Translations under genes and position numbers: made by a program
Notes under the pieces: generated by a model
What the model was told of the DNA's origin: nothing
Database searches by the model: none
The model's input: only the letters and a program-made list of their open reading frames with translations
Assembly: GCA_963836755.1 (NCBI GenBank)
Contig: CAWIKF010000002.1
Span: 1,376,001-1,440,000, forward strand
Direction of reading: 5' to 3'
Length of the DNA stretch: 64,000 bases
Source: an uncultured Verrucomicrobiae bacterium
Lineage (GTDB): Bacteria; Verrucomicrobiota; Verrucomicrobiia; Chthoniobacterales; Chthoniobacteraceae
Part shown: positions 1-64,000 of the stretch, one piece after another
How the letters are laid out: each line of letters begins with the position of its first letter
How positions within the stretch are numbered: the first letter of the stretch is position 1

Positions 1-1623
1 CAATTTAAGTTTGCCCCGAAATACGTGCCGCCGCCGGCACCTGCGGCTTCCCCTGCACCGAGCGCGAGCGCTGTCGCTGCGGCGAGCGCGGCGCCTGCGG
101 TCGCGAATCCCGCGCAGCCCGTTTCGGCGACTCCGTCCGTTCCGGAATCGCTGGAAAAAATCGCGAGCCCGACGGCGGAGTATTCCTTCACCAATCTCGG
201 CGGCGGCATCGCGCACGCTGAACTTTTAAAATATCCCGCGGAAAACGGGAACGTCTCAATGAACGAGTTTGGCAAAATTCCGATCGGCGCGTTGAGCGAG
301 CAGCCCGGAGAAGGAGCGACGGATGCGTGGCAAATCACGAGCCATCCTGGCGAAGTCGATTGCACGCGCACCGATAACAACGGCATTCAAATTGTTAAAC
401 GGTTCACGCTGCCTGCATCGGAGCCATATGCGCTCCATCTCGAGGTCACATTCATCAATCAAGGCTCAAAGCCGTGGCAATCGAATGGCTACTTTGTCTA
501 CACCGGATCTGCCGCGCCGATCCACCAGCGCGATCTGCCGACCTACACGGCGTTCGATTTTTCACGCAACGGAAAGCCGACCTTTATCGACGTGAATTGG
601 TTTTCCGCGGCGAAGATTCCTCTCGTCGGAATTGAGCGGCGACCGGAGCGGCCGACGTATCTCGAAAAGCTCGACGACATCGCGTGGGCGGGCGTTGCGA
701 GTCAATATTTCGCGACTATTGTCGCGCCGGAAATCACACGCGGCACACAAGTCTGGGCGCATCGTTTTTCAGTCGAGACCGAAACGCGCAATGTGCTCGG
801 CGTGGAAGGCGCCATCGGCCTTCCCGGCTTTTCGCTGCCGCCGGGCGGCACGCACAGCGAGCAGTTCCATCTCTACGCCGGACCGAAAATTTATAACGCG
901 CTCAAGAAGCTCGGGCACGGCGAGCAGGAGATCGTAAAATTCGGCACGTTCAAATGGGTGTCGCAGTTTTTGCTCAACTCGATGAACTGGCTGCACAGCG
1001 TTCTCGGCAGCTATGCGGCGGCCATCATTGTGTTAACGCTTTGCATCAAGACAACGCTCTGGCCTTTGCAGAATAAAGCGACGGCCTCGATGAAAAAAAT
1101 GCAGGCGCTGCAGCCGAAAATGACCGAGCTGCGCGAGAAGTATAAGGACGATCCGACGCGGATGAATGAGGAGCTGATGAAGCTCTACAAACAATATGGC
1201 GTCAACCCGTTCGGCGGCTGTCTGCCGATGTTTGTGCAAATCCCGATTTTCTTCGGCTTTTACGCGATGCTCGGGCAGGCGATCGAGCTGCGGAACAGCC
1301 ATTTCCTCTGGGTGCACGATCTTTCGCAGCCTGACACCGTCTTTCACTTCAACGGTTTCCCGGTGAACATTTTGCCGATGTGCATGGCGCTGACGATGCT
1401 GTGGCAAATGTCGCTCTCGCCGAAATCGGGCGACCAGATGCAGCAGCGGGTCTTCATGTTTGTGCCGTTGATCTTCATCGTCTTTTGCTATAATTACGCC
1501 TCAGCGCTGGCGCTTTACTGGACGGTGCAAAATTTGTTTTCGGTTGTGCAACTTTATGTCACCAGATCGAAAACCGCGCCGGCCTTGCAGAAAATCGCCG
1601 CGCCGCGCAAGAAAAAGCCATGA
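1..1623 (+). CDS. yidC: Membrane protein insertase YidC (5' end outside window)
   Basis: Frame open from base 1; YAGPK, GGCLPMFVQIPIFFGFY, FLWVHDLSQPD, ALALYW motifs. Confidence 0.95.
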   Translation, partial: QFKFAPKYVPPPAPAASPAPSASAVAAASAAPAVANPAQPVSATPSVPESLEKIASPTAEYSFTNLGGGIAHAELLKYPAENGNVSMNEFGKIPIGALSEQPGEGATDAWQITSHPGEVDCTRTDNNGIQIVKRFTLPASEPYALHLEVTFINQGSKPWQSNGYFVYTGSAAPIHQRDLPTYTAFDFSRNGKPTFIDVNWFSAAKIPLVGIERRPERPTYLEKLDDIAWAGVASQYFATIVAPEITRGTQVWAHRFSVETETRNVLGVEGAIGLPGFSLPPGGTHSEQFHLYAGPKIYNALKKLGHGEQEIVKFGTFKWVSQFLLNSMNWLHSVLGSYAAAIIVLTLCIKTTLWPLQNKATASMKKMQALQPKMTELREKYKDDPTRMNEELMKLYKQYGVNPFGGCLPMFVQIPIFFGFYAMLGQAIELRNSHFLWVHDLSQPDTVFHFNGFPVNILPMCMALTMLWQMSLSPKSGDQMQQRVFMFVPLIFIVFCYNYASALALYWTVQNLFSVVQLYVTRSKTAPALQKIAAPRKKKP

Positions 1624-2078
1624 GCCAGAATGCCAAAGAAATTCTCGACACAATGCTCGGCTATCTCGGCTTCATCTGCGAGATCAAGGAGTTCGAGCAC
1701 GACGGCCTTTTGACGCTGCAAGTTTACACGCCGGAGCGCGACCGATTGATCGGCCATCACGGCGAGACGATGGAGGACATCCAATTTTTGCTGAATCGCG
1801 TGCTGCAATCGCAGGACAAAAATGCCGCGCGCGTGCAGGTGGACGTCGAACATTATCGCGAGATGCGCGAAGACGGCCTCGTGCAAAAGGCGAAGCAGCT
1901 CGCGGAAATCGTCCGCAAAACCGGCCGCTCGTTTCACCTCGACCCGATGAACGCGTATGACCGGCGCATCATCCACAACGCGTTCAAGGACGACCCCGAG
2001 GTGATGACGTGGAGCCCGCCGGACGATGCGCGCGTGAAGCGCATCACGCTCAAGCGACGCGCGGCGCAAGCCAGTTGA
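1620..2078 (+). CDS. Jag/KhpB-like KH + R3H RNA-binding protein
   Basis: LIGHHGET (KH), MNAYDRRIIH (R3H); directly downstream of yidC. Confidence 0.88.
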   Translation: MSQNAKEILDTMLGYLGFICEIKEFEHDGLLTLQVYTPERDRLIGHHGETMEDIQFLLNRVLQSQDKNAARVQVDVEHYREMREDGLVQKAKQLAEIVRKTGRSFHLDPMNAYDRRIIHNAFKDDPEVMTWSPPDDARVKRITLKRRAAQAS

Positions 2079-2179
2079 TCTAAAAGTCAACGCGGTTTTT
2101 AAAAAAGCTGTTTGACAGGCAGCAAAGTCCATTCCACTATCCCCCTCCATTTTTCCCAAGCCGTTTTTCCGACTCCATT

Positions 2180-2401
2180 ATGACCAGCCAACTCCTCGAT
2201 GATGCCGCCAAAGTGATCACCAGTCCGCAAGTGCTGATCAATGTAGTCTCCCGCCGCGTCCGCCAGCTCAGTCAGGGACATCGTCCGTTGATCCAGCCCG
2301 AGCCGCGTATGGGCTTGTCCGACATCGCGCTGCAGGAAATCATCGATGGCAAGCTGACATTCGAGGCCGCGCCTGCCGCCGAGACTGTCAACGGCAGCTA
2401 G
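2180..2401 (+). CDS. rpoZ: RNA polymerase omega subunit
   Basis: LINVVSRRVRQL...IALQEIIDGKL pattern, 73 aa. Confidence 0.85.
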   Translation: MTSQLLDDAAKVITSPQVLINVVSRRVRQLSQGHRPLIQPEPRMGLSDIALQEIIDGKLTFEAAPAAETVNGS

Positions 2402-2410
2402 CCAGTCGCC

Positions 2411-2869
2411 GTGGCCGAGATTGCCACCAATCGCAAGGCGTTTCACGATTACGAGATCCTCGAGCGATTCGAGGCCGGCGTGGAATTAAAAGGCACCGAG
2501 GTCAAATCGATCCGCGCCGGTTTTGCGAGCCTCACCAACGCATTTGCCCGCATCGAAAACGCGCAGGCATTTCTCTACGGCTGCGACATCCAGCCCTACG
2601 AGCGCGCGAGCTTCGAGCAGCACGAACCGAAGCGCAGCAGGCGACTTTTGCTGCACAAAAGCGAAATCGAAAAACTCTTCGGACTGTCGTCCGTCAAAGG
2701 CCACACCATCGTCGCACTGCGGATGTATTGGAAAAGTGGGCGCGTCAAAGTTGAGCTCGGCGTCGGCAAGGGCAAGGAAGCGCGCGACAAGCGCGACGAC
2801 CTGAAATTGCGCGCCGAAAAGCGCGAAGCGGACCGCGAGGTATCTCGCTTCAACCGCAAGCACCTCTGA
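2411..2869 (+). CDS. smpB: SsrA-binding protein
   Basis: NRKAFHDYEILERFEAGVELKGTEVKSIR; RRLLLHKSEI. Confidence 0.97.
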   Translation: MAEIATNRKAFHDYEILERFEAGVELKGTEVKSIRAGFASLTNAFARIENAQAFLYGCDIQPYERASFEQHEPKRSRRLLLHKSEIEKLFGLSSVKGHTIVALRMYWKSGRVKVELGVGKGKEARDKRDDLKLRAEKREADREVSRFNRKHL

Positions 2870-2884
2870 AAAAAGTGCGCGATT

Positions 2885-3070
2885 CTACGGGTTCGTCGGC
2901 GGCGGCGTCGGGTCCGGTTTCTTTTCACGGCGCGTGGCGGGATCGTTGATCTTCCGCGCGTTCCGGAAATCCTCGTAAAACTCCGGCTGCGTATCCGCAA
3001 ACTGGCGCATCAATTTATCGAGGATCAAATCGAGCACGCTATCGCCCAGAGCGAACTGCGCCGCGATCAT
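2885..3070 (-). pseudogene. Probable C-terminal remnant of a hypothetical protein
   Basis: 61-aa ORF with protein-like LDKLMRQF-PEFYEDFRNARKIND and Pro-rich tail, no convincing N-terminus. Confidence 0.4.
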
Positions 3071-3152
3071 AGATGGGCTGCTAGGCGGTGCGAACGGGGG
3101 GGCTGGCCTCTGCAGAGGGTCGGCGCGGGGCGGGGATGGACGACGCGGGACG

Positions 3153-4202
3153 TCAGAGTAACGGCTCGGTGGTGGCGAGGGCGTTGAGGTAGACGAGGTG
3201 CTTTCCGCCGCGCATCAGCTCTTCGTCGAGCAGGGTGATGAGGTCATTCTTTCCCGCAGGGACGAGGTGTTGATGACTCCGCCCGCCGGCGTTGACTTCC
3301 GCGTGGAAGAATTCCGAGGTGCCGTCGTGCTCGATGCGAAAGGTGGCGGTGTCGGCCTCCATGAGGCATTGGCCGATGGGCGCTCCCTCGGCTTCACGGA
3401 CGTCGATTTCGATGTTGCGGTGATCGTGCTGGAGTAAAAATCCGGTGTCGCGTTTTTCCACGAGCGTCCAGCGCAACTGCGACATGAGCCAGCCGATGAG
3501 CAGCAGGGCGGTGGTGCGATGGCGCGGCGCATGGCTGATCTGCACGCGGGTGATTTTTTGCAGCGCGGCGAGGTTTGCCGGCGGGTCGAAGAGTTGCGCG
3601 AGCACCCAGCGCAGATGCAGGAGGCGCGTCCAGTTGAGATCGCAGAGGGTGAGGCGCGGCTTGATCTCGGCGAGGGAGCGGCGGAGTCGCGAGAATTGCG
3701 CCTGCGGGTCTTTCCATTTTTGACTGTCGAAGATGAGGCGGTCGGCCCACGTCCAGAGCTGCGCGTCGAGTTTTTGTGAAAAATCTCCGCGCCACCACAA
3801 GTAGAGCGGTAGGTCGGAATCGAGATGCGAGAAGACGATGTTCGGGATCATGCCGGCGAGGTTTCCCTCGAGCAGAAAGGTGATTTGCTCGCAGCAAACT
3901 TGTTTCGCGCCGGCGCCGCTGATGTGGCAGTGCGCGCTGATCCAGGCTTGCACGCGGTTCACGGGCGCGGCGGCCTCGATGGCGATGAGGATGGCGCGGC
4001 AGGCGTGGTCGCGGGTGAACTCGGCGATGAGATCGGTATTCTCGGCGAGGTGCTTCGCCTTTTCGCAATAGATGGCGAAGTTGATGAGCGAGGCGCGCGT
4101 GGCGGCGCCGCCATCGGCTTCCCAAAGTTTTTTTAGCTCGCGATCAATTTTGCCGACTTCCACCGGCATGCCCGGGCCGAGGTTGGCGATGGTTTCAGGC
4201 AT
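3153..4202 (-). CDS. opcA: Glucose-6-phosphate dehydrogenase assembly protein OpcA
   Basis: TRASLINF, CCEQITF, DLPLYLWW, DLNWTRL; follows zwf. Confidence 0.9.
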   Translation of the reverse strand: MPETIANLGPGMPVEVGKIDRELKKLWEADGGAATRASLINFAIYCEKAKHLAENTDLIAEFTRDHACRAILIAIEAAAPVNRVQAWISAHCHISGAGAKQVCCEQITFLLEGNLAGMIPNIVFSHLDSDLPLYLWWRGDFSQKLDAQLWTWADRLIFDSQKWKDPQAQFSRLRRSLAEIKPRLTLCDLNWTRLLHLRWVLAQLFDPPANLAALQKITRVQISHAPRHRTTALLLIGWLMSQLRWTLVEKRDTGFLLQHDHRNIEIDVREAEGAPIGQCLMEADTATFRIEHDGTSEFFHAEVNAGGRSHQHLVPAGKNDLITLLDEELMRGGKHLVYLNALATTEPLL

Positions 4203-4204
4203 GG

Positions 4205-5755
4205 CTAGAGGCGCCGCCATTTGCGGTCATCGCGCTCGAGCAGCTCGTCCGCTTCCTTCGGTCCCCACGAGCCGGCGGGATATTCGCAGAGCTGCGGCGG
4301 CGGCTCGCTTTTGTGCCACGCATCCTCGATGGCATCGATGAACTTCCACGCCTGCTCGACTTCATCGCGCCGCGCGAAGAGCGTGGCGTCGCCGCTCATC
4401 GCGTCCAAAAGCAGGCGCTCGTAGGCTTCGGGGCTGGCTTTGCCGAAGCTGGTGCCGTAATGGAAATCCATCTTCACCGGCTCTACGCGCAAGGCCGCGC
4501 CGGGAATTTTTGCCTGCATGCGCAGCGAGATTCCTTCGTCGGGTTGGATGCGGATGACCAAAACATTGTTGCCACGGTCCGTGGACGCTTTGTTAAACAA
4601 GACGGGAGGCGCGCTGGTGAATGTCACGGCGATTTCGGTGCCGCTCTTCGGCAGCCGCTTGCCGACTCGCACGTAAAATGGAATGCCGGCCCAGCGCCAG
4701 TTATCAACGTTCACTTTTAACGCGACGTAAGTCTCGGTCATCGATTCCGGATTCACCCGATCCTCCTCGCGATACGATTTCGCGGCGACGCCGTTGACGG
4801 TGCCGGCGGCGTATTGGCCGCGGACGACATTTTGTGCGACATCCTCCGGCGATAGCGGGCGCAGCGAACGAAGCACTTTTACTTTTTCATCGCGCACGCT
4901 GTCGGGCGAAAGATCGGTCGGCGGCTCCATCGCCACGAGGCAAAGCAATTGGAGCAAATGATTTTGCACCATGTCGCGCAGCGCGCCGGAGCTGTCGTAG
5001 TAAGGCCCGCGGCCTTCCACGCCGAGCGTCTCGCTCGCGGTGATCTGCACGGAATCGATGTAGCGATGGTTCCAAAGCGGCTCGAAAATCGCGTTCGCGA
5101 AACGGAGCACCATGATGTTTTGCGCAGTTTCCTTGCCGAGGAAATGGTCGATGCGAAACGTGTCGCGCTCGGAAAAAGTTTCGCTGACGATGCGGTTCAG
5201 CTCCTGCGCGCTCGGCAGATCGGTGCCGAAAGGTTTCTCAACGATCACGCGCGTCCAGCCGCCTTCGATCGTCTGGTTCAGGTTGAACTTTTTCAGCTTT
5301 TCCAGAATGCCCTCGAACTCCGAGGGCGCGACGGAAAGGTAAAACAAACGATTGCCGCGCGTGCCGCGCTCGGTGTCGATTTGCTGAAGCCGCTGGGCCA
5401 GCCGCTCGTAGCCGTCGTCGTCGCCGAACTCGCTGCGATGGTAAAAAATACGCTCGGCAAAACTTTTCCAAAGCTCGTCCTGAACGGTTTGGCGCGAAAA
5501 CTTTTTCGTCGCTTCCTTGAGCTCGTCGCGAAATTGCTCGTCGGTTTTGTCGCGCCGCGCGAAGCCCACGACGCTGAGCGCGGAGGGCAAATCGCCATCG
5601 GCCGCGATGTTGTAAAGCGCCGGGATGAGCTTCCGATGCGTGAGGTCGCCGGTGGCGCCGAAGATGACGACGGTGCATGGCTGCGGCATCGGCCGGCTCG
5701 CGAGACCCTCGCGCAGCGGATTGTTCAGCGGTTTTTCGGTTTGTGGCGAGGTCAC
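4205..5755 (-). CDS. zwf: Glucose-6-phosphate 1-dehydrogenase
   Basis: GATGDL, EKPFG, RIDHFLGKE, RDMVQNHL; GTG start inferred. Confidence 0.97.
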   Translation of the reverse strand: MTSPQTEKPLNNPLREGLASRPMPQPCTVVIFGATGDLTHRKLIPALYNIAADGDLPSALSVVGFARRDKTDEQFRDELKEATKKFSRQTVQDELWKSFAERIFYHRSEFGDDDGYERLAQRLQQIDTERGTRGNRLFYLSVAPSEFEGILEKLKKFNLNQTIEGGWTRVIVEKPFGTDLPSAQELNRIVSETFSERDTFRIDHFLGKETAQNIMVLRFANAIFEPLWNHRYIDSVQITASETLGVEGRGPYYDSSGALRDMVQNHLLQLLCLVAMEPPTDLSPDSVRDEKVKVLRSLRPLSPEDVAQNVVRGQYAAGTVNGVAAKSYREEDRVNPESMTETYVALKVNVDNWRWAGIPFYVRVGKRLPKSGTEIAVTFTSAPPVLFNKASTDRGNNVLVIRIQPDEGISLRMQAKIPGAALRVEPVKMDFHYGTSFGKASPEAYERLLLDAMSGDATLFARRDEVEQAWKFIDAIEDAWHKSEPPPQLCEYPAGSWGPKEADELLERDDRKWRRL

Positions 5756-5847
5756 GGCGAGGCGGTGAACGTGGGAAAAATCGGGCCCGATTTCAATCAA
5801 CAAATTTCAATGCGGCACTGGCGTCAAATCTGCTCCCTTTCATCGCG

Positions 5848-6897
5848 ATGCATTCTGCTTTTCGACTTCCCCAGCTCCCGCCGCGCCTCGCGTTTCTCAT
5901 TTCCATGCTGCTGATGTGCACGATCGGATGGATCGATTACCGCACCGGTTACGGGATAAGCATGTTTCTCTTTTACGGCGGCCCGATCATGCTGACGGTC
6001 TGGTATTGCGACCGGAGTTCAGCAGTGCTGATGGCCTTGCTGAGCGCGATCGTCTGGTGGTGGGCGGACTGGCAGACGGGGCATCCTTACATTTCCGACT
6101 GGCTGCAAGCTTATGAAACCTGCATGCGGCTCTGTTTCTTTCTGTCCGTCGTCATGGGCGGCTCGGCGATGAAAACGAAGAATGACGCCGTCGAGGCGCA
6201 GTTGGAAACGGTGAACAGGCTGCGCCAGCTCGAGCGTGAAATCGTGGCGGCGAGTGAGGTCGAGCAGCAGCGGATTGGCTGCGATTTGCATGACGGGCTT
6301 TGCCAATTTCTCGCCGGCATCGGCTGCGCGGCGACTTCGCTCAAGGATGATTTGCAAAGTCACTTTGCCTCCGAAGCCGAAGCGGCGGCCGAGATCGAGG
6401 AACTGCTTCGCGATGCCGTCATGCAGGCGCGCAACGTCGCACGCGGTCTCGCGCCCGTGCATGTGGATGAGGCGGGGCTTGTGGCGGCGATCGAGGAATT
6501 GGCCGCAAATACTTCGCGGATGATGAGCATCGATTGTGAATTTCACGGAGATGACGCTTTTCCCGAGCCGACGCGGGAAGTCGCGACGCACCTGTATCGC
6601 ATCGCGCAGGAAGCGTTGAACAATGCTGTGAAACACGCGCACGCGACGGAGATCAATATTTCGCTCAAGTTTGCGGAAAATCTTGAGCTGTCGATCGAAG
6701 ACAATGGCGTCGGGCTGCCGGCCGATGCCGAGCATTCCGGCGGCATGGGTTTGAAAACGATGAACTATCGCGCTCGCTCTATCGGCGGCGAACTTCACGT
6801 GCAAAGCGAGCTGGAAAAAGGAACCGCCGTGACTTGCATCGTGCCGGCTGACGCGGTTATCAATCCTTCAGAAACGCATGTCCTCTTCGGCTCATAA
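5848..6897 (+). CDS. Membrane sensor histidine kinase (HisKA_3 type)
   Basis: TM segments, EQQRIGCDLHDGL, RIAQEALNNAVKH, DNGVG, GMGL. Confidence 0.92.
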   Translation: MHSAFRLPQLPPRLAFLISMLLMCTIGWIDYRTGYGISMFLFYGGPIMLTVWYCDRSSAVLMALLSAIVWWWADWQTGHPYISDWLQAYETCMRLCFFLSVVMGGSAMKTKNDAVEAQLETVNRLRQLEREIVAASEVEQQRIGCDLHDGLCQFLAGIGCAATSLKDDLQSHFASEAEAAAEIEELLRDAVMQARNVARGLAPVHVDEAGLVAAIEELAANTSRMMSIDCEFHGDDAFPEPTREVATHLYRIAQEALNNAVKHAHATEINISLKFAENLELSIEDNGVGLPADAEHSGGMGLKTMNYRARSIGGELHVQSELEKGTAVTCIVPADAVINPSETHVLFGS

Positions 6898-7552
6898 AAA
6901 GACGCGCGTCCTGCTCGTGGAGGATCATCCGATGTTCCGCGAGCGTCTCGCGCATTTGATCAACAAGGACGCCTTTCTCGAAGTCTGCGGCGAAGCGGAC
7001 AACATCCGCCAGGCGCACGCGCTCATCTTGGAAAAAACGCCTGACATCGCGGTGGTTGACATCACTTTACGCGGCTCGAGCGGACTCGAGCTGATCAAGG
7101 ATTTGAAAGCACAGGGGAGTGAATTGCCCGTGCTCGTCCTCTCAATGCACGACGAAACTCTCTACGCCGAACGCGTGCTGCGGGCCGGCGCGCGCGGCTA
7201 CATCACGAAGCATGAAGCCTCTGCGGAAGTGATGGCGGCGATCCATCAGGTGATGAGCGGCGAGGTTTATCTCAGCCAGCAGATGACGGCGAAAATGTTG
7301 AAAAAACTTTCCGGCGGCGCATCGGCGTCGAAAGAAAAAGGCGGCATGAGTTTGCTGACCGATCGCGAGCTGGAAGTTTTTCAACTGATCGGCGCCGGCC
7401 GCACCGCGCGCGAAATTTCCGAGGCACTCAATGTCGGCGCGACCACGGTCGATACCTACCGAGCTCGCATCAAGGATAAGCTGGGCCTGCACAGCGGTGC
7501 GGAATTGCACACGCGCGCGGCGCAATGGGTCGTGCAGCAGGCCGCCGCGTAA
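6878..7552 (+). CDS. NarL/LuxR-family response regulator
   Basis: Receiver (VEDHP, VVDI) plus LTDRELEVFQLIG HTH. Confidence 0.95.
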   Translation: MSSSAHKKTRVLLVEDHPMFRERLAHLINKDAFLEVCGEADNIRQAHALILEKTPDIAVVDITLRGSSGLELIKDLKAQGSELPVLVLSMHDETLYAERVLRAGARGYITKHEASAEVMAAIHQVMSGEVYLSQQMTAKMLKKLSGGASASKEKGGMSLLTDRELEVFQLIGAGRTAREISEALNVGATTVDTYRARIKDKLGLHSGAELHTRAAQWVVQQAAA

Positions 7553-7561
7553 GTTCGGTTT

Positions 7562-7579
7562 TGTAGTGGTTTCCGCTAC
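7562..7579. promoter_or_regulatory. Imperfect palindrome upstream of pilin 1, shared with pilin 2
   Basis: tgtagtggtttccgctac; 14/18 identical to 13415-13432. Confidence 0.5.
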
Positions 7580-7641
7580 GCGTCAAAACTGCCCGCGTTT
7601 GATGGCATGGGCGCGGTGCCTGCTAAATAGAGAAGCCGAAT

Positions 7642-8037
7642 ATGAAAAACCTTCTTACTTCAAAACGGGGCTTCACGCTCGTGGAAATCATGATTGTCGT
7701 GGCCATCATTGCACTCCTTGCATCCATCGCCGTGCCAAATTTCCTGCGCGCCCGAAAGCGATCCCAAGCCACGCGCGTGCTCGAAGATTTGCGCCTGCTC
7801 GACAGCTCCATCGATCAATATGCCATCGAGACCAACAAGCTCTCCGGCATGCATCCGGTCTTTGCTGATCTCAAAAACTACATTAAGGCAGGCACGGCGC
7901 TTTACACCACCGGCACCGACATGTTCGGCAACAGCTATGGAACCTTCACGGTGGACAGCCAACCGAAAGTGCCGACCAGCACCTTCAACAATCTTTCCGA
8001 CGTCGCGCCAGCTGCTTTCTGGTCGCCCTACAATTAA
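7642..8037 (+). CDS. Type IV pilin-like protein (copy 1)
   Basis: KRG-FTLVEIMIVVAIIALLASIAVP class III signal. Confidence 0.9.
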   Translation: MKNLLTSKRGFTLVEIMIVVAIIALLASIAVPNFLRARKRSQATRVLEDLRLLDSSIDQYAIETNKLSGMHPVFADLKNYIKAGTALYTTGTDMFGNSYGTFTVDSQPKVPTSTFNNLSDVAPAAFWSPYN

Positions 8038-8058
8038 ACAAAGCCGAGGTTGCCACAC

Positions 8059-8097
8059 GCCGCCGGTCGTCATCGACGCACCGGCGGCTTTTTTTTT
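8059..8097 (+). terminator. Intrinsic terminator
   Basis: gccgccggt...accggcggc stem then T9. Confidence 0.8.
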
Positions 8098-9058
8098 ACG
8101 CTGAAAACGCGTGGAGAAATGCGACCTCGATCGCGAGGTCTTCCTTGATATTGCGACCGAGATTTTCGCGCAGCGTTTCGAGGTGCGCGATCCGCTCCAG
8201 CACTTGCTGCGTCGAAAGTTGCGACGCGAGCCTCGCCGTCTCCGCAGCATTCCCGGGAAGATCCAGCGCGTCAAAGTTCTGCTGCTGCCGGAGCACATCC
8301 GCCCACCATTGCAGCAAAATATCGATGAGCCGCAGCCGCTGATGCACGTAGCGAGATTCCGTCAGCGCCTTGTAAAAATCTTCGCGGTCGTCCAGCCAAT
8401 CGCTTTCTGTCGTCTGCCGATAAGCCGATTCCTCTTTTTTTAAGTCGGCCGCGCTGTCATCGGAAATCTGTTTGCGGATTTGCTGCAGCAGCACCGTAAA
8501 CTTTCGCACCAGCCCATAAACTGCGGCGACGCCGCGATGCTCGCCGCGAAAAAATTCGCACAGCGTTTCAAGCAACTGCGCCTGTTCGGGTGAAAGTTCC
8601 GCTTTGCCCGCGCGGCGCAACTGCACACCGATGCAGCGTGAAAGAATTGTGTCCGGCAGCGCCTCGGGCTGATCGCTCGTCAGCAAAAGCAGCGAATTGT
8701 CTGGCGGCTCCTCCAGCGTCTTTAGAAACGCGTTTGACGCGTGCGGTTGCAGTCGGTCTGCATCGAAAATCACCGCAACTTTTTTCCCCCGGCTGGCCGC
8801 GCGCATGCGCAGCGCTCGCTCGAGCGCGCGCATCTGGTCGACCACGATCCGGCGCGACTTTGATTCCGGTTCCGCCACGTGCACATCCGGATGGGTGAGC
8901 GGATTTCCCTCCGCGCCAGTCACGAGGCCCGAAAGCGCAGATGCTAGCGCGCGCTTTCCGCTGCCGGCCGCGCCGCTGATCAAGTAAGCATGTCCGAGCC
9001 GTTGCTGGAGATGCGCGCGACGCAGGAAATCGAATGCTGTTTGCTGGTCGAAAGGCAT
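8096..9058 (-). CDS. holB: DNA polymerase III delta-prime subunit
   Basis: HAYLISG, HPDVH, SNAFLKTLEEPP, TILSRC; follows tmk. Confidence 0.93.
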   Translation of the reverse strand: MPFDQQTAFDFLRRAHLQQRLGHAYLISGAAGSGKRALASALSGLVTGAEGNPLTHPDVHVAEPESKSRRIVVDQMRALERALRMRAASRGKKVAVIFDADRLQPHASNAFLKTLEEPPDNSLLLLTSDQPEALPDTILSRCIGVQLRRAGKAELSPEQAQLLETLCEFFRGEHRGVAAVYGLVRKFTVLLQQIRKQISDDSAADLKKEESAYRQTTESDWLDDREDFYKALTESRYVHQRLRLIDILLQWWADVLRQQQNFDALDLPGNAAETARLASQLSTQQVLERIAHLETLRENLGRNIKEDLAIEVAFLHAFSA

Positions 9059-9061
9059 TGT

Positions 9062-9709
9062 TTAAACGCCAAGACGTGTGAATAATTCCCGCCAAATCGC
9101 TTCCTCGATCTCGTCCGCTCGCAGCGCCCCGTCGAGCACGCGGACGCGCGCAGAGTCGCGTTGCGCCAACTCGAGATAGCCTCGGCGAACGGCTTCGTAA
9201 AACTCGATCGGCTGCTGCTCCATCCGATCTTCCGACTCTCCGGCTGCGTGATAGCGGCAAAGCATTCGTTCGCGCGCGAGTTTTGAATCGAGGTCGAGGA
9301 GAAAAGTAACGTCCGGCCGGCAATCGCCGACGGCAAAATCATTGATGAATTTCACGGCCTTCGCATTGATGCGGCGCGCAACACCTTGATAAACGGTCGT
9401 TGAATCCCAGAAACGATCGGCAATCACCACCGAACCTTGCTCCAAAGCCGGCGCGATGACTTCGCGGACGAGCTGCGCGCGGCTCGCGGTGAAAAGGAGC
9501 AGCTCGGCCTCGGGCGTCATCGCGCGACCGATTTTTGAGAACTGCAAAAGATGACGGATCTCCTCGCCGATGGCCGTGCCGCCTGGCTCGCGGGTCAAAA
9601 CGCAGGCGCGTGAGCTTTTTTCCAACCGCGCGGCGAGACGGCGGATTTGTGTCGATTTTCCGCATCCCTCGGAACCTTCAAACGTGATGAAAAAGCCGCG
9701 CGACTGCAT
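9062..9709 (-). CDS. tmk: Thymidylate kinase
   Basis: FITFEGSEGCGKST, REPGGT, DRFWDSTTVYQG. Confidence 0.96.
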   Translation of the reverse strand: MQSRGFFITFEGSEGCGKSTQIRRLAARLEKSSRACVLTREPGGTAIGEEIRHLLQFSKIGRAMTPEAELLLFTASRAQLVREVIAPALEQGSVVIADRFWDSTTVYQGVARRINAKAVKFINDFAVGDCRPDVTFLLDLDSKLARERMLCRYHAAGESEDRMEQQPIEFYEAVRRGYLELAQRDSARVRVLDGALRADEIEEAIWRELFTRLGV

Positions 9710-9757
9710 GCAAGTGCGCGATGAAAAACCAGCACGCACGCGATGTCGAGGCCGCGC

Positions 9758-10615
9758 TTAATGCGTGATTACCGTCGGGCCGACGGAAGATTTCGTGCTC
9801 ACGACGCGCTCGGTGCCGCGCCGTGCGTTGATCACGAAATCATTGTTGTCGCCGTAGCGCGCCCACGGGCCGGGCGGGACCTCGCTGAACTCGACAAACT
9901 TCCAATCGCAAACATCGTGCATCGTCGACGCATTCAAGCCGAGATAGTCGCGCACCGCGGGCGAGACATCGAGTCCGGCGCCGTGGTTCAAGTTCCATTT
10001 CGGCCGATCGGTGCCGAAGACATACTCCCAATGGTCGGTGCGAAAAGGTCCGCAGTCCGACCATTGCGCATAGGCGACGCGGGTGCCCTTGCGGATCGCG
10101 ATCCAGCGATTGCGGCAAACAGACTGACCGAATTTCACATACGTCGCCTTGAACCATGGAATGACTTGCGGCGCCTCGGGCTTCGTCGTGCTGTGGGTCA
10201 CGTCGTTGTAAGGCAGCGCGCAGTAAAAGGGATTTTGACGCGGTATGAAATTCGCAGGGATGAAATCACGCCGCGCACTCGGATCGGGGTTATCGAAGCC
10301 GCCGAAATTGCGCTCCCAATCAGGATCCCACGCGCTGGTGCGGTTCGGCACCGGATTGTTAGCAGTCGGCAGTTCGCCGACCCAGAAAATTGTGGTCACG
10401 ATGTTCGATTTCCACGGGTAACGCCCGGCCGAGATCATTGGTCGTCCGGTGGTTGGGATGAAAACCTGCGGCTCGATTTTCAAGAGCGCGCTCTCGCGCA
10501 ATTTCATCGCGTATTTGGCAAAGTCCGAGCCGCTGGAATACGGCGATTGCGCACGCGCGGCGACGCCGCACGCGAGCAAAAAAGCTGCTGTAATGAAGAT
10601 GAGGGCCGCTTTCAT
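9758..10615 (-). CDS. Secreted hypothetical protein, possible RlpA-like double-psi beta-barrel
   Basis: Signal peptide MKAALIF; DCGPF...LDVSPAV pattern. Confidence 0.6.
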   Translation of the reverse strand: MKAALIFITAAFLLACGVAARAQSPYSSGSDFAKYAMKLRESALLKIEPQVFIPTTGRPMISAGRYPWKSNIVTTIFWVGELPTANNPVPNRTSAWDPDWERNFGGFDNPDPSARRDFIPANFIPRQNPFYCALPYNDVTHSTTKPEAPQVIPWFKATYVKFGQSVCRNRWIAIRKGTRVAYAQWSDCGPFRTDHWEYVFGTDRPKWNLNHGAGLDVSPAVRDYLGLNASTMHDVCDWKFVEFSEVPPGPWARYGDNNDFVINARRGTERVVSTKSSVGPTVITH

Positions 10616-10702
10616 TCCGGGAAGTCGCTTTGCCCTATAAGGCAGACCGCGCGATTCGTCCAGCCTTTTGGCCGCGCGCGGAACACAGTCGCGCGTCAAA
10701 CT

Positions 10703-12307
10703 TCAGAGCCGACGCAGCACCGTGTTTTTCGAAAAATGCGCGTCGTCGGTTTCCGCGTGATCGAGCGTAAAATGCAGGCCGCGGCTTTCCTTCCGCAGCG
10801 TCGCGCTGTCCACGATGAGCGCGGCGACTGTCGCGAGATTGCGCAGCTCGAGGAGGTCAGTTGTGATTTTGAAATTCCAGTAAAACTCCTGGATTTCGCG
10901 CTGCAAATTCCGCAGCCGATGCGCGGCTCGCTGCAGCCGTTTATCGGTGCGCACGATGCCGACGTAATCCCACATCAAGCGCCGGATTTCATCCCAGTTG
11001 TGGTAAATCACTACGAGCTCATCGACATCGCTGGCGACGCCGCTTTTCCATTCCGGCAGCTCGATTTCCGGCTCGCGAACCGCGCCAACCGGCTCATGCT
11101 TTTGCAAATGCCGGCACGCGCGCGCGGCCATTACGACTGCCTCGAGCAGCGAATTGCTTGCGAGCCGGTTCGCGCCGTGCAGACCGGTGCAGGCGACTTC
11201 GCCGATCGCGTAAAGCCCGCGCAGACTCGACGCTCCGTTCATGTCTGTTAAAACACCGCCGCACTGGTAATGCGCGGCCGGGACGACCGGGATTGGCTGC
11301 CGCGTGATGTCGATGCCGAGCCGCAGACAGGTGTCGTGGATATTTGGAAAACGCTCGCGCACGAACTCCGCCGGCTTGCTGCTGATGTCGAGATAAACGC
11401 AGCGCTCGCCAGTGCGTTTCATCTCCGCATCGATCGCGCGCGCCACCACATCGCGCGGCGCGAGCGCCTTTAGCGGATGATATTTTTGCATGAACTCCCG
11501 GCCTTTCGCGTCAATCAAAATCGCCCCTTCGCCGCGCACGGCTTCGCTGATCAAAAACGAGCGCGCCTCGGGATGAAAAAGACACGTCGGATGAAACTGG
11601 ATGAACTCCATGTTCGCGATCGATGCGCCGGCGCGCCACGCCATTGCCACGCCGTCGCCCGTCGCGACGGATGGATTCGTCGTGTAAAGATAAACCTTGC
11701 CGCAGCCGCCGGTCGCGAGGATCAGCCGGTCGCTGCGCAGCGTGAGGACGCTGCCTGTTTTTTCATCGAGCACGTAAACGCCAAGCGCGCGATCCTCAGT
11801 CGCGTAGCCGAGTTTGCCGGCGGTGATCAAATTCACGGCCATGTGATTTTCGAGCACGTCAATGTTTGCGTGCGCCTGCACCGCAGCCAAAAGCGCGCGC
11901 TCGATTTCGCGGCCGGTCACGTCGCGCGAATGCAGCACGCGCCGTTTCGAGTGGCCGCCCTCGCGGCCGAGATCGAGCTCCTTTTCGCCGCCGTCGAGCT
12001 CGCGTTCATCGAATTGCACACCGAGCTCCATCAGCTCGCGAACCCGCTCCGGCCCTTCCGTGACGATCGTGCGCACGGCGCTTTCGTCGCACAAACCGGC
12101 ACCAGCGGTGAGCGTGTCGTGCACGTGCAGGTCGAACGAATCTTCGACGCTGGTCACACAAGCGACACCACCTTGCGCATACGCCGTATTTGATTCAGAG
12201 GAAGCGCGCTTGGTGACAATCGCAACGGTTCCGAGCTCTGCGGCGCGTCTCGCGAAGCTCAACCCGGCGATCCCGCTGCCGATGACGATAAAGTCGCAGC
12301 GTTTCAT
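10703..12307 (-). CDS. nadB: L-aspartate oxidase
   Basis: GSGIAG, REGGHS, QFHPT, HGANRLASNSLLE. Confidence 0.96.
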   Translation of the reverse strand: MKRCDFIVIGSGIAGLSFARRAAELGTVAIVTKRASSESNTAYAQGGVACVTSVEDSFDLHVHDTLTAGAGLCDESAVRTIVTEGPERVRELMELGVQFDERELDGGEKELDLGREGGHSKRRVLHSRDVTGREIERALLAAVQAHANIDVLENHMAVNLITAGKLGYATEDRALGVYVLDEKTGSVLTLRSDRLILATGGCGKVYLYTTNPSVATGDGVAMAWRAGASIANMEFIQFHPTCLFHPEARSFLISEAVRGEGAILIDAKGREFMQKYHPLKALAPRDVVARAIDAEMKRTGERCVYLDISSKPAEFVRERFPNIHDTCLRLGIDITRQPIPVVPAAHYQCGGVLTDMNGASSLRGLYAIGEVACTGLHGANRLASNSLLEAVVMAARACRHLQKHEPVGAVREPEIELPEWKSGVASDVDELVVIYHNWDEIRRLMWDYVGIVRTDKRLQRAAHRLRNLQREIQEFYWNFKITTDLLELRNLATVAALIVDSATLRKESRGLHFTLDHAETDDAHFSKNTVLRRL

Positions 12308-13218
12308 TTTGCGGGAACGGCGATGTTGTCGATCAGTCGCGTGCGTCCGAAAAAAACTGCGGACATGATCCGTTTATTGTTTGTCTGCCGCGTCGCGGGC
12401 TGCAGCGTTTCCGCATCGACGACCTCGACGTAGTCAATTTTCGCCGCCGCCGATTCAGAGATGATTTTCACGACCTGCGCCTTCAGCGATTTCGGATCGA
12501 GCGTCTTCGCGCTGGCTGCCGCGCTCAACGCCCGCCAAATCACTGCTGCGTCCTTTCGCTGCGCGTCGCTGAGATATTCATTGCGCGAGCTGAGCGCGAG
12601 TCCGTCGGCTTCGCGCACGGTTGGCGCGCCGATGATTTTGATCGGGAAATTCAAGTCGCGCACCATGCGGCGGATGATCGCGAGCTGCTGGAAATCTTTT
12701 TCCCCAAACACTGCCGCGTCGGGCGCGACGATGTTAAACAACTTTGCGACAACCGTGCAAACGCCGCTGAAATGCCCGGATCGGGAAATGCCGCAGAAGC
12801 CAGCGCAGAGTTGCGACTCGACAACGCTTGTCGAAACGTCCGCTGCATACATCGCTTCGGCCGTCGGATGAAAAAGCATGTCGACGCCGCACTCTCGGCA
12901 GAGCGCCGCATCGCGCGCGAACGGCCGCGGATACGCGGAAAAATCCTCGTTCGGGCCAAACTGCGAGGGATTCACAAAGACGCTCGCGACGACCGAGCCG
13001 CGCGGTCCCGCAAGCCGGCGCGCGCGTTTCAAAAGTGCAGCGTGACCGGCATGCAGCGCGCCCATCGTCGGCACAAAAAACAGCGGGCGCACAGCGGCGC
13101 GGCACCATTTCGCCGCCGCCTTTGGCGAGCTGACGATGTTCAGCGGCGTCGACTTTGGCCGGGTCGCGGCACCACTGCGCGCGGACTTTTTTGCGCGAGA
13201 ACTCGGCCAGCTTTTCAT
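12304..13218 (-). CDS. panC: Pantoate-beta-alanine ligase
   Basis: VPTMGALHAGH, FGEKDFQQ, GLALSSRN, RLIDN. Confidence 0.96.
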   Translation of the reverse strand: MKSWPSSRAKKSARSGAATRPKSTPLNIVSSPKAAAKWCRAAVRPLFFVPTMGALHAGHAALLKRARRLAGPRGSVVASVFVNPSQFGPNEDFSAYPRPFARDAALCRECGVDMLFHPTAEAMYAADVSTSVVESQLCAGFCGISRSGHFSGVCTVVAKLFNIVAPDAAVFGEKDFQQLAIIRRMVRDLNFPIKIIGAPTVREADGLALSSRNEYLSDAQRKDAAVIWRALSAAASAKTLDPKSLKAQVVKIISESAAAKIDYVEVVDAETLQPATRQTNNKRIMSAVFFGRTRLIDNIAVPAK

Positions 13219-13296
13219 GAAATGGTGTTCTGCGCGAGACGCGAAAAAGACGATTGTCGGCGCGCAGTTTGCGCTTTAGTTTCTCCCTCCGCCGCC

Positions 13297-13370
13297 TGCC
13301 CCGTGGTGTAATGGTAGCACAGCAGATTTTGATTCTGCTTGTCTAGGTTCGAGTCCTGGCGGGGCAGCCA
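13297..13370 (+). tRNA. tRNA-Gln (anticodon TTG), CCA encoded
   Basis: tgccccg/cggggca acceptor, gcaga-ttTTGat-tctgc anticodon arm, GGTTCGAGTCC. Confidence 0.96.
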
Positions 13371-13490
13371 TCGGCGCCGGCGCGCGCCGTTTCTCTCGCC
13401 ACACTGCCGGAAAATGTAGCGTTTTCTGCGACTCGAATAGACTGGCGCGCGGTGCGGCATGAGGCTTGTGGTCTGCTTTTACACCACTGC

Positions 13491-13886
13491 ATGAAAATGA
13501 ACATCTCTTTGCGGCGGGGTTTTACCCTCGTTGAAATCATGATCGTTGTCGCCATCATCACGCTGCTCGCGTCGATTGCGGTGCCGAACTATATGCGGGC
13601 GCGGAAACGGGCGCAGGCGACGCGAATCCTCCAAGACCTGCGCGTTCTCGATGAAGCGCTCGATCAATATGCGATCGAGACTAACAAGATGTCCGGCGCA
13701 CATCCCGTCTTCGCCGATCTGAAGGCTTACATCAAAGCCGGCACGTCGCTTTACGCCACCGGCGCGGATCTTTTCGGCAACGCCTATCGCCCCTTCTCCG
13801 TCGATGCCGATCCGAAAGTTCCCGCGGCCACTTTCAGAGTTCTGTCCGACGTCGCGCCAGCCTCGTTCTGGTCGCCTTATAATTAG
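13491..13886 (+). CDS. Type IV pilin-like protein (copy 2)
   Basis: RRG-FTLVEIMIVVAII; same length as and colinear with copy 1. Confidence 0.9.
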   Translation: MKMNISLRRGFTLVEIMIVVAIITLLASIAVPNYMRARKRAQATRILQDLRVLDEALDQYAIETNKMSGAHPVFADLKAYIKAGTSLYATGADLFGNAYRPFSVDADPKVPAATFRVLSDVAPASFWSPYN

Positions 13887-13895
13887 GAGCAAAGT

Positions 13896-14507
13896 TCACC
13901 GCGCAGCCGCAGCGGCGTTCGGAAAAGTTTCGCTCCGCGCGCGCGTGGCGGCGAGACAAGCGCAGAAAAGCGCGGTAAAGAGCAGATCGCTCGCGAGCGT
14001 GTTTCGGAAAAACATCCACGCCGGCGGATAGCCGGGCTGGCCCACGGTCAGCGCTCGCCCGAGACCCGCGGCGGTTTGCGAATAAGCAGGATTACCGAGC
14101 CACGAAGCGGCATTTGTCACGATGTAAAAAATCGCCGAGCCCGCCAAACTTCCGAGCAGGATCAACACGAAGCGCGGCCGCGCGCGCAGCAGCAACCCTA
14201 GTCCGCCGATGAGCGCCAGCGCCGCATAGCGCGCGAGCATTTCCACGCTCAAAAGCGCCACGCCGTAATGCGCATTCAAAATCAAATCCGAAACGAACAT
14301 TGCCGCCAGCGGCAGCGCCAGCGCGAGTTTGCGCGGAAAATAAATCGCGCCGCAAAGCGCGATCGCTGCGAGCGGAGCAAAGTTCGGCAGCCAGTGCGTT
14401 TCGCCGCTGAAGCCGGTGATCAGCCGCCACGCAATCGCGACGACAAAAAGAAGGAGCACCGCGATTTTTTCCGCGCGGCTGGATGAAACGTGGCTCATGC
14501 GGCGCAT
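13896..14507 (-). CDS. Membrane protein, DUF6580/BtuM-like putative vitamin transporter
   Basis: PNFAPLAAIALCGAIY, FYIVTN...W, FFRNTL; multiple TM segments. Confidence 0.65.
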   Translation of the reverse strand: MRRMSHVSSSRAEKIAVLLLFVVAIAWRLITGFSGETHWLPNFAPLAAIALCGAIYFPRKLALALPLAAMFVSDLILNAHYGVALLSVEMLARYAALALIGGLGLLLRARPRFVLILLGSLAGSAIFYIVTNAASWLGNPAYSQTAAGLGRALTVGQPGYPPAWMFFRNTLASDLLFTALFCACLAATRARSETFPNAAAAAR

Positions 14508-14508
14508 C

Positions 14509-15309
14509 CTACTGCAAATATTGCATGCTGCCTACCGGAGAAATGCGGCCGATGTTCACGCCGCTCAGCCGCGTGTCCGCCGTGCCCGGCCAGAGCGGCA
14601 TCGACTCGACGTGCCCATCGAGGAACAGCAGATTTGCCATCGAGCCGTGGCGGAAGTGAACGCTCTTCGAGCTGTTGTCGATGATGTAAAATTCCTCGAT
14701 CATCGGATTTTTCCCCGAAGCCGGCGCCTGGAAAGTATTCACCTGCGCGCAGTCGCCGAAAAGAATCACCTGCGAGGGCCGCGCGAGCGCGAGCACATTT
14801 GCCTGCGAGAGAAAAGTATTGAAGCCGTAGCCCCAGCTCGCGCCTTTATACTTCGGCTTCCACGACGCGAGCGCATACGGAAACGCCGGGCAAACTTCCA
14901 CGCCGCCCACGTCCTGGACGTAGCGATAAAGCGGCCCCTGCGTCTCGTCGATCACGCGCTGGCCTTCCGCTGAACTCAGGCTCGCGCTCGTCTCGTAGCC
15001 AAAATACCAAAGCCGGCCTCCCGGCGCGGCGAGCGAATAGGAAAAAAGTCGGTTGTCGTGGTCGTTGAGATAAAGCCGAGTCGCGACGGAAAGCTGCCGC
15101 AGACTGTTCGCGCAATGCGCCGACTGCGCCACCGAACGCATCCGCCCGAGCGACGGCATCAGCAAGCCCGCCATCACCGCAATGATCGAGACGACGACAA
15201 GCAGCTCGATCAAAGTAAATGCGCAAGCAGCGTCCAATCGATGGCGTAAAACTTTTACCGAAAACGCCTCGAGCCGCGCAATTCTTGAGGTCCGTTTTTG
15301 CTCGAGCAT
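14509..15309 (-). CDS. Prepilin-type N-terminal and H-X9-DG domain protein (start uncertain)
   Basis: AFTLIELLVVVSII, CANSLRQL, FRHGSMANLLFLDGH. Confidence 0.88.
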   Translation of the reverse strand: MLEQKRTSRIARLEAFSVKVLRHRLDAACAFTLIELLVVVSIIAVMAGLLMPSLGRMRSVAQSAHCANSLRQLSVATRLYLNDHDNRLFSYSLAAPGGRLWYFGYETSASLSSAEGQRVIDETQGPLYRYVQDVGGVEVCPAFPYALASWKPKYKGASWGYGFNTFLSQANVLALARPSQVILFGDCAQVNTFQAPASGKNPMIEEFYIIDNSSKSVHFRHGSMANLLFLDGHVESMPLWPGTADTRLSGVNIGRISPVGSMQYLQ

Positions 15310-15422
15310 CGGGCGAGGCTAGCGCGCCTCAGCCGAGCTCGCAAAGCGCGAACTTCCGCGAGAAAAATCTGAAAATTTCTCGCGCCGGCGCGACGGGCAA
15401 TTAAGCTGCGTCCGTTTTTCAC

Positions 15423-16697
15423 ATGCGCATCCTCCGCCACACCGATCCCGATTTTGCCCGCGCACTGAAGACCTTGCAACGGCGCGCGGAGCCGGCCGCG
15501 GACGTCGAGGCCGTGGTGCGCGAAATCATCGCGGCGGTGCGGACGCGCGGCGATGCGGCGGTGCGGGAGTTCACGGAAAAATTTGGCGGGCCGCGGCTGC
15601 GGGAATTGCGCGTGAGCACGGAGGAGTTGCGCGCGGCGCAAACCGGCGTCGATGCGAAGGCGAAGGCCGCGATTGCGCTGGCGCACGCGAACGTCCTCGA
15701 TTTCGCGCGGCGGAGTTTGCGGAAAAACTGGAGCGCGAAAAACAAACAGGGCGTGCAAGTCGGCGAGCGTTTCGATCCGTTTCAGCGCGTCGGGATTTAC
15801 GTGCCGGGCGGAACGGCGCCGCTGGTTTCGAGCGCGATTATGACGTGCACATTGGCTGCGGCGGCGGGCGTGCCGGAGATCGTGGTGACGACGCCCGCCG
15901 ACAAAAAAGGCGCGGTCAACGCGGCGTTGCTTTACGCGCTGCAATTCGCCGGCGCGACCGAGATTTACAAAATCGGCGGCGCTCAAGCGGTCGCCGCGCT
16001 CGCGTTTGGCACGGCGGCGATTGCGCCGGTGCTGAAAATTTTCGGGCCGGGGAATGCGTATGTCGTCGAGGCGAAGCGGCAGACTTTTGGCCGCGTCGCC
16101 ATCGATTTGTTGCCGGGGCCAAGCGAAATTTTGATCATCGCCGACCGCACCGCGCAACCGGCGTGGATCGCCGCCGACATGCTCGCTCAGGCGGAGCACG
16201 GCCACGGCAGCGTCGTGGTATTCGCGACCGACTCCGCCACGCTGTTAAAAAGTGTGCAACGCGAGTTTGACGCGCAGTTTCGCGCACTCACGCGCCAGAC
16301 GCACCTCGCGGAGGCGTCCACTTTTTTTGTGCTCGTGAAAACGATGGCCGATGCCGTGCGGCTCGCGAACGACTTTGCGCCCGAGCATCTGTCGATCGTG
16401 GCGAAGAACGACGAAAAGCTCGCGGCGCAAATCCGGACGAGCGGCGCCATTTTTCTCGGCGCGCTGTCGCCGGTGGTCGGCGGGGATTTCGTCGCGGGGC
16501 CGAGTCACGAACTGCCGACAGGCGGCGCGGGCAAATCTTTCGCCGGTTTAACAGTGGATCAATTCCAGCGCCGCACGAGCATCGTCCGCTTTGACGAAAA
16601 ATCTCTGCGGAAATCTTTGCCGGCGATTGGAACTTTTAGCGCGATCGAAGGCCTCGACGCGCACGGGCGCTCGGCTGCGATCCGGCTCGAAAGTTGA
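15423..16697 (+). CDS. hisD: Histidinol dehydrogenase
   Basis: GIYVPGG, GPGNAYV, GPSE, QAEH, APEHL, GPSHELPT. Confidence 0.97.
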   Translation: MRILRHTDPDFARALKTLQRRAEPAADVEAVVREIIAAVRTRGDAAVREFTEKFGGPRLRELRVSTEELRAAQTGVDAKAKAAIALAHANVLDFARRSLRKNWSAKNKQGVQVGERFDPFQRVGIYVPGGTAPLVSSAIMTCTLAAAAGVPEIVVTTPADKKGAVNAALLYALQFAGATEIYKIGGAQAVAALAFGTAAIAPVLKIFGPGNAYVVEAKRQTFGRVAIDLLPGPSEILIIADRTAQPAWIAADMLAQAEHGHGSVVVFATDSATLLKSVQREFDAQFRALTRQTHLAEASTFFVLVKTMADAVRLANDFAPEHLSIVAKNDEKLAAQIRTSGAIFLGALSPVVGGDFVAGPSHELPTGGAGKSFAGLTVDQFQRRTSIVRFDEKSLRKSLPAIGTFSAIEGLDAHGRSAAIRLES

Positions 16698-16718
16698 TGC
16701 GTCGCCCGCGAACCAGCT

Positions 16719-18101
16719 TCAGAGCAAGCTTCCGCGCAAGATGATCAGCGCGATGTTGAAATAAATCAGCAGCCCCGTCACGTCGACGAGCGTCGCGACG
16801 AGCGGCGCGGACGAGGTCGCCGGGTCGAGCCCGCAGCGGCGCAAAATGAACGGCAGCATCCCGCCGACGAGCGAGCCCCAGAGCACCACGCCGACGAGCG
16901 CGCAGCCGACGACGCTGGCGATATACCAGTGATACGGCCCGAAGTTATGAAAGTGGAGCGCTTGCCAAAGCGAGATACGCAGAAAACCGACGCAGCCCAA
17001 AATCACACCCAGGAAAAATCCGGACAGCAGCTCCTTTCGCATCACGCGAAACCAATCGCGCAACCGCACTTCGCCGACGGCCATTGCGCGGATGATGAGC
17101 GTTGTTGCCTGCGAGCCGGAGTTGCCGCCGCTGGAGATGATTAGCGGCAAAAAAAGCGAAAGCACCGTGGCTTTTGCAACCAAACCTTCGTAGTTTGTCA
17201 TCGCAGTCGTGGTTAACGTTTCGCCGACGAAAAGCAGCACGAGCCACGTCGCCCGTTTTTTCACCATGCGCCAAAGCGAGATTGTGGTGTAGGGCTCGTC
17301 AAGTGCTTCGAGACCGCCCAATTTCTGGATTTCCTCGGTCGCTTTTTCTTCTGCGATGTCGAGCACGTCGTCGATGGTGACGATCCCGACGAGCCGTCCG
17401 TCCGAGTCGACGACCGGCAAAGTCGTGCGGTCGTATTTCTTAAAAATGGCGACCGCGTCACGCTCGAGATCGGTGACTTTTAACGCGATGAATTCCTCGT
17501 CTCGAAGGTCGCGCACTCTCGCCTTGAGCGGCTTCAGCAGGAACTCGCGGATGCGCACGTCGTCGATCAAATTCCCGCGGTCGTCCACGACATAAATCAC
17601 GTTGAGCGTCTCGCTGTCGTTGCCGAATTCGCGGATGTGCGCGAGCACTTCCTGCACCGTCCAGTCGTCATGCACCGCGACGAAATCGGGCGTCATCAAG
17701 CGGCCGATGCTTCCCTCCGGATAGTTCAGCAGCGACTGCGCGATGGCGCGTTCGCCGGGCGAAAGGTCGCGCAGCAGTTGTGTGACTACATTTGACGGAA
17801 GTTCCTCAAGCAGCGCAGTCCGATCATCCGCGGACATCTGGTTGAGGATTTTCGCCGTCTCCTCGAGGCCCATCGCGTGCAGCAGGTTCTTTTGCTGGTC
17901 GATGCGCAGATATTCAAACGTGTCCGTCGCCGTTTGATGCGGCAGCAGGCGAAAGACGATGACCTGCTCGTTTTCCGGCAGCTCTGAAATCAGCTCGGCG
18001 AGATCGGCCGGCGGCCAGTCGGCGAAAACTTCGCGCAAGGCGACAAAGTTCTTGGTCTCGATGAGTTCCTTGATTTCAGGTTCGAAGAGATTGCCGAACA
18101 T
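16719..18101 (-). CDS. mgtE: Magnesium transporter MgtE
   Basis: N domain, CBS pair, SGGNSGSQ, DPATSSAPLVATLVDVTG. Confidence 0.96.
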   Translation of the reverse strand: MFGNLFEPEIKELIETKNFVALREVFADWPPADLAELISELPENEQVIVFRLLPHQTATDTFEYLRIDQQKNLLHAMGLEETAKILNQMSADDRTALLEELPSNVVTQLLRDLSPGERAIAQSLLNYPEGSIGRLMTPDFVAVHDDWTVQEVLAHIREFGNDSETLNVIYVVDDRGNLIDDVRIREFLLKPLKARVRDLRDEEFIALKVTDLERDAVAIFKKYDRTTLPVVDSDGRLVGIVTIDDVLDIAEEKATEEIQKLGGLEALDEPYTTISLWRMVKKRATWLVLLFVGETLTTTAMTNYEGLVAKATVLSLFLPLIISSGGNSGSQATTLIIRAMAVGEVRLRDWFRVMRKELLSGFFLGVILGCVGFLRISLWQALHFHNFGPYHWYIASVVGCALVGVVLWGSLVGGMLPFILRRCGLDPATSSAPLVATLVDVTGLLIYFNIALIILRGSLL

Positions 18102-18184
18102 GTTGGGTTTCTTGCCGGGGCGGGCGGTAGAAAGCCACACAAAAATTTCGCGGCGGGAAGCACTTCCGCTGCGAGTCGCGCGGA

Positions 18185-19075
18185 TTAGTTTGCGCCGGCC
18201 GCGTGCAGTTCGTCGGCGCTGAAAAAGTTGCACTTTTTCACCAGCTCCTGCCCGCGCTGGCTGAGCATGAAATCGATCACAACTTTCACGTTGAGAGTCG
18301 GCCGGTCATTGACCACGAGATAGAGCGGCTGCGTCATCGCGTATTTTTTCGTGGCAACATTTTTCACCGACGCGTCGATCGCCGCGCCATTCTCGGATAG
18401 CGCGAGTGCGAAACTTTTTTTGCCATCGACCGCGCGCGCGTCGATCAGCGTGATCGCGCCCGGCTGCGAGCTCAAAATTTGCAGCGCCTCGGCGTCGTCG
18501 GCCACGGTCGGGAAATGCGCGGCCGGCAGGCGGCTGGTGTCCGTGGAAATCCATGCGGTGAAAATTTTCCACGCGCTTTGTTCTTCGACCGGATCGTAAA
18601 ACGCGATTTTCTCGTCGGGCCCGCCGAGTTGGCGCCAGTTTTTTGTGGTGGCAAAATAGATCCCGCGCGCATCGGTCCTGGTGATTTGATGCACGCCGTG
18701 TTCCCAGACGTCGGCCGAGACGCCGAACGCGACGACCTGCTCGCCGAGGTAATATTCCGTGAAAGCGACATCGGGATAATCCGAGCGCTCGGTGCCGGAG
18801 ATCGCGTGGGTCGTCATGGCGATTTGAGCGACGCCGTTGCCGAGCGCCGCGATGCCGGCCGCGCCGCCACCCTCGGTGGTGATATCGATTTTCAGACTTT
18901 TTTCCTTTTGAAGGATTTCCGCGGCTTCGCTCATCACGGTGTTGACGACGGGCGAGCCTGCGATTTTCACCTGCGCTTGCGCGGCCGATGCCAGCAGCGC
19001 GAGAAACGCGGCGCCGATTGCGAGCCCACGTGCCGTGCGTGATTTGGGGAGAACGGCGGGCGCTGATTTGTTCAT
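18185..19075 (-). CDS. PstS-like periplasmic substrate-binding protein
   Basis: Signal peptide, GGGAAGIAAL, NWRQLGGPD, FMLSQRGQ. Confidence 0.75.
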   Translation of the reverse strand: MNKSAPAVLPKSRTARGLAIGAAFLALLASAAQAQVKIAGSPVVNTVMSEAAEILQKEKSLKIDITTEGGGAAGIAALGNGVAQIAMTTHAISGTERSDYPDVAFTEYYLGEQVVAFGVSADVWEHGVHQITRTDARGIYFATTKNWRQLGGPDEKIAFYDPVEEQSAWKIFTAWISTDTSRLPAAHFPTVADDAEALQILSSQPGAITLIDARAVDGKKSFALALSENGAAIDASVKNVATKKYAMTQPLYLVVNDRPTLNVKVVIDFMLSQRGQELVKKCNFFSADELHAAGAN

Positions 19076-19139
19076 TCGGCGCGAAAGCTAAAGAGCGCGG
19101 TCGCAAAAGCAAGGCCGGCGCGGCGGATTCGCCGTGCCG

Positions 19140-19328
19140 GGGGGCGGGTTCGCCGAACGGCTGAAAGGAGTAGCCGAATCGCTGGAGGGATTAGGCGGAT
19201 TACTGGAAGGAGCGATCGAATGGCTGGAGGGAGCGATCGAATGGCTGGAAGGAGCCATCGAATGGCTGGAGGGAGTGATTGAATGGCTGGAGGGAGCAAG
19301 CGAATGGCTGGAGGGAGTAGCCGCACGA
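19140..19328. repeat. Intergenic tandem array of about 9 degenerate 21-bp units
   Basis: Consensus ctggagggagcgatcgaatgg; units at 19161, 19182, 19203, 19224, 19245, 19266, 19287, 19308. Confidence 0.92.
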
Positions 19329-19395
19329 CCGGAACAGCTTGCGGACACTACTTTACGCAGCAATTCCGGCGCAGGCGCCCCTTTTGTTCTCCTAT

Positions 19396-20025
19396 TTAAA
19401 GGAGACCTGGCGCCGCCAGCCACGTCCGCGCGATCAACATGTGGCCGCTGCTCGACGGATGCACCCCATCGGGCGCCCAATCGATGTCCGCCCGCTCGCG
19501 CCGCGCATCTTCAAAGGCCGCGTGCAGCGGGACGACGAGGATGCCGGGATGTTTCACGGCGATGGCGCGGACGGCGAAAATGTAGGGCTGGAGCTTTTCC
19601 GTGCCCTCGAACGGTTGCGGCGGCCAGATGACGCTCGGCTCGCACAGGATGATCTGGCAGGCGGGCAGCAGCACGCGCGTTTGCGTGACGAGGTCGTCAT
19701 AGACGCGTGTGAAACGCTCGAGATCGACGCCCTCGTTTTTGCCGCCGAGGTTGTGCCAGACGTCGTTGATGCCGATTTTGATGGAAAGAATGTCGGGCGA
19801 ATGGTCGAGCACGTCGCGCTGCCAGCGGTCGGCGAGGTTGGTGACGCGATCGCCGCTGATGCCGGTGTTGACGACGTCGGGCGCGGAGGCGGGATTTTTT
19901 GCGCGCAAATAGTCGCGCACGATCCGCACAAAGCCGTGGCCGACTTTTTCGGGATCTTCGCGACGGCCGCAGTCGGTGATGCTGTCGCCGATGAAGAGAA
20001 GCTTGGTGGTGGCAGTGAGGTTCAC
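19396..20025 (-). CDS. SGNH/GDSL hydrolase
   Basis: FIGDSIT, GISG, GIND, DGVHP. Confidence 0.93.
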   Translation of the reverse strand: MNLTATTKLLFIGDSITDCGRREDPEKVGHGFVRIVRDYLRAKNPASAPDVVNTGISGDRVTNLADRWQRDVLDHSPDILSIKIGINDVWHNLGGKNEGVDLERFTRVYDDLVTQTRVLLPACQIILCEPSVIWPPQPFEGTEKLQPYIFAVRAIAVKHPGILVVPLHAAFEDARRERADIDWAPDGVHPSSSGHMLIARTWLAAPGLL

Positions 20026-20172
20026 GATTTTTCTGTAAAAACTTTAACGCGCGGAGCGTGACGGTTGCGCCTCTTTTTTGCCAACTCCAATCCTCAGGAT
20101 TCCCCCTAAATGGCGTAAAAGTTACTGCCACTCGCGACCGCCTTGCCTGCCAACCGCGTTCCTTTTTTGCAT

Positions 20173-20541
20173 ATGAAAACCAAAACAATCCTCAGCGCAC
20201 TGGCCGCACTCTCTCTCGGAGCGGGCGTGGCAGTCGCACAGACAAATACACAGACAGACGGAGGCGCGGCCTCCACGACGGGAACGACCGGAGCTGGAAT
20301 TGACACTCCGAGCGGCTCGCCGTCGCCCGGCGGTTCCTCCGGTTCCTCCGGCTCGAGCCACAAAGGCCACGGGAAACATCATCATAAATCGGAGGCGAGT
20401 CCGAGCGCCTCGATGAGCGGCGGCGGCACGGCGGGAGCCGGCGCGACTGACTCCGGCGCGAGTGGCTCCAATGCCACGAGCACTGGCACCAGCGACACGG
20501 GCACTGGCACCGGCACAAACGCCGGCGCAGGCGCGAAGTAA
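20173..20541 (+). CDS. Small secreted Gly/Ser/Thr-rich protein
   Basis: Signal peptide MKTKTILSALAAL...AVA; low complexity; His/Lys patch. Confidence 0.75.
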   Translation: MKTKTILSALAALSLGAGVAVAQTNTQTDGGAASTTGTTGAGIDTPSGSPSPGGSSGSSGSSHKGHGKHHHKSEASPSASMSGGGTAGAGATDSGASGSNATSTGTSDTGTGTGTNAGAGAK

Positions 20542-20579
20542 CCGCATTTAATCCAGTCGAATCACCGGCTGTCGAAACA

Positions 20580-20614
20580 GCGCCCGCGTCGAAAGGCTCG
20601 GGCGCTTTTCTTTT
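20580..20614 (+). terminator. Intrinsic terminator
   Basis: gcgcccg...cgggcgc stem then T tract. Confidence 0.65.
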
Positions 20615-20721
20615 CCTCCACGAGCGCGCGGAGCTCTTCGCGATGCGCGAACTAATGTGTGGCAGACCCGCGCATTTTGCGCTTCATTGCGCGTTCCCCG
20701 ACGAAAGCCGGGGCAGCTTTT

Positions 20722-23694
20722 ATGGTCAACTGGCTCTTAAAGAAAATCGTCGGCTCGAAAAACACGAGCGAGATCAAGCGCATGCGCCCGCTCGTGGAGC
20801 AGATCAACGCGCTCGAGGTGAAATTGCAGGGCGTGAGCGACGACGAACTCCGCGCGAAGACGGCGGCGTGGAAAGCCGAGATTTCTGCAATCGAAAACCC
20901 GGACGAGCAGCAGCGGCGGCTCGATGAACTTTTGCCCGAGGCGTTCGCGGTTGTTAAAAATACCGCGCGCAGATTGTGCGGCCGGACGATCAGCATCGTC
21001 GATCATCCGATGACCTGGAATATGGTGCACTTTGACGTGCAGCTCATCGGCGGGATGGTTTTGCACAAAGGCCGAATCGCGGAGATGGCGACGGGCGAAG
21101 GCAAAACCCTCGTGGCGACTTTGCCGCTCTATTTAAATGCGCTCGCCGGCCGCGGTGCGCATCTCGTGACGGTGAATGATTACCTCGCGCGCCGCGATGC
21201 GGAGTGGATGGGGACGCTGTTCAATTTTCTCGGGCTGACCGTCGGCATCATCCAGCACGATCAGCCGCCGGATGTGCGGCGGGCGCAGTATTATTGCGAC
21301 ATCACCTACGGCACGAACTCGGAGTTCGGCTTCGATTACCTGCGCGACAACGGAATGGCGACGACGAAGGAACAGCAGGTGCAGCGCGGCTACTATTTCG
21401 CCATCGTCGATGAAGTCGATTCGATCCTGATCGACGAGGCGCGCACGCCTTTGATCATCAGCGGCCCGGCGACGGTCTCAACGCATCAATACGACAAATT
21501 CAAGCCGCTGGTCGAACAACTCGTCCGCAAACAGACGATGCTTTGCAACCGGCTCGCGAGCGAGGCCGACGAGTTATTTAAACAAGGGAAAAGTCAGGAA
21601 GCGGGCGTGCTGATGTTCAAGGTCAAGCTTGGCCAGCCGCGCAACAAACAATTTTTGCGCTCGATGGAAGATGCGGAAAAGCGGCGCGCAATCGACAAAG
21701 CGGAGCTCTCGTTTTATTCCGACGCGCAAAAAGAGGAGCTTTTCAAACTGAAGGAAGAGCTCTTTTTCACCATCGACGAGCGCGCGCACGAAGCCGATCT
21801 CAGCGAGCAGGGACGCGAGTTTTTAAACCCGGACGAACCGGATGCGTTCGTGCTGCCGGACTTGATGACGCAGTTCGCGGACATCGACAACGCGCCGCTG
21901 ACCGACGCGCAAAAGGCCGAGGAAAAAGCGAAGCGGCAGGCTTACATGGATCACCAGAGCGAGCGCATTCACAACATCTCGCAACTGCTGCGCGCGTATT
22001 GCCTTTTCGAAAAAGATGTCCAATACGTCGTCGAGGAAAACAAGGTGATGATCGTGGACGAATACACCGGTCGCAAAATGCCGGGACGCCGCTGGAGCGA
22101 CGGATTACACCAGGCGGTCGAGGCGAAGGAAGGCGTGCAGATCGACCGCGAAACGCAGACGCTGGCGACGATCACGATCCAGAATTATTTTCGGCTCTAT
22201 TATAAATTGGCGGGCATGACCGGCACCGCGGAGACCGAGGCGAACGAGTTTCACGACATTTACAAACTCGATGTGAACGTGATCCCGACGAACCGGCCGG
22301 TCGCGCGCAAAGACGCGAACGATTTGATTTTCAAAACGCGGCGCGAAAAGTTCAACGCGGTCGTCAACGAGTTGAAAGTCGCGCACGCGAAAGGACAGCC
22401 GGTGCTCGTCGGCACGGTCAGCGTCGAGTCGAGCGAACTGGTTTCGCGGATGCTCAAGCGCGAAAAAATTCCGCACAACGTCCTCAACGCGAAATACCAC
22501 ATGCAGGAGGCCGACATCGTCGCGCGCGCCGGCCAGCCGGGCACGGTGACGATTTCGACGAACATGGCGGGACGCGGCACCGACATCAAACTCGGGCAAG
22601 GCGTCTCGGAAGTCGGCGGACTTTACGTCATCGGCACGGAGCGGCACGAGTCGCGCCGCATCGACCGGCAGTTGCGCGGACGCTGCGCGCGGCAGGGCGA
22701 TCCGGGCACGTCAAAATTTTACGTCTCGTTTGAAGATGATCTCATGCGCAACTTCGGCGCTGCCGATCGCATGACGAAAATCATGGAGCGCTTTGGCATG
22801 AAGGAAGGCGAGGAGCTCGAGCATCCGTGGCTGAACAAAAGTGTCGAGACCGCGCAGAAGCGCGTCGAGCAGCGGAATTATTTGATGCGCAAACGGACGC
22901 TCGAGTTTGACGACGTGATGAACAAGCAGCGCGAAGTCGTTTACGGGTATCGCAACGAAGCGATCGAGAGCGACGATCCGCGGAAGATGATTTTTGAGGT
23001 CATCGATGAAGCGGTTCCAAACAAAGTGCAGGAATATCTCGCTGCCGATGAAGAGGCCGGCCCGAACTACAGCGGTTTGCTGAATTGGGTGAACATGACT
23101 TTCCCGCTCGGCCTCACCGCGGAAAAGGCCGAGTTTGAAAAAAAGACGGTCGAGGAAACGACGGAGTTTCTGGTGAACCGGATCAAAAAATCTTACGAGC
23201 TGAAGTGCCAGCACGAGATGAGCGATGCGGTCAAAAGTCTGGAGCGCTACATTATTTTAAACGCGATCGACCGGCTCTGGCAGGAGCATCTTTACGCGAT
23301 GGATTCGCTGCGCGAGGCAGTTTATTTGCGTGCCTACGGCCAACAGGATCCGCTGGTGGAATACAAGAACGAGGCTTACGAAATGTTCGTCGAGCTGATG
23401 TTGAACATCAAAAATGAAGTGTTAAACAACCTTTTCCGAAGCACTTCCAATCTGTTGGCTTTCGAACAATTCCTGCTCAAGCTACCGCAGCATTTGCTCA
23501 GCGCGGACAACCCCGCCCCGGCAGGCCAGAACATGGGATTAAAAGTCCAAGGTTCGCCGGGCTCGGAAGAGCAGGGCGCCGCGAGCGTCGAGCTGTCGCA
23601 GATCCGCCGCGAGCTGCCGAAGATCGGGCGCAACGATCCGTGTCCGTGCGGGAGCGGGAGAAAGTTCAAGAGCTGCTGCGGCCGCACCGCGTAG
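20722..23694 (+). CDS. secA: Protein translocase SecA
   Basis: MATGEGKT, DEVDSILIDEARTPLIIS, QLRGRCARQGDPG, SEC-C tail. Confidence 0.98.
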   Translation: MVNWLLKKIVGSKNTSEIKRMRPLVEQINALEVKLQGVSDDELRAKTAAWKAEISAIENPDEQQRRLDELLPEAFAVVKNTARRLCGRTISIVDHPMTWNMVHFDVQLIGGMVLHKGRIAEMATGEGKTLVATLPLYLNALAGRGAHLVTVNDYLARRDAEWMGTLFNFLGLTVGIIQHDQPPDVRRAQYYCDITYGTNSEFGFDYLRDNGMATTKEQQVQRGYYFAIVDEVDSILIDEARTPLIISGPATVSTHQYDKFKPLVEQLVRKQTMLCNRLASEADELFKQGKSQEAGVLMFKVKLGQPRNKQFLRSMEDAEKRRAIDKAELSFYSDAQKEELFKLKEELFFTIDERAHEADLSEQGREFLNPDEPDAFVLPDLMTQFADIDNAPLTDAQKAEEKAKRQAYMDHQSERIHNISQLLRAYCLFEKDVQYVVEENKVMIVDEYTGRKMPGRRWSDGLHQAVEAKEGVQIDRETQTLATITIQNYFRLYYKLAGMTGTAETEANEFHDIYKLDVNVIPTNRPVARKDANDLIFKTRREKFNAVVNELKVAHAKGQPVLVGTVSVESSELVSRMLKREKIPHNVLNAKYHMQEADIVARAGQPGTVTISTNMAGRGTDIKLGQGVSEVGGLYVIGTERHESRRIDRQLRGRCARQGDPGTSKFYVSFEDDLMRNFGAADRMTKIMERFGMKEGEELEHPWLNKSVETAQKRVEQRNYLMRKRTLEFDDVMNKQREVVYGYRNEAIESDDPRKMIFEVIDEAVPNKVQEYLAADEEAGPNYSGLLNWVNMTFPLGLTAEKAEFEKKTVEETTEFLVNRIKKSYELKCQHEMSDAVKSLERYIILNAIDRLWQEHLYAMDSLREAVYLRAYGQQDPLVEYKNEAYEMFVELMLNIKNEVLNNLFRSTSNLLAFEQFLLKLPQHLLSADNPAPAGQNMGLKVQGSPGSEEQGAASVELSQIRRELPKIGRNDPCPCGSGRKFKSCCGRTA

Positions 23695-24069
23695 CGCGCG
23701 TTTGATTTTTTAACGCGCCCTAGCAAAGACGCATTGCACCTGCGTCAAACACTTTTGCTTGCCGTGGAACAATTTCCGCCTAGATTCTGCGGCGTTGGAC
23801 GCGGGTGCCCTCACTCGGTTTTCCTCGGTTTCTCATGAAGATGTTGATGTTGTCGATCATGTGTCCAGTGCGGAACGTGTTGCTGGCCATGCGGCGAATC
23901 TTCGCGACCATGGCACAGCTGAAAAATCGGATCGAACTGCGGCTGCGTCCAACTTTCACCGGCGAAGTTTTCCATGCCCGGTCGGGGCCGCGATTCGCGA
24001 TCCCGATTCCGCGATGGAGCTGTGCAAACGCACGCTACGCCATTCACGCAACTCTACTTGGAACCAATC

Positions 24070-24618
24070 ATGAGAACTCAAGACCGACGATCGGGCCACC
24101 ACCACTCTTCGCGTGGCGGCTCGCGTCAACGCAGCAGCAGCGGCGGCCGCTCCAGCAGGCCAGCGCCGCGTCCCGTTAAGTTAACTTTCTGGCAAAAGGT
24201 CGCAGCCTTTTTCACTGGAAAAAAATCCGGAACAGCTCCAGCCGAGAACAGCAACCGGAGCGAGCGCCGGCCGCGTGGAGATCGCTTCGAGCGCGACCAA
24301 TCGCGTCAAAGTCGCAAGCCGGAATTGATCGAGGTGAGCTCACCGAAACTCTACGTCGGCAACCTTTCGTTCGACGCGACGGAGAGCGACCTGTTCGACC
24401 TCTTCAACGGGGTCGGCAGTGTGCAAAACGCGGAAGTCGTGAGCCATAAATACACGCAAAAATCGAAAGGCTTTGCCTTTGTCATCATGGCGAGCATCGA
24501 TGAAGCGAAGCGCGCGGTCGTGGAATTGCACGACAAAGAATTCATGGGCCGCAAGCTCGTGGTGAGCGGCGCGAAGACCAGCGACGCGCGCGGCAGCTCG
24601 AACGGACACGACGAGTAA
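24070..24618 (+). CDS. RRM RNA-binding protein with Arg/Ser-rich N-terminus
   Basis: KLYVGNLSF (RNP2), KGFAFV (RNP1). Confidence 0.9.
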   Translation: MRTQDRRSGHHHSSRGGSRQRSSSGGRSSRPAPRPVKLTFWQKVAAFFTGKKSGTAPAENSNRSERRPRGDRFERDQSRQSRKPELIEVSSPKLYVGNLSFDATESDLFDLFNGVGSVQNAEVVSHKYTQKSKGFAFVIMASIDEAKRAVVELHDKEFMGRKLVVSGAKTSDARGSSNGHDE

Positions 24619-24640
24619 AACGCGTTTTCGTCTGCTTTAG

Positions 24641-24678
24641 AAAAGACTCACCGTTTGCGCGGTGAGTCTTTTTTTTTC
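24641..24678 (+). terminator. Intrinsic terminator
   Basis: aaaagactcaccg...cggtgagtctttt then T run. Confidence 0.85.
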
Positions 24679-24817
24679 GCGTCGGAATCAATTTTTCAAA
24701 CGCGCCCGCGCAGCAAATTATTTGAGGATAAATACCGCCTTGACGTTTTAGCGGCAATTCCCCATCTATGTCGCCGATTTTCCGCCGAGCTAGCATTCAA
24801 GCGGGTTCGCGATTTTT

Positions 24818-27148
24818 TTGCATATGAAAAACACCCTTCATTTTATTGCGCGGAGATGCCCCGTCTCCTGCCTGCTGGCTTTGATTTGGCTGCTGCTGCC
24901 GACGTTTGCGATGCATGCGCAAGTTCCCGCGCCCGACCTGATCGTGAAACAAATCACGATTCAATACGCCGGGCCGGAAACGATCAGCCGTGAGCGGATT
25001 TTGGCAAACATGCGGACGAAAGTCGGCAAGCCGTATTCCGAGCAGGCCGTCGAAGAAGATGTGCGAAATCTTTACGCGACGGGGCAGGTGACGAACGTCC
25101 GCATTTTTGGCGAACCGCAGACCGACGGCGTCAAAGTCGTGGTCGTCGTGCAATCAAAAGCAACGGTCGGAAGCGTGCACATCGAAGGCGCGACGCAGAT
25201 CAAACCGAGCACTCTAGTCAAATCGCTCGCGACAAAGGCGGGCACAACGTTGAGCGAAGCAACGGTGGAAGCCGATCGGCAAAAAATTCTCGACACCTAC
25301 TCGAGCCACAATTTTACGGAGACGCAGGTCACGGAAAAAACGAACATGGATGAGGCGACGGGCAAAGCGGATGTTTTCTTCACCGTGATCGAAGGCGGCA
25401 AAACGGACATCCGCGCGATTCATTTCGAGGGGAATACGAAATTCACGGCAAAGCAGCTGCGCAAGGTCATCAAAACGAAGACCAAAAATTTGCTCTCATT
25501 CGTCACGAAGGCTGGTCGTTACAATACGGAGCAGATTGAATCAGACCAGCAGGCGCTGCGCGAATTTTACCAAAATCACGGCTACGTCGACGTTAAAATC
25601 GGCGACGTCCGCGTCGATCGCACAGGCAAAAACGTGACGCTCACGATTCCGATTACGGAAGGAATTCAATATCATGTCGGCAGCGTCGCAGTGACGGGCG
25701 CGCAGGTTTTCCCGACCGACGAAGTGATGCAGCACGTCAAGACGAAGACTGGAAATGTATTTTCGCCCGCGGATTTGCGCGCGGATTCCAAGGCGATTGG
25801 CGACCTTTACGGCGCACGCGGTTACATTGATCTGCAGGTGAATGCGGATACGTCGACCGGCGGGCCGGCCGTGATCAACGTCGATTACAAAATCGATGAG
25901 GGAAATCAGTCTTACGTCGAGCGCATCAACATTTCCGGCAACACACGCACGAAGGACAAGGTCATTCGCCGCGAGCTCGCTGTCTCGCCGGGCGATGTGT
26001 ATGACAGCGTGCGCGTCGACGCGAGCAAGCAGCGCCTGCAAAACCTGAATTACTTTTCGCGCATCGACACGTATCCGTCGGACACGCTCGTGCCCGGTCG
26101 GAAAGATCTAAACGTGCTCGTGGAGGAAAAGCGCACCGGCTCTTTCAACTTTGGCGCCGGCTTTTCAACCATCGACAGCTTGCTCGGTTTCGTCGAAGTG
26201 CAGCAGTCGAATTTCGACCTTTTCAAATGGCCCGACTTTACCGGCGGCGGCCAGCGTTTCCGCGCGCGCGTTCAATACGGCACGCAGCGCAAAGACTTTT
26301 TGCTTTCGCTCACCGAGCCATGGTTTCTCGACTATCAAGTCGCAGTCGGCGGCGAACTTTTCTACAACGAAGCGCAGTTCATTTCGACTGTTTACAACCA
26401 AAAAAATTACGGCTTTGACCTGAATGCACGCAAGGCGCTGACGCCGGACATCTCGGTGCGGCTCGATTATCGGCTCGAGGAGATCGATATCTTTGACGTC
26501 TCCAGTGATGTCTCGGATACCATCCGCCAAGATGAGGGCAACCATTTGAAAAGTTCGATCACGACCGGGATCACCTATGACACGCGCGACAGCGTGTTCC
26601 TCACGCGGCGCGGCCGGAAGATCGATCTTTCCGCATACGTCGCCGGCGGTCCGCTCGGCGGGAATGACGATATTTACGGCTTTGATTTGAGCGGAAGCCA
26701 ATATTTTCCGCTGCCGTGGGACACGATCTTTCTCATCAATGGCGAAGTCGCGACGGTCTCATCATGGGCTGGCGGCGACCACGTGCCGATTTTTGACCGG
26801 CTTTATCTCGGCGGTGCGAATAATTTGCGCGGCTTCAAATATCGCTATGCGGGTCCGAAGGATGAAAACGGCCAGCCGATCGGCGGAAACACGCTCGCAC
26901 GGCTGACGTTTGAATACACGTTCCCGATCGTCGACCGCGTGCGCGGCGCTGTTTTCAATGACACCGGCTTCGTAAACCGCGGCACCTATCAGCCGACCCT
27001 CAACAACCTTGACTCCGACGTCGGCATCGGCCTGCGGCTTGATTTGCCGATCGGCCCGGTGCGTCTCGACTATGGCATTCCCGTGACTTCAAGCCACGGG
27101 GGCAGTCACGGCGGCAAATTCAACTTCACGATTGGCTACCAATTTTGA
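24818..27148 (+). CDS. bamA: Outer membrane protein assembly factor BamA
   Basis: POTRA repeats, GNTRTKDKVIRRE, NLRGF, C-terminal YQF. Confidence 0.96.
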   Translation: MHMKNTLHFIARRCPVSCLLALIWLLLPTFAMHAQVPAPDLIVKQITIQYAGPETISRERILANMRTKVGKPYSEQAVEEDVRNLYATGQVTNVRIFGEPQTDGVKVVVVVQSKATVGSVHIEGATQIKPSTLVKSLATKAGTTLSEATVEADRQKILDTYSSHNFTETQVTEKTNMDEATGKADVFFTVIEGGKTDIRAIHFEGNTKFTAKQLRKVIKTKTKNLLSFVTKAGRYNTEQIESDQQALREFYQNHGYVDVKIGDVRVDRTGKNVTLTIPITEGIQYHVGSVAVTGAQVFPTDEVMQHVKTKTGNVFSPADLRADSKAIGDLYGARGYIDLQVNADTSTGGPAVINVDYKIDEGNQSYVERINISGNTRTKDKVIRRELAVSPGDVYDSVRVDASKQRLQNLNYFSRIDTYPSDTLVPGRKDLNVLVEEKRTGSFNFGAGFSTIDSLLGFVEVQQSNFDLFKWPDFTGGGQRFRARVQYGTQRKDFLLSLTEPWFLDYQVAVGGELFYNEAQFISTVYNQKNYGFDLNARKALTPDISVRLDYRLEEIDIFDVSSDVSDTIRQDEGNHLKSSITTGITYDTRDSVFLTRRGRKIDLSAYVAGGPLGGNDDIYGFDLSGSQYFPLPWDTIFLINGEVATVSSWAGGDHVPIFDRLYLGGANNLRGFKYRYAGPKDENGQPIGGNTLARLTFEYTFPIVDRVRGAVFNDTGFVNRGTYQPTLNNLDSDVGIGLRLDLPIGPVRLDYGIPVTSSHGGSHGGKFNFTIGYQF

Positions 27149-27201
27149 ACGAAAATTTCTGGACGCAGTCTCACCGTCTCCTAGAATCACCAATCCAATT
27201 T

Positions 27202-27804
27202 ATGAAAAAATTCACTATTCCGGTTCTTGTGACCGTTGCCTTTCTCACCAGCGCTCTCTCTGCTCATGCGCAATCGAAAATCGGCACCGTGGACATGAAC
27301 AAAATCTTCTCGTCCTATTATAAAACCAAGGACGCCGAGTCTCGCATCAATGAAGCGCGCGCCGCTGCGAAGAAAGAGCTCGACGACCGGATGGAGAATT
27401 ACAAAAAAAATCTCGACGCCATCAATAAGCTCAATGACGACATCAACAACGCGGCGTTGAGCAAGGACAAGAAAGAGGAGAGCTCGAAAAAACGCGACGA
27501 CATGATCGCGGAAACGAAAAACCTCGAGCGCGAGATCGGTGAGTTCCGCACCACGCGCGAGAAGCAGCTTCAAGAACAAGCTGTCCGGATGCGCAATGGC
27601 ATCGTCGATGAAATCACGAAGCTGGTCCAGGCCGAGGTCAAGAGCAACAACTACGAGCTTGTGCTCGACAAATCAGGCTCCAGCCTGAACGGCGTTCCGA
27701 TCGTGCTTTTCTCGCGAGAAGAAGATGACTTCAGCGACAAAATCATCACGCAACTCAACAAGACGAAACCGAAAGATACGGGCGCTCCGGCTCCGAAATC
27801 CTAA
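27202..27804 (+). CDS. skp: Skp/OmpH periplasmic chaperone
   Basis: KIGTVDMNKIF, coiled coil; between bamA and lpxD. Confidence 0.92.
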   Translation: MKKFTIPVLVTVAFLTSALSAHAQSKIGTVDMNKIFSSYYKTKDAESRINEARAAAKKELDDRMENYKKNLDAINKLNDDINNAALSKDKKEESSKKRDDMIAETKNLEREIGEFRTTREKQLQEQAVRMRNGIVDEITKLVQAEVKSNNYELVLDKSGSSLNGVPIVLFSREEDDFSDKIITQLNKTKPKDTGAPAPKS

Positions 27805-27928
27805 ACCGCCAGAAACCGATTTAGCCAAGTCCGTTGCTCCAAAAGGGGCAGCGGACTTTTGCTTTTCCGGAACTGTTGCCACGCACTTTCAAATCCGTCA
27901 TTGTTCGTGCCGAATTTTCAGCAGCCCT

Positions 27929-28960
27929 ATGAAAGCGACCATCGATGAAATTGCGAAGCTCGTGCGCGGACAGGTAAGTGGCGGCCCCGGCGAGAGCCTC
28001 ATTACTGGCGCCGCTTCGATCGCCGACGCCGTGGAAGGCCAGCTCACTTTTTTTGGGAACTCGCGGTATTTGCCGGCGCTGAAAAGTTGCCGCGCGACTG
28101 CTGTGCTCGTGCCTCTCGATTTTTCCGAGGAAATTCCTCCCACGCAGATTCGCGTTGAAAATCCTTCGCTCGCCTTCGCGCAAATTTTGGAAAAGTTCGC
28201 GGCCGCTCCTGCTGTTTACGAGCCGGGCGTCCATGCAACGGCAGTGCTCGGCGAAAATGTGGTGATCGAGGAAGGCGTCTCAATCCAGCCCTACGCGGTC
28301 ATCGAAAGCGGCGTCCGAATCGGCGCGCGAACGGTCATCGGCGCGCACTGTTTCATCGGCCAGCACGCTTCCATCGGAGCGGATTGCAAAATCTTTCCGC
28401 ACGTCACGATCCGCGAGCGATCGCTGCTCGGCGATCGCGTCGCGATTCATAGCGGCACCGTCATCGGAAGCGACGGATTCGGCTACGAGTTTTCGCAAGG
28501 TCGTCACGTTAAAATCCCCCAAATCGGGATTGTTCAGATCGATGAAGACGTAGAAATCGGAGCAAATGTCACCATTGATCGAGCGCGTTTCGGGCGCACC
28601 TGGATTCAAACCGGCACCAAAATCGACAATCTCGTGCAGATCGCGCACAACGTCACCATCGGGAAACATAGCATCATCGTCTCGCAAGTCGGCATCTCCG
28701 GCAGCTCGCGTCTGGGCGATTATGTCACACTAGCAGGTCAAGTCGGATTGGTTGGACACATCCAGGTGGGGGACCGAGCAATCGTTGGTGCCAAGAGTGG
28801 AGTGAGTAAGAATGTCCCAGCCGGCGAGCATTGGTTTGGGATTCCGGCGCTGGAGCACGGAGAGTTCAAGCAGCGGTTTGCCTATGTGAATCGCCTGGAG
28901 AAATTGGTCGCGCGCGTGAAAAAACTCGAGGAGCTTTTGGAAGCACAGTCAAAACTTTGA
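27929..28960 (+). CDS. lpxD: UDP-3-O-acylglucosamine N-acyltransferase
   Basis: GSDGFGY, KIDNLVQIAHN, hexapeptide repeats. Confidence 0.96.
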   Translation: MKATIDEIAKLVRGQVSGGPGESLITGAASIADAVEGQLTFFGNSRYLPALKSCRATAVLVPLDFSEEIPPTQIRVENPSLAFAQILEKFAAAPAVYEPGVHATAVLGENVVIEEGVSIQPYAVIESGVRIGARTVIGAHCFIGQHASIGADCKIFPHVTIRERSLLGDRVAIHSGTVIGSDGFGYEFSQGRHVKIPQIGIVQIDEDVEIGANVTIDRARFGRTWIQTGTKIDNLVQIAHNVTIGKHSIIVSQVGISGSSRLGDYVTLAGQVGLVGHIQVGDRAIVGAKSGVSKNVPAGEHWFGIPALEHGEFKQRFAYVNRLEKLVARVKKLEELLEAQSKL

Positions 28961-29016
28961 CTCGAGAAACTTAGGCTTGTCCGGAGCCGGCCCGCGATTA
29001 AATTCATGAAATCGCG

Positions 29017-29511
29017 ATGCGTAGCAAGGAAAAGCCCACTCGCAAGAAAGCCACGTCGGCGAAAAGCCGCAAACGGTTGATGGCGCATCCGCGTCTGCCG
29101 ATGCAGCGTCAGCTTCCGTTTGCGCATGAGGGCCGCTATTTCGACCTCAAGGAAATTTTCGCGAAGCTGAATGCGAAATATTTCCGGAAATCTCTTCGCG
29201 GTTACACGATCACCTGGGGGCGCAAACGCAAGGAGCGGCCGCGCGAATATTTCATCTTTGGTTCGATCCAGGAGCAGGACAAAGTTATTCGCATCCATCC
29301 GCTGCTCGACGCGCGTTTCGTGCCGCGCTGGTTTTTGGAATACGTGATTTACCACGAGATGCTGCATTCCGTGGTGCCGGACGAATATGACCGGAAGCGC
29401 CGCCGACGGATTGTGCACACGGAAAAGTTTCGGGATCGCGAGCAGCGTTATCCGTGGTATCGCCGCGCTCGGAAGTGGGAAGAGGAAAATCTCGCGCGCT
29501 TTTTGCAATAG
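29017..29511 (+). CDS. SprT-like zinc metalloprotease domain protein
   Basis: YVIYHEMLH (HExxH) and downstream HTEKF. Confidence 0.75.
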   Translation: MRSKEKPTRKKATSAKSRKRLMAHPRLPMQRQLPFAHEGRYFDLKEIFAKLNAKYFRKSLRGYTITWGRKRKERPREYFIFGSIQEQDKVIRIHPLLDARFVPRWFLEYVIYHEMLHSVVPDEYDRKRRRRIVHTEKFRDREQRYPWYRRARKWEEENLARFLQ

Positions 29512-29523
29512 CTCCGCAAAGTT

Positions 29524-30009
29524 TTACGGTGCCGGTTTGCAGTTTCGCTTTGCCAAAAAGAAATTCCGCAGCAGATATCGGCATTCATCCATTCGCACAC
29601 CGGACGTGATTTCGCAGCGGTGGTTCAGCGACGGATGTTGCAGGATGTTTAACAATCCGCCGGCACCACCGCCGCGTTCATCAGGCGCGCCAAAAATGAC
29701 ACGCCGCACGCGTGCATGCACGAGAGCTCCGGCGCACATCGGGCACGGTTCTTTTGTAACATAGAGATCGCAATCATTCAGCCGCCAGTCGCCGATGACG
29801 CTGGCCGCTTGCGTGATTGCAAGGATCTCCGCGTGCGCCGTCGCATCTTTGAGCGTCTCGACCTGATTGCACGAGCGCGCGATGATTTCGCCTTGAAAGA
29901 TGACGACCGCGCCAACTGGAACCTCATCCTGGCGTGCGGCTTTGTGCGCCTGCCGCAGCGCTTCGCCCATGAAATATTGGTCGCTGCCGAGGTCAATTAT
30001 TTCGTCCAT
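29524..30009 (-). CDS. tadA: tRNA adenosine deaminase
   Basis: EVPVGAV, AHAE, EPCPMC. Confidence 0.93.
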
Positions 30010-30085
30010 CGCGGAAAAAGTTTGCGTCGGGCGCGGTTTGAGTTATGAAACAGGGCTCTCAATTTTTTACCCGAAGCCGCAGACC

Positions 30086-30424
30086 ATGAACATCATCGAC
30101 ACCATCGAAAAGGAACAATTTAAAAAAGAAGTCGCGACCTTCAAAGTCGGCGACAGCGTCCGCGTTCACACCCGCGTGGTCGAAGGCGACAAGGAGCGCA
30201 TCCAGATTTTCACCGGCATCGTCATCGGTCGCAAAGGCATCGGCATCAATGCGAGCTTCACGGTGCGCCGCATTTCCTACGGCGAAGGCGTCGAGCGCGT
30301 ATTCCCGCTGCACTCGCCGCGCGTGGCGAAGATCGAGGTGGAAACGGCGGGCACAGCTCGCCGAGCAAAGTTGAATTACCTGCGCGGCCGCAAGGGCAAA
30401 CAGGCGATGGCCGTTCGCGAGTAG
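30086..30424 (+). CDS. rplS: 50S ribosomal protein L19
   Basis: [30 protein letters not shown]. Confidence 0.97.
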
Positions 30425-30458
30425 TTGCCGCTTTTTTTAACCGCGCGATTTTCCCGCC

Positions 30459-31079
30459 ATGCGCTGCACTCTCAAGCACGAGCGCGCGCTGCGCAAAACG
30501 GGAGTCGAAATCATCGCGGGCATTGACGAAGCGGGACGCGGACCGCTGGCTGGCCCGGTCGTCGCGGCGGCGGTGATCCTGCCGGAAAAGTTTCGGCACA
30601 AAACGCTGAACGATTCCAAAAAACTTCGCGCGGAAGTTCGCGCAGAAATTTACGCAGAACTGACGGAGCGTCCGGATATTGTCTGGGCCGTCTGCGTGAT
30701 CGAATGCGAGGAAATCGACCGCTGTAATATTTTGCGCGCGACGCATCGCGCGATGCGTGAGGCCGTGACGGCATTGCAGGCTGCGCCTCATCACGTGCTC
30801 ATCGACGGTCTGCCCGTGCGGCCTTTTCCATATCCGCACACCGCGATTGTCGACGGCGATGCGAAAAGTTTGTCGATCGCCGCCGCGAGCGTCATCGCGA
30901 AAGTGACGCGCGACCGAATCATGGTGAGGATGGAAGCGCTGTATCCCGACTATGGTTTTGCGCGGCACAAAGGCTACGCGACCGAGATGCATCTCGAACG
31001 ACTGCAAACCCATGGCCCTTGCCCGATCCATCGCAAAACTTTTCTCCCGGTCGCTCAGCGCCTTGACGGTCTCAGCTGA
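30459..31079 (+). CDS. rnhB: Ribonuclease HII
   Basis: GIDEAGRGPLAGPV, DSKK, IAAASVIAKVTRD. Confidence 0.97.
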   Translation: MRCTLKHERALRKTGVEIIAGIDEAGRGPLAGPVVAAAVILPEKFRHKTLNDSKKLRAEVRAEIYAELTERPDIVWAVCVIECEEIDRCNILRATHRAMREAVTALQAAPHHVLIDGLPVRPFPYPHTAIVDGDAKSLSIAAASVIAKVTRDRIMVRMEALYPDYGFARHKGYATEMHLERLQTHGPCPIHRKTFLPVAQRLDGLS

Positions 31080-31458
31080 AGACCCGCGGCACGCGCTCGG
31101 CAGATTTGGCGAAAAGATTGCCGCGCGTTTCTTGCGACGGCAGCGCTATAAAATTCTCTTCCGAAACTTCCGCGCGAACCGCGGCGGCGAAGTCGATCTC
31201 GTCTGCCGCGAGGGTGACGTGCTCGTGTTCGTGGAAGTAAAAACGCGAAGCAGTGAATTGTTCGGACGTCCGGCCGAGGCCGTGAATCGCGAGAAACAGG
31301 AGCTAATCTCGCGCGGTGCGCTGGCGTGGCTGCGGATGCTGGATCGCCCGGACGTCCTGTTCCGTTTCGACATCGTCGAGATCGTGATGACGAAAAATAA
31401 GCCGGCCTTCACTTTGATCCGCGACGCGTTTCAGCTCAGCGATCGCCATCTTTATTGA
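31063..31458 (+). CDS. YraN family nuclease-like protein
   Basis: GEVDLV, FVEVKTR, RFDIV; follows rnhB; TTG start inferred. Confidence 0.9.
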   Translation: MTVSAEDPRHALGRFGEKIAARFLRRQRYKILFRNFRANRGGEVDLVCREGDVLVFVEVKTRSSELFGRPAEAVNREKQELISRGALAWLRMLDRPDVLFRFDIVEIVMTKNKPAFTLIRDAFQLSDRHLY

Positions 31459-31509
31459 GCGGCTTTTGCGTTGGCAGCGCGCGCAGTTGCGCGGTAGCCT
31501 CGAGACGTC

Positions 31510-32163
31510 ATGCCGAAGAACGCGTTGCTGGTCTGGGGCGGATGGGAAGGCCACGAGCCGAAAAAATGCGCGGAACTTTTCGCCGGGTTTTTGCGCGACA
31601 GCGGTTTTGAAGTCGAGCTTTCCGATACGCTCGACGTTTATCTTGATGAAGAAAAAATGCGCGCCCTCAGCTTGATCGTGCCGATCTGGACGATGGGCTC
31701 AATCAGCACCGAACAACTACACGGGCTGATCAATGCGGTGCAAAGCGGCGTCGGCCTCGCTGGCTGGCACGGCGGCATGTGTGACTCCTTTCGCAGCGCA
31801 ACCGAATATCATTTTTTGACCGGCGGCCAATGGGTCGCGCATCCTGGCGACATCATCGACTACGGCGTGAACATCACCAATCACGCCGATCCGATCACGG
31901 CTGGAGTCAGCGATTTTACGGTCCACTCCGAGCAATATTACATGCACGTCGATCCGGCGAACGAAGTGCTCGCAACGACAACTTTTACCGGCGCGGGAGG
32001 CAGCGTGCCGTGGATCGCCGGCGCCGTCATGCCCGTGGTCTGGAAACGCAAATGGGGCGCGGGCCGCATCTTTTATTCGTCGCTCGGGCACGTCGTCAAA
32101 GACTTCGATGTGCCCGAAGTGCGCACGCTCATGCAGCGCGGGATGCTGTGGGCGAGTCGCTGA
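31510..32163 (+). CDS. ThuA-like domain protein
   Basis: [29 protein letters not shown]. Confidence 0.88.
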
Positions 32164-32186
32164 ATCAGTGCTTTTGAAAAGCGACC

Positions 32187-32651
32187 GTGGACGGTTCCGG
32201 AAGAGTTAGTGCGGGCTTGCTCATGTTTCGCCAGCGCAGCGGCGCGTTGGAATTTTTGCTGGTTCATCCTGGAGGACCGTTCTTCGCGCGCAAAGACCTC
32301 GGCGTTTGGACGATTCCGAAAGGCGAGGCGATGCCGGAGGAAAATCTGCTCGAGCGCGCAAAGATCGAGTTCGCGGAGGAACTTGGCGTGGAGGCGGCGG
32401 GTAAATTTTTCTGGCTCGGTTCAATCAAGCAAAAAGGCGGGAAGACCGTGCATTCATGGGCCTTCGCGGGCGATTTCGCGGGCCCGCCGCGCAGCAATAC
32501 CTTCGAGATGGAATGGCCGCCACGGTCCGGTCGTCGTCAAATTTTTCCCGAGATCGATCGCGCTGAATTTTTCCCGCTCGATGTTGCGTGCGAAAAAATC
32601 AATCCGGCGCAACGGCCGTTCCTCGACCGTGTGGTCGAGCACCTCGCGTAG
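32187..32651 (+). CDS. NUDIX hydrolase
   Basis: LVHPGGP, WTIPKGE...AKIEFAEELG. Confidence 0.88.
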   Translation: MDGSGRVSAGLLMFRQRSGALEFLLVHPGGPFFARKDLGVWTIPKGEAMPEENLLERAKIEFAEELGVEAAGKFFWLGSIKQKGGKTVHSWAFAGDFAGPPRSNTFEMEWPPRSGRRQIFPEIDRAEFFPLDVACEKINPAQRPFLDRVVEHLA

Positions 32652-32701
32652 TCGCATCGTCACTTGCACGCCGCGAAATTGTTTGCTTCTATCTGCGCCT
32701 T

Positions 32702-33862
32702 ATGTCTACCGAAGCCGCCGTCGCTACGCCATACTCGCGCAAAAATCCATTCCCGGCGCCGATGGCCGTCAATCGCCGGCTCACGGGCGACGGCTCGGAA
32801 AAAGATACGCGGCATTTTGAACTTTCACTTGCCGGTTCTGGCGTGAAATACGAGGTCGGTGATTCGCTCGGCGTCTTCGCGAAAAACGATCCCCAGCTGG
32901 TCGATGAAATCATCCACGCCCTCCACGCGAGCGGCGATGAAATCGTCGCCGGATGCGATGGCGGGCAAAAGCCGCTGCGCGAGGCGCTGATCACCGATTA
33001 CCAAATCACGCAGCCGTCGAAGCAATTCATCCAGCACCTCGCGGAGCAGGGCGGCGAGGCCACCCCGCTGCTGCGCGAGCTGATGGATCCGATCCGCAAA
33101 GGCGATCTCGAGGAATATTTGTGGGGCATGGAATACATCGACTTTCTCGTCGATCATCCGTCGATTCATTTCACTCCGGAAACTTTTGTAAAACTTTTGC
33201 GCAAACTCCAACCGCGCCTTTACTCCATCGCCTCCAGTCAGAAAGTGCATGACGAAGCAGTGCATTTGACCATCGCTGTGGTGCGCTACGAATCGCACGG
33301 CCGCGCGCGCAAAGGCGTCGCCTCGACCTACCTCGCGGAGCGCGTCGGAGATCAGGATCGCGTATCAGTTTTCGTGCACACCGCAAAAGGTTTTCGTCCG
33401 CCGGAAGATGGCAACACGCCGATCATCATGATCGGGCCGGGCACTGGCATCGCGCCGTTCCGCGCTTATTTGCAGGAGCGAAAGGCGACGGGCGCGGCTG
33501 GAAAAAATTGGCTTTTCTTCGGCGAGCAGCGCGAGAAAAGCGATTTTCTTTACCGCGACGAATTTCAGCAGTTGCAGGCCGACGGTGTGCTCACCCGGTT
33601 CGACACCGCATTCTCACGCGACCAGCCGCACAAAGTTTACGTGCAGAATCGAATGCTGGAAAATGCCGCGGAAATCTGGAAATGGATTGATGCTGAAGGC
33701 GCGCAGATCTTTGTGTGCGGCGACGCGATGCGCATGGCGAAAGACGTGGACGCCGCGCTGCATAAAATCATCGCGACCGAGGGCGGCAAAAATCCCGAGG
33801 AAGCGGCGCAATATGTCGAGGAATTGAAAAAGGCGAAGCGCTACAAGCGCGACGTTTACTAA
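32702..33862 (+). CDS. Sulfite reductase flavoprotein-like protein (FAD/NADPH module only)
   Basis: PRLYSIASS, GPGTGIAPF, AFSRDQ, KRYKRDVY; no flavodoxin domain. Confidence 0.88.
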   Translation: MSTEAAVATPYSRKNPFPAPMAVNRRLTGDGSEKDTRHFELSLAGSGVKYEVGDSLGVFAKNDPQLVDEIIHALHASGDEIVAGCDGGQKPLREALITDYQITQPSKQFIQHLAEQGGEATPLLRELMDPIRKGDLEEYLWGMEYIDFLVDHPSIHFTPETFVKLLRKLQPRLYSIASSQKVHDEAVHLTIAVVRYESHGRARKGVASTYLAERVGDQDRVSVFVHTAKGFRPPEDGNTPIIMIGPGTGIAPFRAYLQERKATGAAGKNWLFFGEQREKSDFLYRDEFQQLQADGVLTRFDTAFSRDQPHKVYVQNRMLENAAEIWKWIDAEGAQIFVCGDAMRMAKDVDAALHKIIATEGGKNPEEAAQYVEELKKAKRYKRDVY

Positions 33863-35901
33863 AAAAGCGACGGCTGCTCGCTCGGCGCTGGCGCGATAAA
33901 TGCCGCGAACTTTTTCACGAGGTCGTTCAATTTGGCGACGTAGTATTCGACGTTTTCATCGCGCGCGTCCGCGCTCCACGCGCTCGCGAGCTTCGCGTTT
34001 TCGTAGGCCGAGACATTTTTTTTCGTCCCGGTGATGTAGTAGCTGACTTGATCGCCGGGCTGATAGCGATGCGTGCTGGCGAGCGCCAGCTCATAGGCGG
34101 CGGCGCGATTGCGGGAACTGCCGGTGATTTTTTTTTGATATTGCACCAGCGAATCCTGGAGCGTGTCCGTCTTCATCAGCCAGTCGATCGTCCATGCGCG
34201 GCTGCGAATTTTGTTCTCAAAATCAGCATGTAACTTTGCCACGTCGGCGGCTTTTTCCTGCATCAGCAAACGAATCATTTGCTCGAGAAAAACGCGCTGA
34301 AATTTTTCGAGTCCACGCGATTTCAATGCTCCTCCGCGCAGCGTCATTTCCCCATCGCCCGCCAGCAGCGCATAATTTTTCGCCTTGTAGGAAAACATTG
34401 CTTCGTAGCGCTCATCGAATTCGATTTCGATTCCACTCGGCAAAATTTCTTCGAGCCCGCGCTGCAAAACTTCCAGTGCATTTTCGCCATTCGGCGGAAC
34501 GAAATAAATGCCGTCAGTGTCGATCTCGATGACTTGTGCCCCGAGCTCCTGCAAGCGCGCAACCATCTGTTTAAGCAGGTCGCGACCCGTTTGTGTGACG
34601 CGGGCGGCGGCTTCAAAATCGGCGAAATGCGCCTGCGCGAAACCGAGATAGCCGTAAAAGGAATTGATCAGGATTTTAAACGTTGTTTGCAGCGCGTTGA
34701 AACCGGCGCGCTCGTTGTTGCCGCTCGCGTTGCGCATGGCTGTTTTCGCCTCGAGCCGAAATTTCCGAAGATCGGTGAGCAGGCCGCGAAAAATTTGCAG
34801 CCGATCCTGCGCGGGAAAACAATCAAAGCGGAGCATCACGCTCGGGTAAAGCGAAGCGACGTCGCAGTGCCAGACGTTGCGCGCGACGCCGGTGAAAAAA
34901 ATGTCCGTGTAGCCGCCTTCAAATGCACGCGCTTCGGGCAAATCGGGAATGGAATGTTCGCGTCGGAAGTATTCGCGCAGCAGCAGCGCATCGATCTTCG
35001 TCGCGTTTCCGCGCACGACGACGTCCTGGTAATTGTAGGGAAAAATTTTTGCCTGCACGAAATAGCTGGCGCCCAGCATTGAAGCCAGTTCGCGCGTCTG
35101 CGCCGCTGCGCCTTTGCCTGCGCAATGGCAATGCGCGGCGACATCGGTGAGCTCAAAACTTTCCAGCGCGCGCGCGCTCACGTCGTAAAATTGCGCGAGC
35201 AAAAACGTGTCGACGAAATGCCGGCCGTGCACTTCGAACTTCGGGTAATTGATGGTTTTTTCCGCGATCTGTAGTCGAGACGCGCGGCTCGTGAGCAGGC
35301 TTCCATCGCGTCCCCACGAAAGTTTTACTTTTGCATTTTTCGCGCGCGCGACCAGCGACGGAAGAATTTTTTTGAAAAGGTCGTGACCCTCGATGACATC
35401 CGGGTCGTGCTCGCGGATCAAGGTGCAGAGCCGTGCCGCGGCATTGTGCTCAATGACTTCTTCAAAACCGGAGCCGTCGGCGACGATGAGCGTGCCGCCT
35501 TCAATGGCGAGTTGCATACGCCTGAGTTCGGCAAATTCCATTCCCTTGAAAAGCGTCATTCCGCTCGCGAGCAAAAATTGCTGAATCGGATCGCTCAGCG
35601 CAAAAGTTTTGACGCCACCGCCTTTGAAACCGATGCGCAGTTTTGTAAAGGCGCCCCAGCTTTCGCATTCGATGAGGTATCGCAGCGGCAGATCGCCGCT
35701 GAGCTGTCGCGTGGTGACGCCCGGCGCTTCGACTGGAGAATTGGCCCACACGAATGGGCGCAAAGTTTCGCGACGCGTCGCGGTCGTCGCATCCGAGGAG
35801 CGGATCAGCAGATCGATGCCGCTTTCGCCATCGAATTCCGCGGCGATGATTCGCTCGGTGGGATCATGGCCGAAGAGCGTTTTGTTTTCCTCGAATGCCA
35901 T
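33859..35901 (-). CDS. Family B DNA polymerase
   Basis: DVASLYPS, KILINSFYGYLG, DTDG. Confidence 0.92.
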   Translation of the reverse strand: MAFEENKTLFGHDPTERIIAAEFDGESGIDLLIRSSDATTATRRETLRPFVWANSPVEAPGVTTRQLSGDLPLRYLIECESWGAFTKLRIGFKGGGVKTFALSDPIQQFLLASGMTLFKGMEFAELRRMQLAIEGGTLIVADGSGFEEVIEHNAAARLCTLIREHDPDVIEGHDLFKKILPSLVARAKNAKVKLSWGRDGSLLTSRASRLQIAEKTINYPKFEVHGRHFVDTFLLAQFYDVSARALESFELTDVAAHCHCAGKGAAAQTRELASMLGASYFVQAKIFPYNYQDVVVRGNATKIDALLLREYFRREHSIPDLPEARAFEGGYTDIFFTGVARNVWHCDVASLYPSVMLRFDCFPAQDRLQIFRGLLTDLRKFRLEAKTAMRNASGNNERAGFNALQTTFKILINSFYGYLGFAQAHFADFEAAARVTQTGRDLLKQMVARLQELGAQVIEIDTDGIYFVPPNGENALEVLQRGLEEILPSGIEIEFDERYEAMFSYKAKNYALLAGDGEMTLRGGALKSRGLEKFQRVFLEQMIRLLMQEKAADVAKLHADFENKIRSRAWTIDWLMKTDTLQDSLVQYQKKITGSSRNRAAAYELALASTHRYQPGDQVSYYITGTKKNVSAYENAKLASAWSADARDENVEYYVAKLNDLVKKFAAFIAPAPSEQPSLF

Positions 35902-35998
35902 CGCGCAGAATATCGAATGAGGCCGCACGGCTGACTAGGGGAAATGCGCGCAAAGATTTCACGCGCAGCCCAAGACTCAGCGGCGATTTAAACACTGT

Positions 35999-36160
35999 AT
36001 GAAAAAACTAATGAAACTGACAGCAGGGTTGATTCTTCTGGCTGGCGTGAGTGCGTGCAGCAATTCGCCGCAGCAGACGACGTCGCCCAGCGGTTCAAAT
36101 TCCACGACGCATGGCACGGCGAAAAGTGGAATGCCAAGCGGCCCGAACAGCGGGATGTAG
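35999..36160 (+). CDS. 53-aa lipoprotein (absent from ORF track)
   Basis: MKKLMKLTAGLILLAGVSA-C lipobox then S/T/G-rich tail. Confidence 0.7.
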   Translation: MKKLMKLTAGLILLAGVSACSNSPQQTTSPSGSNSTTHGTAKSGMPSGPNSGM

Positions 36161-36258
36161 CATATCGAGGCAGGCGCGCCTCAGCCGGAATTGCGTTCTC
36201 CCCCGACGATTCCGGTTTTCCCGCAGACGGATGTCTGCGACCCGTCGAACAATTTGCA

Positions 36259-36300
36259 AAAAAAAGCGGCGTCCCGTGAAAGGACGCCGCTTTGATTTTT
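36259..36300. terminator. Bidirectional intrinsic terminator
   Basis: A run, aaagcggcgtcc...ggacgccgcttt, T run; between convergent genes. Confidence 0.85.
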
Positions 36301-36308
36301 AATCGTAA

Positions 36309-36830
36309 TTACTCGCCAGCGCCTTCCGCTTTTTCGGAAGATTCGGAGGCTTCAGCTTTTGATTTTTTCGCGCGCGGCTTCTTCTCCTTTGCCGCGGCTT
36401 CCGCGGCGGCAGGTGCCTTGCGGGACTTTGCCTTCGAAGGTTTTTCTTCGATCGCTGGCTCGTCGGCAGCGGGCGCGTCTACCCATTCAATGAAGGCCAT
36501 CGGCGCGGCATCGCTCTTGCGAAAACCGAGCTTGACGATGCGCGTGTAACCGCCCTGGCGCGAGGCAGAGCGGGGCGCGACTTCTGCGAAAAGTTTCTTC
36601 ACGGCGCCTTCGTTGTGCATGAGGTAGGAAAGCGCGGTGCGGCGCGCGTGCAGCGTATTTTTTTTGCCGAGCGTAATCATTCGCTCCGCAAGCGGGCGCA
36701 CGGCCTTGGCTTTCGCGAGTGTGGTTTTGATGCGGTTGTGCTCGATCAAGCTCACGATTTGATTCGCGAGCAGCGCGTCGCGATGCGATTGCGAGCGGCC
36801 GAGTTTGACGGTTTTATTTTGATGTCGCAT
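36309..36830 (-). CDS. rplQ: 50S ribosomal protein L17
   Basis: MRHQ, IKTTLAKAK, GGYTRIVK. Confidence 0.97.
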   Translation of the reverse strand: MRHQNKTVKLGRSQSHRDALLANQIVSLIEHNRIKTTLAKAKAVRPLAERMITLGKKNTLHARRTALSYLMHNEGAVKKLFAEVAPRSASRQGGYTRIVKLGFRKSDAAPMAFIEWVDAPAADEPAIEEKPSKAKSRKAPAAAEAAAKEKKPRAKKSKAEASESSEKAEGAGE

Positions 36831-36848
36831 GGACGGCGGGTCTCTCGA

Positions 36849-37868
36849 TCACTCGGCGGCAACGACCGGCTGCGCATCGCTGTTTTCAATGATGCTGCCG
36901 TCAAATTTCATCCCGAGCGATAGGTTGAGCGCGGTGAGTTTGTCTTTGATTTCGTTCAGCGATTTCTTGCCGAAGTTGCGATACTTCAACATTTCCGCCT
37001 CGGACTTTTGCGCGAGCTGGCCGACGGTTGTGATGTTTGCGTTGTTTAAACAGTTTGCTGCACGAACACTGAGCTCGATTTCGTTGACGCTCATCGCAAG
37101 CAATTTTTTGAGCTTCTGGTTTTCCTGGCTTTGTGCCTGCGGCGTTTCGTCAAACTGCACCGCGTTTTCATCGTAGCCGTAGAAGGGCTCGAAGTGCCGC
37201 TTCAAAATCGACGACGCCTGCACGAGTGCGTCCTGCGGCGTGATGCGGCCATCGGTCCAGATCTCGATTTCGAGCTTGTCGTAATCGGTGCGCTGGCCGA
37301 CGCGCGTGTTGCCGACGGCATATTTCACGCGAGTCACTGGTGAAAAAATCGAGTCGATCGGGATGACGCCGATCGGCTGGTCAGCGTGTTTGTTTTCATC
37401 GCCGGTGGCAAAGCCGCGACCGACGCGGACTTCGAGCTCGGCCTCAAATTTCGTCTTTTTGTCGAGCGTGCAGATGAGCTGGTCTTTGTTTAACACTTCG
37501 CAACCGGTCACTTCCTTGATATCGCCGGCGGTGACTTCACCTTCCTTGTTCACGTTGATGGAGAGTGTGCGCGGCTCGTGATCGTGCGTGGTGAATTTGA
37601 TTTTTTTCAAGTTCAACACGATGTCGGTCACGTCTTCGACGACGTGAGGGAGCGTGGCGAACTCGTGCTGCGCGCCATTGATGCGGACCGATGTGATCGA
37701 TGCGCCCTCGAGCGAGCTGAGTAGAACGCGGCGGAGTGAGTTGCCGACGGTGTGACCGTAACCGGCCTCGAAAGGCTCGGCAATGAACCGAGCGTAATTA
37801 TCTGTGGCCGACTTCTCCTCTTTGACGAGATTTTTCGGGATTTCGAAACGACCTAAACGAACTGGCAT
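36849..37868 (-). CDS. rpoA: RNA polymerase alpha subunit
   Basis: GNSLRRVLLSS, ELSVRAANCL, NFGKKSLNEI. Confidence 0.98.
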   Translation of the reverse strand: MPVRLGRFEIPKNLVKEEKSATDNYARFIAEPFEAGYGHTVGNSLRRVLLSSLEGASITSVRINGAQHEFATLPHVVEDVTDIVLNLKKIKFTTHDHEPRTLSINVNKEGEVTAGDIKEVTGCEVLNKDQLICTLDKKTKFEAELEVRVGRGFATGDENKHADQPIGVIPIDSIFSPVTRVKYAVGNTRVGQRTDYDKLEIEIWTDGRITPQDALVQASSILKRHFEPFYGYDENAVQFDETPQAQSQENQKLKKLLAMSVNEIELSVRAANCLNNANITTVGQLAQKSEAEMLKYRNFGKKSLNEIKDKLTALNLSLGMKFDGSIIENSDAQPVVAAE

Positions 37869-38011
37869 GATGTGCTTTCTTTTTTCGCCGGGTTTCCCTT
37901 GACGCGTGCGGCGGCGACAGGAATCGCCAGCCCAAGGACCTACGGCGCTTTCAATTTTCGCGCTTGGGAGGGGAGAGCAAAGCGCGGGATCGCCTCGCTG
38001 TCCAGACTTTT

Positions 38012-39706
38012 TTACATCCTGAACAGCGCGCCCATCTTTTTCCCAATGATGCGGCTCGCGGCGAGAATCGTAAGCGCGAGGAAAACCATCGCCCAGACGC
38101 CGAGCGCGGAGGCGATGTAGCGGCCTTCGCCGAGCAGTTGGAAAAGTTCGTAGATCGCTTTCGTGATTGGGAAATTTGCGGACTTTTGCGCGAGGATCAG
38201 TGAGTCGGAAACTTCGAGCATCGCGAACGAAAATGCGAGCAGGCCGCCCGCGATGAGGTTGGCAGTGATCAGCGGCAGCGTGATTTTTTGCAACGTCCGC
38301 AGCGGCGACGCGCCGAGATTTTGCGCAGCCTCCTCGAGCGTCACGCTCGTCTGCTGCAGCCCCGCCGCCGATGCGCGGACGGTGTAAGGCAGCCGCCGCA
38401 CGGCATAGGCGATGATGAGCAGCGCCGTCGGGTTGTTGCGCGGATCGAGGAATGCAAAGGCTTTTCCTTCCTGGGTCATCGCGAGATAGCCGAACGCCAG
38501 CACCACGCCTGGCACCGCCAGCGGCAGCATCGTCAGCGCGTCGAGCGCCGCGCGGCCAGCGAGCCGAGTGCGCACGAGCACGTAAGCGATGGCGACACCG
38601 AACACGATGTCGAACACCGCCGATGCGCTCGCGTATTTCAAACTGTTGATGATCGAAGGCACTGCGAGGTCGTGGCTGAGGGCATTTTTATAATGCGCGA
38701 GCGTCCAGCTTTCCGGCAGCACGGCACCATACCAGTCGCCCGCGAATGAGGTCAGCACCACGCCGACATGCGGCAGCAGCGCGAGCACGACGACGCCCGC
38801 AAAGGCGCACCAGCAAAGGACCGCGCGCCATCCGTGCAAGTGCGTGACCACTCGCGCTTTTCCGGCTTTCACGATCATCGCCGGCGTTTCGCGGCCGAAG
38901 GCCAGCTTGCTCCCGAGATAAAACAGCGCGGTCGTCACGAGCGTCACGACCACCAGCGCGTAGGGCAGCGGATTGCCGCTGATTTCTTTGATGCCATAAA
39001 AAATCTGCACCGGCGTGACCCGCGTGTAATCGAACATGAGCGGGACGCCGAGCTCCGTGAAAGCCCAGATGAAAACGATCGTGCCGCCCGCGAACAGCCC
39101 GGGCATGATCAACGGGAGTGTGATTTTGTAGAACTTCCAAAAACCGGTGCAGCCAAGGTTTTCGGCCGCTTCCTCCATCGCCGGATCGATGTTGCCGAGC
39201 GCCGCGACAAGGTTCAAATAAAGCACCGGATAAAGGTGAAGCGCATTGAGCGCGACGATTCCCCAGAAGCGCCCGCGGCCAAGCCAGTCGATCGCCACCG
39301 ACGGGTCGAGCAGGCCGAGATGATGCAGCACCGCGTTAAGCGCGCCCATTTGTCCGAGGATGTGCCGCACGCCGATCGCGCCGACAAATGGTGGCAAAAT
39401 CATTGGAACCAGCAGCAACGTCGCGAAAACTTTTTTGCCAAAAAACTCAAACCGATCCGCCAGCCACGCCAGCGGCAGCGCAAGCGCGAGAGCCGCCAGC
39501 GTGCTCGCCACCGCGAGCAGCAGCGCATTTCTCAAGCCCTCGAGATAAACGTGATTGCGAAAAACCTCCGCGAAATAAATCAGCGTCGGCTTTCCATTCG
39601 CATCGATGAGCGCGCCGCGCACTGTCTCGCAAATCGGCCAGACGAGGAAGCATCCGAGAAAAGCGGCAGCCAGCAGCCAGACGAGCAGCGCGAGACGACG
39701 AGGCAT
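38012..39706 (-). CDS. Iron(III)/thiamine-type ABC transporter permease
   Basis: Two EAA loops (EEAAENLG, EEAAQNLG), many TM segments. Confidence 0.9.
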   Translation of the reverse strand: MPRRLALLVWLLAAAFLGCFLVWPICETVRGALIDANGKPTLIYFAEVFRNHVYLEGLRNALLLAVASTLAALALALPLAWLADRFEFFGKKVFATLLLVPMILPPFVGAIGVRHILGQMGALNAVLHHLGLLDPSVAIDWLGRGRFWGIVALNALHLYPVLYLNLVAALGNIDPAMEEAAENLGCTGFWKFYKITLPLIMPGLFAGGTIVFIWAFTELGVPLMFDYTRVTPVQIFYGIKEISGNPLPYALVVVTLVTTALFYLGSKLAFGRETPAMIVKAGKARVVTHLHGWRAVLCWCAFAGVVVLALLPHVGVVLTSFAGDWYGAVLPESWTLAHYKNALSHDLAVPSIINSLKYASASAVFDIVFGVAIAYVLVRTRLAGRAALDALTMLPLAVPGVVLAFGYLAMTQEGKAFAFLDPRNNPTALLIIAYAVRRLPYTVRASAAGLQQTSVTLEEAAQNLGASPLRTLQKITLPLITANLIAGGLLAFSFAMLEVSDSLILAQKSANFPITKAIYELFQLLGEGRYIASALGVWAMVFLALTILAASRIIGKKMGALFRM

Positions 39707-39771
39707 GCGGCGTCATATCAATCCGGCCGCCGGATGGCCAGCCCACAGCCCCACTATTTTTCGGAAAAAAG

Positions 39772-39844
39772 TGGAGGTAAGGGGATTCGAACCCCTGGCC
39801 TCTTCATTGCGAACGAAGCGCTCTACCAACTGAGCTATACCCCC
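39772..39844 (-). tRNA. tRNA-Ala (anticodon CGC), CCA not encoded
   Basis: GGGGGTA/TACCTCC acceptor with G3:U70; cttcg-ttCGCaa-tgaag; GGTTCGAATCC. Confidence 0.96.
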
Positions 39845-40038
39845 TTTTGATCGGGCTGCCGGATGAGTTTTGGCGTCGCGCCCACAACCATCGAACAGCG
39901 CTTATTATGCGTGGGCAAAACGCGAGGGCAAATAGAAAAACGGTTCTACGGAAAAATCGCGATTGTCCGCGCGATATTCCGATTTTCAAAATTCGTTTCG
40001 GAAGTTAACGTCGCCGCTGCTCGATTCGAATCAAACTT

Positions 40039-41424
40039 ATGTCCTCCCAAAATCCCCCCGAAACTTCCTCCGTCTTCTTTGTTCTTTTTGCCACATGCGT
40101 CACCGCGATTGGCGGATTTTTATTTGGCTACGACACGGCCGTCATCAATGGAGCGAACTCTTTTTTGAAGGCGCACATGCACCTCAATTCCACACAGGAA
40201 GGGCTCGCGGGCGCGAGCGCGATCCTGGGCTGCATCCCGGGCGCAATGTTCGCCGGCTTTCTCAGCGATCAATTCGGCCGCAAGCGAATGCTTTTTCTCT
40301 GCGCATTTCTTTACGCAATTTCCGGGATATTTTCCGCGCTCGCGGTGACCTTTGATCAATTCCTCGTCGCGCGCATCATCAGCGGCCTCGGCATCGGCGC
40401 GTCGTCGATGATCTGCCCGGTCTACATCGCGGAGATCGCGCCGGAAAAATGGCGCGGTCGACTCGGGACGCTGTTTCAGCTCGGCATCGTGACCGGAATT
40501 TTTCTCACGCTTTTCATCAACAAAGTCATCCAGAACTCCGGCGATGACGCATGGAATATCGCCGTCGGTTGGCGCTGGATGCTCGGGATGGAAGTGTTGC
40601 CCGCGGTCATTTTCATCCTCCTGCTTTTCGCGGTGCCGGAAAGTCCGCGCTGGCTCGCGCAAAAAGGTCGCGAGGAGGAGGCGCGCTCGATTTTGGAAAA
40701 AGTGGATGGACCCGCGCACGCCGAGGTCGAGATGAATGCGATCCGCGAAGCGTCGCTCCGCGAGGAAGGCCGATTTTCCGAGCTTTTCACGGGCAACTTT
40801 TTCCGACCGCTCGTCCTCGCCGTGCTGCTCATGGCCTTCTCCCAATTCTGCGGCATCAACGCGATCGTGTATTACTCGACGAAAATTTTCGCGGCGGCTG
40901 GCGGCAGCACGAACTCCGCCTTCAACTCCTCCGTCTGGGTCGGGCTCATCAATCTTCTTTTCACTTTTGTCGCCATCGGTTTCGTCGATAAAGCCGGCCG
41001 GCGTCCGCTGCTGCTGATCGGCACGGCCGTGCAAACGATCGCGCTCGGTCTCGTCGGCTGGATGTTTCACACCGGCACAAGCGGTCTGCCGCTGCTGCTC
41101 GGCGTCGTGCTTTTCATCGCCGCATTTGCAATGGCGATGGGCCCGATTGGCTGGCTGTTTTGCTCGGAAGTTTTTCCGAATAAAGTGCGTGGTCGCGCGA
41201 TGTCCATCGCGGCGTTTGCGATTTGGGTTTCCTGTTACATCGTCGCGCAAACCTTCCCGATGTTGAACGACAGCCCATCGATCGGCCCCGCGATGACCTT
41301 CTGGATTTACGGCGCCGTCAGCTTGCTCTCGTTTCTTTTCGTCCTCTCGGCAATTCCGGAAACGAAAGGCCGGACGCTTGAGGAAATCGAGCAAATGTGG
41401 AACGAAAAAGCGCGGCGCGCGTGA
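40039..41424 (+). CDS. Sugar porter family MFS transporter
   Basis: GFLFGYDTAVING, PESPRWL, PETKGRTLEEI. Confidence 0.95.
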   Translation: MSSQNPPETSSVFFVLFATCVTAIGGFLFGYDTAVINGANSFLKAHMHLNSTQEGLAGASAILGCIPGAMFAGFLSDQFGRKRMLFLCAFLYAISGIFSALAVTFDQFLVARIISGLGIGASSMICPVYIAEIAPEKWRGRLGTLFQLGIVTGIFLTLFINKVIQNSGDDAWNIAVGWRWMLGMEVLPAVIFILLLFAVPESPRWLAQKGREEEARSILEKVDGPAHAEVEMNAIREASLREEGRFSELFTGNFFRPLVLAVLLMAFSQFCGINAIVYYSTKIFAAAGGSTNSAFNSSVWVGLINLLFTFVAIGFVDKAGRRPLLLIGTAVQTIALGLVGWMFHTGTSGLPLLLGVVLFIAAFAMAMGPIGWLFCSEVFPNKVRGRAMSIAAFAIWVSCYIVAQTFPMLNDSPSIGPAMTFWIYGAVSLLSFLFVLSAIPETKGRTLEEIEQMWNEKARRA

Positions 41425-42384
41425 CGATCCTCGCCTGCGATCTCGGCGGCACGCGCATGAAGATCGGCGTGGTGCGCGACGGCCGCGTGCTCGCGAACAC
41501 GGTCGCCCCTTCCAACGCGAAACAAGGTCTCGCGCCGCAACTGCCGGTGCTGAAAAATGCGTGGCTGCAGTTGCTCGATGAAGTGCATTTGACCGCGGCC
41601 GACTGCGCCGGGATCAGCATGGCATTCCCGAGTTTTGTCGAGCCGGCAACCGGTCGCGTGCTCGCGGAATTTGGAAAGTTCGCCGACGCGATGGAGATGG
41701 ATCTGCGTGGTTGGGCGCAGCGCGAAATGGCTTTGCCTTTGGCGATTGAAAACGACGCGCGGATGGCGCTGGTCGGCGAATGGAAACATGGCGCGGGCGA
41801 GGGCGCGCGCGACCTCGTGATGATCACGCTCGGCACCGGCATCGGCACGGCCGCGGTCATCGATGGGCGGCTGCTGCGCGGTCGGCACTTCAAGGCGGGC
41901 GTGCTGGGCGGACACATGTCTGTTCATTATGCGGGCCGCCCGTGCCATTGCGGAAATATCGGCTGCACGGAAACGGAAGCATCCACGGCATTCCTCGCCG
42001 AACTCGCGACAGCGCGCGCCGATTTCGCCGCGAGTGCGCTCGCGCGCGAACCCGTGCTCGACTTTGCCGCAGTCTTCAAACTCGCGTCGGACGGCGACGC
42101 CTGCGCAGTCGCTTTGCGCGATCATAGTCTGCGCGTCTGGGCGACCCTCGCGGTGAATTTAATCCACGCCTTTGATCCGGAGATCGTGATTCTCGGCGGC
42201 GGCATCATGGCGAGCGCGGACGTCATCGTCCCGGCGATCGGCCGTTACGTGAACGAGCATGCGCAAACGCAAACGGGCCGCGTCGGAAATCGTGAAATCA
42301 AAACTCGGCGACGATGCGGCGCTGGTCGCCGGTGAATGGCTGCTCGCGGAACAATTTCCAAATTTAGAAATGGCTGCGAAATGA
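41421..42384 (+). pseudogene. ROK family sugar kinase, frameshifted near 42285
   Basis: DLGGT, ENDA, TLGTGIG, CHCGNIGC; C-terminal LGDDAALVAG lies in another frame. Confidence 0.85.
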
Positions 42385-44130
42385 ATTACGAAAAGTTTCC
42401 GAGCGTGAGCGTCCCGGACGGCGAAGGCGCATGCGTGCAAGGCTGGGACGCGATTGCCGAACGACTGCGGCTCGCAATCGATGGCAAAGAGGAAGGTAAA
42501 GTAGTTCTCGTGGTCGAGTGCTACACGGGCGTGGACGAAGCCGGAGTGCTGTCGGAATTAGAGTCGCGGCTTACGCCCGCGCTCGTGATCGAAGCGCGAG
42601 AAACTTTGCTGCCGCCCGCGCGCATCGATGAACTCGTCGCGCCATTTCTAGGCGGCGACGATCCGGTTTTTGGATTTCTTTCCGGGCTGGAATTGCCGGC
42701 GTTTTTCGATCGCGCGCGGATTGCGGCGGCTCGCGAAAACATTGATGCCATTCAAAGCGGCCTCGTGCTTGTCGTCGGCTGCGGCGCGCGCTTGATCGCC
42801 GACGGCGACCTCCTCGTTTATGCGGATCTCGCGCGCTGGGAAGCGCAGATGCGTTTTCGCCGAAACGAAATCAGCAATCTCGGCGTCGAGAACCGCACCC
42901 TCGCCGCGAGTCTGCAATACAAGCGCGCGTTTTTTGTCGATTGGCGTGTCTGCGACCGCTGGAAACGCCCACTCATCGCGCAGTGGGATTTTGTTCTCGA
43001 CACGAACGACCCGCGCGCGCCGAAGCTCGCGGAAGGCGAGGCCGTGCGGCGCGGGCTGCGGCACGCCACGACCCGGCCGTTTCGCGTGGTGCCCTTTTTC
43101 GATCCCGCGCCGTGGGGCGGTCAATGGATGAAGGAACATTGCGGCCTCGATCCCAGCGCCGAAAAATTACGGCTGGTGCTTCGACGGCGTGCCGGAGGAA
43201 AACAGCCTGCTCCTCGCGTTCGGCGAAACGCGCGTGGAAATTCCTTCGCTCGACCTGGTTTTCGCGCACCCGCGCGAGCTGCTAGGCGAGGCCGTCCATG
43301 CGCGCTTCGGCGACGAATTTCCGATTCGCTTCGATTTCCTCGACACGATGGGCGGCGGCCATCTCTCGTTCCAGGTGCATCCGCTCACGGAATATATCCA
43401 GCAGCATTTCGGCATGCATTACACGCAGGACGAGAGCTACTACATGCTCGATGCCGGACCTGGCGCGAGCGTTTATCTCGGGTTAAAAACGGGCATCGAT
43501 CCCGCGGAAATGTTGCGCGACCTCGAGACGGCGCAACGCGGCGGCGCGCCGTTTCCCGCCGAGAAACACGCAAATGTTTTCCCCGCGAAAAAGCACGATC
43601 ACTTCCTCATTCCCGCCGGCACGGTGCATTGCAGCGGCGCGGAATCGATGGTGCTCGAGATCAGCGCGACGCCTTACATTTTCACTTTTAAAATGTGGGA
43701 CTGGGGCCGACTCGGCCTCGATGGCAAACCGCGCCCGATCCATCTCCGGCACGGCGCTGCGAACATTCAATGGGACCGCACGACGGAATGGACCGAGCGA
43801 AATCTCGTAAACTGCTTCGTCCCGGTCGCGGAGGGCGATGGCTGGCGCGAAGAGCGCACCGGCTTGCACGAGCGCGAGTTCATCGAGACGCGGCGGCATT
43901 GGTTTACAAAAACTGTCCCGCACCACACGCACGGCGGCGTCAATATGCTGAACCTCGTCGAGGGCGCGGAAGCCGTGGTCGAAAGTCCGGCGGGCGCGTT
44001 TGCGCCGTTCGTCGTCCATTACGCGGAAACTTTCATCGTCCCCGCCGCGGTCGGCGCCTACACGATTCGCCCGCACGGCCCGGCTGTCGGCCACGAATGC
44101 GCGACGATGAAAGCCTTCGTCCGCACATAA
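42381..44130 (+). pseudogene. Class I mannose-6-phosphate isomerase-like gene, frameshifted near 43165
   Basis: PWGGQW, then NYGWCFDGVPEENSL and LSFQVHP, YTQDESYY, GTVH in shifted frame. Confidence 0.85.
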
Positions 44131-44139
44131 ACATCCGTC

Positions 44140-46560
44140 GTGGAAAGCAGCTCCGCTTCACGCTTCTTTCCGATCATCGGGATCAAAGTTCTCGCACTTT
44201 GCTTTGCAATCATCGCCAGCTCGATCGCCAGCGCCGCGACGACGCCCGCGGACTACGTGAACGTTTTCACCGGCAAAGGCGGCGCGCGCTGGATGTATGG
44301 GCCGGGCCCATGGATGCCGAACAGCATGGTCAAGCTCGCGCCTGACAACAAAGTCCAAGGCTACCGTTCCGGTTACGATTGCAGCTACAAAGCCATCAAC
44401 TGTTTCAGCCACATCCACGAATGGACGATGGCCGGGCTGGGGATGATGCCGACGGTCGGCCCGCTGCGCACGCACGCGGGGTTGGGCGAAGCGGATTACG
44501 GCTCGCACTTTGACGCGGACACGGAGCATGGCGGCATCGGGTTTTACGACGTATTGCTGAAGGAGAGCGGCATCAAGGTGGAGCTCACGGCCACCACGCG
44601 GGCCAGTTTGCAGCGCTACACTTTTCCCGCGAGCGATCAGGCGCGCGTGCTTTATCCGTTCATGATCCCGAACGAATACGCAATGCATATTCTCAGCGCG
44701 ACGGTGCGCCGGACAGGGCCTGATGAAATCGAGGGCACGGTCCAGACCGATATGCCAGAACCCGGTTACGTGGGAGACCAAAGGTTTGACCTGCACTTCG
44801 TTTCCCAGTTCAGCAAGCCGTTTGCGACCTTGGGCGGTTGGGAAAATGTGGCGGGCAAGGATGTCGAGATTCCACCGAAGGGATTGCGCCCGGCCGCGGA
44901 ATTGAACGGCTGGAAAGGCGGCAAAGTTCTCAACGATGTAAAAACGCTCGATCTCTCCGGCGACTGCGGGGCCTTCGTCACTTTCAAAACGAAAGCTGGC
45001 GAACAGCTCGAAGTCCGCACCGGCATCTCGCTGGTCAGCGTGGAAGACGCGCGGCTGAATCTCGAGCAGGAGCTTGCGAAACCCTTCGGCTGGAACTTTG
45101 ACGCAGTCGTCCAAAACCAGCGGAAAGTTTGGAACAACCTCTTCGACCGCATCGAAATCGAAACGCCAGACGCCCGCGAAAAAGTCCGCTTTTACTCCAG
45201 CCTTCATCGCGCATTTGCAGGGCGCAACACCTGGAGCGACGTCAACGGCAAATGGATCGACCCCTTCGGGCGCCCGCAGCAGCTCACCGATCCCGACGCG
45301 GTCATGCTCGGCTCCGACGCGCTCTGGACGACGTTCTGGAACCTGAACCAGTTGATGAATCTCATCGCGCCAGAGTGGTCGATGCGATGGACAAATTCCG
45401 AGCTGCAGCTTTACGACAAATGCGGTTGGCTCGCGAAAGGCCCCGCCGGGTTGAAATACATCGCCGTCATGGTGGCCGAGCATGAAATCCCGCTGATGGT
45501 CGCCGCGTATCAACACGGTCTTTCGGTGGATGGGGCAAAAATTTTGGAAGCCGCCGTCAAAATGCAGACGACGCTGCCCCAGCGAAACCTTCCTGGCGGC
45601 GGCGCCGCGGGGAATGCGAACCTCGCGCCTTATCTCAAATACGGCTACGTGCCGGATGACGGCCCGCGCGGGCCGGGCGGCGGTTACGGCTGGGACAAGG
45701 GCTACTCTTCCAACACCTACGAGTATGCCTATGACGACTGGTGCGTGGCGCAACTCGCGCTCGCGCTCGGCCGCAAGGAAATCGCGCGCGACTTCCTCAA
45801 GCGCTCGCAAAACTGGCGCAACCAGTTCGACGCCGCCATCGGCTACGCGCGTCCCCGCAAGATGAGCGGCGAATGGGTCACCCCTTTCGACGAATACAAA
45901 ACCGGCGGCTTCGCCGAGAGCGACGCCTGGCAATACACCTGGTTCGTCCCGCAGGATGTGCCGGGGCTCATCGAGGCGATGGGCCGCGAGCGTTTCATCA
46001 GCCGGCTCGATGCAGGTTTTCAAAGCTCGGTGCGCAGCCGGTTCAATGGCGGCGGCCGCTCCGCCGTCAACCACGGCAACGAACCGGCGATGCAAGTCTC
46101 GTGGCTCTTCAATTGGGCCGGCACGCCGTGGCTCACGCAGAAATGGGTGCGCGCCATCCTCCAGCGATACTATGGCTACACGCCCGCCGACTTTTATCTC
46201 GGCGACGAGGATCAGGGCCAGATGAGCTCCTGGTTCGTCATGTCCTCCATGGGACTTTTTGAAATGGACGGCGGCTGCCGGCCCCATCCCGTGTATGAAA
46301 TCAGCGCGCCGCTTTACCCGAAAATCACCCTCCACCTCGCTGCGATCAAAAACGAGCCGCGGAAAGATTTCGTCATCGAGGCGCCGAACGCCTCCCCGGC
46401 CAACTGCTACATCCAATCGGCAACCCTCGATGGAAAACCGCTCAACCAGTGGTGGATCGCGTGGCAGGACGTGGTCAAAGGCGGCAAACTCGTGCTCGAC
46501 CTCGGCCCCGAGCCGAGCGAAAAATGGGCGAAAGACTGCCCGCTCCCGCCGGTGGAGTAG
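44140..46560 (+). CDS. GH92 alpha-mannosidase
   Basis: EYAYDDW, ESDAWQYTWFVPQD, NHGNEP, GDEDQGQMSSW. Confidence 0.93.
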   Translation: MESSSASRFFPIIGIKVLALCFAIIASSIASAATTPADYVNVFTGKGGARWMYGPGPWMPNSMVKLAPDNKVQGYRSGYDCSYKAINCFSHIHEWTMAGLGMMPTVGPLRTHAGLGEADYGSHFDADTEHGGIGFYDVLLKESGIKVELTATTRASLQRYTFPASDQARVLYPFMIPNEYAMHILSATVRRTGPDEIEGTVQTDMPEPGYVGDQRFDLHFVSQFSKPFATLGGWENVAGKDVEIPPKGLRPAAELNGWKGGKVLNDVKTLDLSGDCGAFVTFKTKAGEQLEVRTGISLVSVEDARLNLEQELAKPFGWNFDAVVQNQRKVWNNLFDRIEIETPDAREKVRFYSSLHRAFAGRNTWSDVNGKWIDPFGRPQQLTDPDAVMLGSDALWTTFWNLNQLMNLIAPEWSMRWTNSELQLYDKCGWLAKGPAGLKYIAVMVAEHEIPLMVAAYQHGLSVDGAKILEAAVKMQTTLPQRNLPGGGAAGNANLAPYLKYGYVPDDGPRGPGGGYGWDKGYSSNTYEYAYDDWCVAQLALALGRKEIARDFLKRSQNWRNQFDAAIGYARPRKMSGEWVTPFDEYKTGGFAESDAWQYTWFVPQDVPGLIEAMGRERFISRLDAGFQSSVRSRFNGGGRSAVNHGNEPAMQVSWLFNWAGTPWLTQKWVRAILQRYYGYTPADFYLGDEDQGQMSSWFVMSSMGLFEMDGGCRPHPVYEISAPLYPKITLHLAAIKNEPRKDFVIEAPNASPANCYIQSATLDGKPLNQWWIAWQDVVKGGKLVLDLGPEPSEKWAKDCPLPPVE

Positions 46561-46768
46561 CCCGGGAGAGAACAAACCGCTCCTCGGAGCGAACGAATGG
46601 CTCCTCGGAACGGAGGAATGGCTGGCGGGAGCGGATGAACCGTTCCTCGGAGCGAACGGACCGCGCTTGGGAGCTGACGAACCGCTCTCCGGGGTGAACG
46701 GACCGCGCTTCGGAGCGGACGGACCGCGCTTCGGGGTAAACCGATGGCGCTTCGGCCTCTGCCGATCA
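46561..46768. repeat. Intergenic tandem array of about 10 degenerate 21-bp units
   Basis: Units such as ctcctcggagcgaacgaatgg and cgcttcggagcggacggaccg. Confidence 0.9.
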
Positions 46769-46849
46769 CTCCATCCGGTGGCGAGGCGCGAGATAAGGCA
46801 TTGCAAAGCCGCGCGCCGCTTTTAAATTAGCGGCCCGTTTTTACAGGCC

Positions 46850-48463
46850 ATGATCGAAATCAATCCTAACTTTGCCGCCGTCAAACAGGGGCTCATCCCG
46901 CTCACGCCTCAGGAAAAATTGAAGCAGGAAAAAGATGCGCTCGATGTCATCCACGACATTTATCGCTACGCGAAAACCGGCTTCGCCTCGATCGCCGAGG
47001 ATGATTTTGAGCGGATGAAATGGTATGGCGTCTATCGGCAAAAGCCGAAGGACAGCGGCTATTTCATGATGCGGACCAAAGTCCCCGGCGGCCAGCTCAC
47101 GGGCGCGCAGGCAAAGGTTTTGTCGAGCCTCGCGGATCAATACGGACACGGCTTTTGCGACATCACCACGCGGCAGACCATCCAGATGCATTGGCTGCGC
47201 ATCGAGGATTTCCCGGACATTTTCGCGCAGCTGAAAGCGGTCGGCATCACGACCAGCGGCGCGTGCGGCGATGACACGCGCAACGTCGTCGGCTGCCCGG
47301 TCTGCGGCATCGATCCGGAGGAAATCATCGATGCGACCGACGTGCTGCACGAGGTCAGCGCGCACATGACGGACAATCGCGAATTTTCAAACCTGCCGCG
47401 CAAATACAAAATCAGCGTCAGCGGCTGCTGCATCCGTTGCGCGCAGCCGGACATCAATTGCTGCTCGGTCTTCGGACTCAGGCGCGGCGACGAAGCGGGC
47501 TACGGCATCATGGTCGGCGGCGGACTTTCCTCCGCGCCGCACCTCGCGCAGACGCTGCCGTTTTTCATCCGGCCGGAGCAGGTCTGGCCGGTGGTGAAAG
47601 CAGTGAGCGAAATCTTTCGCGATGAAGGTTATCGCGCGAAGCGGACGCGCGCGCGGTTCAAGTTTCTCGTCGCCGATTGGGGCGTGGAAAAAATGGCGGC
47701 GGCTGTGCGGGAGAAGCTCGATTTCCAGCTCGACTCGCACACGGATTTTCCCGTTCCGCGCGACCAGGAGACCGATCACCTCGGCATTCACGCGCAGAAA
47801 CAGCCGGGACTTTTTTGGATCGGCGTCAACTTTGCCGGCGGTCGCGTGCGCGAGGGGCAACTGGCCCTCGTCGGCGAGCTCGCGGCGAAACATTGCGCGC
47901 CCGGCAAAGATGCGATCCGGCTCACCGCGAAGCAAAATCTTCTCATCCTCAATGTGCCGGAAGCGAACATTCCCGCGCTCAAGGCCGACCTCGATGCGCA
48001 CGGACTTGTTTATGAATCGTCAAACTTCCGCAAAGGATGCGTGAGCTGCACCGGCATCGAGTTTTGCAATCTCGCCATCGCCGAGACGAAAAACAGGATG
48101 ATAAACCTCGTCCAACAACTGGAAACGACGAGCGGCTGGTATAAAGACAAAATCCGCATCCACTTTTCCGGCTGCCCGTCGAGCTGCGGCCAGCATCAGA
48201 TTGCCGACATCGGCTTCCGCGGCGCGCGCACGAAAGTCAACGGCGAGCAGGTCGATGCCTTCGACGCCTTCATCGGCGGCCGGCTCGGCGTGAACCGGCG
48301 GTTCAACGAATTGCTGAAGGGAAAGATCATCGCAAAGGATGTCCACCTTTTCATCGACAAGCTGCTGCGCATCTTTGACGCGAAGAAAATCGACGGCGAA
48401 AACTTCGCGGAGTTCTGCGATCGCGTGCCGAAGGAGGAGATCCTCGCCGCGCTCAACGCGTGA
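46850..48463 (+). CDS. Nitrite/sulfite reductase hemoprotein
   Basis: TTRQ, LPRKYK, CTGIEFC, SGCPSSCG siroheme/4Fe-4S motifs. Confidence 0.93.
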   Translation: MIEINPNFAAVKQGLIPLTPQEKLKQEKDALDVIHDIYRYAKTGFASIAEDDFERMKWYGVYRQKPKDSGYFMMRTKVPGGQLTGAQAKVLSSLADQYGHGFCDITTRQTIQMHWLRIEDFPDIFAQLKAVGITTSGACGDDTRNVVGCPVCGIDPEEIIDATDVLHEVSAHMTDNREFSNLPRKYKISVSGCCIRCAQPDINCCSVFGLRRGDEAGYGIMVGGGLSSAPHLAQTLPFFIRPEQVWPVVKAVSEIFRDEGYRAKRTRARFKFLVADWGVEKMAAAVREKLDFQLDSHTDFPVPRDQETDHLGIHAQKQPGLFWIGVNFAGGRVREGQLALVGELAAKHCAPGKDAIRLTAKQNLLILNVPEANIPALKADLDAHGLVYESSNFRKGCVSCTGIEFCNLAIAETKNRMINLVQQLETTSGWYKDKIRIHFSGCPSSCGQHQIADIGFRGARTKVNGEQVDAFDAFIGGRLGVNRRFNELLKGKIIAKDVHLFIDKLLRIFDAKKIDGENFAEFCDRVPKEEILAALNA

Positions 48464-48582
48464 GCTGAAAACAATCGTCAAATTCGCGGAACCAGCGGGG
48501 AAAGCCGGGGTTGGATTGACTGTCGCCGCGATTCATCCCCACCGGATGCATCGCGAAGACAGCAAACAAACAAACATCGAAT

Positions 48583-49002
48583 ATGAAAAAACTGACATTA
48601 GTTCTCACCACACTCGCGGCAGGCGCGGGCTTCGCCTTTGCGGCGGATGAAACCACACCCTCTTCGTCTCCCACCGCTCCGTCCTCGGAACATGGCGAGC
48701 ACGGCCCGGGACACCCGCACCGGTCTCCTGAAGAAATCTTCAAGAAACTGGACACCAATAACGACGGCAAAGTCAGCCTCGAGGAATTCAAGGCGAGCCC
48801 GATGGCGCAAAAGAATCCCGAAAAGGCCGAGGAGCGGTTTAAGAAAATCGACACCGATCATGACGGCTCTTTGACGCTGGAGGAATTCAAAGCTGGTCGT
48901 CCTCCGGGCGGCCCCGGCGGCGGCCCTGGCCATCATCATCATGACGATGACGGCAATAAAGGCTCGGCCACTTCTACCCCGAGCGGGGATGCGAAACAGT
49001 AG
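48583..49002 (+). CDS. Secreted EF-hand protein
   Basis: Signal peptide; DTNNDGKVSLEE and DTDHDGSLTLEE. Confidence 0.9.
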   Translation: MKKLTLVLTTLAAGAGFAFAADETTPSSSPTAPSSEHGEHGPGHPHRSPEEIFKKLDTNNDGKVSLEEFKASPMAQKNPEKAEERFKKIDTDHDGSLTLEEFKAGRPPGGPGGGPGHHHHDDDGNKGSATSTPSGDAKQ

Positions 49003-49038
49003 ATCGAGTTAACCGCGGTTCATTCCGCGAAAAACTGG

Positions 49039-49073
49039 GAGCCGTCCGGTCAATCCGGGCGGCTCTTTTTTTT
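49039..49073 (+). terminator. Intrinsic terminator
   Basis: gagccgtccgg...ccgggcggctc then T8. Confidence 0.85.
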
Positions 49074-49078
49074 GCGCG

Positions 49079-50050
49079 CTAATCTTCGTAGCCGCGCGGA
49101 TGCGCCACGTGCCACGCCCATGCGCTCTCGACGATTTTGTCGATGCTCTGGAACTTCGGCTGCCAGCCGAGCTCGCGCGCAATTTTTTCCGAGCTCGCGA
49201 TGAGCCGCGGCGGATCGCCCGGACGGCGCGGCTTTTCTATGACGGGAATTTCCTTGCCCGTCACCCGCTCGCACGCGGCGATCACCTCGCGCACGCTCGT
49301 GCCGCCGCCGGTGCCGAGATTGTAAAACGCGCTTTGCGTCGCGCCGAGCGCCAGCGTGTGCGCCTGCGCCAGATCGACGATGTGGATGTAATCGCGAATG
49401 CACGTCCCGTCCGGCGTTTCATAATCCGTCCCGTAAATCTCCACGTGCGGCTTTTGCCCGAGCGCGACCTTCAGCACATTCGGGATCAAATGCGTCTCGC
49501 ACCGATGATCCTCGCCATATTTTTCCGTCGCGCCCGCCGCATTGAAATACCGCAGCGCCACGAACCGCAGCGCGTGGATCTCGTCATACCAGCGCAGCAC
49601 TTTCTCGAACATCAGCTTCGACTCGCCGTAGGGATTGATCGGCCGCTGCGGCAAAGTTTCATCGATCGGCACCCGCTCCGGCGGACCGAACGTCGCGCAG
49701 GTCGAGCTGAAAACGAACCGCTTCACGCCAAATTCCAGCATCGCGTCCAGCAGGTTCAATCCGCCGTAAACATTATTGCGAAAATACTTCGACGGATTCT
49801 CCATCGACTCGCCCACCAGCGCGTTCGCGGCGAAATGCATCACCGCCTCCGGCTTCGTCTCGCGCATCGCATCGGCGATCGACGCGCGATCCTGCAGCTC
49901 GCCCACGATCAGCGTCGCGCGCGGATCGATTGCGTTGCGATGCCCCTCCGTGAAATTATCGAAAACAGTGACGGCATGGCCGAGGTCGAGGAGCTGCTCC
50001 ACGCAAATACTGCCGATGTAGCCGGCGCCGCCGGTGACGAGGATTTTCAT
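49079..50050 (-). CDS. galE: UDP-glucose 4-epimerase
   Basis: TGGAGYIGS, YGESK, LRYFNAAGA, DGTCIRDYIH. Confidence 0.96.
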   Translation of the reverse strand: MKILVTGGAGYIGSICVEQLLDLGHAVTVFDNFTEGHRNAIDPRATLIVGELQDRASIADAMRETKPEAVMHFAANALVGESMENPSKYFRNNVYGGLNLLDAMLEFGVKRFVFSSTCATFGPPERVPIDETLPQRPINPYGESKLMFEKVLRWYDEIHALRFVALRYFNAAGATEKYGEDHRCETHLIPNVLKVALGQKPHVEIYGTDYETPDGTCIRDYIHIVDLAQAHTLALGATQSAFYNLGTGGGTSVREVIAACERVTGKEIPVIEKPRRPGDPPRLIASSEKIARELGWQPKFQSIDKIVESAWAWHVAHPRGYED

Positions 50051-50101
50051 CGCCGTGCTTTGTCACCGCTTTCGCCCGCGGCGTCAAGGGGTTTGGGCGT
50101 G

Positions 50102-50250
50102 GCCAGTCATCAGTATTCAGTGCGTCAGTAGTCAGTGCGTCAGTAGTCAGTGCGTCAGTAGTTAAAGGCGTCAAGCCGCGCGAGTCTGACTGACCACTGA
50201 TTACTGGCAACTGATTACTGACTACTGGAAACTGGAAACTGGAAACGGAA
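50102..50250. repeat. Short tandem repeats arranged as an imperfect inverted repeat
   Basis: (cagtgcgtcagtagt)x3 facing actgattactg, actgactactgg and (ctggaaa)x3. Confidence 0.75.
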
Positions 50251-50371
50251 ATGCCTAAAAGCAAATCGAGCACTTTCTCCTCGCCACCCGTCTCACCGGT
50301 ATTCAAGATCCCCCCATGCGCCGCCTTTCAAAACGGCTACCAGAGAATTTGCAAGAAATAGACTGCGCGCC

Positions 50372-50389
50372 GTCTAATACTCGTTAGGC
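50372..50389 (+). other. attI-like simple site
   Basis: gtctaat-actc-GTTAGGC just before first cassette ORF. Confidence 0.55.
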
Positions 50390-50406
50390 GTATTTCGCAC
50401 CGCTCC

Positions 50407-50778
50407 ATGACAACCACGTCGCAACAAGCAGTCGTGACCTGCGCCGACAGCGTCAGCGTTATCTATAGCGAGTTTGGTATCTTGAAGACGGTTGTAGCTG
50501 CTATCACGTTCGTTGGCTTTGTGTTTCTTGGTCTGTGGATGCACGCTCTTTGGCTCGGAGTCGTCGGCATCCTTCTTATCGCGAGCTTCCTCGTTGTGCC
50601 GCACGTTTTCCGTATCCATCGCTTTCTGAGTTCGCTCCCATGTCCGGTCTGCGGTTTACCGGCCGGGAGATATATTTCGAGGATCTCCAGAATCTATATT
50701 CGGTGCAAGCATTGCGGGCACGAAGCTCCAACTGATTGCAAGTTCCTTTACGCCGGAGGACCACCGATTAAGCTATGA
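50407..50778 (+). CDS. Cassette 1: membrane protein with C-terminal zinc ribbon
   Basis: Two TM segments; CPVC and CKHC. Confidence 0.7.
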   Translation: MTTTSQQAVVTCADSVSVIYSEFGILKTVVAAITFVGFVFLGLWMHALWLGVVGILLIASFLVVPHVFRIHRFLSSLPCPVCGLPAGRYISRISRIYIRCKHCGHEAPTDCKFLYAGGPPIKL

Positions 50779-50800
50779 CTCACCCGACGCAACCCAATAC

Positions 50801-50918
50801 GCCTAACCATGCGATGCAGCTAACAGGCTCCGCGCGTCACGGTAGCTGCTCCCCGCAGACCCGCCACGGCAGCTACCGCGCCGCGCTCCGCCTGTAGCTG
50901 ATCTTGTTCTCGTTAGGC
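50801..50918 (+). repeat. attC site 1
   Basis: GCCTAAC...GTTAGGC, 118 bp imperfect palindrome. Confidence 0.92.
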
Positions 50919-50923
50919 ACCTA

Positions 50924-51598
50924 ATGCACGTTCCACCACATGCGAATCGGACGCCGGAACAAATCGTCGATGGCAAACGACTCTTCGATTCTGCGTGGCA
51001 TTTTTGGCAGGCGCTTTCTTGGTTCGACCACGCCAAACGCAAGACCAACATTACAGCCCTCCAATATGCCGCCCTCGAACTTCGCCTCGGCATCGAACAC
51101 CTCTGGTTCGACATCATCGTTACTGCTGTCGGCGGCAAATTGGACATCCGTGAGTATTCCCGCTGCAAGGGCGACTCCACCAAGATGTATAAGGTTCTCG
51201 ACCGCCTTTCCCCCGACCAAGCGAAACTCGTTCGCTTCACCAATATCTCTGGATCGCTCGACCCCAATCAACCGCCGCTCATCGAATGGGACATCCCACG
51301 GCTCAAACGACTTCACGGAGAGACTTCCCAGTATCTGCACTTTCTTGGCATCCCCCCCGAAACCACCGACAGCCCCAAATGGTTTGTCGCGGCGCTCACG
51401 CTACTTGAGACAGGCGCGGATTACATTTGGCACCACCTTACGACCGCCCGCACGGGCCAACTCAACATCGACTCGATGCCACCCGAGGTTCGAAATACTT
51501 GGGAGGCTTTTCGAGTCGGTCAGCTCGACGAGGATTCAGTCCGCACTCGACTGCAACTCGCTCAACCCGTTCTCCGCAAGCGAAGGCGCGGCGCCTAA
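50924..51598 (+). CDS. Cassette 2: hypothetical helical protein
   Basis: Fills the space between attC1 and attC2; stop codon inside GCCTAAC. Confidence 0.85.
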   Translation: MHVPPHANRTPEQIVDGKRLFDSAWHFWQALSWFDHAKRKTNITALQYAALELRLGIEHLWFDIIVTAVGGKLDIREYSRCKGDSTKMYKVLDRLSPDQAKLVRFTNISGSLDPNQPPLIEWDIPRLKRLHGETSQYLHFLGIPPETTDSPKWFVAALTLLETGADYIWHHLTTARTGQLNIDSMPPEVRNTWEAFRVGQLDEDSVRTRLQLAQPVLRKRRRGA

Positions 51599-51715
51599 CC
51601 ATGCGCTGCAGCGAACCGCTCCGGGCGTCACGGTAGCTGCTTCCAGCCACCGCCTTTCCCCACCATGCAGCTACCGCGCCGCCCTCCGCAGTCGCTGAGC
51701 TTGGGGTCGTTAGGC
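51593..51715 (+). repeat. attC site 2
   Basis: GCCTAAC...GTTAGGC, 123 bp. Confidence 0.92.
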
Positions 51716-51735
51716 GGTGCTCGCGCCATCTGCTA

Positions 51736-52269
51736 ATGCAACGAACGTTCTACGCAACTGCTGATGACCTTCTTCCCGTCTTCGAGCGCGTCGAGAAGCG
51801 ACACAGCCTCGCCTACACGCTTCGTGGCCTTTTCGAGTCACCCACGCTCACAACCGTCATGTCTGGCGCTGCCATTCCCACCCTTCACGCGCCTGCTCCG
51901 ATGTCGAGCGCATCGGGCTGCCATCACTATCTTGCCACTCCGTCCACTGCCTCAGTCCATCTTCGCGAGGTGCCACAGGTCCGCGGCGGCATCCGATACA
52001 CGTTCGATCAGGCTACTACGCCGGATAGCGTCGAGGTTACGCCGGGCGGTTTTTATCGTCCCGACGTGTTGCTCTATGGTCGGGTCGCCACCATTTCGAC
52101 CACCGTGTTCTCCAAGCAGGTGTATCGCGCATTCGCGTCCGCCATCGCAGCTCAGTTTGTTCGCATCCGCGCGTTCTATGTCGGCCCGCAGGCGGCAGAG
52201 TTATTCCATCGCGGCTGCCGTCTTACTATCGGCGCAGACTCACCAACAGAATACGATTTGGCCGCATGA
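51736..52269 (+). CDS. Cassette 3: hypothetical protein
   Basis: 177-aa ORF bounded by attC2 and attC3. Confidence 0.85.
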   Translation: MQRTFYATADDLLPVFERVEKRHSLAYTLRGLFESPTLTTVMSGAAIPTLHAPAPMSSASGCHHYLATPSTASVHLREVPQVRGGIRYTFDQATTPDSVEVTPGGFYRPDVLLYGRVATISTTVFSKQVYRAFASAIAAQFVRIRAFYVGPQAAELFHRGCRLTIGADSPTEYDLAA

Positions 52270-52285
52270 GCAATCAGACCGCAAC

Positions 52286-52403
52286 GCCTAACAATGCGCT
52301 GCAGCGAACTGTTCCGGGCCGTCACGCCTGCTGCTCCCGGCAGAGCCCACCGCGCAGCAGTCATGCCGTCCCTCCGCAGTCGCTGAGCTTGGAGGCGTTA
52401 GGC
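52286..52403 (+). repeat. attC site 3
   Basis: GCCTAAC...GTTAGGC, 118 bp. Confidence 0.92.
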
Positions 52404-52423
52404 GTCGCTCGCCGCTCGTGCTA

Positions 52424-52915
52424 ATGAACATCGAAATCCGACAAGCCGAGGTTCGAGATACCGAGCGAGTTTCGAGCGTTCTTATCGAGGCAGCGGATTG
52501 GCTTCGAGAGCGCGGCATTCCGATGTGGCGCGCTGACGAGTTAGCTCCAGACCGCATTACCTCCGACGTTGTCCGTGGAGACTTCTTTGTTGCGGAGTCT
52601 GGCGACGAGATTGCAGGCACCGTGAAGTTCCAGCTACAGGACGACCTCTTTTGGCCGGACACTTCCGCAGACGAGGCAGCTTTTATCCATCGCCTCGCAG
52701 TGCGGCGTTCATACGCTGGCGGACACATTTCCGGCGCGCTGCTACGGTGGGCGACAGACCGGGCACGCAGTTACCATCGGCGCTATCTCCGTCTCGACTG
52801 CGAGGCATCGCGGCCTCGACTCAGGGCGGTTTACGAGCGATTCGGATTCCGCCATCACAGCGACCGACAGGTCGGGCCATACTTGGTCGCCCGCTACGAA
52901 CACGAACTTCAATGA
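52424..52915 (+). CDS. Cassette 4: GNAT acetyltransferase
   Basis: FIHRLAVRRSYAGG, LRLDC, YERFGF. Confidence 0.9.
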   Translation: MNIEIRQAEVRDTERVSSVLIEAADWLRERGIPMWRADELAPDRITSDVVRGDFFVAESGDEIAGTVKFQLQDDLFWPDTSADEAAFIHRLAVRRSYAGGHISGALLRWATDRARSYHRRYLRLDCEASRPRLRAVYERFGFRHHSDRQVGPYLVARYEHELQ

Positions 52916-52928
52916 CTCCAACCGCAAC

Positions 52929-52978
52929 GCCTAACCATGCGCTGCAGCGACGGCTGCGGCTGTCACGCTGGCTGCTCC
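52929..52978 (+). repeat. attC site 4, left arm only
   Basis: gcctaaccatgcgctgcagcga...gtcacgctggctgctcc; homology stops abruptly. Confidence 0.88.
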
Positions 52979-53087
52979 TGTAACCACGCGAAATTATTGA
53001 AAAGGGTCGGAATGTGCGGCCTTGGTTCGTTATGAAAAGGGTGCGCGTCACGTCAAGTAAAAGGGTCATAACACCGCCGAAAGTAAC

Positions 53088-53275
53088 GATGGCGGCCGGT
53101 CCGCGGAGACTCCGCGAGGCGTTCGCGGGAATAGCAGCGACTTCGAACCGCAAGCGGTTTATCCTCACTTGCGAGCGTTGCCCTTTCGCTTAGCCTTTTA
53201 ACTGCCGCGAGGGAGCCGGCAGTGGCTATTCCTTCAACGCCGGCCGGTGTGACTGATCCCGCACGTCCGGCCATT
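53088..53275. ncRNA. Candidate structured RNA
   Basis: At least six nested helices in a region with no credible ORF. Confidence 0.5.
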
Positions 53276-53278
53276 TCT

Positions 53279-53719
53279 TTACGAGTTCAGAAAAGCCCAG
53301 AGCGCCTGCAAAAATGCGCGTCCGGCGTCGTCGGGATGCTGGCTTACGCCTGCGCAAATTCCGCCGTCAGGCAGGTGCGACCCAAATGTCACGAGGAAGT
53401 CGTCGTCAAACGTCGGCTGCGTGCCTTCATGCGCGGCGATGATCGTGCCGCCTGCATCCGTCGTCTCCGGCACTTCGACGGGCGTCGAGCCGCTGACGTG
53501 AGCATTCTGCAACCAGTCGATGATGATCGGGAAATCCACTATCTGCGGCGATGGTGCCCATGCTTGCAGCCCGGCGACCATCTGCGGCCACGCCGTTTGC
53601 AGTTCCGTAGGCAGATCGGCGACAGCGACCGCGCGCGAGCGGTTGATCCCGTCGATGGTTTGATATGCCGCTGCGCTTTGACAGTTGGCGGCTATGAAAA
53701 TTTGTCGTGTCGTCTTCAT
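53279..53719 (-). CDS. Phage hypothetical protein downstream of tail fibre
   Basis: ATGA overlap with upstream gene. Confidence 0.75.
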   Translation of the reverse strand: MKTTRQIFIAANCQSAAAYQTIDGINRSRAVAVADLPTELQTAWPQMVAGLQAWAPSPQIVDFPIIIDWLQNAHVSGSTPVEVPETTDAGGTIIAAHEGTQPTFDDDFLVTFGSHLPDGGICAGVSQHPDDAGRAFLQALWAFLNS

Positions 53720-55335
53720 GGAACTTTTTGGAAAAAGATGAACGAACTTTTCCGCAGATAGACCGGGTTCGCCGCGTCAGTGGCCGAGCGCTGGGCAACT
53801 TGAAAATGAATCGTCGTCGATGAGCTGAAGACGAGCATCCCTTGCGAGACATCCAGAGCTGTCTTCTTAGGCGCGTCCGCAAATGGCTGGACGGCATATT
53901 GAGCCAAACTCGCTCCATAACGGAAATAAGTCGTCGCCAGCGAGGGATTGGCCGAAGCGGAGCCATTGTCCTGCGTCGTCGAGTTATAGATTTGGAAAAA
54001 ATAATCCGAGTCCGAGCATTCCGTCGTGAGACTTAGGAGCGTGTTTATTCCACCGGTCGTCGATGCGGTGTCCGCATGCACAATGCCGTAAAAACGATAA
54101 GTGCCTGCCGGCAGTGTGACAGTGTCGGTGCCGTCAACAAATGTCGTCGAGTTCGCCGAGAAATCAGCGCTGATGATCAGTTTGTAAAACACGCCAACCC
54201 GAGCATCGAGCTGCGCAGTCGTGATGAGATCGCTGCTCGCGGGCGTGACGCCGACTTGGTTGGGAGCCGTATTATGAGTGCCGCTCGCTACAATGTTTCC
54301 ACTCGCCGCGACGGGACCGTTGAGGTTGATCGTGCCGGTGCCGTTCGGCGACAAATTGATGTTGCCGTTGTTCCCGGTAGAGAGCGTGAAATTCCCGCTC
54401 GAATCGAACGCGCCCTGGATCGTCTTCGATCGGACCGTGGTGCCATCGCTGTCGATCTCGATCCAGTGGTTGTTGACGGCGACCATCTGCGAGTTCGCGA
54501 CGATCGTGCCGGCAGCCGCGTCCACCTTGCGGATCAAGCATTGAAAATTCGTGCCGAGATTTGCGGCCGTGTCGAGCGTGACGACGATGGAACTTGTCCC
54601 CGTGGTGACGTCGAAAACCGTTCCGCAATCAGCGGCCGCGACGGAGAAATTCGCCGACTTCGCGACATGCTTTGAAAACGGAGTTTTGAGATTCGTTCGA
54701 ACGGTCGCGACGTTGGAAAAATCGCTTCCGTTGTTGCTGGTGATGACGAGATTTGTCGGACTCGTGAACGCGGAAATCTGGCCGGCCGCGCCAATCGTGA
54801 CCGAGCCGTTGCCCACCGAAAAGGTGCCACTGAACGCCGTGTTGCTCACGTTGGAAAGACCGACTTTCGTTTTGCTCAAAGTCAGCCACGCGGGATCTGA
54901 ATAGCTGCCGGTGGAGACGACGAGGTTCGTCGGATTGGTAAACGCGGAAACCTGCCCGGCCCCGCCGATCGTGATGGAGCCGTTGCCTGCCGAATAGGTG
55001 CCGCTGAATGCGGTGTTGCTGACGTGTTCGAGACTGACCTGGCTCGCGCTCAAATTCCAGAGCCCGCTGCCGTCGCCAGCGACGCCGCTGAAAGTCACCC
55101 AGTCGCCACTTGGAGCGTTGCCGAGCGTGAGCTGCGTGTTACCGAGATCGAGAGAACCGGAGTTATTCGCGACCGCGTTAAGCTGGTCATTGGAAAGGAG
55201 CAAGCCGTTCGCACTTCCGAAAGTCGCGGCGTCCACCGGGCCTTTGATGAGGCCAGTGCCATCGACAGTGAGCGTCTTCGTCTGCGCCATCGCACAGACC
55301 GGAAGCAAAAGAAGAAAAAGTAATCGTTTAAACAT
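53716..55335 (-). CDS. Putative tail fibre/adhesin with signal peptide
   Basis: G/S/T/N-rich; duplicated 37-aa unit; MFKRLLFLLLLPVCAMA leader. Confidence 0.7.
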   Translation of the reverse strand: MFKRLLFLLLLPVCAMAQTKTLTVDGTGLIKGPVDAATFGSANGLLLSNDQLNAVANNSGSLDLGNTQLTLGNAPSGDWVTFSGVAGDGSGLWNLSASQVSLEHVSNTAFSGTYSAGNGSITIGGAGQVSAFTNPTNLVVSTGSYSDPAWLTLSKTKVGLSNVSNTAFSGTFSVGNGSVTIGAAGQISAFTSPTNLVITSNNGSDFSNVATVRTNLKTPFSKHVAKSANFSVAAADCGTVFDVTTGTSSIVVTLDTAANLGTNFQCLIRKVDAAAGTIVANSQMVAVNNHWIEIDSDGTTVRSKTIQGAFDSSGNFTLSTGNNGNINLSPNGTGTINLNGPVAASGNIVASGTHNTAPNQVGVTPASSDLITTAQLDARVGVFYKLIISADFSANSTTFVDGTDTVTLPAGTYRFYGIVHADTASTTGGINTLLSLTTECSDSDYFFQIYNSTTQDNGSASANPSLATTYFRYGASLAQYAVQPFADAPKKTALDVSQGMLVFSSSTTIHFQVAQRSATDAANPVYLRKSSFIFFQKVP

Positions 55336-55342
55336 AAGAAAA

Positions 55343-56005
55343 TCAGGCTTCGCCGGCTGCGATCGAGAACGTCTCCGCTCCGGCCGCGCCGGAGACTGTG
55401 ATGGTGTGGAAAAGGCTTTGATCCGCGTTCCAGAGCTGCCAACTCCCATCGTCCTTTATCCGGTATTTTCCCGCGACCGTTTTGAGCGCGAGCGCGCCGG
55501 GCAATGGATAAGGCGGATCACCATCCGCATCCGCGCCTTCTGTGCCTTGATAGACGCGTGCTTTGCCGAGCACCGGAAATTCATAGCTGAGCCGCTTTGT
55601 ATTGCCGGCGTTCTGAACTTGGATTTCCGCAAGCACCTGCACGGGATCGGTCGCGGCGGCGGTGAGGAAAGCGGAGACGTTGAGATCGAGATCGGCCTCG
55701 TAGTAGTATTCCCCGTCACTCTGCGTTTCGGTAAACGGCGTGGCTGAAAAAAAACTAGCACCCGTGAGAGCATCAGCCTCCTTGCCATTGAGCACGATCT
55801 GATCGCCGGCATCGATCTGAGCGCCGACCAGCGGGCCGCCTGGCTCCGTTGGCTCATCGCAAAGGTGGACGCGCAGCGTGAAGTGGTCGCCCGGAATCCA
55901 AGTGATTGTGTCGCGCGGCGTCTGGTCGGCCTTGCTGACAACGAGCGGGTTATCCGAGCCTTTGCTCTTGCGCACGAAAATCTCAAAAAGAAGGGCAAAA
56001 GCCAT
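55343..56005 (-). CDS. Phage hypothetical, possible baseplate/fibre adaptor
   Basis: Acidic beta-rich ORF immediately upstream of the fibre gene. Confidence 0.6.
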   Translation of the reverse strand: MAFALLFEIFVRKSKGSDNPLVVSKADQTPRDTITWIPGDHFTLRVHLCDEPTEPGGPLVGAQIDAGDQIVLNGKEADALTGASFFSATPFTETQSDGEYYYEADLDLNVSAFLTAAATDPVQVLAEIQVQNAGNTKRLSYEFPVLGKARVYQGTEGADADGDPPYPLPGALALKTVAGKYRIKDDGSWQLWNADQSLFHTITVSGAAGAETFSIAAGEA

Positions 56006-56069
56006 TACAAAGCGCAGAGCATGCACGCCGGCGTTCATCGCCGCACGCGACGGTGCGAATGGGGCGAAC

Positions 56070-56360
56070 TTAGCGCGTGAGCCGGTTCAACGCGTCGCGC
56101 CGATTTGCGCAGTCGCTGCCGGCGATAAGCGTCCCCGTTTTGTCCAGGCACGGGAGGTGGAGCAGTTTCGCGAGCGGCTTGGCCAGGATTTCAATCGCAT
56201 CGCCGAGGCCCATCTTTTCACAGTCGCGCGAATATTTTCCCCAGCCTGAGACCTTGCAGCTCGCGCATGGATCGCGAAAGAAATCGGGCTCATGCGCGCA
56301 GCCAACTCGCGCGCACATATCTGCGCGGATGTGCGCAACGGTCGCGGGCATCGTTCTCAC
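56070..56360 (-). CDS. Small Cys-rich phage protein
   Basis: Seven Cys; GLGDAI...CANRRDALN; overlaps upstream stop. Confidence 0.7.
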   Translation of the reverse strand: MRTMPATVAHIRADMCARVGCAHEPDFFRDPCASCKVSGWGKYSRDCEKMGLGDAIEILAKPLAKLLHLPCLDKTGTLIAGSDCANRRDALNRLTR

Positions 56361-57100
56361 AGCGGGCTCCCGTTCGGTTTGAGATCAGGATCGGGCCGCG
56401 TGCTGCCGTGATCGTTGTCCACTGGATCGTCCGGCTCATAGCCTTTGACGCAGCTCCATTTCTTGATGTCGTAAAACAGATTCCCGTTTGCATCGGGCTC
56501 AGTCAGCTCGGGCAGATCGTGAGAGATCAGGTTTGCGACATCGCCGGCGCCCTTTGTCGGATCTGGCCAGCATGGGTTTCCTGTGCCGTTCCATTCGTAG
56601 GTGTCGATGTCGGTGAGCTCGTCGGGTCCGCCATCGTCGCGGACAAACCGGCTGCGGATCCAGATTTTCAAAAAGCAATCCGATGCCGGCGCGTGCTGAA
56701 GTTTTCCTTTTGTCCGTTTAATTGAGTAACTGTAGTCACCATCAGGAAGTTCTCGGGAAGCAAAGCAACCGCCTGTGAATGTTCCAGGATAGTCAGGAAG
56801 ATCATCGACTGTCTTTGAAATCAGCGTCGCCGTGAGATAAGGCTCCGAATAAATGGTGCTGGGCGGATCTCCGGTGGGACCTCCGGTTGTATAAACAACG
56901 GTCGTGCCAGTTCCGTCATCATGGTAGGTTGTCGTCCTAATGTTTCCGGCGCCGTCATAGTAAGTCTCGACCGTCCATTCAGCAAAAACTCCGTCTTGAT
57001 ACGCAGAGATGCCAATCTTTGTTCGCGATGCACTGATGCTGTCGCAGACGATGTTCCAGTCGCACTGAATGGCGGAGCAGTTTCCGCACGGCGCGATCAT
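56357..57100 (-). CDS. Phage hypothetical tail-region protein
   Basis: ATGA overlap; N-terminal Cys cluster; acidic. Confidence 0.75.
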   Translation of the reverse strand: MIAPCGNCSAIQCDWNIVCDSISASRTKIGISAYQDGVFAEWTVETYYDGAGNIRTTTYHDDGTGTTVVYTTGGPTGDPPSTIYSEPYLTATLISKTVDDLPDYPGTFTGGCFASRELPDGDYSYSIKRTKGKLQHAPASDCFLKIWIRSRFVRDDGGPDELTDIDTYEWNGTGNPCWPDPTKGAGDVANLISHDLPELTEPDANGNLFYDIKKWSCVKGYEPDDPVDNDHGSTRPDPDLKPNGSPL

Positions 57101-57741
57101 GCTGCCTCGTAGCTGCCGAAGGTGTATGTCCAGGCCGCATCATCATCCTTGTCCACATCGCGATTGCGGCAGGCGATCACAAGTTGGGAGCCGATGCCTT
57201 TCGTGCCGCTGCCGATCGCGACGGAGGTATCGCCGCTCGCGTCAAAATCACCTAGCGGGATGCAAAGCTTCGTGCCGCTATTTGCGGGGATTGTAGCACC
57301 TTCGTTGATCTCGATGTCGGTGACTTGCGGTGCGTCACCAGAGTTGTCGATCGTGAGCTCGATCCAGGCGAAATTGTCGTCATTGGCGACTTCGTCCTCA
57401 TAGGGAGGATCGCCGCCGGCCGTCATGCCGCTCGGCAATCCCGTAAGTCCGCTGGCTAGAGTCAGCGCGCCTCCCACGGCGATCAGCCCGTTTGAAACGC
57501 CGATCTTTTTAGTGACGCTGCCGCCGGTTTTTGTCGAGGCGTCGGAAAGCGCAAAGCTGTTGAGCACGGCTGCCGCGCCACGCCCTGGTTGGACCCGGAG
57601 TTGATGAGTGGTTCCACCAGCGCCGACAGACGGCATGATGTCCGGACTTGGGCGGGGGTAGAATGAACGAAGCAGCGCATTGACCTGCCCCGCCCAGCGC
57701 GGCACATCCTCCCAGCGCGTTGGGATGGTGGGCAGTTGCAT
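57097..57741 (-). CDS. Phage hypothetical tail-region protein
   Basis: Starts 2 nt after upstream stop. Confidence 0.75.
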   Translation of the reverse strand: MQLPTIPTRWEDVPRWAGQVNALLRSFYPRPSPDIMPSVGAGGTTHQLRVQPGRGAAAVLNSFALSDASTKTGGSVTKKIGVSNGLIAVGGALTLASGLTGLPSGMTAGGDPPYEDEVANDDNFAWIELTIDNSGDAPQVTDIEINEGATIPANSGTKLCIPLGDFDASGDTSVAIGSGTKGIGSQLVIACRNRDVDKDDDAAWTYTFGSYEAA

Positions 57742-57743
57742 CT

Positions 57744-58478
57744 TTAGCTGTCCGCGTAGAGATCGGTGTCCCAAAGCGTCGCGCCGGTCCACTCTTGCAC
57801 CCGTGTCCACGTCCGGTCGCGCGTGGCGCGATCTGCCGTCTTCAAATAAATATAGCCATTCACCTTGCAGCCGGAGGGTGGATCGTTGCGCAGCCCGCAT
57901 TCCGAAACATCGGGCTTGCTCGCGTGTTTTGTAGTAACCCTGCACAGCGGCGAGTAGATGACAAAGCTGTCCGTGCCGTGCTTGAGCTTGTCCACGAAAT
58001 CCGTCGCGTTTCCGCTCACCCCGCTATTGCTCGTGAGCTTTGCGTAAGCCGCCGTGCGCAAGCTCGCAGACGCAGCGTTTTTCCATTCTTCGATCGCATC
58101 GAGATCGGCGTCATTGAGCGCTTTTGCTCCTCCATCGAGGTAGCGCGGATGTGTCTCGAGCTTCTTTTGAACTTCGATCCACTCCACTTCGAAAACCGCA
58201 TTGGTATCAAACGTGTAGTCCTGGATCGGCGCTGGCGTCATCGTCACCGTCATGGTGCCGGTGCCACCGGGACCTTTCTCGACGCGCACCGTATCGACAA
58301 AATAAGTCGATGCCACGCCCGAGATGTTTGAAAGGCGCGCCGGCAGGTTTCCCATGATCGCCGTGTAAGGCCCCTTGTAAATTAGCGTGTAGCGAGGCCC
58401 TTCCTTGCTCGTTTCAAAGAGCCGCGAGTTGGCCTGCTCTTTGACATCCGTGGTTCCTTTCCAGCGTGCAGTGGGCAT
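57744..58478 (-). CDS. Phage tail protein following tape measure
   Basis: Position and tight gene packing. Confidence 0.7.
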   Translation of the reverse strand: MPTARWKGTTDVKEQANSRLFETSKEGPRYTLIYKGPYTAIMGNLPARLSNISGVASTYFVDTVRVEKGPGGTGTMTVTMTPAPIQDYTFDTNAVFEVEWIEVQKKLETHPRYLDGGAKALNDADLDAIEEWKNAASASLRTAAYAKLTSNSGVSGNATDFVDKLKHGTDSFVIYSPLCRVTTKHASKPDVSECGLRNDPPSGCKVNGYIYLKTADRATRDRTWTRVQEWTGATLWDTDLYADS

Positions 58479-58481
58479 GGC

Positions 58482-60278
58482 TTAGACGGCGCTCCACTCG
58501 GGAAGACCGGCGGGAGTGATGCGCGCGCCGATCACTTGCACGAAGGTGGCAAACTGTTTGACGAGCTGGCCGGTATTTTCAGCAGTCTTGCGCGCATGAT
58601 CATTTGCAGGGCCGCCAGCGCCTATGAAACCGCCGATCTTTGAAAGGCGATCGCCTTCCTCGAAACGGCCTTTGCGCGCAGGTGAGCCGGAATAATCCTT
58701 CACATTGGCGAGGCCGCCGCCTTTGACTGCGGGCGGCTCTTTGACGCCGGGCGGGAGCGATTTTTGCAGTTCCGTCCAAAGCTTGCTGAGCCTTTCCTGC
58801 AACTCCTTTGGCGCGGTCATGAACACTTGTTTAAATCCATCGTCCCACGCTTTTTTGAGCGCGGCGGGATCGATGTATTTTGCCGCGAGCACTTCTTTCA
58901 AATGCTCGCCAGCCTTGCGGAAAGATTCGCCGGCAGTGTCCTTGTAACTGGAAATAATGTCATCGAGCGGGCCGCCCTTTTGCAGCATGTAGTTGTAGCG
59001 GTCGCCCACGTCCGGTTTGCCAAACGCGACGCCGGCCGCGGCATCGGATTTCTTGTGCACCTCCGCGTATTGATCCTGCAAATCGAAGTAGGTCTTATCC
59101 ATCGTGGGCCGCTTCCCGATGGCTTTTTGAAGCTGCTCCATCTGCGCCTGGTAGCCGTCAAATTCCGTTTTTGCGCGGCTCTTCATCGGGTCGATTTTCC
59201 CCTGGCTCAACGTCGCCACCGATTGCTCAACCTCCGCCTCGAGCGCCGCGATCGGGCGCTTGAAAGCGGTCATCAACACGGCCTCCACTCCGGAGAATGC
59301 GGCCTTGATCATTTCGCCCACGCTCGACCAGAAATCGCCGTCGCTGAGGATCGCCATTCCTTCGGCCACCGCCTCCTGCATGACGTTGATTTCGCCCGCC
59401 CATGCGCGCGTTAAAAAATCCATCCCTTCCGCAAAGCCAACCTGCAAGCTCAAGCTGAGCAGCTCCGAAAGTTTTCCATTGTTAAACGCCGCGTAGAGCG
59501 TCTTCACGGCCCCGCCCAGCGCCTCTCCGAAGCCAGTCAGGTTGATTGATTTGAGCTTGTCGAGCAGCGGCAAAAGCACCGGCGCCACCTGCTCTGCAAA
59601 GCCGGCAAAGAAGCCTTTGACCTTTGCGCCCAGCGCCTCGAAACCGTTGGCAACCTTTGTAAAAATCTCCGCGTTGCGCTGCATGATGGTGCCCATGCCG
59701 CCGGCGAGTTGCGTAGCTTCCTTAATTGCATCGGGCTTGCCGAAGAGGTTCAGCATGTCCGCACCGCCGCGCCCAAAGATTGCCTTGATCGCCGCCATCT
59801 TGGTTGATTGATCGCCCAGGCCGTTGATCGCCTGGCCGATCGCCTCAAACTGCTCCGCCGCGCTTTTGCTTTTCAGGCTCTCCATGTCGAGCCCGAGCTG
59901 GTCGAAAATTTTCTTAGTCGGCTGCCCTTCCTCATTCACGCCGCCGAGCGCCGCCTGCATCATCGCGAGGTTCGCAGTCAAGTTGCCCGCATCCATTCCC
60001 GCCTCGCTATAGGCTTTTCGTAAGATGACCAGGTCGCGAATGCTCTGGCCCGTGGTTCGGCTTTGCGCGCCGAGCTCCTTGCCGGCGTCGAAGATTCCCT
60101 TGAGCCCCTCCGTAAAACCTTCGGCGCTTTTGAAGGCGGCGAAACTCACGCCGATCACGCCCAGGATGCCGGTCAGTTTTTCCGCCACGCCGCGAAAGCT
60201 TTCCATGCCACGCTTCGCCCCCTCGAGCGGGTTCATAAAACCGGCGCTGTTGAGCGTCATCGTGGCGGCGAGATTCAT
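58482..60278 (-). CDS. Tail tape measure protein
   Basis: 598-aa Ala/Gly/Leu-rich helical; FDQLGL, AIFGRGG. Confidence 0.85.
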   Translation of the reverse strand: MNLAATMTLNSAGFMNPLEGAKRGMESFRGVAEKLTGILGVIGVSFAAFKSAEGFTEGLKGIFDAGKELGAQSRTTGQSIRDLVILRKAYSEAGMDAGNLTANLAMMQAALGGVNEEGQPTKKIFDQLGLDMESLKSKSAAEQFEAIGQAINGLGDQSTKMAAIKAIFGRGGADMLNLFGKPDAIKEATQLAGGMGTIMQRNAEIFTKVANGFEALGAKVKGFFAGFAEQVAPVLLPLLDKLKSINLTGFGEALGGAVKTLYAAFNNGKLSELLSLSLQVGFAEGMDFLTRAWAGEINVMQEAVAEGMAILSDGDFWSSVGEMIKAAFSGVEAVLMTAFKRPIAALEAEVEQSVATLSQGKIDPMKSRAKTEFDGYQAQMEQLQKAIGKRPTMDKTYFDLQDQYAEVHKKSDAAAGVAFGKPDVGDRYNYMLQKGGPLDDIISSYKDTAGESFRKAGEHLKEVLAAKYIDPAALKKAWDDGFKQVFMTAPKELQERLSKLWTELQKSLPPGVKEPPAVKGGGLANVKDYSGSPARKGRFEEGDRLSKIGGFIGAGGPANDHARKTAENTGQLVKQFATFVQVIGARITPAGLPEWSAV

Positions 60279-60447
60279 GTGGCGGCCTCCAGTCTGGCCG
60301 GATTCCCAGCGTGCGCACGCGACGCCGCGAATGATGCGCGCGCGGGCCCACCTCGCGCAAAATGGCGATGCTGGCCAGCCTCGCTTTTTCCGGCGATAGC
60401 CGCCGGGCAGTTATCGCCAGAAAAAGCGATGCGTGCGATCGAGAAGT

Positions 60448-60954
60448 TTACCGGCGCAGCGGAGTGGCCGGGATCGCGGCCGTGAGATCGAAGCGCATCA
60501 CGTAGCCGACCGTGGGCAGCTCAAAGGCGAGCTCCGGGCTTGGAAACGGTTTGCAACCTTTGTAAAACAACCGTCCGTAGGTGAAGTCCTCCGGAAACGC
60601 CAGGCTCCGCACCCGCGCGCGCAGATCGGCGAGAAGTTTCAAAAACGCCGGGTCATCCTTCGTCCCTTTGACCAGGCTTTCACCGGGGTTGATCCGCATT
60701 CCCTTTGCCTTGATGAGCCAGACCTCGAAATGGTTGTCCACAATGCCGGCTTCCTCATGCCCGGCCTGGTCGTCATCACCCGACCAGCAAAGCGTGACAC
60801 GGAAACTCTTCGGCGCATCAGCCAGGCTTTCGAGGACGTCGCCCGGATCGCCGGCGATCGAGATAACGCCTTTGCGCGGCGTGCACCAGGAAGTGAGATC
60901 GGACTGCAAATGCACGAGCAGCCCGGCGGGATCGGGTGTGAAGTCAGTTTGCAT
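60448..60954 (-). CDS. Putative tail completion/terminator protein (Mu gp37-like)
   Basis: Size, alpha/beta pattern and context. Confidence 0.55.
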   Translation of the reverse strand: MQTDFTPDPAGLLVHLQSDLTSWCTPRKGVISIAGDPGDVLESLADAPKSFRVTLCWSGDDDQAGHEEAGIVDNHFEVWLIKAKGMRINPGESLVKGTKDDPAFLKLLADLRARVRSLAFPEDFTYGRLFYKGCKPFPSPELAFELPTVGYVMRFDLTAAIPATPLRR

Positions 60955-61702
60955 CAGCGGCGTTTTTGCGGGGCGTTGAGTTTCTCGAGCGCAGCCAATA
61001 GCTCCTGCTCAGCGTAAGTAGGTCCCGATGGCTCGAGGTCGTAGCGCGCGGCGATCGCCGAGTAGAGGACGAAGCCTTGCGCGAGCGGGACTTGATCGAG
61101 CACATGATCGGGGCTCCAGGCGGGGTATTCGTGAGCGAGCGTGTCAACGAGGCTTACGAGCCAGCCGTGCCCGGACTGTTTGCCGGGGCCGTGGGAAAAG
61201 GGGAGTTTGGATCACGACTCACTTTCTGGCCGTGCGGAACCGCGGTGCCAAAGGCGGCAACGAGGTGCGCGTTTAAAATCTCGCCGATCTGCGGCAGTAA
61301 CGCCGCATCGATCGTGGCGGCGAGTTCAAACACTGCGTCGTCAAACCGCGGGCGAAAGATTTTTCCGGTGAGCGGGTCGATCTCCGCGATCGCGGTGAGC
61401 GCGCGCACGTGCGCGATCGGCTGGCTCATGACGAAGAGCGCGGCAAAAATATCCTCGACGTTAAACTCTTCGCTTTTCTCGGTCTTGAGCAGCGAGGAGC
61501 CGATTTTTTGCAACTGCATGATCACCGCGCCGGTGCACGGTTGCAGCGGCAGTTTGCCGACCCTCACCTCATCGGGGCAAAAAGCGTTGAGCACCAATGC
61601 CGGCGTGCTCGAGGTCGATTTCTCGCGGTGCGCGGCCGCTGCCTCGACCTGGGCTTTGCTAAAGCCAAGAGTTTTTTTGCTGCGCTTCTTTACAGCTGGC
61701 AT
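60954..61702 (-). CDS. Tail assembly chaperone G (61702-61154) with -1 frameshift extension GT
   Basis: In-frame C CCT TTT at 61202-61196; -1 frame open to a TGA overlapping the next ATG. Confidence 0.8.
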
Positions 61703-61708
61703 CGCGCG

Positions 61709-62254
61709 TTACGGCGTGGGGATGCCGCTCCACTGCGTGCCTTTGATCGTGTATTTGGCGACACCCTTGTTTTCCCAATTTTTCTCCATGTCAGTCACGA
61801 TCACGGCTGTATTGCCGGCGATGGAAACCACGTCTCCGCGTGCAAAAACAGGGAAGGCGGTCTGCACCAGCACAGTCGCTTCGCACTCGTGCTTGTCATT
61901 GAAAAGCACGACCGCGACGGTGAAGCCGACATCGTCCGGAATCTCGACCATCTCGCCGGTGAGCTGGTCGCGCACGCTTTGCAAAATACCGGTGACGGTG
62001 CTTCCGACTTTCCCGCGCACACCCCACAGCACGGAGCTATCACCCTTGATCGTGGCCACGGTGGTATGCAGCCGGTGCCCGCGCAGGAGCATGGGCACCG
62101 TCGCGCAGAACGCGAAAAAGAGAGCGAACGCAAAAAGCGGAGCGCCGGCGGATGCGAGCGTAAACGCGAGCGCCATCACCACGAGCATCAGGAGCTGCGT
62201 CCAGAACACGCGGTGAAACAAAAAGTGGATGACCAGGATGCGGAGGAAAGGCAT
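61709..62254 (-). CDS. Putative tail tube protein with hydrophobic N-terminal extension
   Basis: About 120-aa beta-rich domain immediately upstream of the chaperone gene. Confidence 0.65.
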   Translation of the reverse strand: MPFLRILVIHFLFHRVFWTQLLMLVVMALAFTLASAGAPLFAFALFFAFCATVPMLLRGHRLHTTVATIKGDSSVLWGVRGKVGSTVTGILQSVRDQLTGEMVEIPDDVGFTVAVVLFNDKHECEATVLVQTAFPVFARGDVVSIAGNTAVIVTDMEKNWENKGVAKYTIKGTQWSGIPTP

Positions 62255-62255
62255 G

Positions 62256-62696
62256 TTAAACAGATGTTTTGCCGGTGGCGCTGCTCGTCTTTGCGGGTGC
62301 TGCGATCACGGTCCCGCTCGGTTTTGCGCGTTGGATTTGCGGGGTGAGCGGCTGCTCGCCCTTCGCGATCAAAGTCAGCTTGCCAGTCTCCGGATCGCGG
62401 AGCTGGTTGGCCTGTTTGGTAAACGGGTTTTCATCCGCGCTTTTGCCGCGGCGCTGGTGGATCATCTCGCACGCGAAAATCTTCGCGGCCTCGGTGACCA
62501 CCTTCGGGATCGGCATCGCAAACGGCGTCTCAAACCGGCCGCCCAGGATGGAATCGACCGCGTCGCTCGCGCCCTGGCATACGAGGTTGATCGCCGTGGG
62601 ATCAGCCGCGCCGTCGCCGTCGTCGTCCAAGCCTTCGATGAGGAATTTGCACGGGATCAACCCGGACAAATCCGCCATCGTGATATAAGGAGGCAT
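62256..62696 (-). CDS. Mu gp36-like head-tail adaptor
   Basis: YITMADL, ASDAVDSILGGRFETP, LIAKG; after capsid gene. Confidence 0.8.
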   Translation of the reverse strand: MPPYITMADLSGLIPCKFLIEGLDDDGDGAADPTAINLVCQGASDAVDSILGGRFETPFAMPIPKVVTEAAKIFACEMIHQRRGKSADENPFTKQANQLRDPETGKLTLIAKGEQPLTPQIQRAKPSGTVIAAPAKTSSATGKTSV

Positions 62697-62740
62697 CGTT
62701 TTAAAAAATCAGTTGTTCGCTTTTTACGGACAACTTGGGT

Positions 62741-63688
62741 TTAGAGCGCCGCAGTCGCGCCGGTGGAACCGAAGGCAAACTCCGGCATGCCGTAGCCGGC
62801 GTTGTAGATGCCGTAAGCCTGGTAGATGAACTTGTGGTTCAGCACCACATAGCTGTCGCCCGGCTGGTTCACCGCGACCAGGCGAGGCATGAATATGTTT
62901 TGCAACAGGAAAGGCCGCATCACGTAGCCGACCTCGAGGAGGAACCACATGTTCGGGTTTGCCGCGAGCTGCGGCCAGACCTTCAAGGTCGCATCGCCCT
63001 TGCGGGTGTTTGACACCGCAGCGGAGGCGATGTTCTCGGTGCCGGCGACGTTCTGCGCGGTTTGCGCGACGTAATCGGCCTGCAAGATTTGCTTGCCCAA
63101 GGTCTCGTTTTGCGGCGCGACCACCAGGATCAACTTGCGGCCCAGGTTCATCGGGCGGCCCTTCGCATTGAGGCGGCTCTTGATGTTCGTGCGTGCGGCA
63201 TCAAAACTCGCGGCACTCAACTTATAGGTCGCCTTGTTCGTAAACGGCGTGCCGTTTTGCAGCGGAAGATGGTTCGCATCGAAGAAGTTTTTGCCGGTGT
63301 AGCATGGGCTGGTGAAGCCGTTGATCATCAGATCAGCCATCAGCTCATCGGGATGCTGCGCGGCGACGTCGCCCATGGTGGCGAAGAGCGGCGCGTAGAG
63401 ACCGAGGCGGTCGGTCACGATGTCGAGCTCTTTGACTGCGATCGTGTTTTCCCACTCCTTGTTTTTGACGGTGAATCCGTTCGCCGAGAGGTTCTCGAGC
63501 TGGATTTCATCGACCAGTTCCTTCATGCCGCTGATCGCGCCCAGGAAGTCGTAAATCTCCTCCTTGTTCGTGCTCGGCACGGTGAGCGTGATGTCCTGGT
63601 ATTGTGGCGAGCCAGCCTGGTAGGCTTTCTCGTAAATAACGCGGAAACCACGGGTGAGGTTTGCGAGATTGGCTTGATTGATTTGCAT
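62741..63688 (-). CDS. Mu gpT-like major capsid protein
   Basis: VPST-EE-YDFLG, NKEWENTI, CYTGKNFFDANH, WFLL, YNAGYG. Confidence 0.9.
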   Translation of the reverse strand: MQINQANLANLTRGFRVIYEKAYQAGSPQYQDITLTVPSTNKEEIYDFLGAISGMKELVDEIQLENLSANGFTVKNKEWENTIAVKELDIVTDRLGLYAPLFATMGDVAAQHPDELMADLMINGFTSPCYTGKNFFDANHLPLQNGTPFTNKATYKLSAASFDAARTNIKSRLNAKGRPMNLGRKLILVVAPQNETLGKQILQADYVAQTAQNVAGTENIASAAVSNTRKGDATLKVWPQLAANPNMWFLLEVGYVMRPFLLQNIFMPRLVAVNQPGDSYVVLNHKFIYQAYGIYNAGYGMPEFAFGSTGATAAL

Positions 63689-63734
63689 GATTTTTTAGGA
63701 GCTGCGGATTTGGAAAAAAGGTTGAAACGGTTGT

Positions 63735-64000
63735 TTACGTGAGCTTCGCGAGCATCGCGACCACGTCCGCCTGGAGCGCGTTGTATTTCGCCTTCAGGTC
63801 ATTCGCGAGCGCCTCGGAGGTTGCGAGATCGACCGCGGCGGCAGTGGTGCATTGCGCGCTGGTGGGCGTGTATTTGACCGAGCCGGCGACTGAGCGCGTG
63901 TCGATCCAGACGTTGCCTGTGACCGGGTCGATGTCGGTGATGCGGCCGGCCTTCACCTTGTTATTGGCGCCCACTTTGCAGACTGTCGAATCGTCCTCGA
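63735..64000 (-). CDS. Probable capsid decoration protein (partial)
   Basis: AGRITDID...VWID; directly upstream of capsid gene. Confidence 0.55.
   Translation of the reverse strand, partial: EDDSTVCKVGANNKVKAGRITDIDPVTGNVWIDTRSVAGSVKYTPTSAQCTTAAAVDLATSEALANDLKAKYNALQADVVAMLAKLT

Follow-up and report, generated by a model that had tools for sequence, protein, structure and literature searches.

We found a predicted Mu-like prophage lodged in the center of an attC site of a gene cassette array and flanked by a 4-bp target site duplication, a scar that is firmly established for its family. On balance, we favor reading the junctions as a transposition scar, likely of a 4-base stagger, in the center of attC4, left by a family whose target choice is loosely biased, with attC middles and the 3' flanks of tRNAs as hotspots that are not required for insertion.

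A Mu-like prophage in the attC4 site of a cassette array

The window is the whole 64,000-bp stretch of DNA that was analyzed (G000:C2:1376001-1440000, where G000 is the source genome and C2 the contig), and coordinates without a contig refer to it. The focal prophage spans 39,445 bp (C2:1428979-1468423), of which the left 11 kb are in the window (52979..64000). The features of the array and the prophage are as follows.

50351..50390, + strand: attI-like site heading the array, 90% identity over 40 bp to the attI beside the intact intI
50407..50778, + strand: cassette 1 ORF, 123 aa, membrane protein with a C-terminal zinc ribbon
50801..50918, + strand: attC1, 118 bp
50924..51598, + strand: cassette 2 ORF, 224 aa, no family found
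51593..51715, + strand: attC2, 123 bp
51736..52269, + strand: cassette 3 ORF, 177 aa, no family found
52286..52403, + strand: attC3, 118 bp, intact
52418..52915, + strand: cassette 4 ORF, GNAT acetyltransferase (PF00583, E 1.5e-13)
52929..52978, + strand: attC4 left half (R'' core, L'' box, left stem), from alignment with the genome's other attC sites
52975..52978, + strand, second copy at C2:1468424-1468427: 4-bp target site duplication CTCC, attC4 positions 47-50
52979..53070, + strand: prophage left end, TGTAACC terminus and three AAAAGGGT repeats, a motif also found at relatives' left ends
58482..60278, - strand: tail tape measure protein (phrog_9483, E 5e-13)
62256..62696, - strand: Mu gp36-like head-tail adaptor (PF07030)
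62741..63688, - strand: Mu gpT-like major head protein (PF10124, E 1.7e-56)
C2:1443624-1445213: Mu F-like head protein
C2:1452726-1453712: MuB-like ATPase (PF13401 AAA_22; phrog_296 'DNA transposition protein')
C2:1453961-1455733: MuA-like transposase, 590 aa (phrog_310, E 9e-11)
C2:1464599-1466747: terminase large subunit as two ORFs, 346 and 288 aa
C2:1466754-1468301: portal (Portal_Mu)
C2:1468424-1468491: attC4 right half, beyond the window

No intI adjoins the attI-like site, and galE lies upstream (49079-50050). The one intI above the cut-off genome-wide is an intact single copy at C2:765056-766015, 660 kb from the array, so the array is integrase-less and, as an attC cluster without adjacent intI, is a CALIN by definition. 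It extends downstream of the prophage to about C2:1480400, and this part includes a second short attI-like junction (C2:1471630-1471660). The genome has many separate attC clusters, with 45 paired sites. Short intergenic tandem repeats are present in the window after a glycoside hydrolase-like gene (46560-46760, units of about 21 bp) and upstream of the array (50100-50260, units of 15, 7 and 6 bp).

By its predicted MuA-type DDE transposase, MuB-type neighbor, Mu-type head genes and length, the focal element is a Mu-like transposable phage. Beyond the window it also encodes protease I (Mu-like_Pro), Gam, a ParB-like gene and a CI-like repressor, and the MuB-like AAA+ gene adjoins that of the transposase. 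The best Foldseek match to the AlphaFold model of the transposase (pLDDT 79) was the Mu transpososome (4fcy, E 4.8e-12), followed by CAST and Tn7 TnsB, with 10-14% identity to solved MuA/TnsB in the structural alignment; a PDB sequence search with the transposase profile gave no match. Residues D174, D175, D234 and E306 are invariant in 26 family transposases. Imperfect inverted copies of a AAAAGGGT-like motif are present at the right end, which places repeats at both ends, and the AAAAGGGT repeats are likely transposase-binding sites.

At its C-terminus, the Mu F-like head protein contains a PI3/PI4-kinase-like domain (PF00454, E 9e-7). The terminase large subunit is also split over two ORFs in the relative G002 (C28, C19), the gene order of which differs from that of the focal prophage by a large inversion. 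In G002 the repressor and transposase are beside the left end and all late genes have the same direction; the focal phage has tail genes at its left end and the early region in the middle. A second prophage of the source genome (C2:about 1802000-1852000) has an integrase-like gene and lambda-like head genes, as read from ORFs, and the genes at 53197-55025 of the window have 85-93% DNA identity to it, an apparent sign of recent tail-gene exchange.

The initial annotation had placed a Mu-like prophage in the middle of an attC site, and both ends, the gene content and the matching right arm agree with this. As described there, attC4 matches attC1 and attC3 to 52978 and then gives way to phage DNA, with TGTAACC starting at 52979. 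At the far end (C2:1468423) the prophage closes with ...GGTCTAA, followed by CTCC, the attC right arm ending in GTTAGGC and further cassettes. The arm and the cassettes had been predicted correctly; the predicted CA terminus and 5-bp duplication GCTCC had not, as the terminus is AA and the duplication is 4 bp, CTCC. The next 80 kb contain 17 CAGCTCC sites that could combine a CA end with a 5-bp duplication, and the prophage ends at none of them. A second TGTAACC, at C2:1848514, was rejected as a Mu end and is within another, integrase-type prophage. Contigs of runs X2, X3 and X5 (three studies) carry an unbroken attC4 with a single CTCC, which fixes the duplication at 4 bp.

The rejoined attC4 (left half and right arm, 114 bp) aligns with 12 other attC sites. 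It is an attC by its R''/R' cores, L''/L' boxes, predicted bottom-strand hairpin with extrahelical bases and position after a cassette ORF. Its bottom strand folded at -46.1 kcal/mol, the most stable among 13 attC sequences folded (others -23.2 to -41.0). The duplicated CTCC sits at the foot of the terminal loop, within the variable terminal structure, and this central loop region fits the earlier proposal of Mu-type transposition near the hairpin apex that split the array. Each half of the split site, together with the adjoining phage DNA, folds at just -11.8 or -22.3 kcal/mol. With attC4 unable to fold, the stretch between attC3 and attC5 would become a single 40-kb unit made up of cassette 4, the prophage and cassette 5. 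The earlier view that cassette 4 is immobilized is upheld to the extent that its own site no longer folds, but attC3 and attC5 are intact and the three could leave together, in which case the host's distant IntI would have to move the unit whole.

It is highly improbable that the junctions arose by misassembly at the attC repeat or through the integron integrase. What could suggest either is that attC arms are repeats, that on the bottom strand the right end, GTTAGAC, resembles a recombination core, and that the right junction falls exactly between the G and the TT of a GTTRRRY motif. In addition, a contig of run X1 (L002:10272-10493, record 6), which crosses the right junction with zero differences (X1 may be the window's own sample), contains the same prophage right end and half attC and then runs into a cassette absent from the source genome, and the next two G000 cassettes had no cover in this run. 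This contig may come from a strain whose array differs or from an independent insertion at an identical base, or it may be a join made through the shared attC arm. Against both origins, the two attC4 halves pair base for base into a single attC, an empty site with one CTCC exists, the focal terminus agrees with the register of relatives' ends, and the same 4-bp scar is found at 19 other sites unrelated to the GTTRRRY motif. An IntI crossover leaves no duplication, which counts against junctions made by the integrase.

Scar length and termini across the prophage family

Prophage ends were called by weight matrix, and the far ends of relatives were then compared. All 20 family prophages for which both ends were called had a target duplication of 4 bp, and none had one of 5 or 6 bp; the rule of TG...CA ends with a 5-bp duplication, on which the initial annotation had relied, fails here. 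Among 21 locus pairs, 16 had a 4-bp duplication (15 distinct sites, as L064 and L066 are one), four were without a confident end pair in the stretch examined, and one virus record (L116) had unmatched flanks; the 15 sites together with G000, G002, G202, G467 and G156 make up the 20, in which G175 is also readable as 5 bp in a register one base off and the right end of G165:C116 is a third-ranked candidate picked by the duplication match. A complete relative with the same 30-bp sequence on both flanks (G093:C18), probably reflecting insertion in a repeat or an assembly effect, was excluded from the count.

The termini vary across the family, with TG, CG, GG, CA and CC on the left and CA, CG, TG, GG, CC, TC, AG and AA on the right. 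Only G002 and G202 (2/20) have TG...CA ends, and since family termini vary so widely, the AA of the focal prophage (TG...AA) need not be a defect. Three pairs of records (L133/L218, L126/L128, L136/L225), all relatives and not the focal phage, share a right end but differ in the flanks, a pattern that may reflect replicative transposition and virions whose host ends vary. Most record titles of relatives are from Verrucomicrobiota, and others are from Kiritimatiellae and Lentisphaerae. The closest homologues, compared at the protein level, are P0083 (portal 71%), P0002 (transposase 66%) and P0206. Transposases 46-61% identical to the focal one were also present in open frames of ~820 aa (G362:C47, G400:C183, G427:C192, P0003 and similar), and in the stretch examined around those of G362, G400 and G427 there was no MuB-like or Mu portal match. 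These are possibly another kind of element with the same enzyme.

The family is like the Mu/B3-type phages (saltoviruses) in its MuA-fold DDE transposase, MuB-like ATPase, Gam, Mu-type portal, F, protease I, gpT and gp36, as well as in the 39-kb focal genome (Mu-like range about 36-39 kb), repeated end motifs and short target duplication. However, the duplication is 5 bp in Mu and 6 bp in B3 and Leptospira prophages (PMC8705779), with 5-6 bp given for transposable phages in general (PMC13626063), and Mu/B3-type ends are TG...CA, to which the TA-TA of Leptospira is a known exception (PMC8705779). Because these phages are Mu-like in their working but without the Mu/B3 scar length and TG...CA ends, we file them as variant transposable phages. 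They are best read as a variant group of Mu-like phages, new in its 4-bp duplication, from Verrucomicrobiota and their kin. We found no transposable phage with a 4-bp duplication in the literature searched, though the large survey of Zhang et al. 2023 (PMC10284936) and supplements of other papers may include such cases.

Insertion in attC sites and beside tRNA genes

A bias of the family towards attC is likely; it is based on three further insertions, of which one has an uncertain terminus and two are known from a single end. In G002, from the same genus (portal 49%, transposase 59% identical to focal), an attC left arm precedes the left end and a right arm follows the right end; the two ends are on separate contigs, which the duplication ACAC (positions 62-65 of a 123-bp attC) connects. 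In a virus record (G182; L120 = L196), 76 bp of attC right arm come after the right end, and the array then continues with at least five more attC. The end motif of G181 (L118) lies, in opposite orientation, no more than about 16 bp from an attC left arm; its score is below the end-calling threshold and its terminus uncertain, and it is a probable fourth attC insertion. The four insertion points (47, 62, about 52 and about 39-55) all fall between about 39 and 65. Where distances could be taken, they are about 52-70 bp to the R' core and 47-65 bp to R''. In the transposase tree, the source genome and G002 form one sister pair and G181 and G182 another, each with 100/99 support, and one clade of all four was rejected (p-AU 2.7e-12, two long-branch rows dropped from 26). 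The portal tree likewise separates the attC cases. G090 and G202 are not among the sequences in the transposase tree.

G166 was rejected as a fifth case, since its cassettes are inside the prophage, which ends beside a tRNA. In G166:C25:2343-5991 (L070, L428), the DNA between the portal gene and the right end contains cassette-like ORFs accompanied by one or more full attC sites, as well as a 441-aa ORF that by eye resembles an IS transposase, which suggests capture of cassettes inside a related Mu-like phage. Junction-pattern scans of IMG/VR returned 69 and 16 stretches with no real attC-phage junction, the second pattern being too strict to recover L120. Left-end motif scans gave eight viral and seven genomic matches, with an attC flank at the source genome only.

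Most ends, however, are elsewhere. The DNA downstream of 179 portal loci gave 122 ends with a score of 12 or more; 106 of these were non-duplicate, and 79 were above the genome null (13.6) with a flank of at least 60 bp (more than 1 kb in 47), some of which are probably lytic-cycle flanks. Three of these 79 right ends, the focal one included, are in attC and 76 are outside. The initial annotation had raised recurrent attC targeting; insertion does recur, in G002, G182 and probably G181, but strict targeting is excluded for the family. As two relatives are clearly and a third is probably in attC while most are not, the phages likely favor attC without depending on it.

attC DNA makes up 0.13-0.24% of the source genome. 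If all hosts were this attC-rich, 0.19 matches would be expected among the 79 ends (P(>=2)=0.016, or P(>=3)=0.001 with G181 counted), a mixed-host non-coding null gives 0.3 (P(>=3)=0.004), and the most generous null, with all hosts as rich as G000 and only non-coding DNA tolerated, gives 1.6 (P(>=3)=0.21), all of which overstate the excess because related phages were treated as independent. Of 32 hosts counted, only G000 (26 motif matches) and G002 (15) were attC-rich, both with the prophage in attC, and the other 30 had 0-3 matches (control 0-4), a comparison weakened by relatedness among the hosts and by the frequent loss of attC arrays from MAG assemblies. In G467 (four matches) the prophage is in a gene and not in attC. 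The close relatives G090 (partial transposase 60%, portal 59%) and G202 (53%) are also outside attC, in hosts with zero and two matches. As an attC-rich test host, G030 was rejected, with only a portal/terminase remnant and no end. The attC-rich G376, G103, G422 and G456 were left uncounted, because their transposase matches are distant and those belonging to the order sample gave no portal match.

The 3' flanks of tRNA genes are a second hotspot of the family, statistically stronger than attC. The right ends of six relatives (L051, L062, L073, L099, L102 and G166:C25) are found past a tRNA 3' end, at a distance of 24-57 bp and all in one orientation, where 0.03 were expected (0.28 on a non-coding null), so target choice in the family is non-random. 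Five are among the 79 ends, and the sixth, L062, had been dropped as a duplicate of a short-flank record. The tRNAs are of the types Val, Ser, Gly, Glu, Ser-like and Pro-like, the last two incomplete. In G157, a tRNA-Ser is 140 bp from the left end. There was no consensus across 17 target sites and no hairpin excess over shuffles at 15 empty sites outside attC (z -2.1 to +1.7), and this comparison leaves family-wide hairpin targeting unsupported. The attC site of G002 itself scored z +0.5 (80-bp window).

Could insertion be near-random, with the attC cases reflecting chance and survival in dispensable cassette arrays? We regard this as possible but doubtful. It would account for the 76 of 79 ends outside attC, the differing insertion points within attC, the P of 0.21 on the most generous null and the lack of hairpin bias at other sites. 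Yet survival gives attC no advantage over the several times longer cassette genes, and the array-associated called ends are in attC itself. ORFs of more than 600 aa contain at least four of the 20 sites with both ends called, showing that insertions are not confined to non-coding DNA, and the tRNA excess, which holds even on the non-coding null, is a real bias. Less probable still is that the two attC-inserted sub-lineages (G000/G002 and G181/G182) evolved dedicated attC recognition, for example by a transposase/MuB reading the folded site or bound IntI, although strict attC targeting could apply to these two only. The two well-supported sister pairs fit this, as does the attC location of the prophage in each of the two attC-rich hosts where one could be called, and the MuB-like proteins of the attC-inserted phages are 56-69% identical to the focal one, with 44-50% in G093, G154 and G202. 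Rejection of a single clade argues against it, as do G090 and G202, though their hosts are attC-poor and both are absent from the tree. Furthermore, no gene was confined to attC-inserted phages among the eight prophages compared, and the longest exact match between attC4 and the focal prophage was 13 nt, which is at chance level, though short split guides would be missed. TniQ (PF06527) was found in none of five genomes or records, yet control genomes likewise gave none.

Under the favored reading of a transposition scar and a loose family bias, target capture would be biased and not programmed. The transposase and its MuB-like partner may capture duplex DNA that is locally flexible or melted; a duplex target rather than a hairpin stem is suggested by the clean duplication at one point. 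Mu transpososomes bind at least 33-fold more tightly to flexible or mismatched DNA (PMC5357137), and attC folds from single-stranded DNA or extrudes as a cruciform after its terminal structure melts (PMC8946536). Alternatively, the phages may land about 50-70 bp from a folded or protein-bound landmark, and MuB loading beside it would fit the R'-core distances and similar tRNA T-arm distances. A stronger version, which we consider rather unlikely, is that the 4-bp-stagger lineages actively steer lysogenic insertion to safe landmarks, namely attC centers where the host is rich in attC and tRNA 3' flanks in other hosts, without TniQ/TnsD or guide RNA, and that an attC-inserted prophage would join a giant cassette shuffled or deleted by IntI.

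Known elements at repeats and attC sites, and implications

The Pseudomonas phages Ab30 and 2P1 are similar in that insertion is mostly scattered, with hotspots tied to a palindromic repeat (BIME); for Ab30, 5% of events are at hotspots 55-61 bp from the BIME motif (PMC5977238). In this family the repeat is instead attC, with insertion inside it, and the evidence is from resident prophages and not from mapped replicative events. IS1111-attC elements (ISKpn4, ISPst6) and group IIC-attC introns are also mobile elements in array attC sites, but are RNA-guided or retroelements with a set position near one attC end (bioRxiv 2024.04.26.591405; PMC8876359). Here, a 39-kb phage with a DDE transposase takes variable positions at attC centers and leaves a 4-bp scar, and most family members are elsewhere; the fixed insertion point shared by essentially all members of attC-specific elements was not found. 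Prophages of Vibrio anguillarum (Va_90-11-286_p16) and Shewanella (M16-3) are likewise next to or carry attC arrays, but with whole attC repeats flanking or with cassettes carried, and the available text of that study reports no transposable phage splitting attC (PMC9892861). In the open-access articles searched, we found no transposable phage that had inserted into attC.

The 5/6-bp scar and TG...CA ends serve to find and delimit transposable prophages (PMC8705779), and ProBord assumes 5-6 bp cores for them (PMC13626063). Because detection relies on these features, a 4-bp, variable-end family would be mis-delimited. The family transposase is also a natural test of how the Mu/TnsB transpososome sets cut spacing. 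If attC centers are true hotspots, these would be phages exploiting integron recombination sites, as reported for IS1111 elements and group II introns, and insertion there would be a route for prophages to split or freeze cassette arrays, or to be purged by IntI.

Follow-up and report, generated by a model that had tools for sequence, protein, structure and literature searches.

Does the short intergenic stretch at one end of a Mu-like prophage encode an RNA, and if so, how long is it, on which strand does it lie and what might it do? A preliminary description of this locus, which lies in the 64,000-nt stretch of DNA analyzed here (the window; G000:C2:1376001–1440000), had proposed a densely structured ~190-nt non-coding element, a new phage ncRNA with two kissing loops and its strand left unresolved. 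Comparative analysis predicts that the actual feature is a ~77-nt RNA (53204–53280) on the + strand, antisense to the late genes of the prophage. The proposal of a new phage ncRNA is supported for this smaller object, with the strand now resolved as +, and fails for the 190-nt unit, its fold and its kissing pair. Judged by its 14 members, this appears to be a real, previously uncatalogued family of small structured RNAs, smaller and differently folded than first proposed.

The prophage end and the predicted RNA gene

The prophage is ~39.4 kb long and is called Mu-like because of its gene set, in which the transposase genes were recognized by eye. It is inserted within one repeat of an integron-type cassette array with many related repeats (window 50790–52978 and G000:C2 1468424–1480500); the left half of the interrupted repeat runs up to 52978 and the right half begins at G000:C2 ~1468424, and a short CTCC flanks the prophage on both sides within the repeat. 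The genes rightwards from 53279 lie on the − strand and are phage late genes, with matches to major head, head–tail adaptor and tape measure proteins, so the earlier placement of the element, at the prophage end and following the last late gene, is correct. The features of this end are:

52928–52978, + strand: left half of a repeat, split by the prophage, that from its form we take to be integron attC-like
52979–53067, no strand: prophage end, where the repeat (G/T)AAAAGGGT occurs three times, at 52999, 53034 and 53058, as probable transposase sites
53053–53274, − strand: 73-aa ORF overlapping the RNA, judged not to be a gene
53088–53168, no strand: non-conserved upstream DNA with chance-level folding (z +0.88/+0.34) and a near-palindrome, AACCGCAAGCGGTT, at 53146–53159
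53169–53174, + strand: predicted −35 box, TTGCGA
53191–53196, + strand: predicted −10 box, TAGCCT, with the start expected at 53202–53204
53204–53240, + strand: hairpin 1, with basal GC/GC, main stem GAGGGA (53209–53214) with TCCTTC (53230–53235), 3-nt bulge TAT (53227–53229), top stem GCC/GGC and loop L1 GGCAGT (53218–53223)
53242–53272, + strand: hairpin 2, with GGCCGG/CCGGCC, TGTG (53248–53251) with CGCA (53260–53263), bulge CGT and loop L2 ACTGATCC (53252–53259)
53218–53259, + strand: kissing pseudoknot, CAGT (53220–53223) with ACTG (53252–53255)
53273–53280, + strand: U-tract (ATTTCTTT), the predicted intrinsic terminator tail
53279–53719, − strand: last late gene (146 aa), convergent with the RNA

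The 146-aa late gene has no PHROG or Pfam match, and a single homolog (91%) was found among 33 candidates of similar length. A module made up of the tail-fiber genes, the 146-aa gene and the RNA is present at 80–88% identity in two unlike prophages of the same genome (window 53197–55164 and G000:C2 1848507–1846436), and by this comparison it is a swapped cassette. At the far end of the prophage (G000:C2 1463944–1468301), a portal-like gene and the genes preceding it lie on the + strand (labels assigned by eye), and the remaining head and tail genes lie on the − strand at the RNA-bearing end; the opposite-strand block could be either an unusual split map or an inversion. Elsewhere in the window there are genes for tRNA-Gln(TTG) (13297–13370, + strand) and tRNA-Ala(CGC) (39771–39844, − strand), and a simple repeat scan of the genome found no CRISPR array.

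The complementary words on which the ~190-nt element had been founded are present (ggcgtt 53118/aacgcc 53236, ggaatagc 53128/gctattcc 53225, aaccgc 53146/gcggtt 53154, actgccg 53201/cggcagt 53217 and ggccgg 53242/ccggcc 53267), and the helices cgcgga/tccgcg and agcga/tcgct both occur in the MFE fold of the 188-nt stretch. Of these seven helices, the conserved structure retains ggccgg/ccggcc alone. The stretch as a whole folds at chance level rather than densely, with no excess stability over shuffles on the + strand (z = −0.97; 34/200 shuffles as stable) or the − strand (z = −1.44; 17/200). Positions 53088–53200 alone give z +0.13 and −0.38, and the 5′ 110 nt of the element is not conserved. 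Pairing between the 5′ and 3′ halves is marginal in the window copy (as a duplex, 52/300 shuffles; by local alignment, where the complement is 14 bp, 24/1000) and failed both tests in the nine other members examined (best p ~0.06); it would also break the conserved hairpin 1. A functional unit consisting of the entire 190-nt fold, or of a structure at the DNA level, is thus very improbable: the 14-bp complement speaks for the former, and it is not kept in other members, has chance-level energy and lies upstream of the predicted start. Against a DNA-level structure, G·U pairs exceed A·C mismatches by 16 to 1 on the + strand of the window among 10 members, a count that is partly biased in that the registers of hairpin 2 were chosen by pairing.

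The 5′ half of the stretch is mostly predicted promoter and upstream DNA. The predicted σ70-like promoter spans 53169–53196 and follows the pattern YTGnnn-16/17-YAnnnT, which is found 17–22 nt ahead of the top stem of hairpin 1 in 12/13 members and at 1.2% of random genome positions; the pattern was derived from the six members found first, and 7/7 found later also showed it. The 14th member has TTGCAA-16-CATGAC, off the pattern by one letter. A generic promoter scan (cut-off 9 of 12) missed the promoter of the window copy. The two 93%-identical copies in this genome diverge exactly at the −10 box, and the boxes are kept in both. The loops CAAG and CTTG, previously suggested to kiss, both precede the predicted start, and the latter shares bases with the −35 box. 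The near-palindrome AACCGCAAGCGGTT, a 14-mer that occurs once in the genome, is a possible operator; an inverted CGCAAG/CTTGCG pair overlaps the −35 box here (window 53146–53175), and together they could constitute a putative operator for the promoter of the RNA. The upstream half was also considered as a second, divergent copy of the RNA and set aside as unproven, with 3.2 bits against the family model and an alignment p of ~0.02 in 1/10 tested, in a test of low power (a true divergent pair in G128 gave only p 0.06–0.10).

At the other end of the gene, hairpin 2 probably doubles as the terminator hairpin. The U-tract begins 1–3 nt past it, and the 12 nt that follow contain 5–7 T in 8/13 members (clear) and 3–4 T in the other five (weak), a weakness that speaks against a stand-alone gene with its own terminator. 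In the paralog at G000:C2 1827610–1827735, the −35 box shares bases with the opening codons of the gene for the terminase large subunit, and an alternative AACGGC/GCCGTT hairpin precedes a delayed U-tract; this hairpin could make that copy switch-like.

The 73-aa ORF on the opposite strand, whose conservation as a protein would have told against an RNA, is not conserved. Neither PHROG nor Pfam has a match to it, its frame is shifted by a 1-nt indel in L2 in the 93%-identical copy, and in other related copies the start is missing or the frame is shifted. The frame is open in G036 because there the RNA gene sits, antisense, in the open N-terminal extension of a protease ORF. Comparison of the copies thus shows no conserved peptide from the RNA locus. 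A role as the antitoxin of a type I toxin–antitoxin system was rejected, as the small peptide ORF on the opposite strand is not conserved (frameshifts and missing starts among the copies).

Fold, loop pairing and family membership

In a DNA search, the second copy in the same genome (93% identity) covers only 53197 onwards, and among 61 relatives three more strong matches were likewise confined to the 3′ part, so that this part is what is conserved. Covariance models, in three rounds, together with pattern scans gave a family of 14 members in six genomes and one metagenome contig. Besides the window copy, the same genome carries C2:1848420–502 and C2:1827610–694, and the others are two in G036, one in G021, four in G128, two in G015, one in G343 and one on metagenome contig L045; a degenerate-looking copy in G054 (L182) was kept apart. 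With the last model, 9/151 genomes of the bacterial family matched at E ≤ 0.05, of which members were accepted in 4/150 other genomes and four were dropped on inspection. The order sample gave 1/150 accepted and four others that matched (two dropped, one degenerate), and with an earlier model, R2, the phylum sample gave 0/150 other genomes. Because the wide RNA searches score only ~30 candidates per genome, members are under-counted, and the family is probably larger than 14. The weak model hits L050–L054, L014, L124, L125 and L160–L163 were dropped after inspection, and L166–L168 (E 0.44–0.97) were dropped on score.

Pattern scans recovered three real stretches out of four in GTDB and one out of four in metagenomes, and pattern searches of 151 and 401 genomes added nothing beyond chance hits and members already known. 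No match came from INPHARED phages or PLSDB plasmids; in IMG/VR, two protein look-ups were empty and six DNA patterns gave 0, 18, 48, 7, 5 and 0 stretches, among which there were no members. The earlier statement that the element matches no known RNA family was borne out for Rfam 15, in which the window at gathering score yielded only two tRNAs, positions 52900–53400 at E ≤ 10 yielded no match, and five loci with eight other members at E ≤ 5 yielded none.

All members share two bulged hairpins with kissing loops. Hairpin 1 consists of a ~6-bp main stem, a bulge of 3 nt whose last base is U, a top stem of 3 bp and the 6-nt L1, and hairpin 2 has ~10 bp, a 2–3 nt bulge and L2. A plain MAFFT alignment of 10 members, not fitted to structure, gave the same nested fold in RNAalifold, with double changes in 14/21 pairs. 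When 13 members are aligned to the model, 96.6% of 324 cells are paired and double changes occur in 20/25 pairs (6/6 in the main stem of hairpin 1), values that 0/500 shuffles reach and that compare with 36–51% for slid partners; these counts ignore relatedness among the members, and the nested structure was used in fitting alignments A6 and A7. The covariation anticipated for the element is thus present, in its 3′ part.

The kiss is absent from every model and therefore provides an independent test. Its 4-bp core is paired in 52/52 cells in 13 members, with double changes at two of the four pairs: one is U–A in eight, U·G in two and C–G in three, and another, G–C, becomes U–A in G128c. The loops of G128c (GACAUU/AAUGUC) pair fully with each other and with the loops of no other member (10 tested), and the 14th member has AGCAGC/GCUGUU. 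In the window copy the kiss is extendable by GG with TC across a bulged A. These comparisons show that two bulged hairpins with a loop–loop kiss of 4–6 bp are conserved. With the pseudoknot left out, the MFE of the RNA does not stand out from shuffles (z −1.08). A structural descriptor gave five hits in the whole of G000, the three members and two without the promoter pattern, and none in two shuffles of its main contig.

This topology bears on catalysis, which had been among the roles first suggested. A compact, pseudoknotted RNA within phage DNA would suit a self-cleaving ribozyme with a new fold. HDV-like ribozymes have a nested double pseudoknot with P1.1 and a catalytic C in J4/2, and HDV-like or theta ribozymes were rejected because the covarying helices give kissing hairpins instead. 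With this helix order, no visible core of the familiar hammerhead, twister or pistol types and no Rfam match, a ribozyme is hardly to be expected. An RNA with its own predicted promoter and terminator also has nothing to be cut out of, and section 20 of PMC5737381 contains a like argument.

Invariant letters cluster at the kissing junction (the top G–C pair, CA/UG and the bulge U). The kiss, top stem and bulge U could thus form a small-molecule pocket and the RNA act as an aptamer-like sponge, for example for an immune signal nucleotide; this has a small chance of being right, as the RNA is not in 5′ leaders, few of the invariant bases are unpaired and the neighboring genes give no clue to a ligand. 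Mimicry of a tRNA anticodon by L2, whose invariant UG fits U33–G34, was rejected because the loop lacks the purine that follows the triplet, as well as the stem geometry.

Genomic neighborhoods and proposed role

The hosts of related loci are among Spartobacteria and Chthoniobacteraceae. Five of the 14 members are antisense in late operons, two of them after tail-fiber modules, one just upstream of the terminase large subunit gene (Pfam gpA) and two between a Mu portal–PBECR2 fusion and the protease. Such placements, including that in the G036 protease ORF extension, would fit a cis-antisense silencer, in which the RNA or convergent transcription damps leaky late operon expression and the kiss only stabilizes. 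This explanation is unlikely: it does not need a conserved tertiary pairing, the overlap in the window is limited to the 3′ flank of the last gene, most of the DNA occupied by the four copies in G128 is non-coding, and those of G021, G015 and G343 overlap no called opposite gene of a known family. In L039:522–3900 and L041:1252–4486 the Mu portal is fused to a PBECR2-like nuclease domain, and the portal and protease have many TAN/SAN tripeptides, which are possibly maturation cleavage sites.

The RNA is patchy among related phages: of the 11 loci that have a homologous protease gene of the Mu type, two carry it, and it was not found at the other nine. The G021 copy lies behind an integrase gene, near restriction–modification-like genes and tRNA-Ser. 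G128 has four copies of mixed orientation within 800 nt (G128:C178 1502–2285), each having a promoter pattern and a loop pair of its own; two of them converge and the other two stand back to back, and the satellite-like element also has an HNH-like gene and an HTH_17 gene next to them. Tandem repeats (~75 bp) lie upstream of the metagenome member (L045:63–316). The G015 (two) and G343 (one) copies are in variable regions lacking evident phage genes or mobile elements, which speaks against a mobile cargo. A same-strand gene close behind the RNA is absent in 11/14; one lies a few hundred bases downstream of G128c and G015a, and L045 is ambiguous. A riboswitch was rejected on the ground that the RNA is not in the 5′ leader of a same-strand gene. 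By its distribution, the RNA is accessory cargo of dormant phages and other variable DNA in one bacterial order.

A moron is an optional accessory phage gene, and the predicted σ70 promoter, the terminator and the patchy occurrence are features of that type. The sequence 53204–53280 would accordingly be a stand-alone small RNA gene transcribed from a housekeeping-type promoter, whose ~77-nt product would fold as the two bulged hairpins locked by the kiss, with the second hairpin and the U-tract forming the terminator. Mobile elements would carry it as optional cargo, akin to a moron made of RNA, and would express it during dormancy, presumably in the lysogen; the RNA may then bind a host protein, or one belonging to a competing element, as a decoy or inhibitor. 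We place the probability of a trans-acting, protein-binding, shape-based RNA in host–element or rival conflict at about 40%. Action through three-dimensional shape is most likely because selection keeps the pairing and not the loop letters; that loop pairing, arm lengths and a few junction bases are kept and loop letters are not argues against a base-pairing regulator. A target search with three members found scattered exact complements of 10–12 nt in the two G000 prophages, none of which stands out; it set aside the paralog's own antisense strand and would miss split short targets. Against a protein-binding role in conflict, the neighborhoods have no protein family in common. It may tentatively be suggested that the kissing-loop RNAs of this order's phages and satellites are shape-based factors for counter-defense or competition, acting as decoy, sponge or ring; the side-by-side loop variants of G128 would then represent different specificities.

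The family is small and synthesis-friendly, has unusually clear loop–loop covariation and comes from a little-studied phylum. If it acts by shape on a protein of the host or of a rival, it would represent a conflict factor made of RNA alone, with a fold not in Rfam, and its size allows direct in vitro tests of folding, oligomer state, cleavage and antitermination.

Comparison with known RNAs

In the SRP Alu domain and the lysine riboswitch, two adjacent helices are closed by an intramolecular kiss of 5–6 bp; compared with these, the kissing RNA is without the closing helix, multiway junction, UGU turn and kink-turn G·A pairs. It is like the P1/P7 C4 and P4 CI immunity RNAs in being a short structured RNA of temperate phages and satellites. 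Those RNAs pair with target sites in their own element, whereas the loops of the kissing RNA are used on each other and no target stood out in the two G000 prophages. The C4 RNA is RF01695 (PMC2864571).

Like the φ29 pRNA, which pairs its loops intermolecularly over 4 nt (PMC12084888), the kissing RNA is a phage RNA with two mutually complementary loops. Intermolecular pairing could produce rings that act on the packaging motor or on another protein assembly; each gene has its own complementary loop pair, and three members lie among terminase, portal and protease genes. Such an oligomer is improbable, as the φ29 pRNA is described as having a three-way junction and being needed for packaging (PMC12084888), whereas this RNA consists of just two hairpins and is an optional component: it was not found at 9/11 related head loci and occurs in elements lacking packaging genes, and the conserved arm lengths fit intramolecular closure equally well.

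The HK022 putRNA is likewise a promoter-proximal phage RNA of ~73 nt with two stem-loops and a one-base joint (PMC9378689), a junction that is longer in some members of the present family. The put RNA binds the β′ zinc domain and suppresses termination. A put-like nascent RNA would bind RNA polymerase and alter pausing or termination downstream of its own promoter, and the divergent promoter–RNA pairs in G128 would be compatible with this. As described in PMC9378689, however, put has a triplex in stem I and no pseudoknot, acts at least 21 nt downstream, at a pause 21 nt beyond stem II, and works for early genes on its own strand. The kissing RNA has a loop–loop kiss, an immediate U-tract 1–3 nt after hairpin 2 and mostly no gene behind it, and read-through would go antisense or into non-coding DNA in 11/14, so that a put-like action has little likelihood.

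No description of the motif was found in the literature searched, which consisted mainly of listings and the openings of abstracts, and an earlier listing as a candidate in the supplement of PMC5737381 is possible. Five short motif words were unmatched in six supplement files of PMC10690425, and a listing in its remaining three is possible. The nearest class, as described in PMC5737381, is that of orphan motifs with 3′ terminators. DUF3800-I, drum and FuFi-1, together with skipping-rope, have, likewise, a complex fold and their own terminator and are rarely in 5′ leaders; three of them go with one protein family, whereas none was found for the kissing RNA. Unless a function can be assigned to it, the kissing RNA counts as a further orphan motif. 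It differs from those four in that its predicted terminator hairpin carries a kissing loop, and if it works by shape it would be among the few natural RNAs in which the terminator hairpin is half of the tertiary structure.
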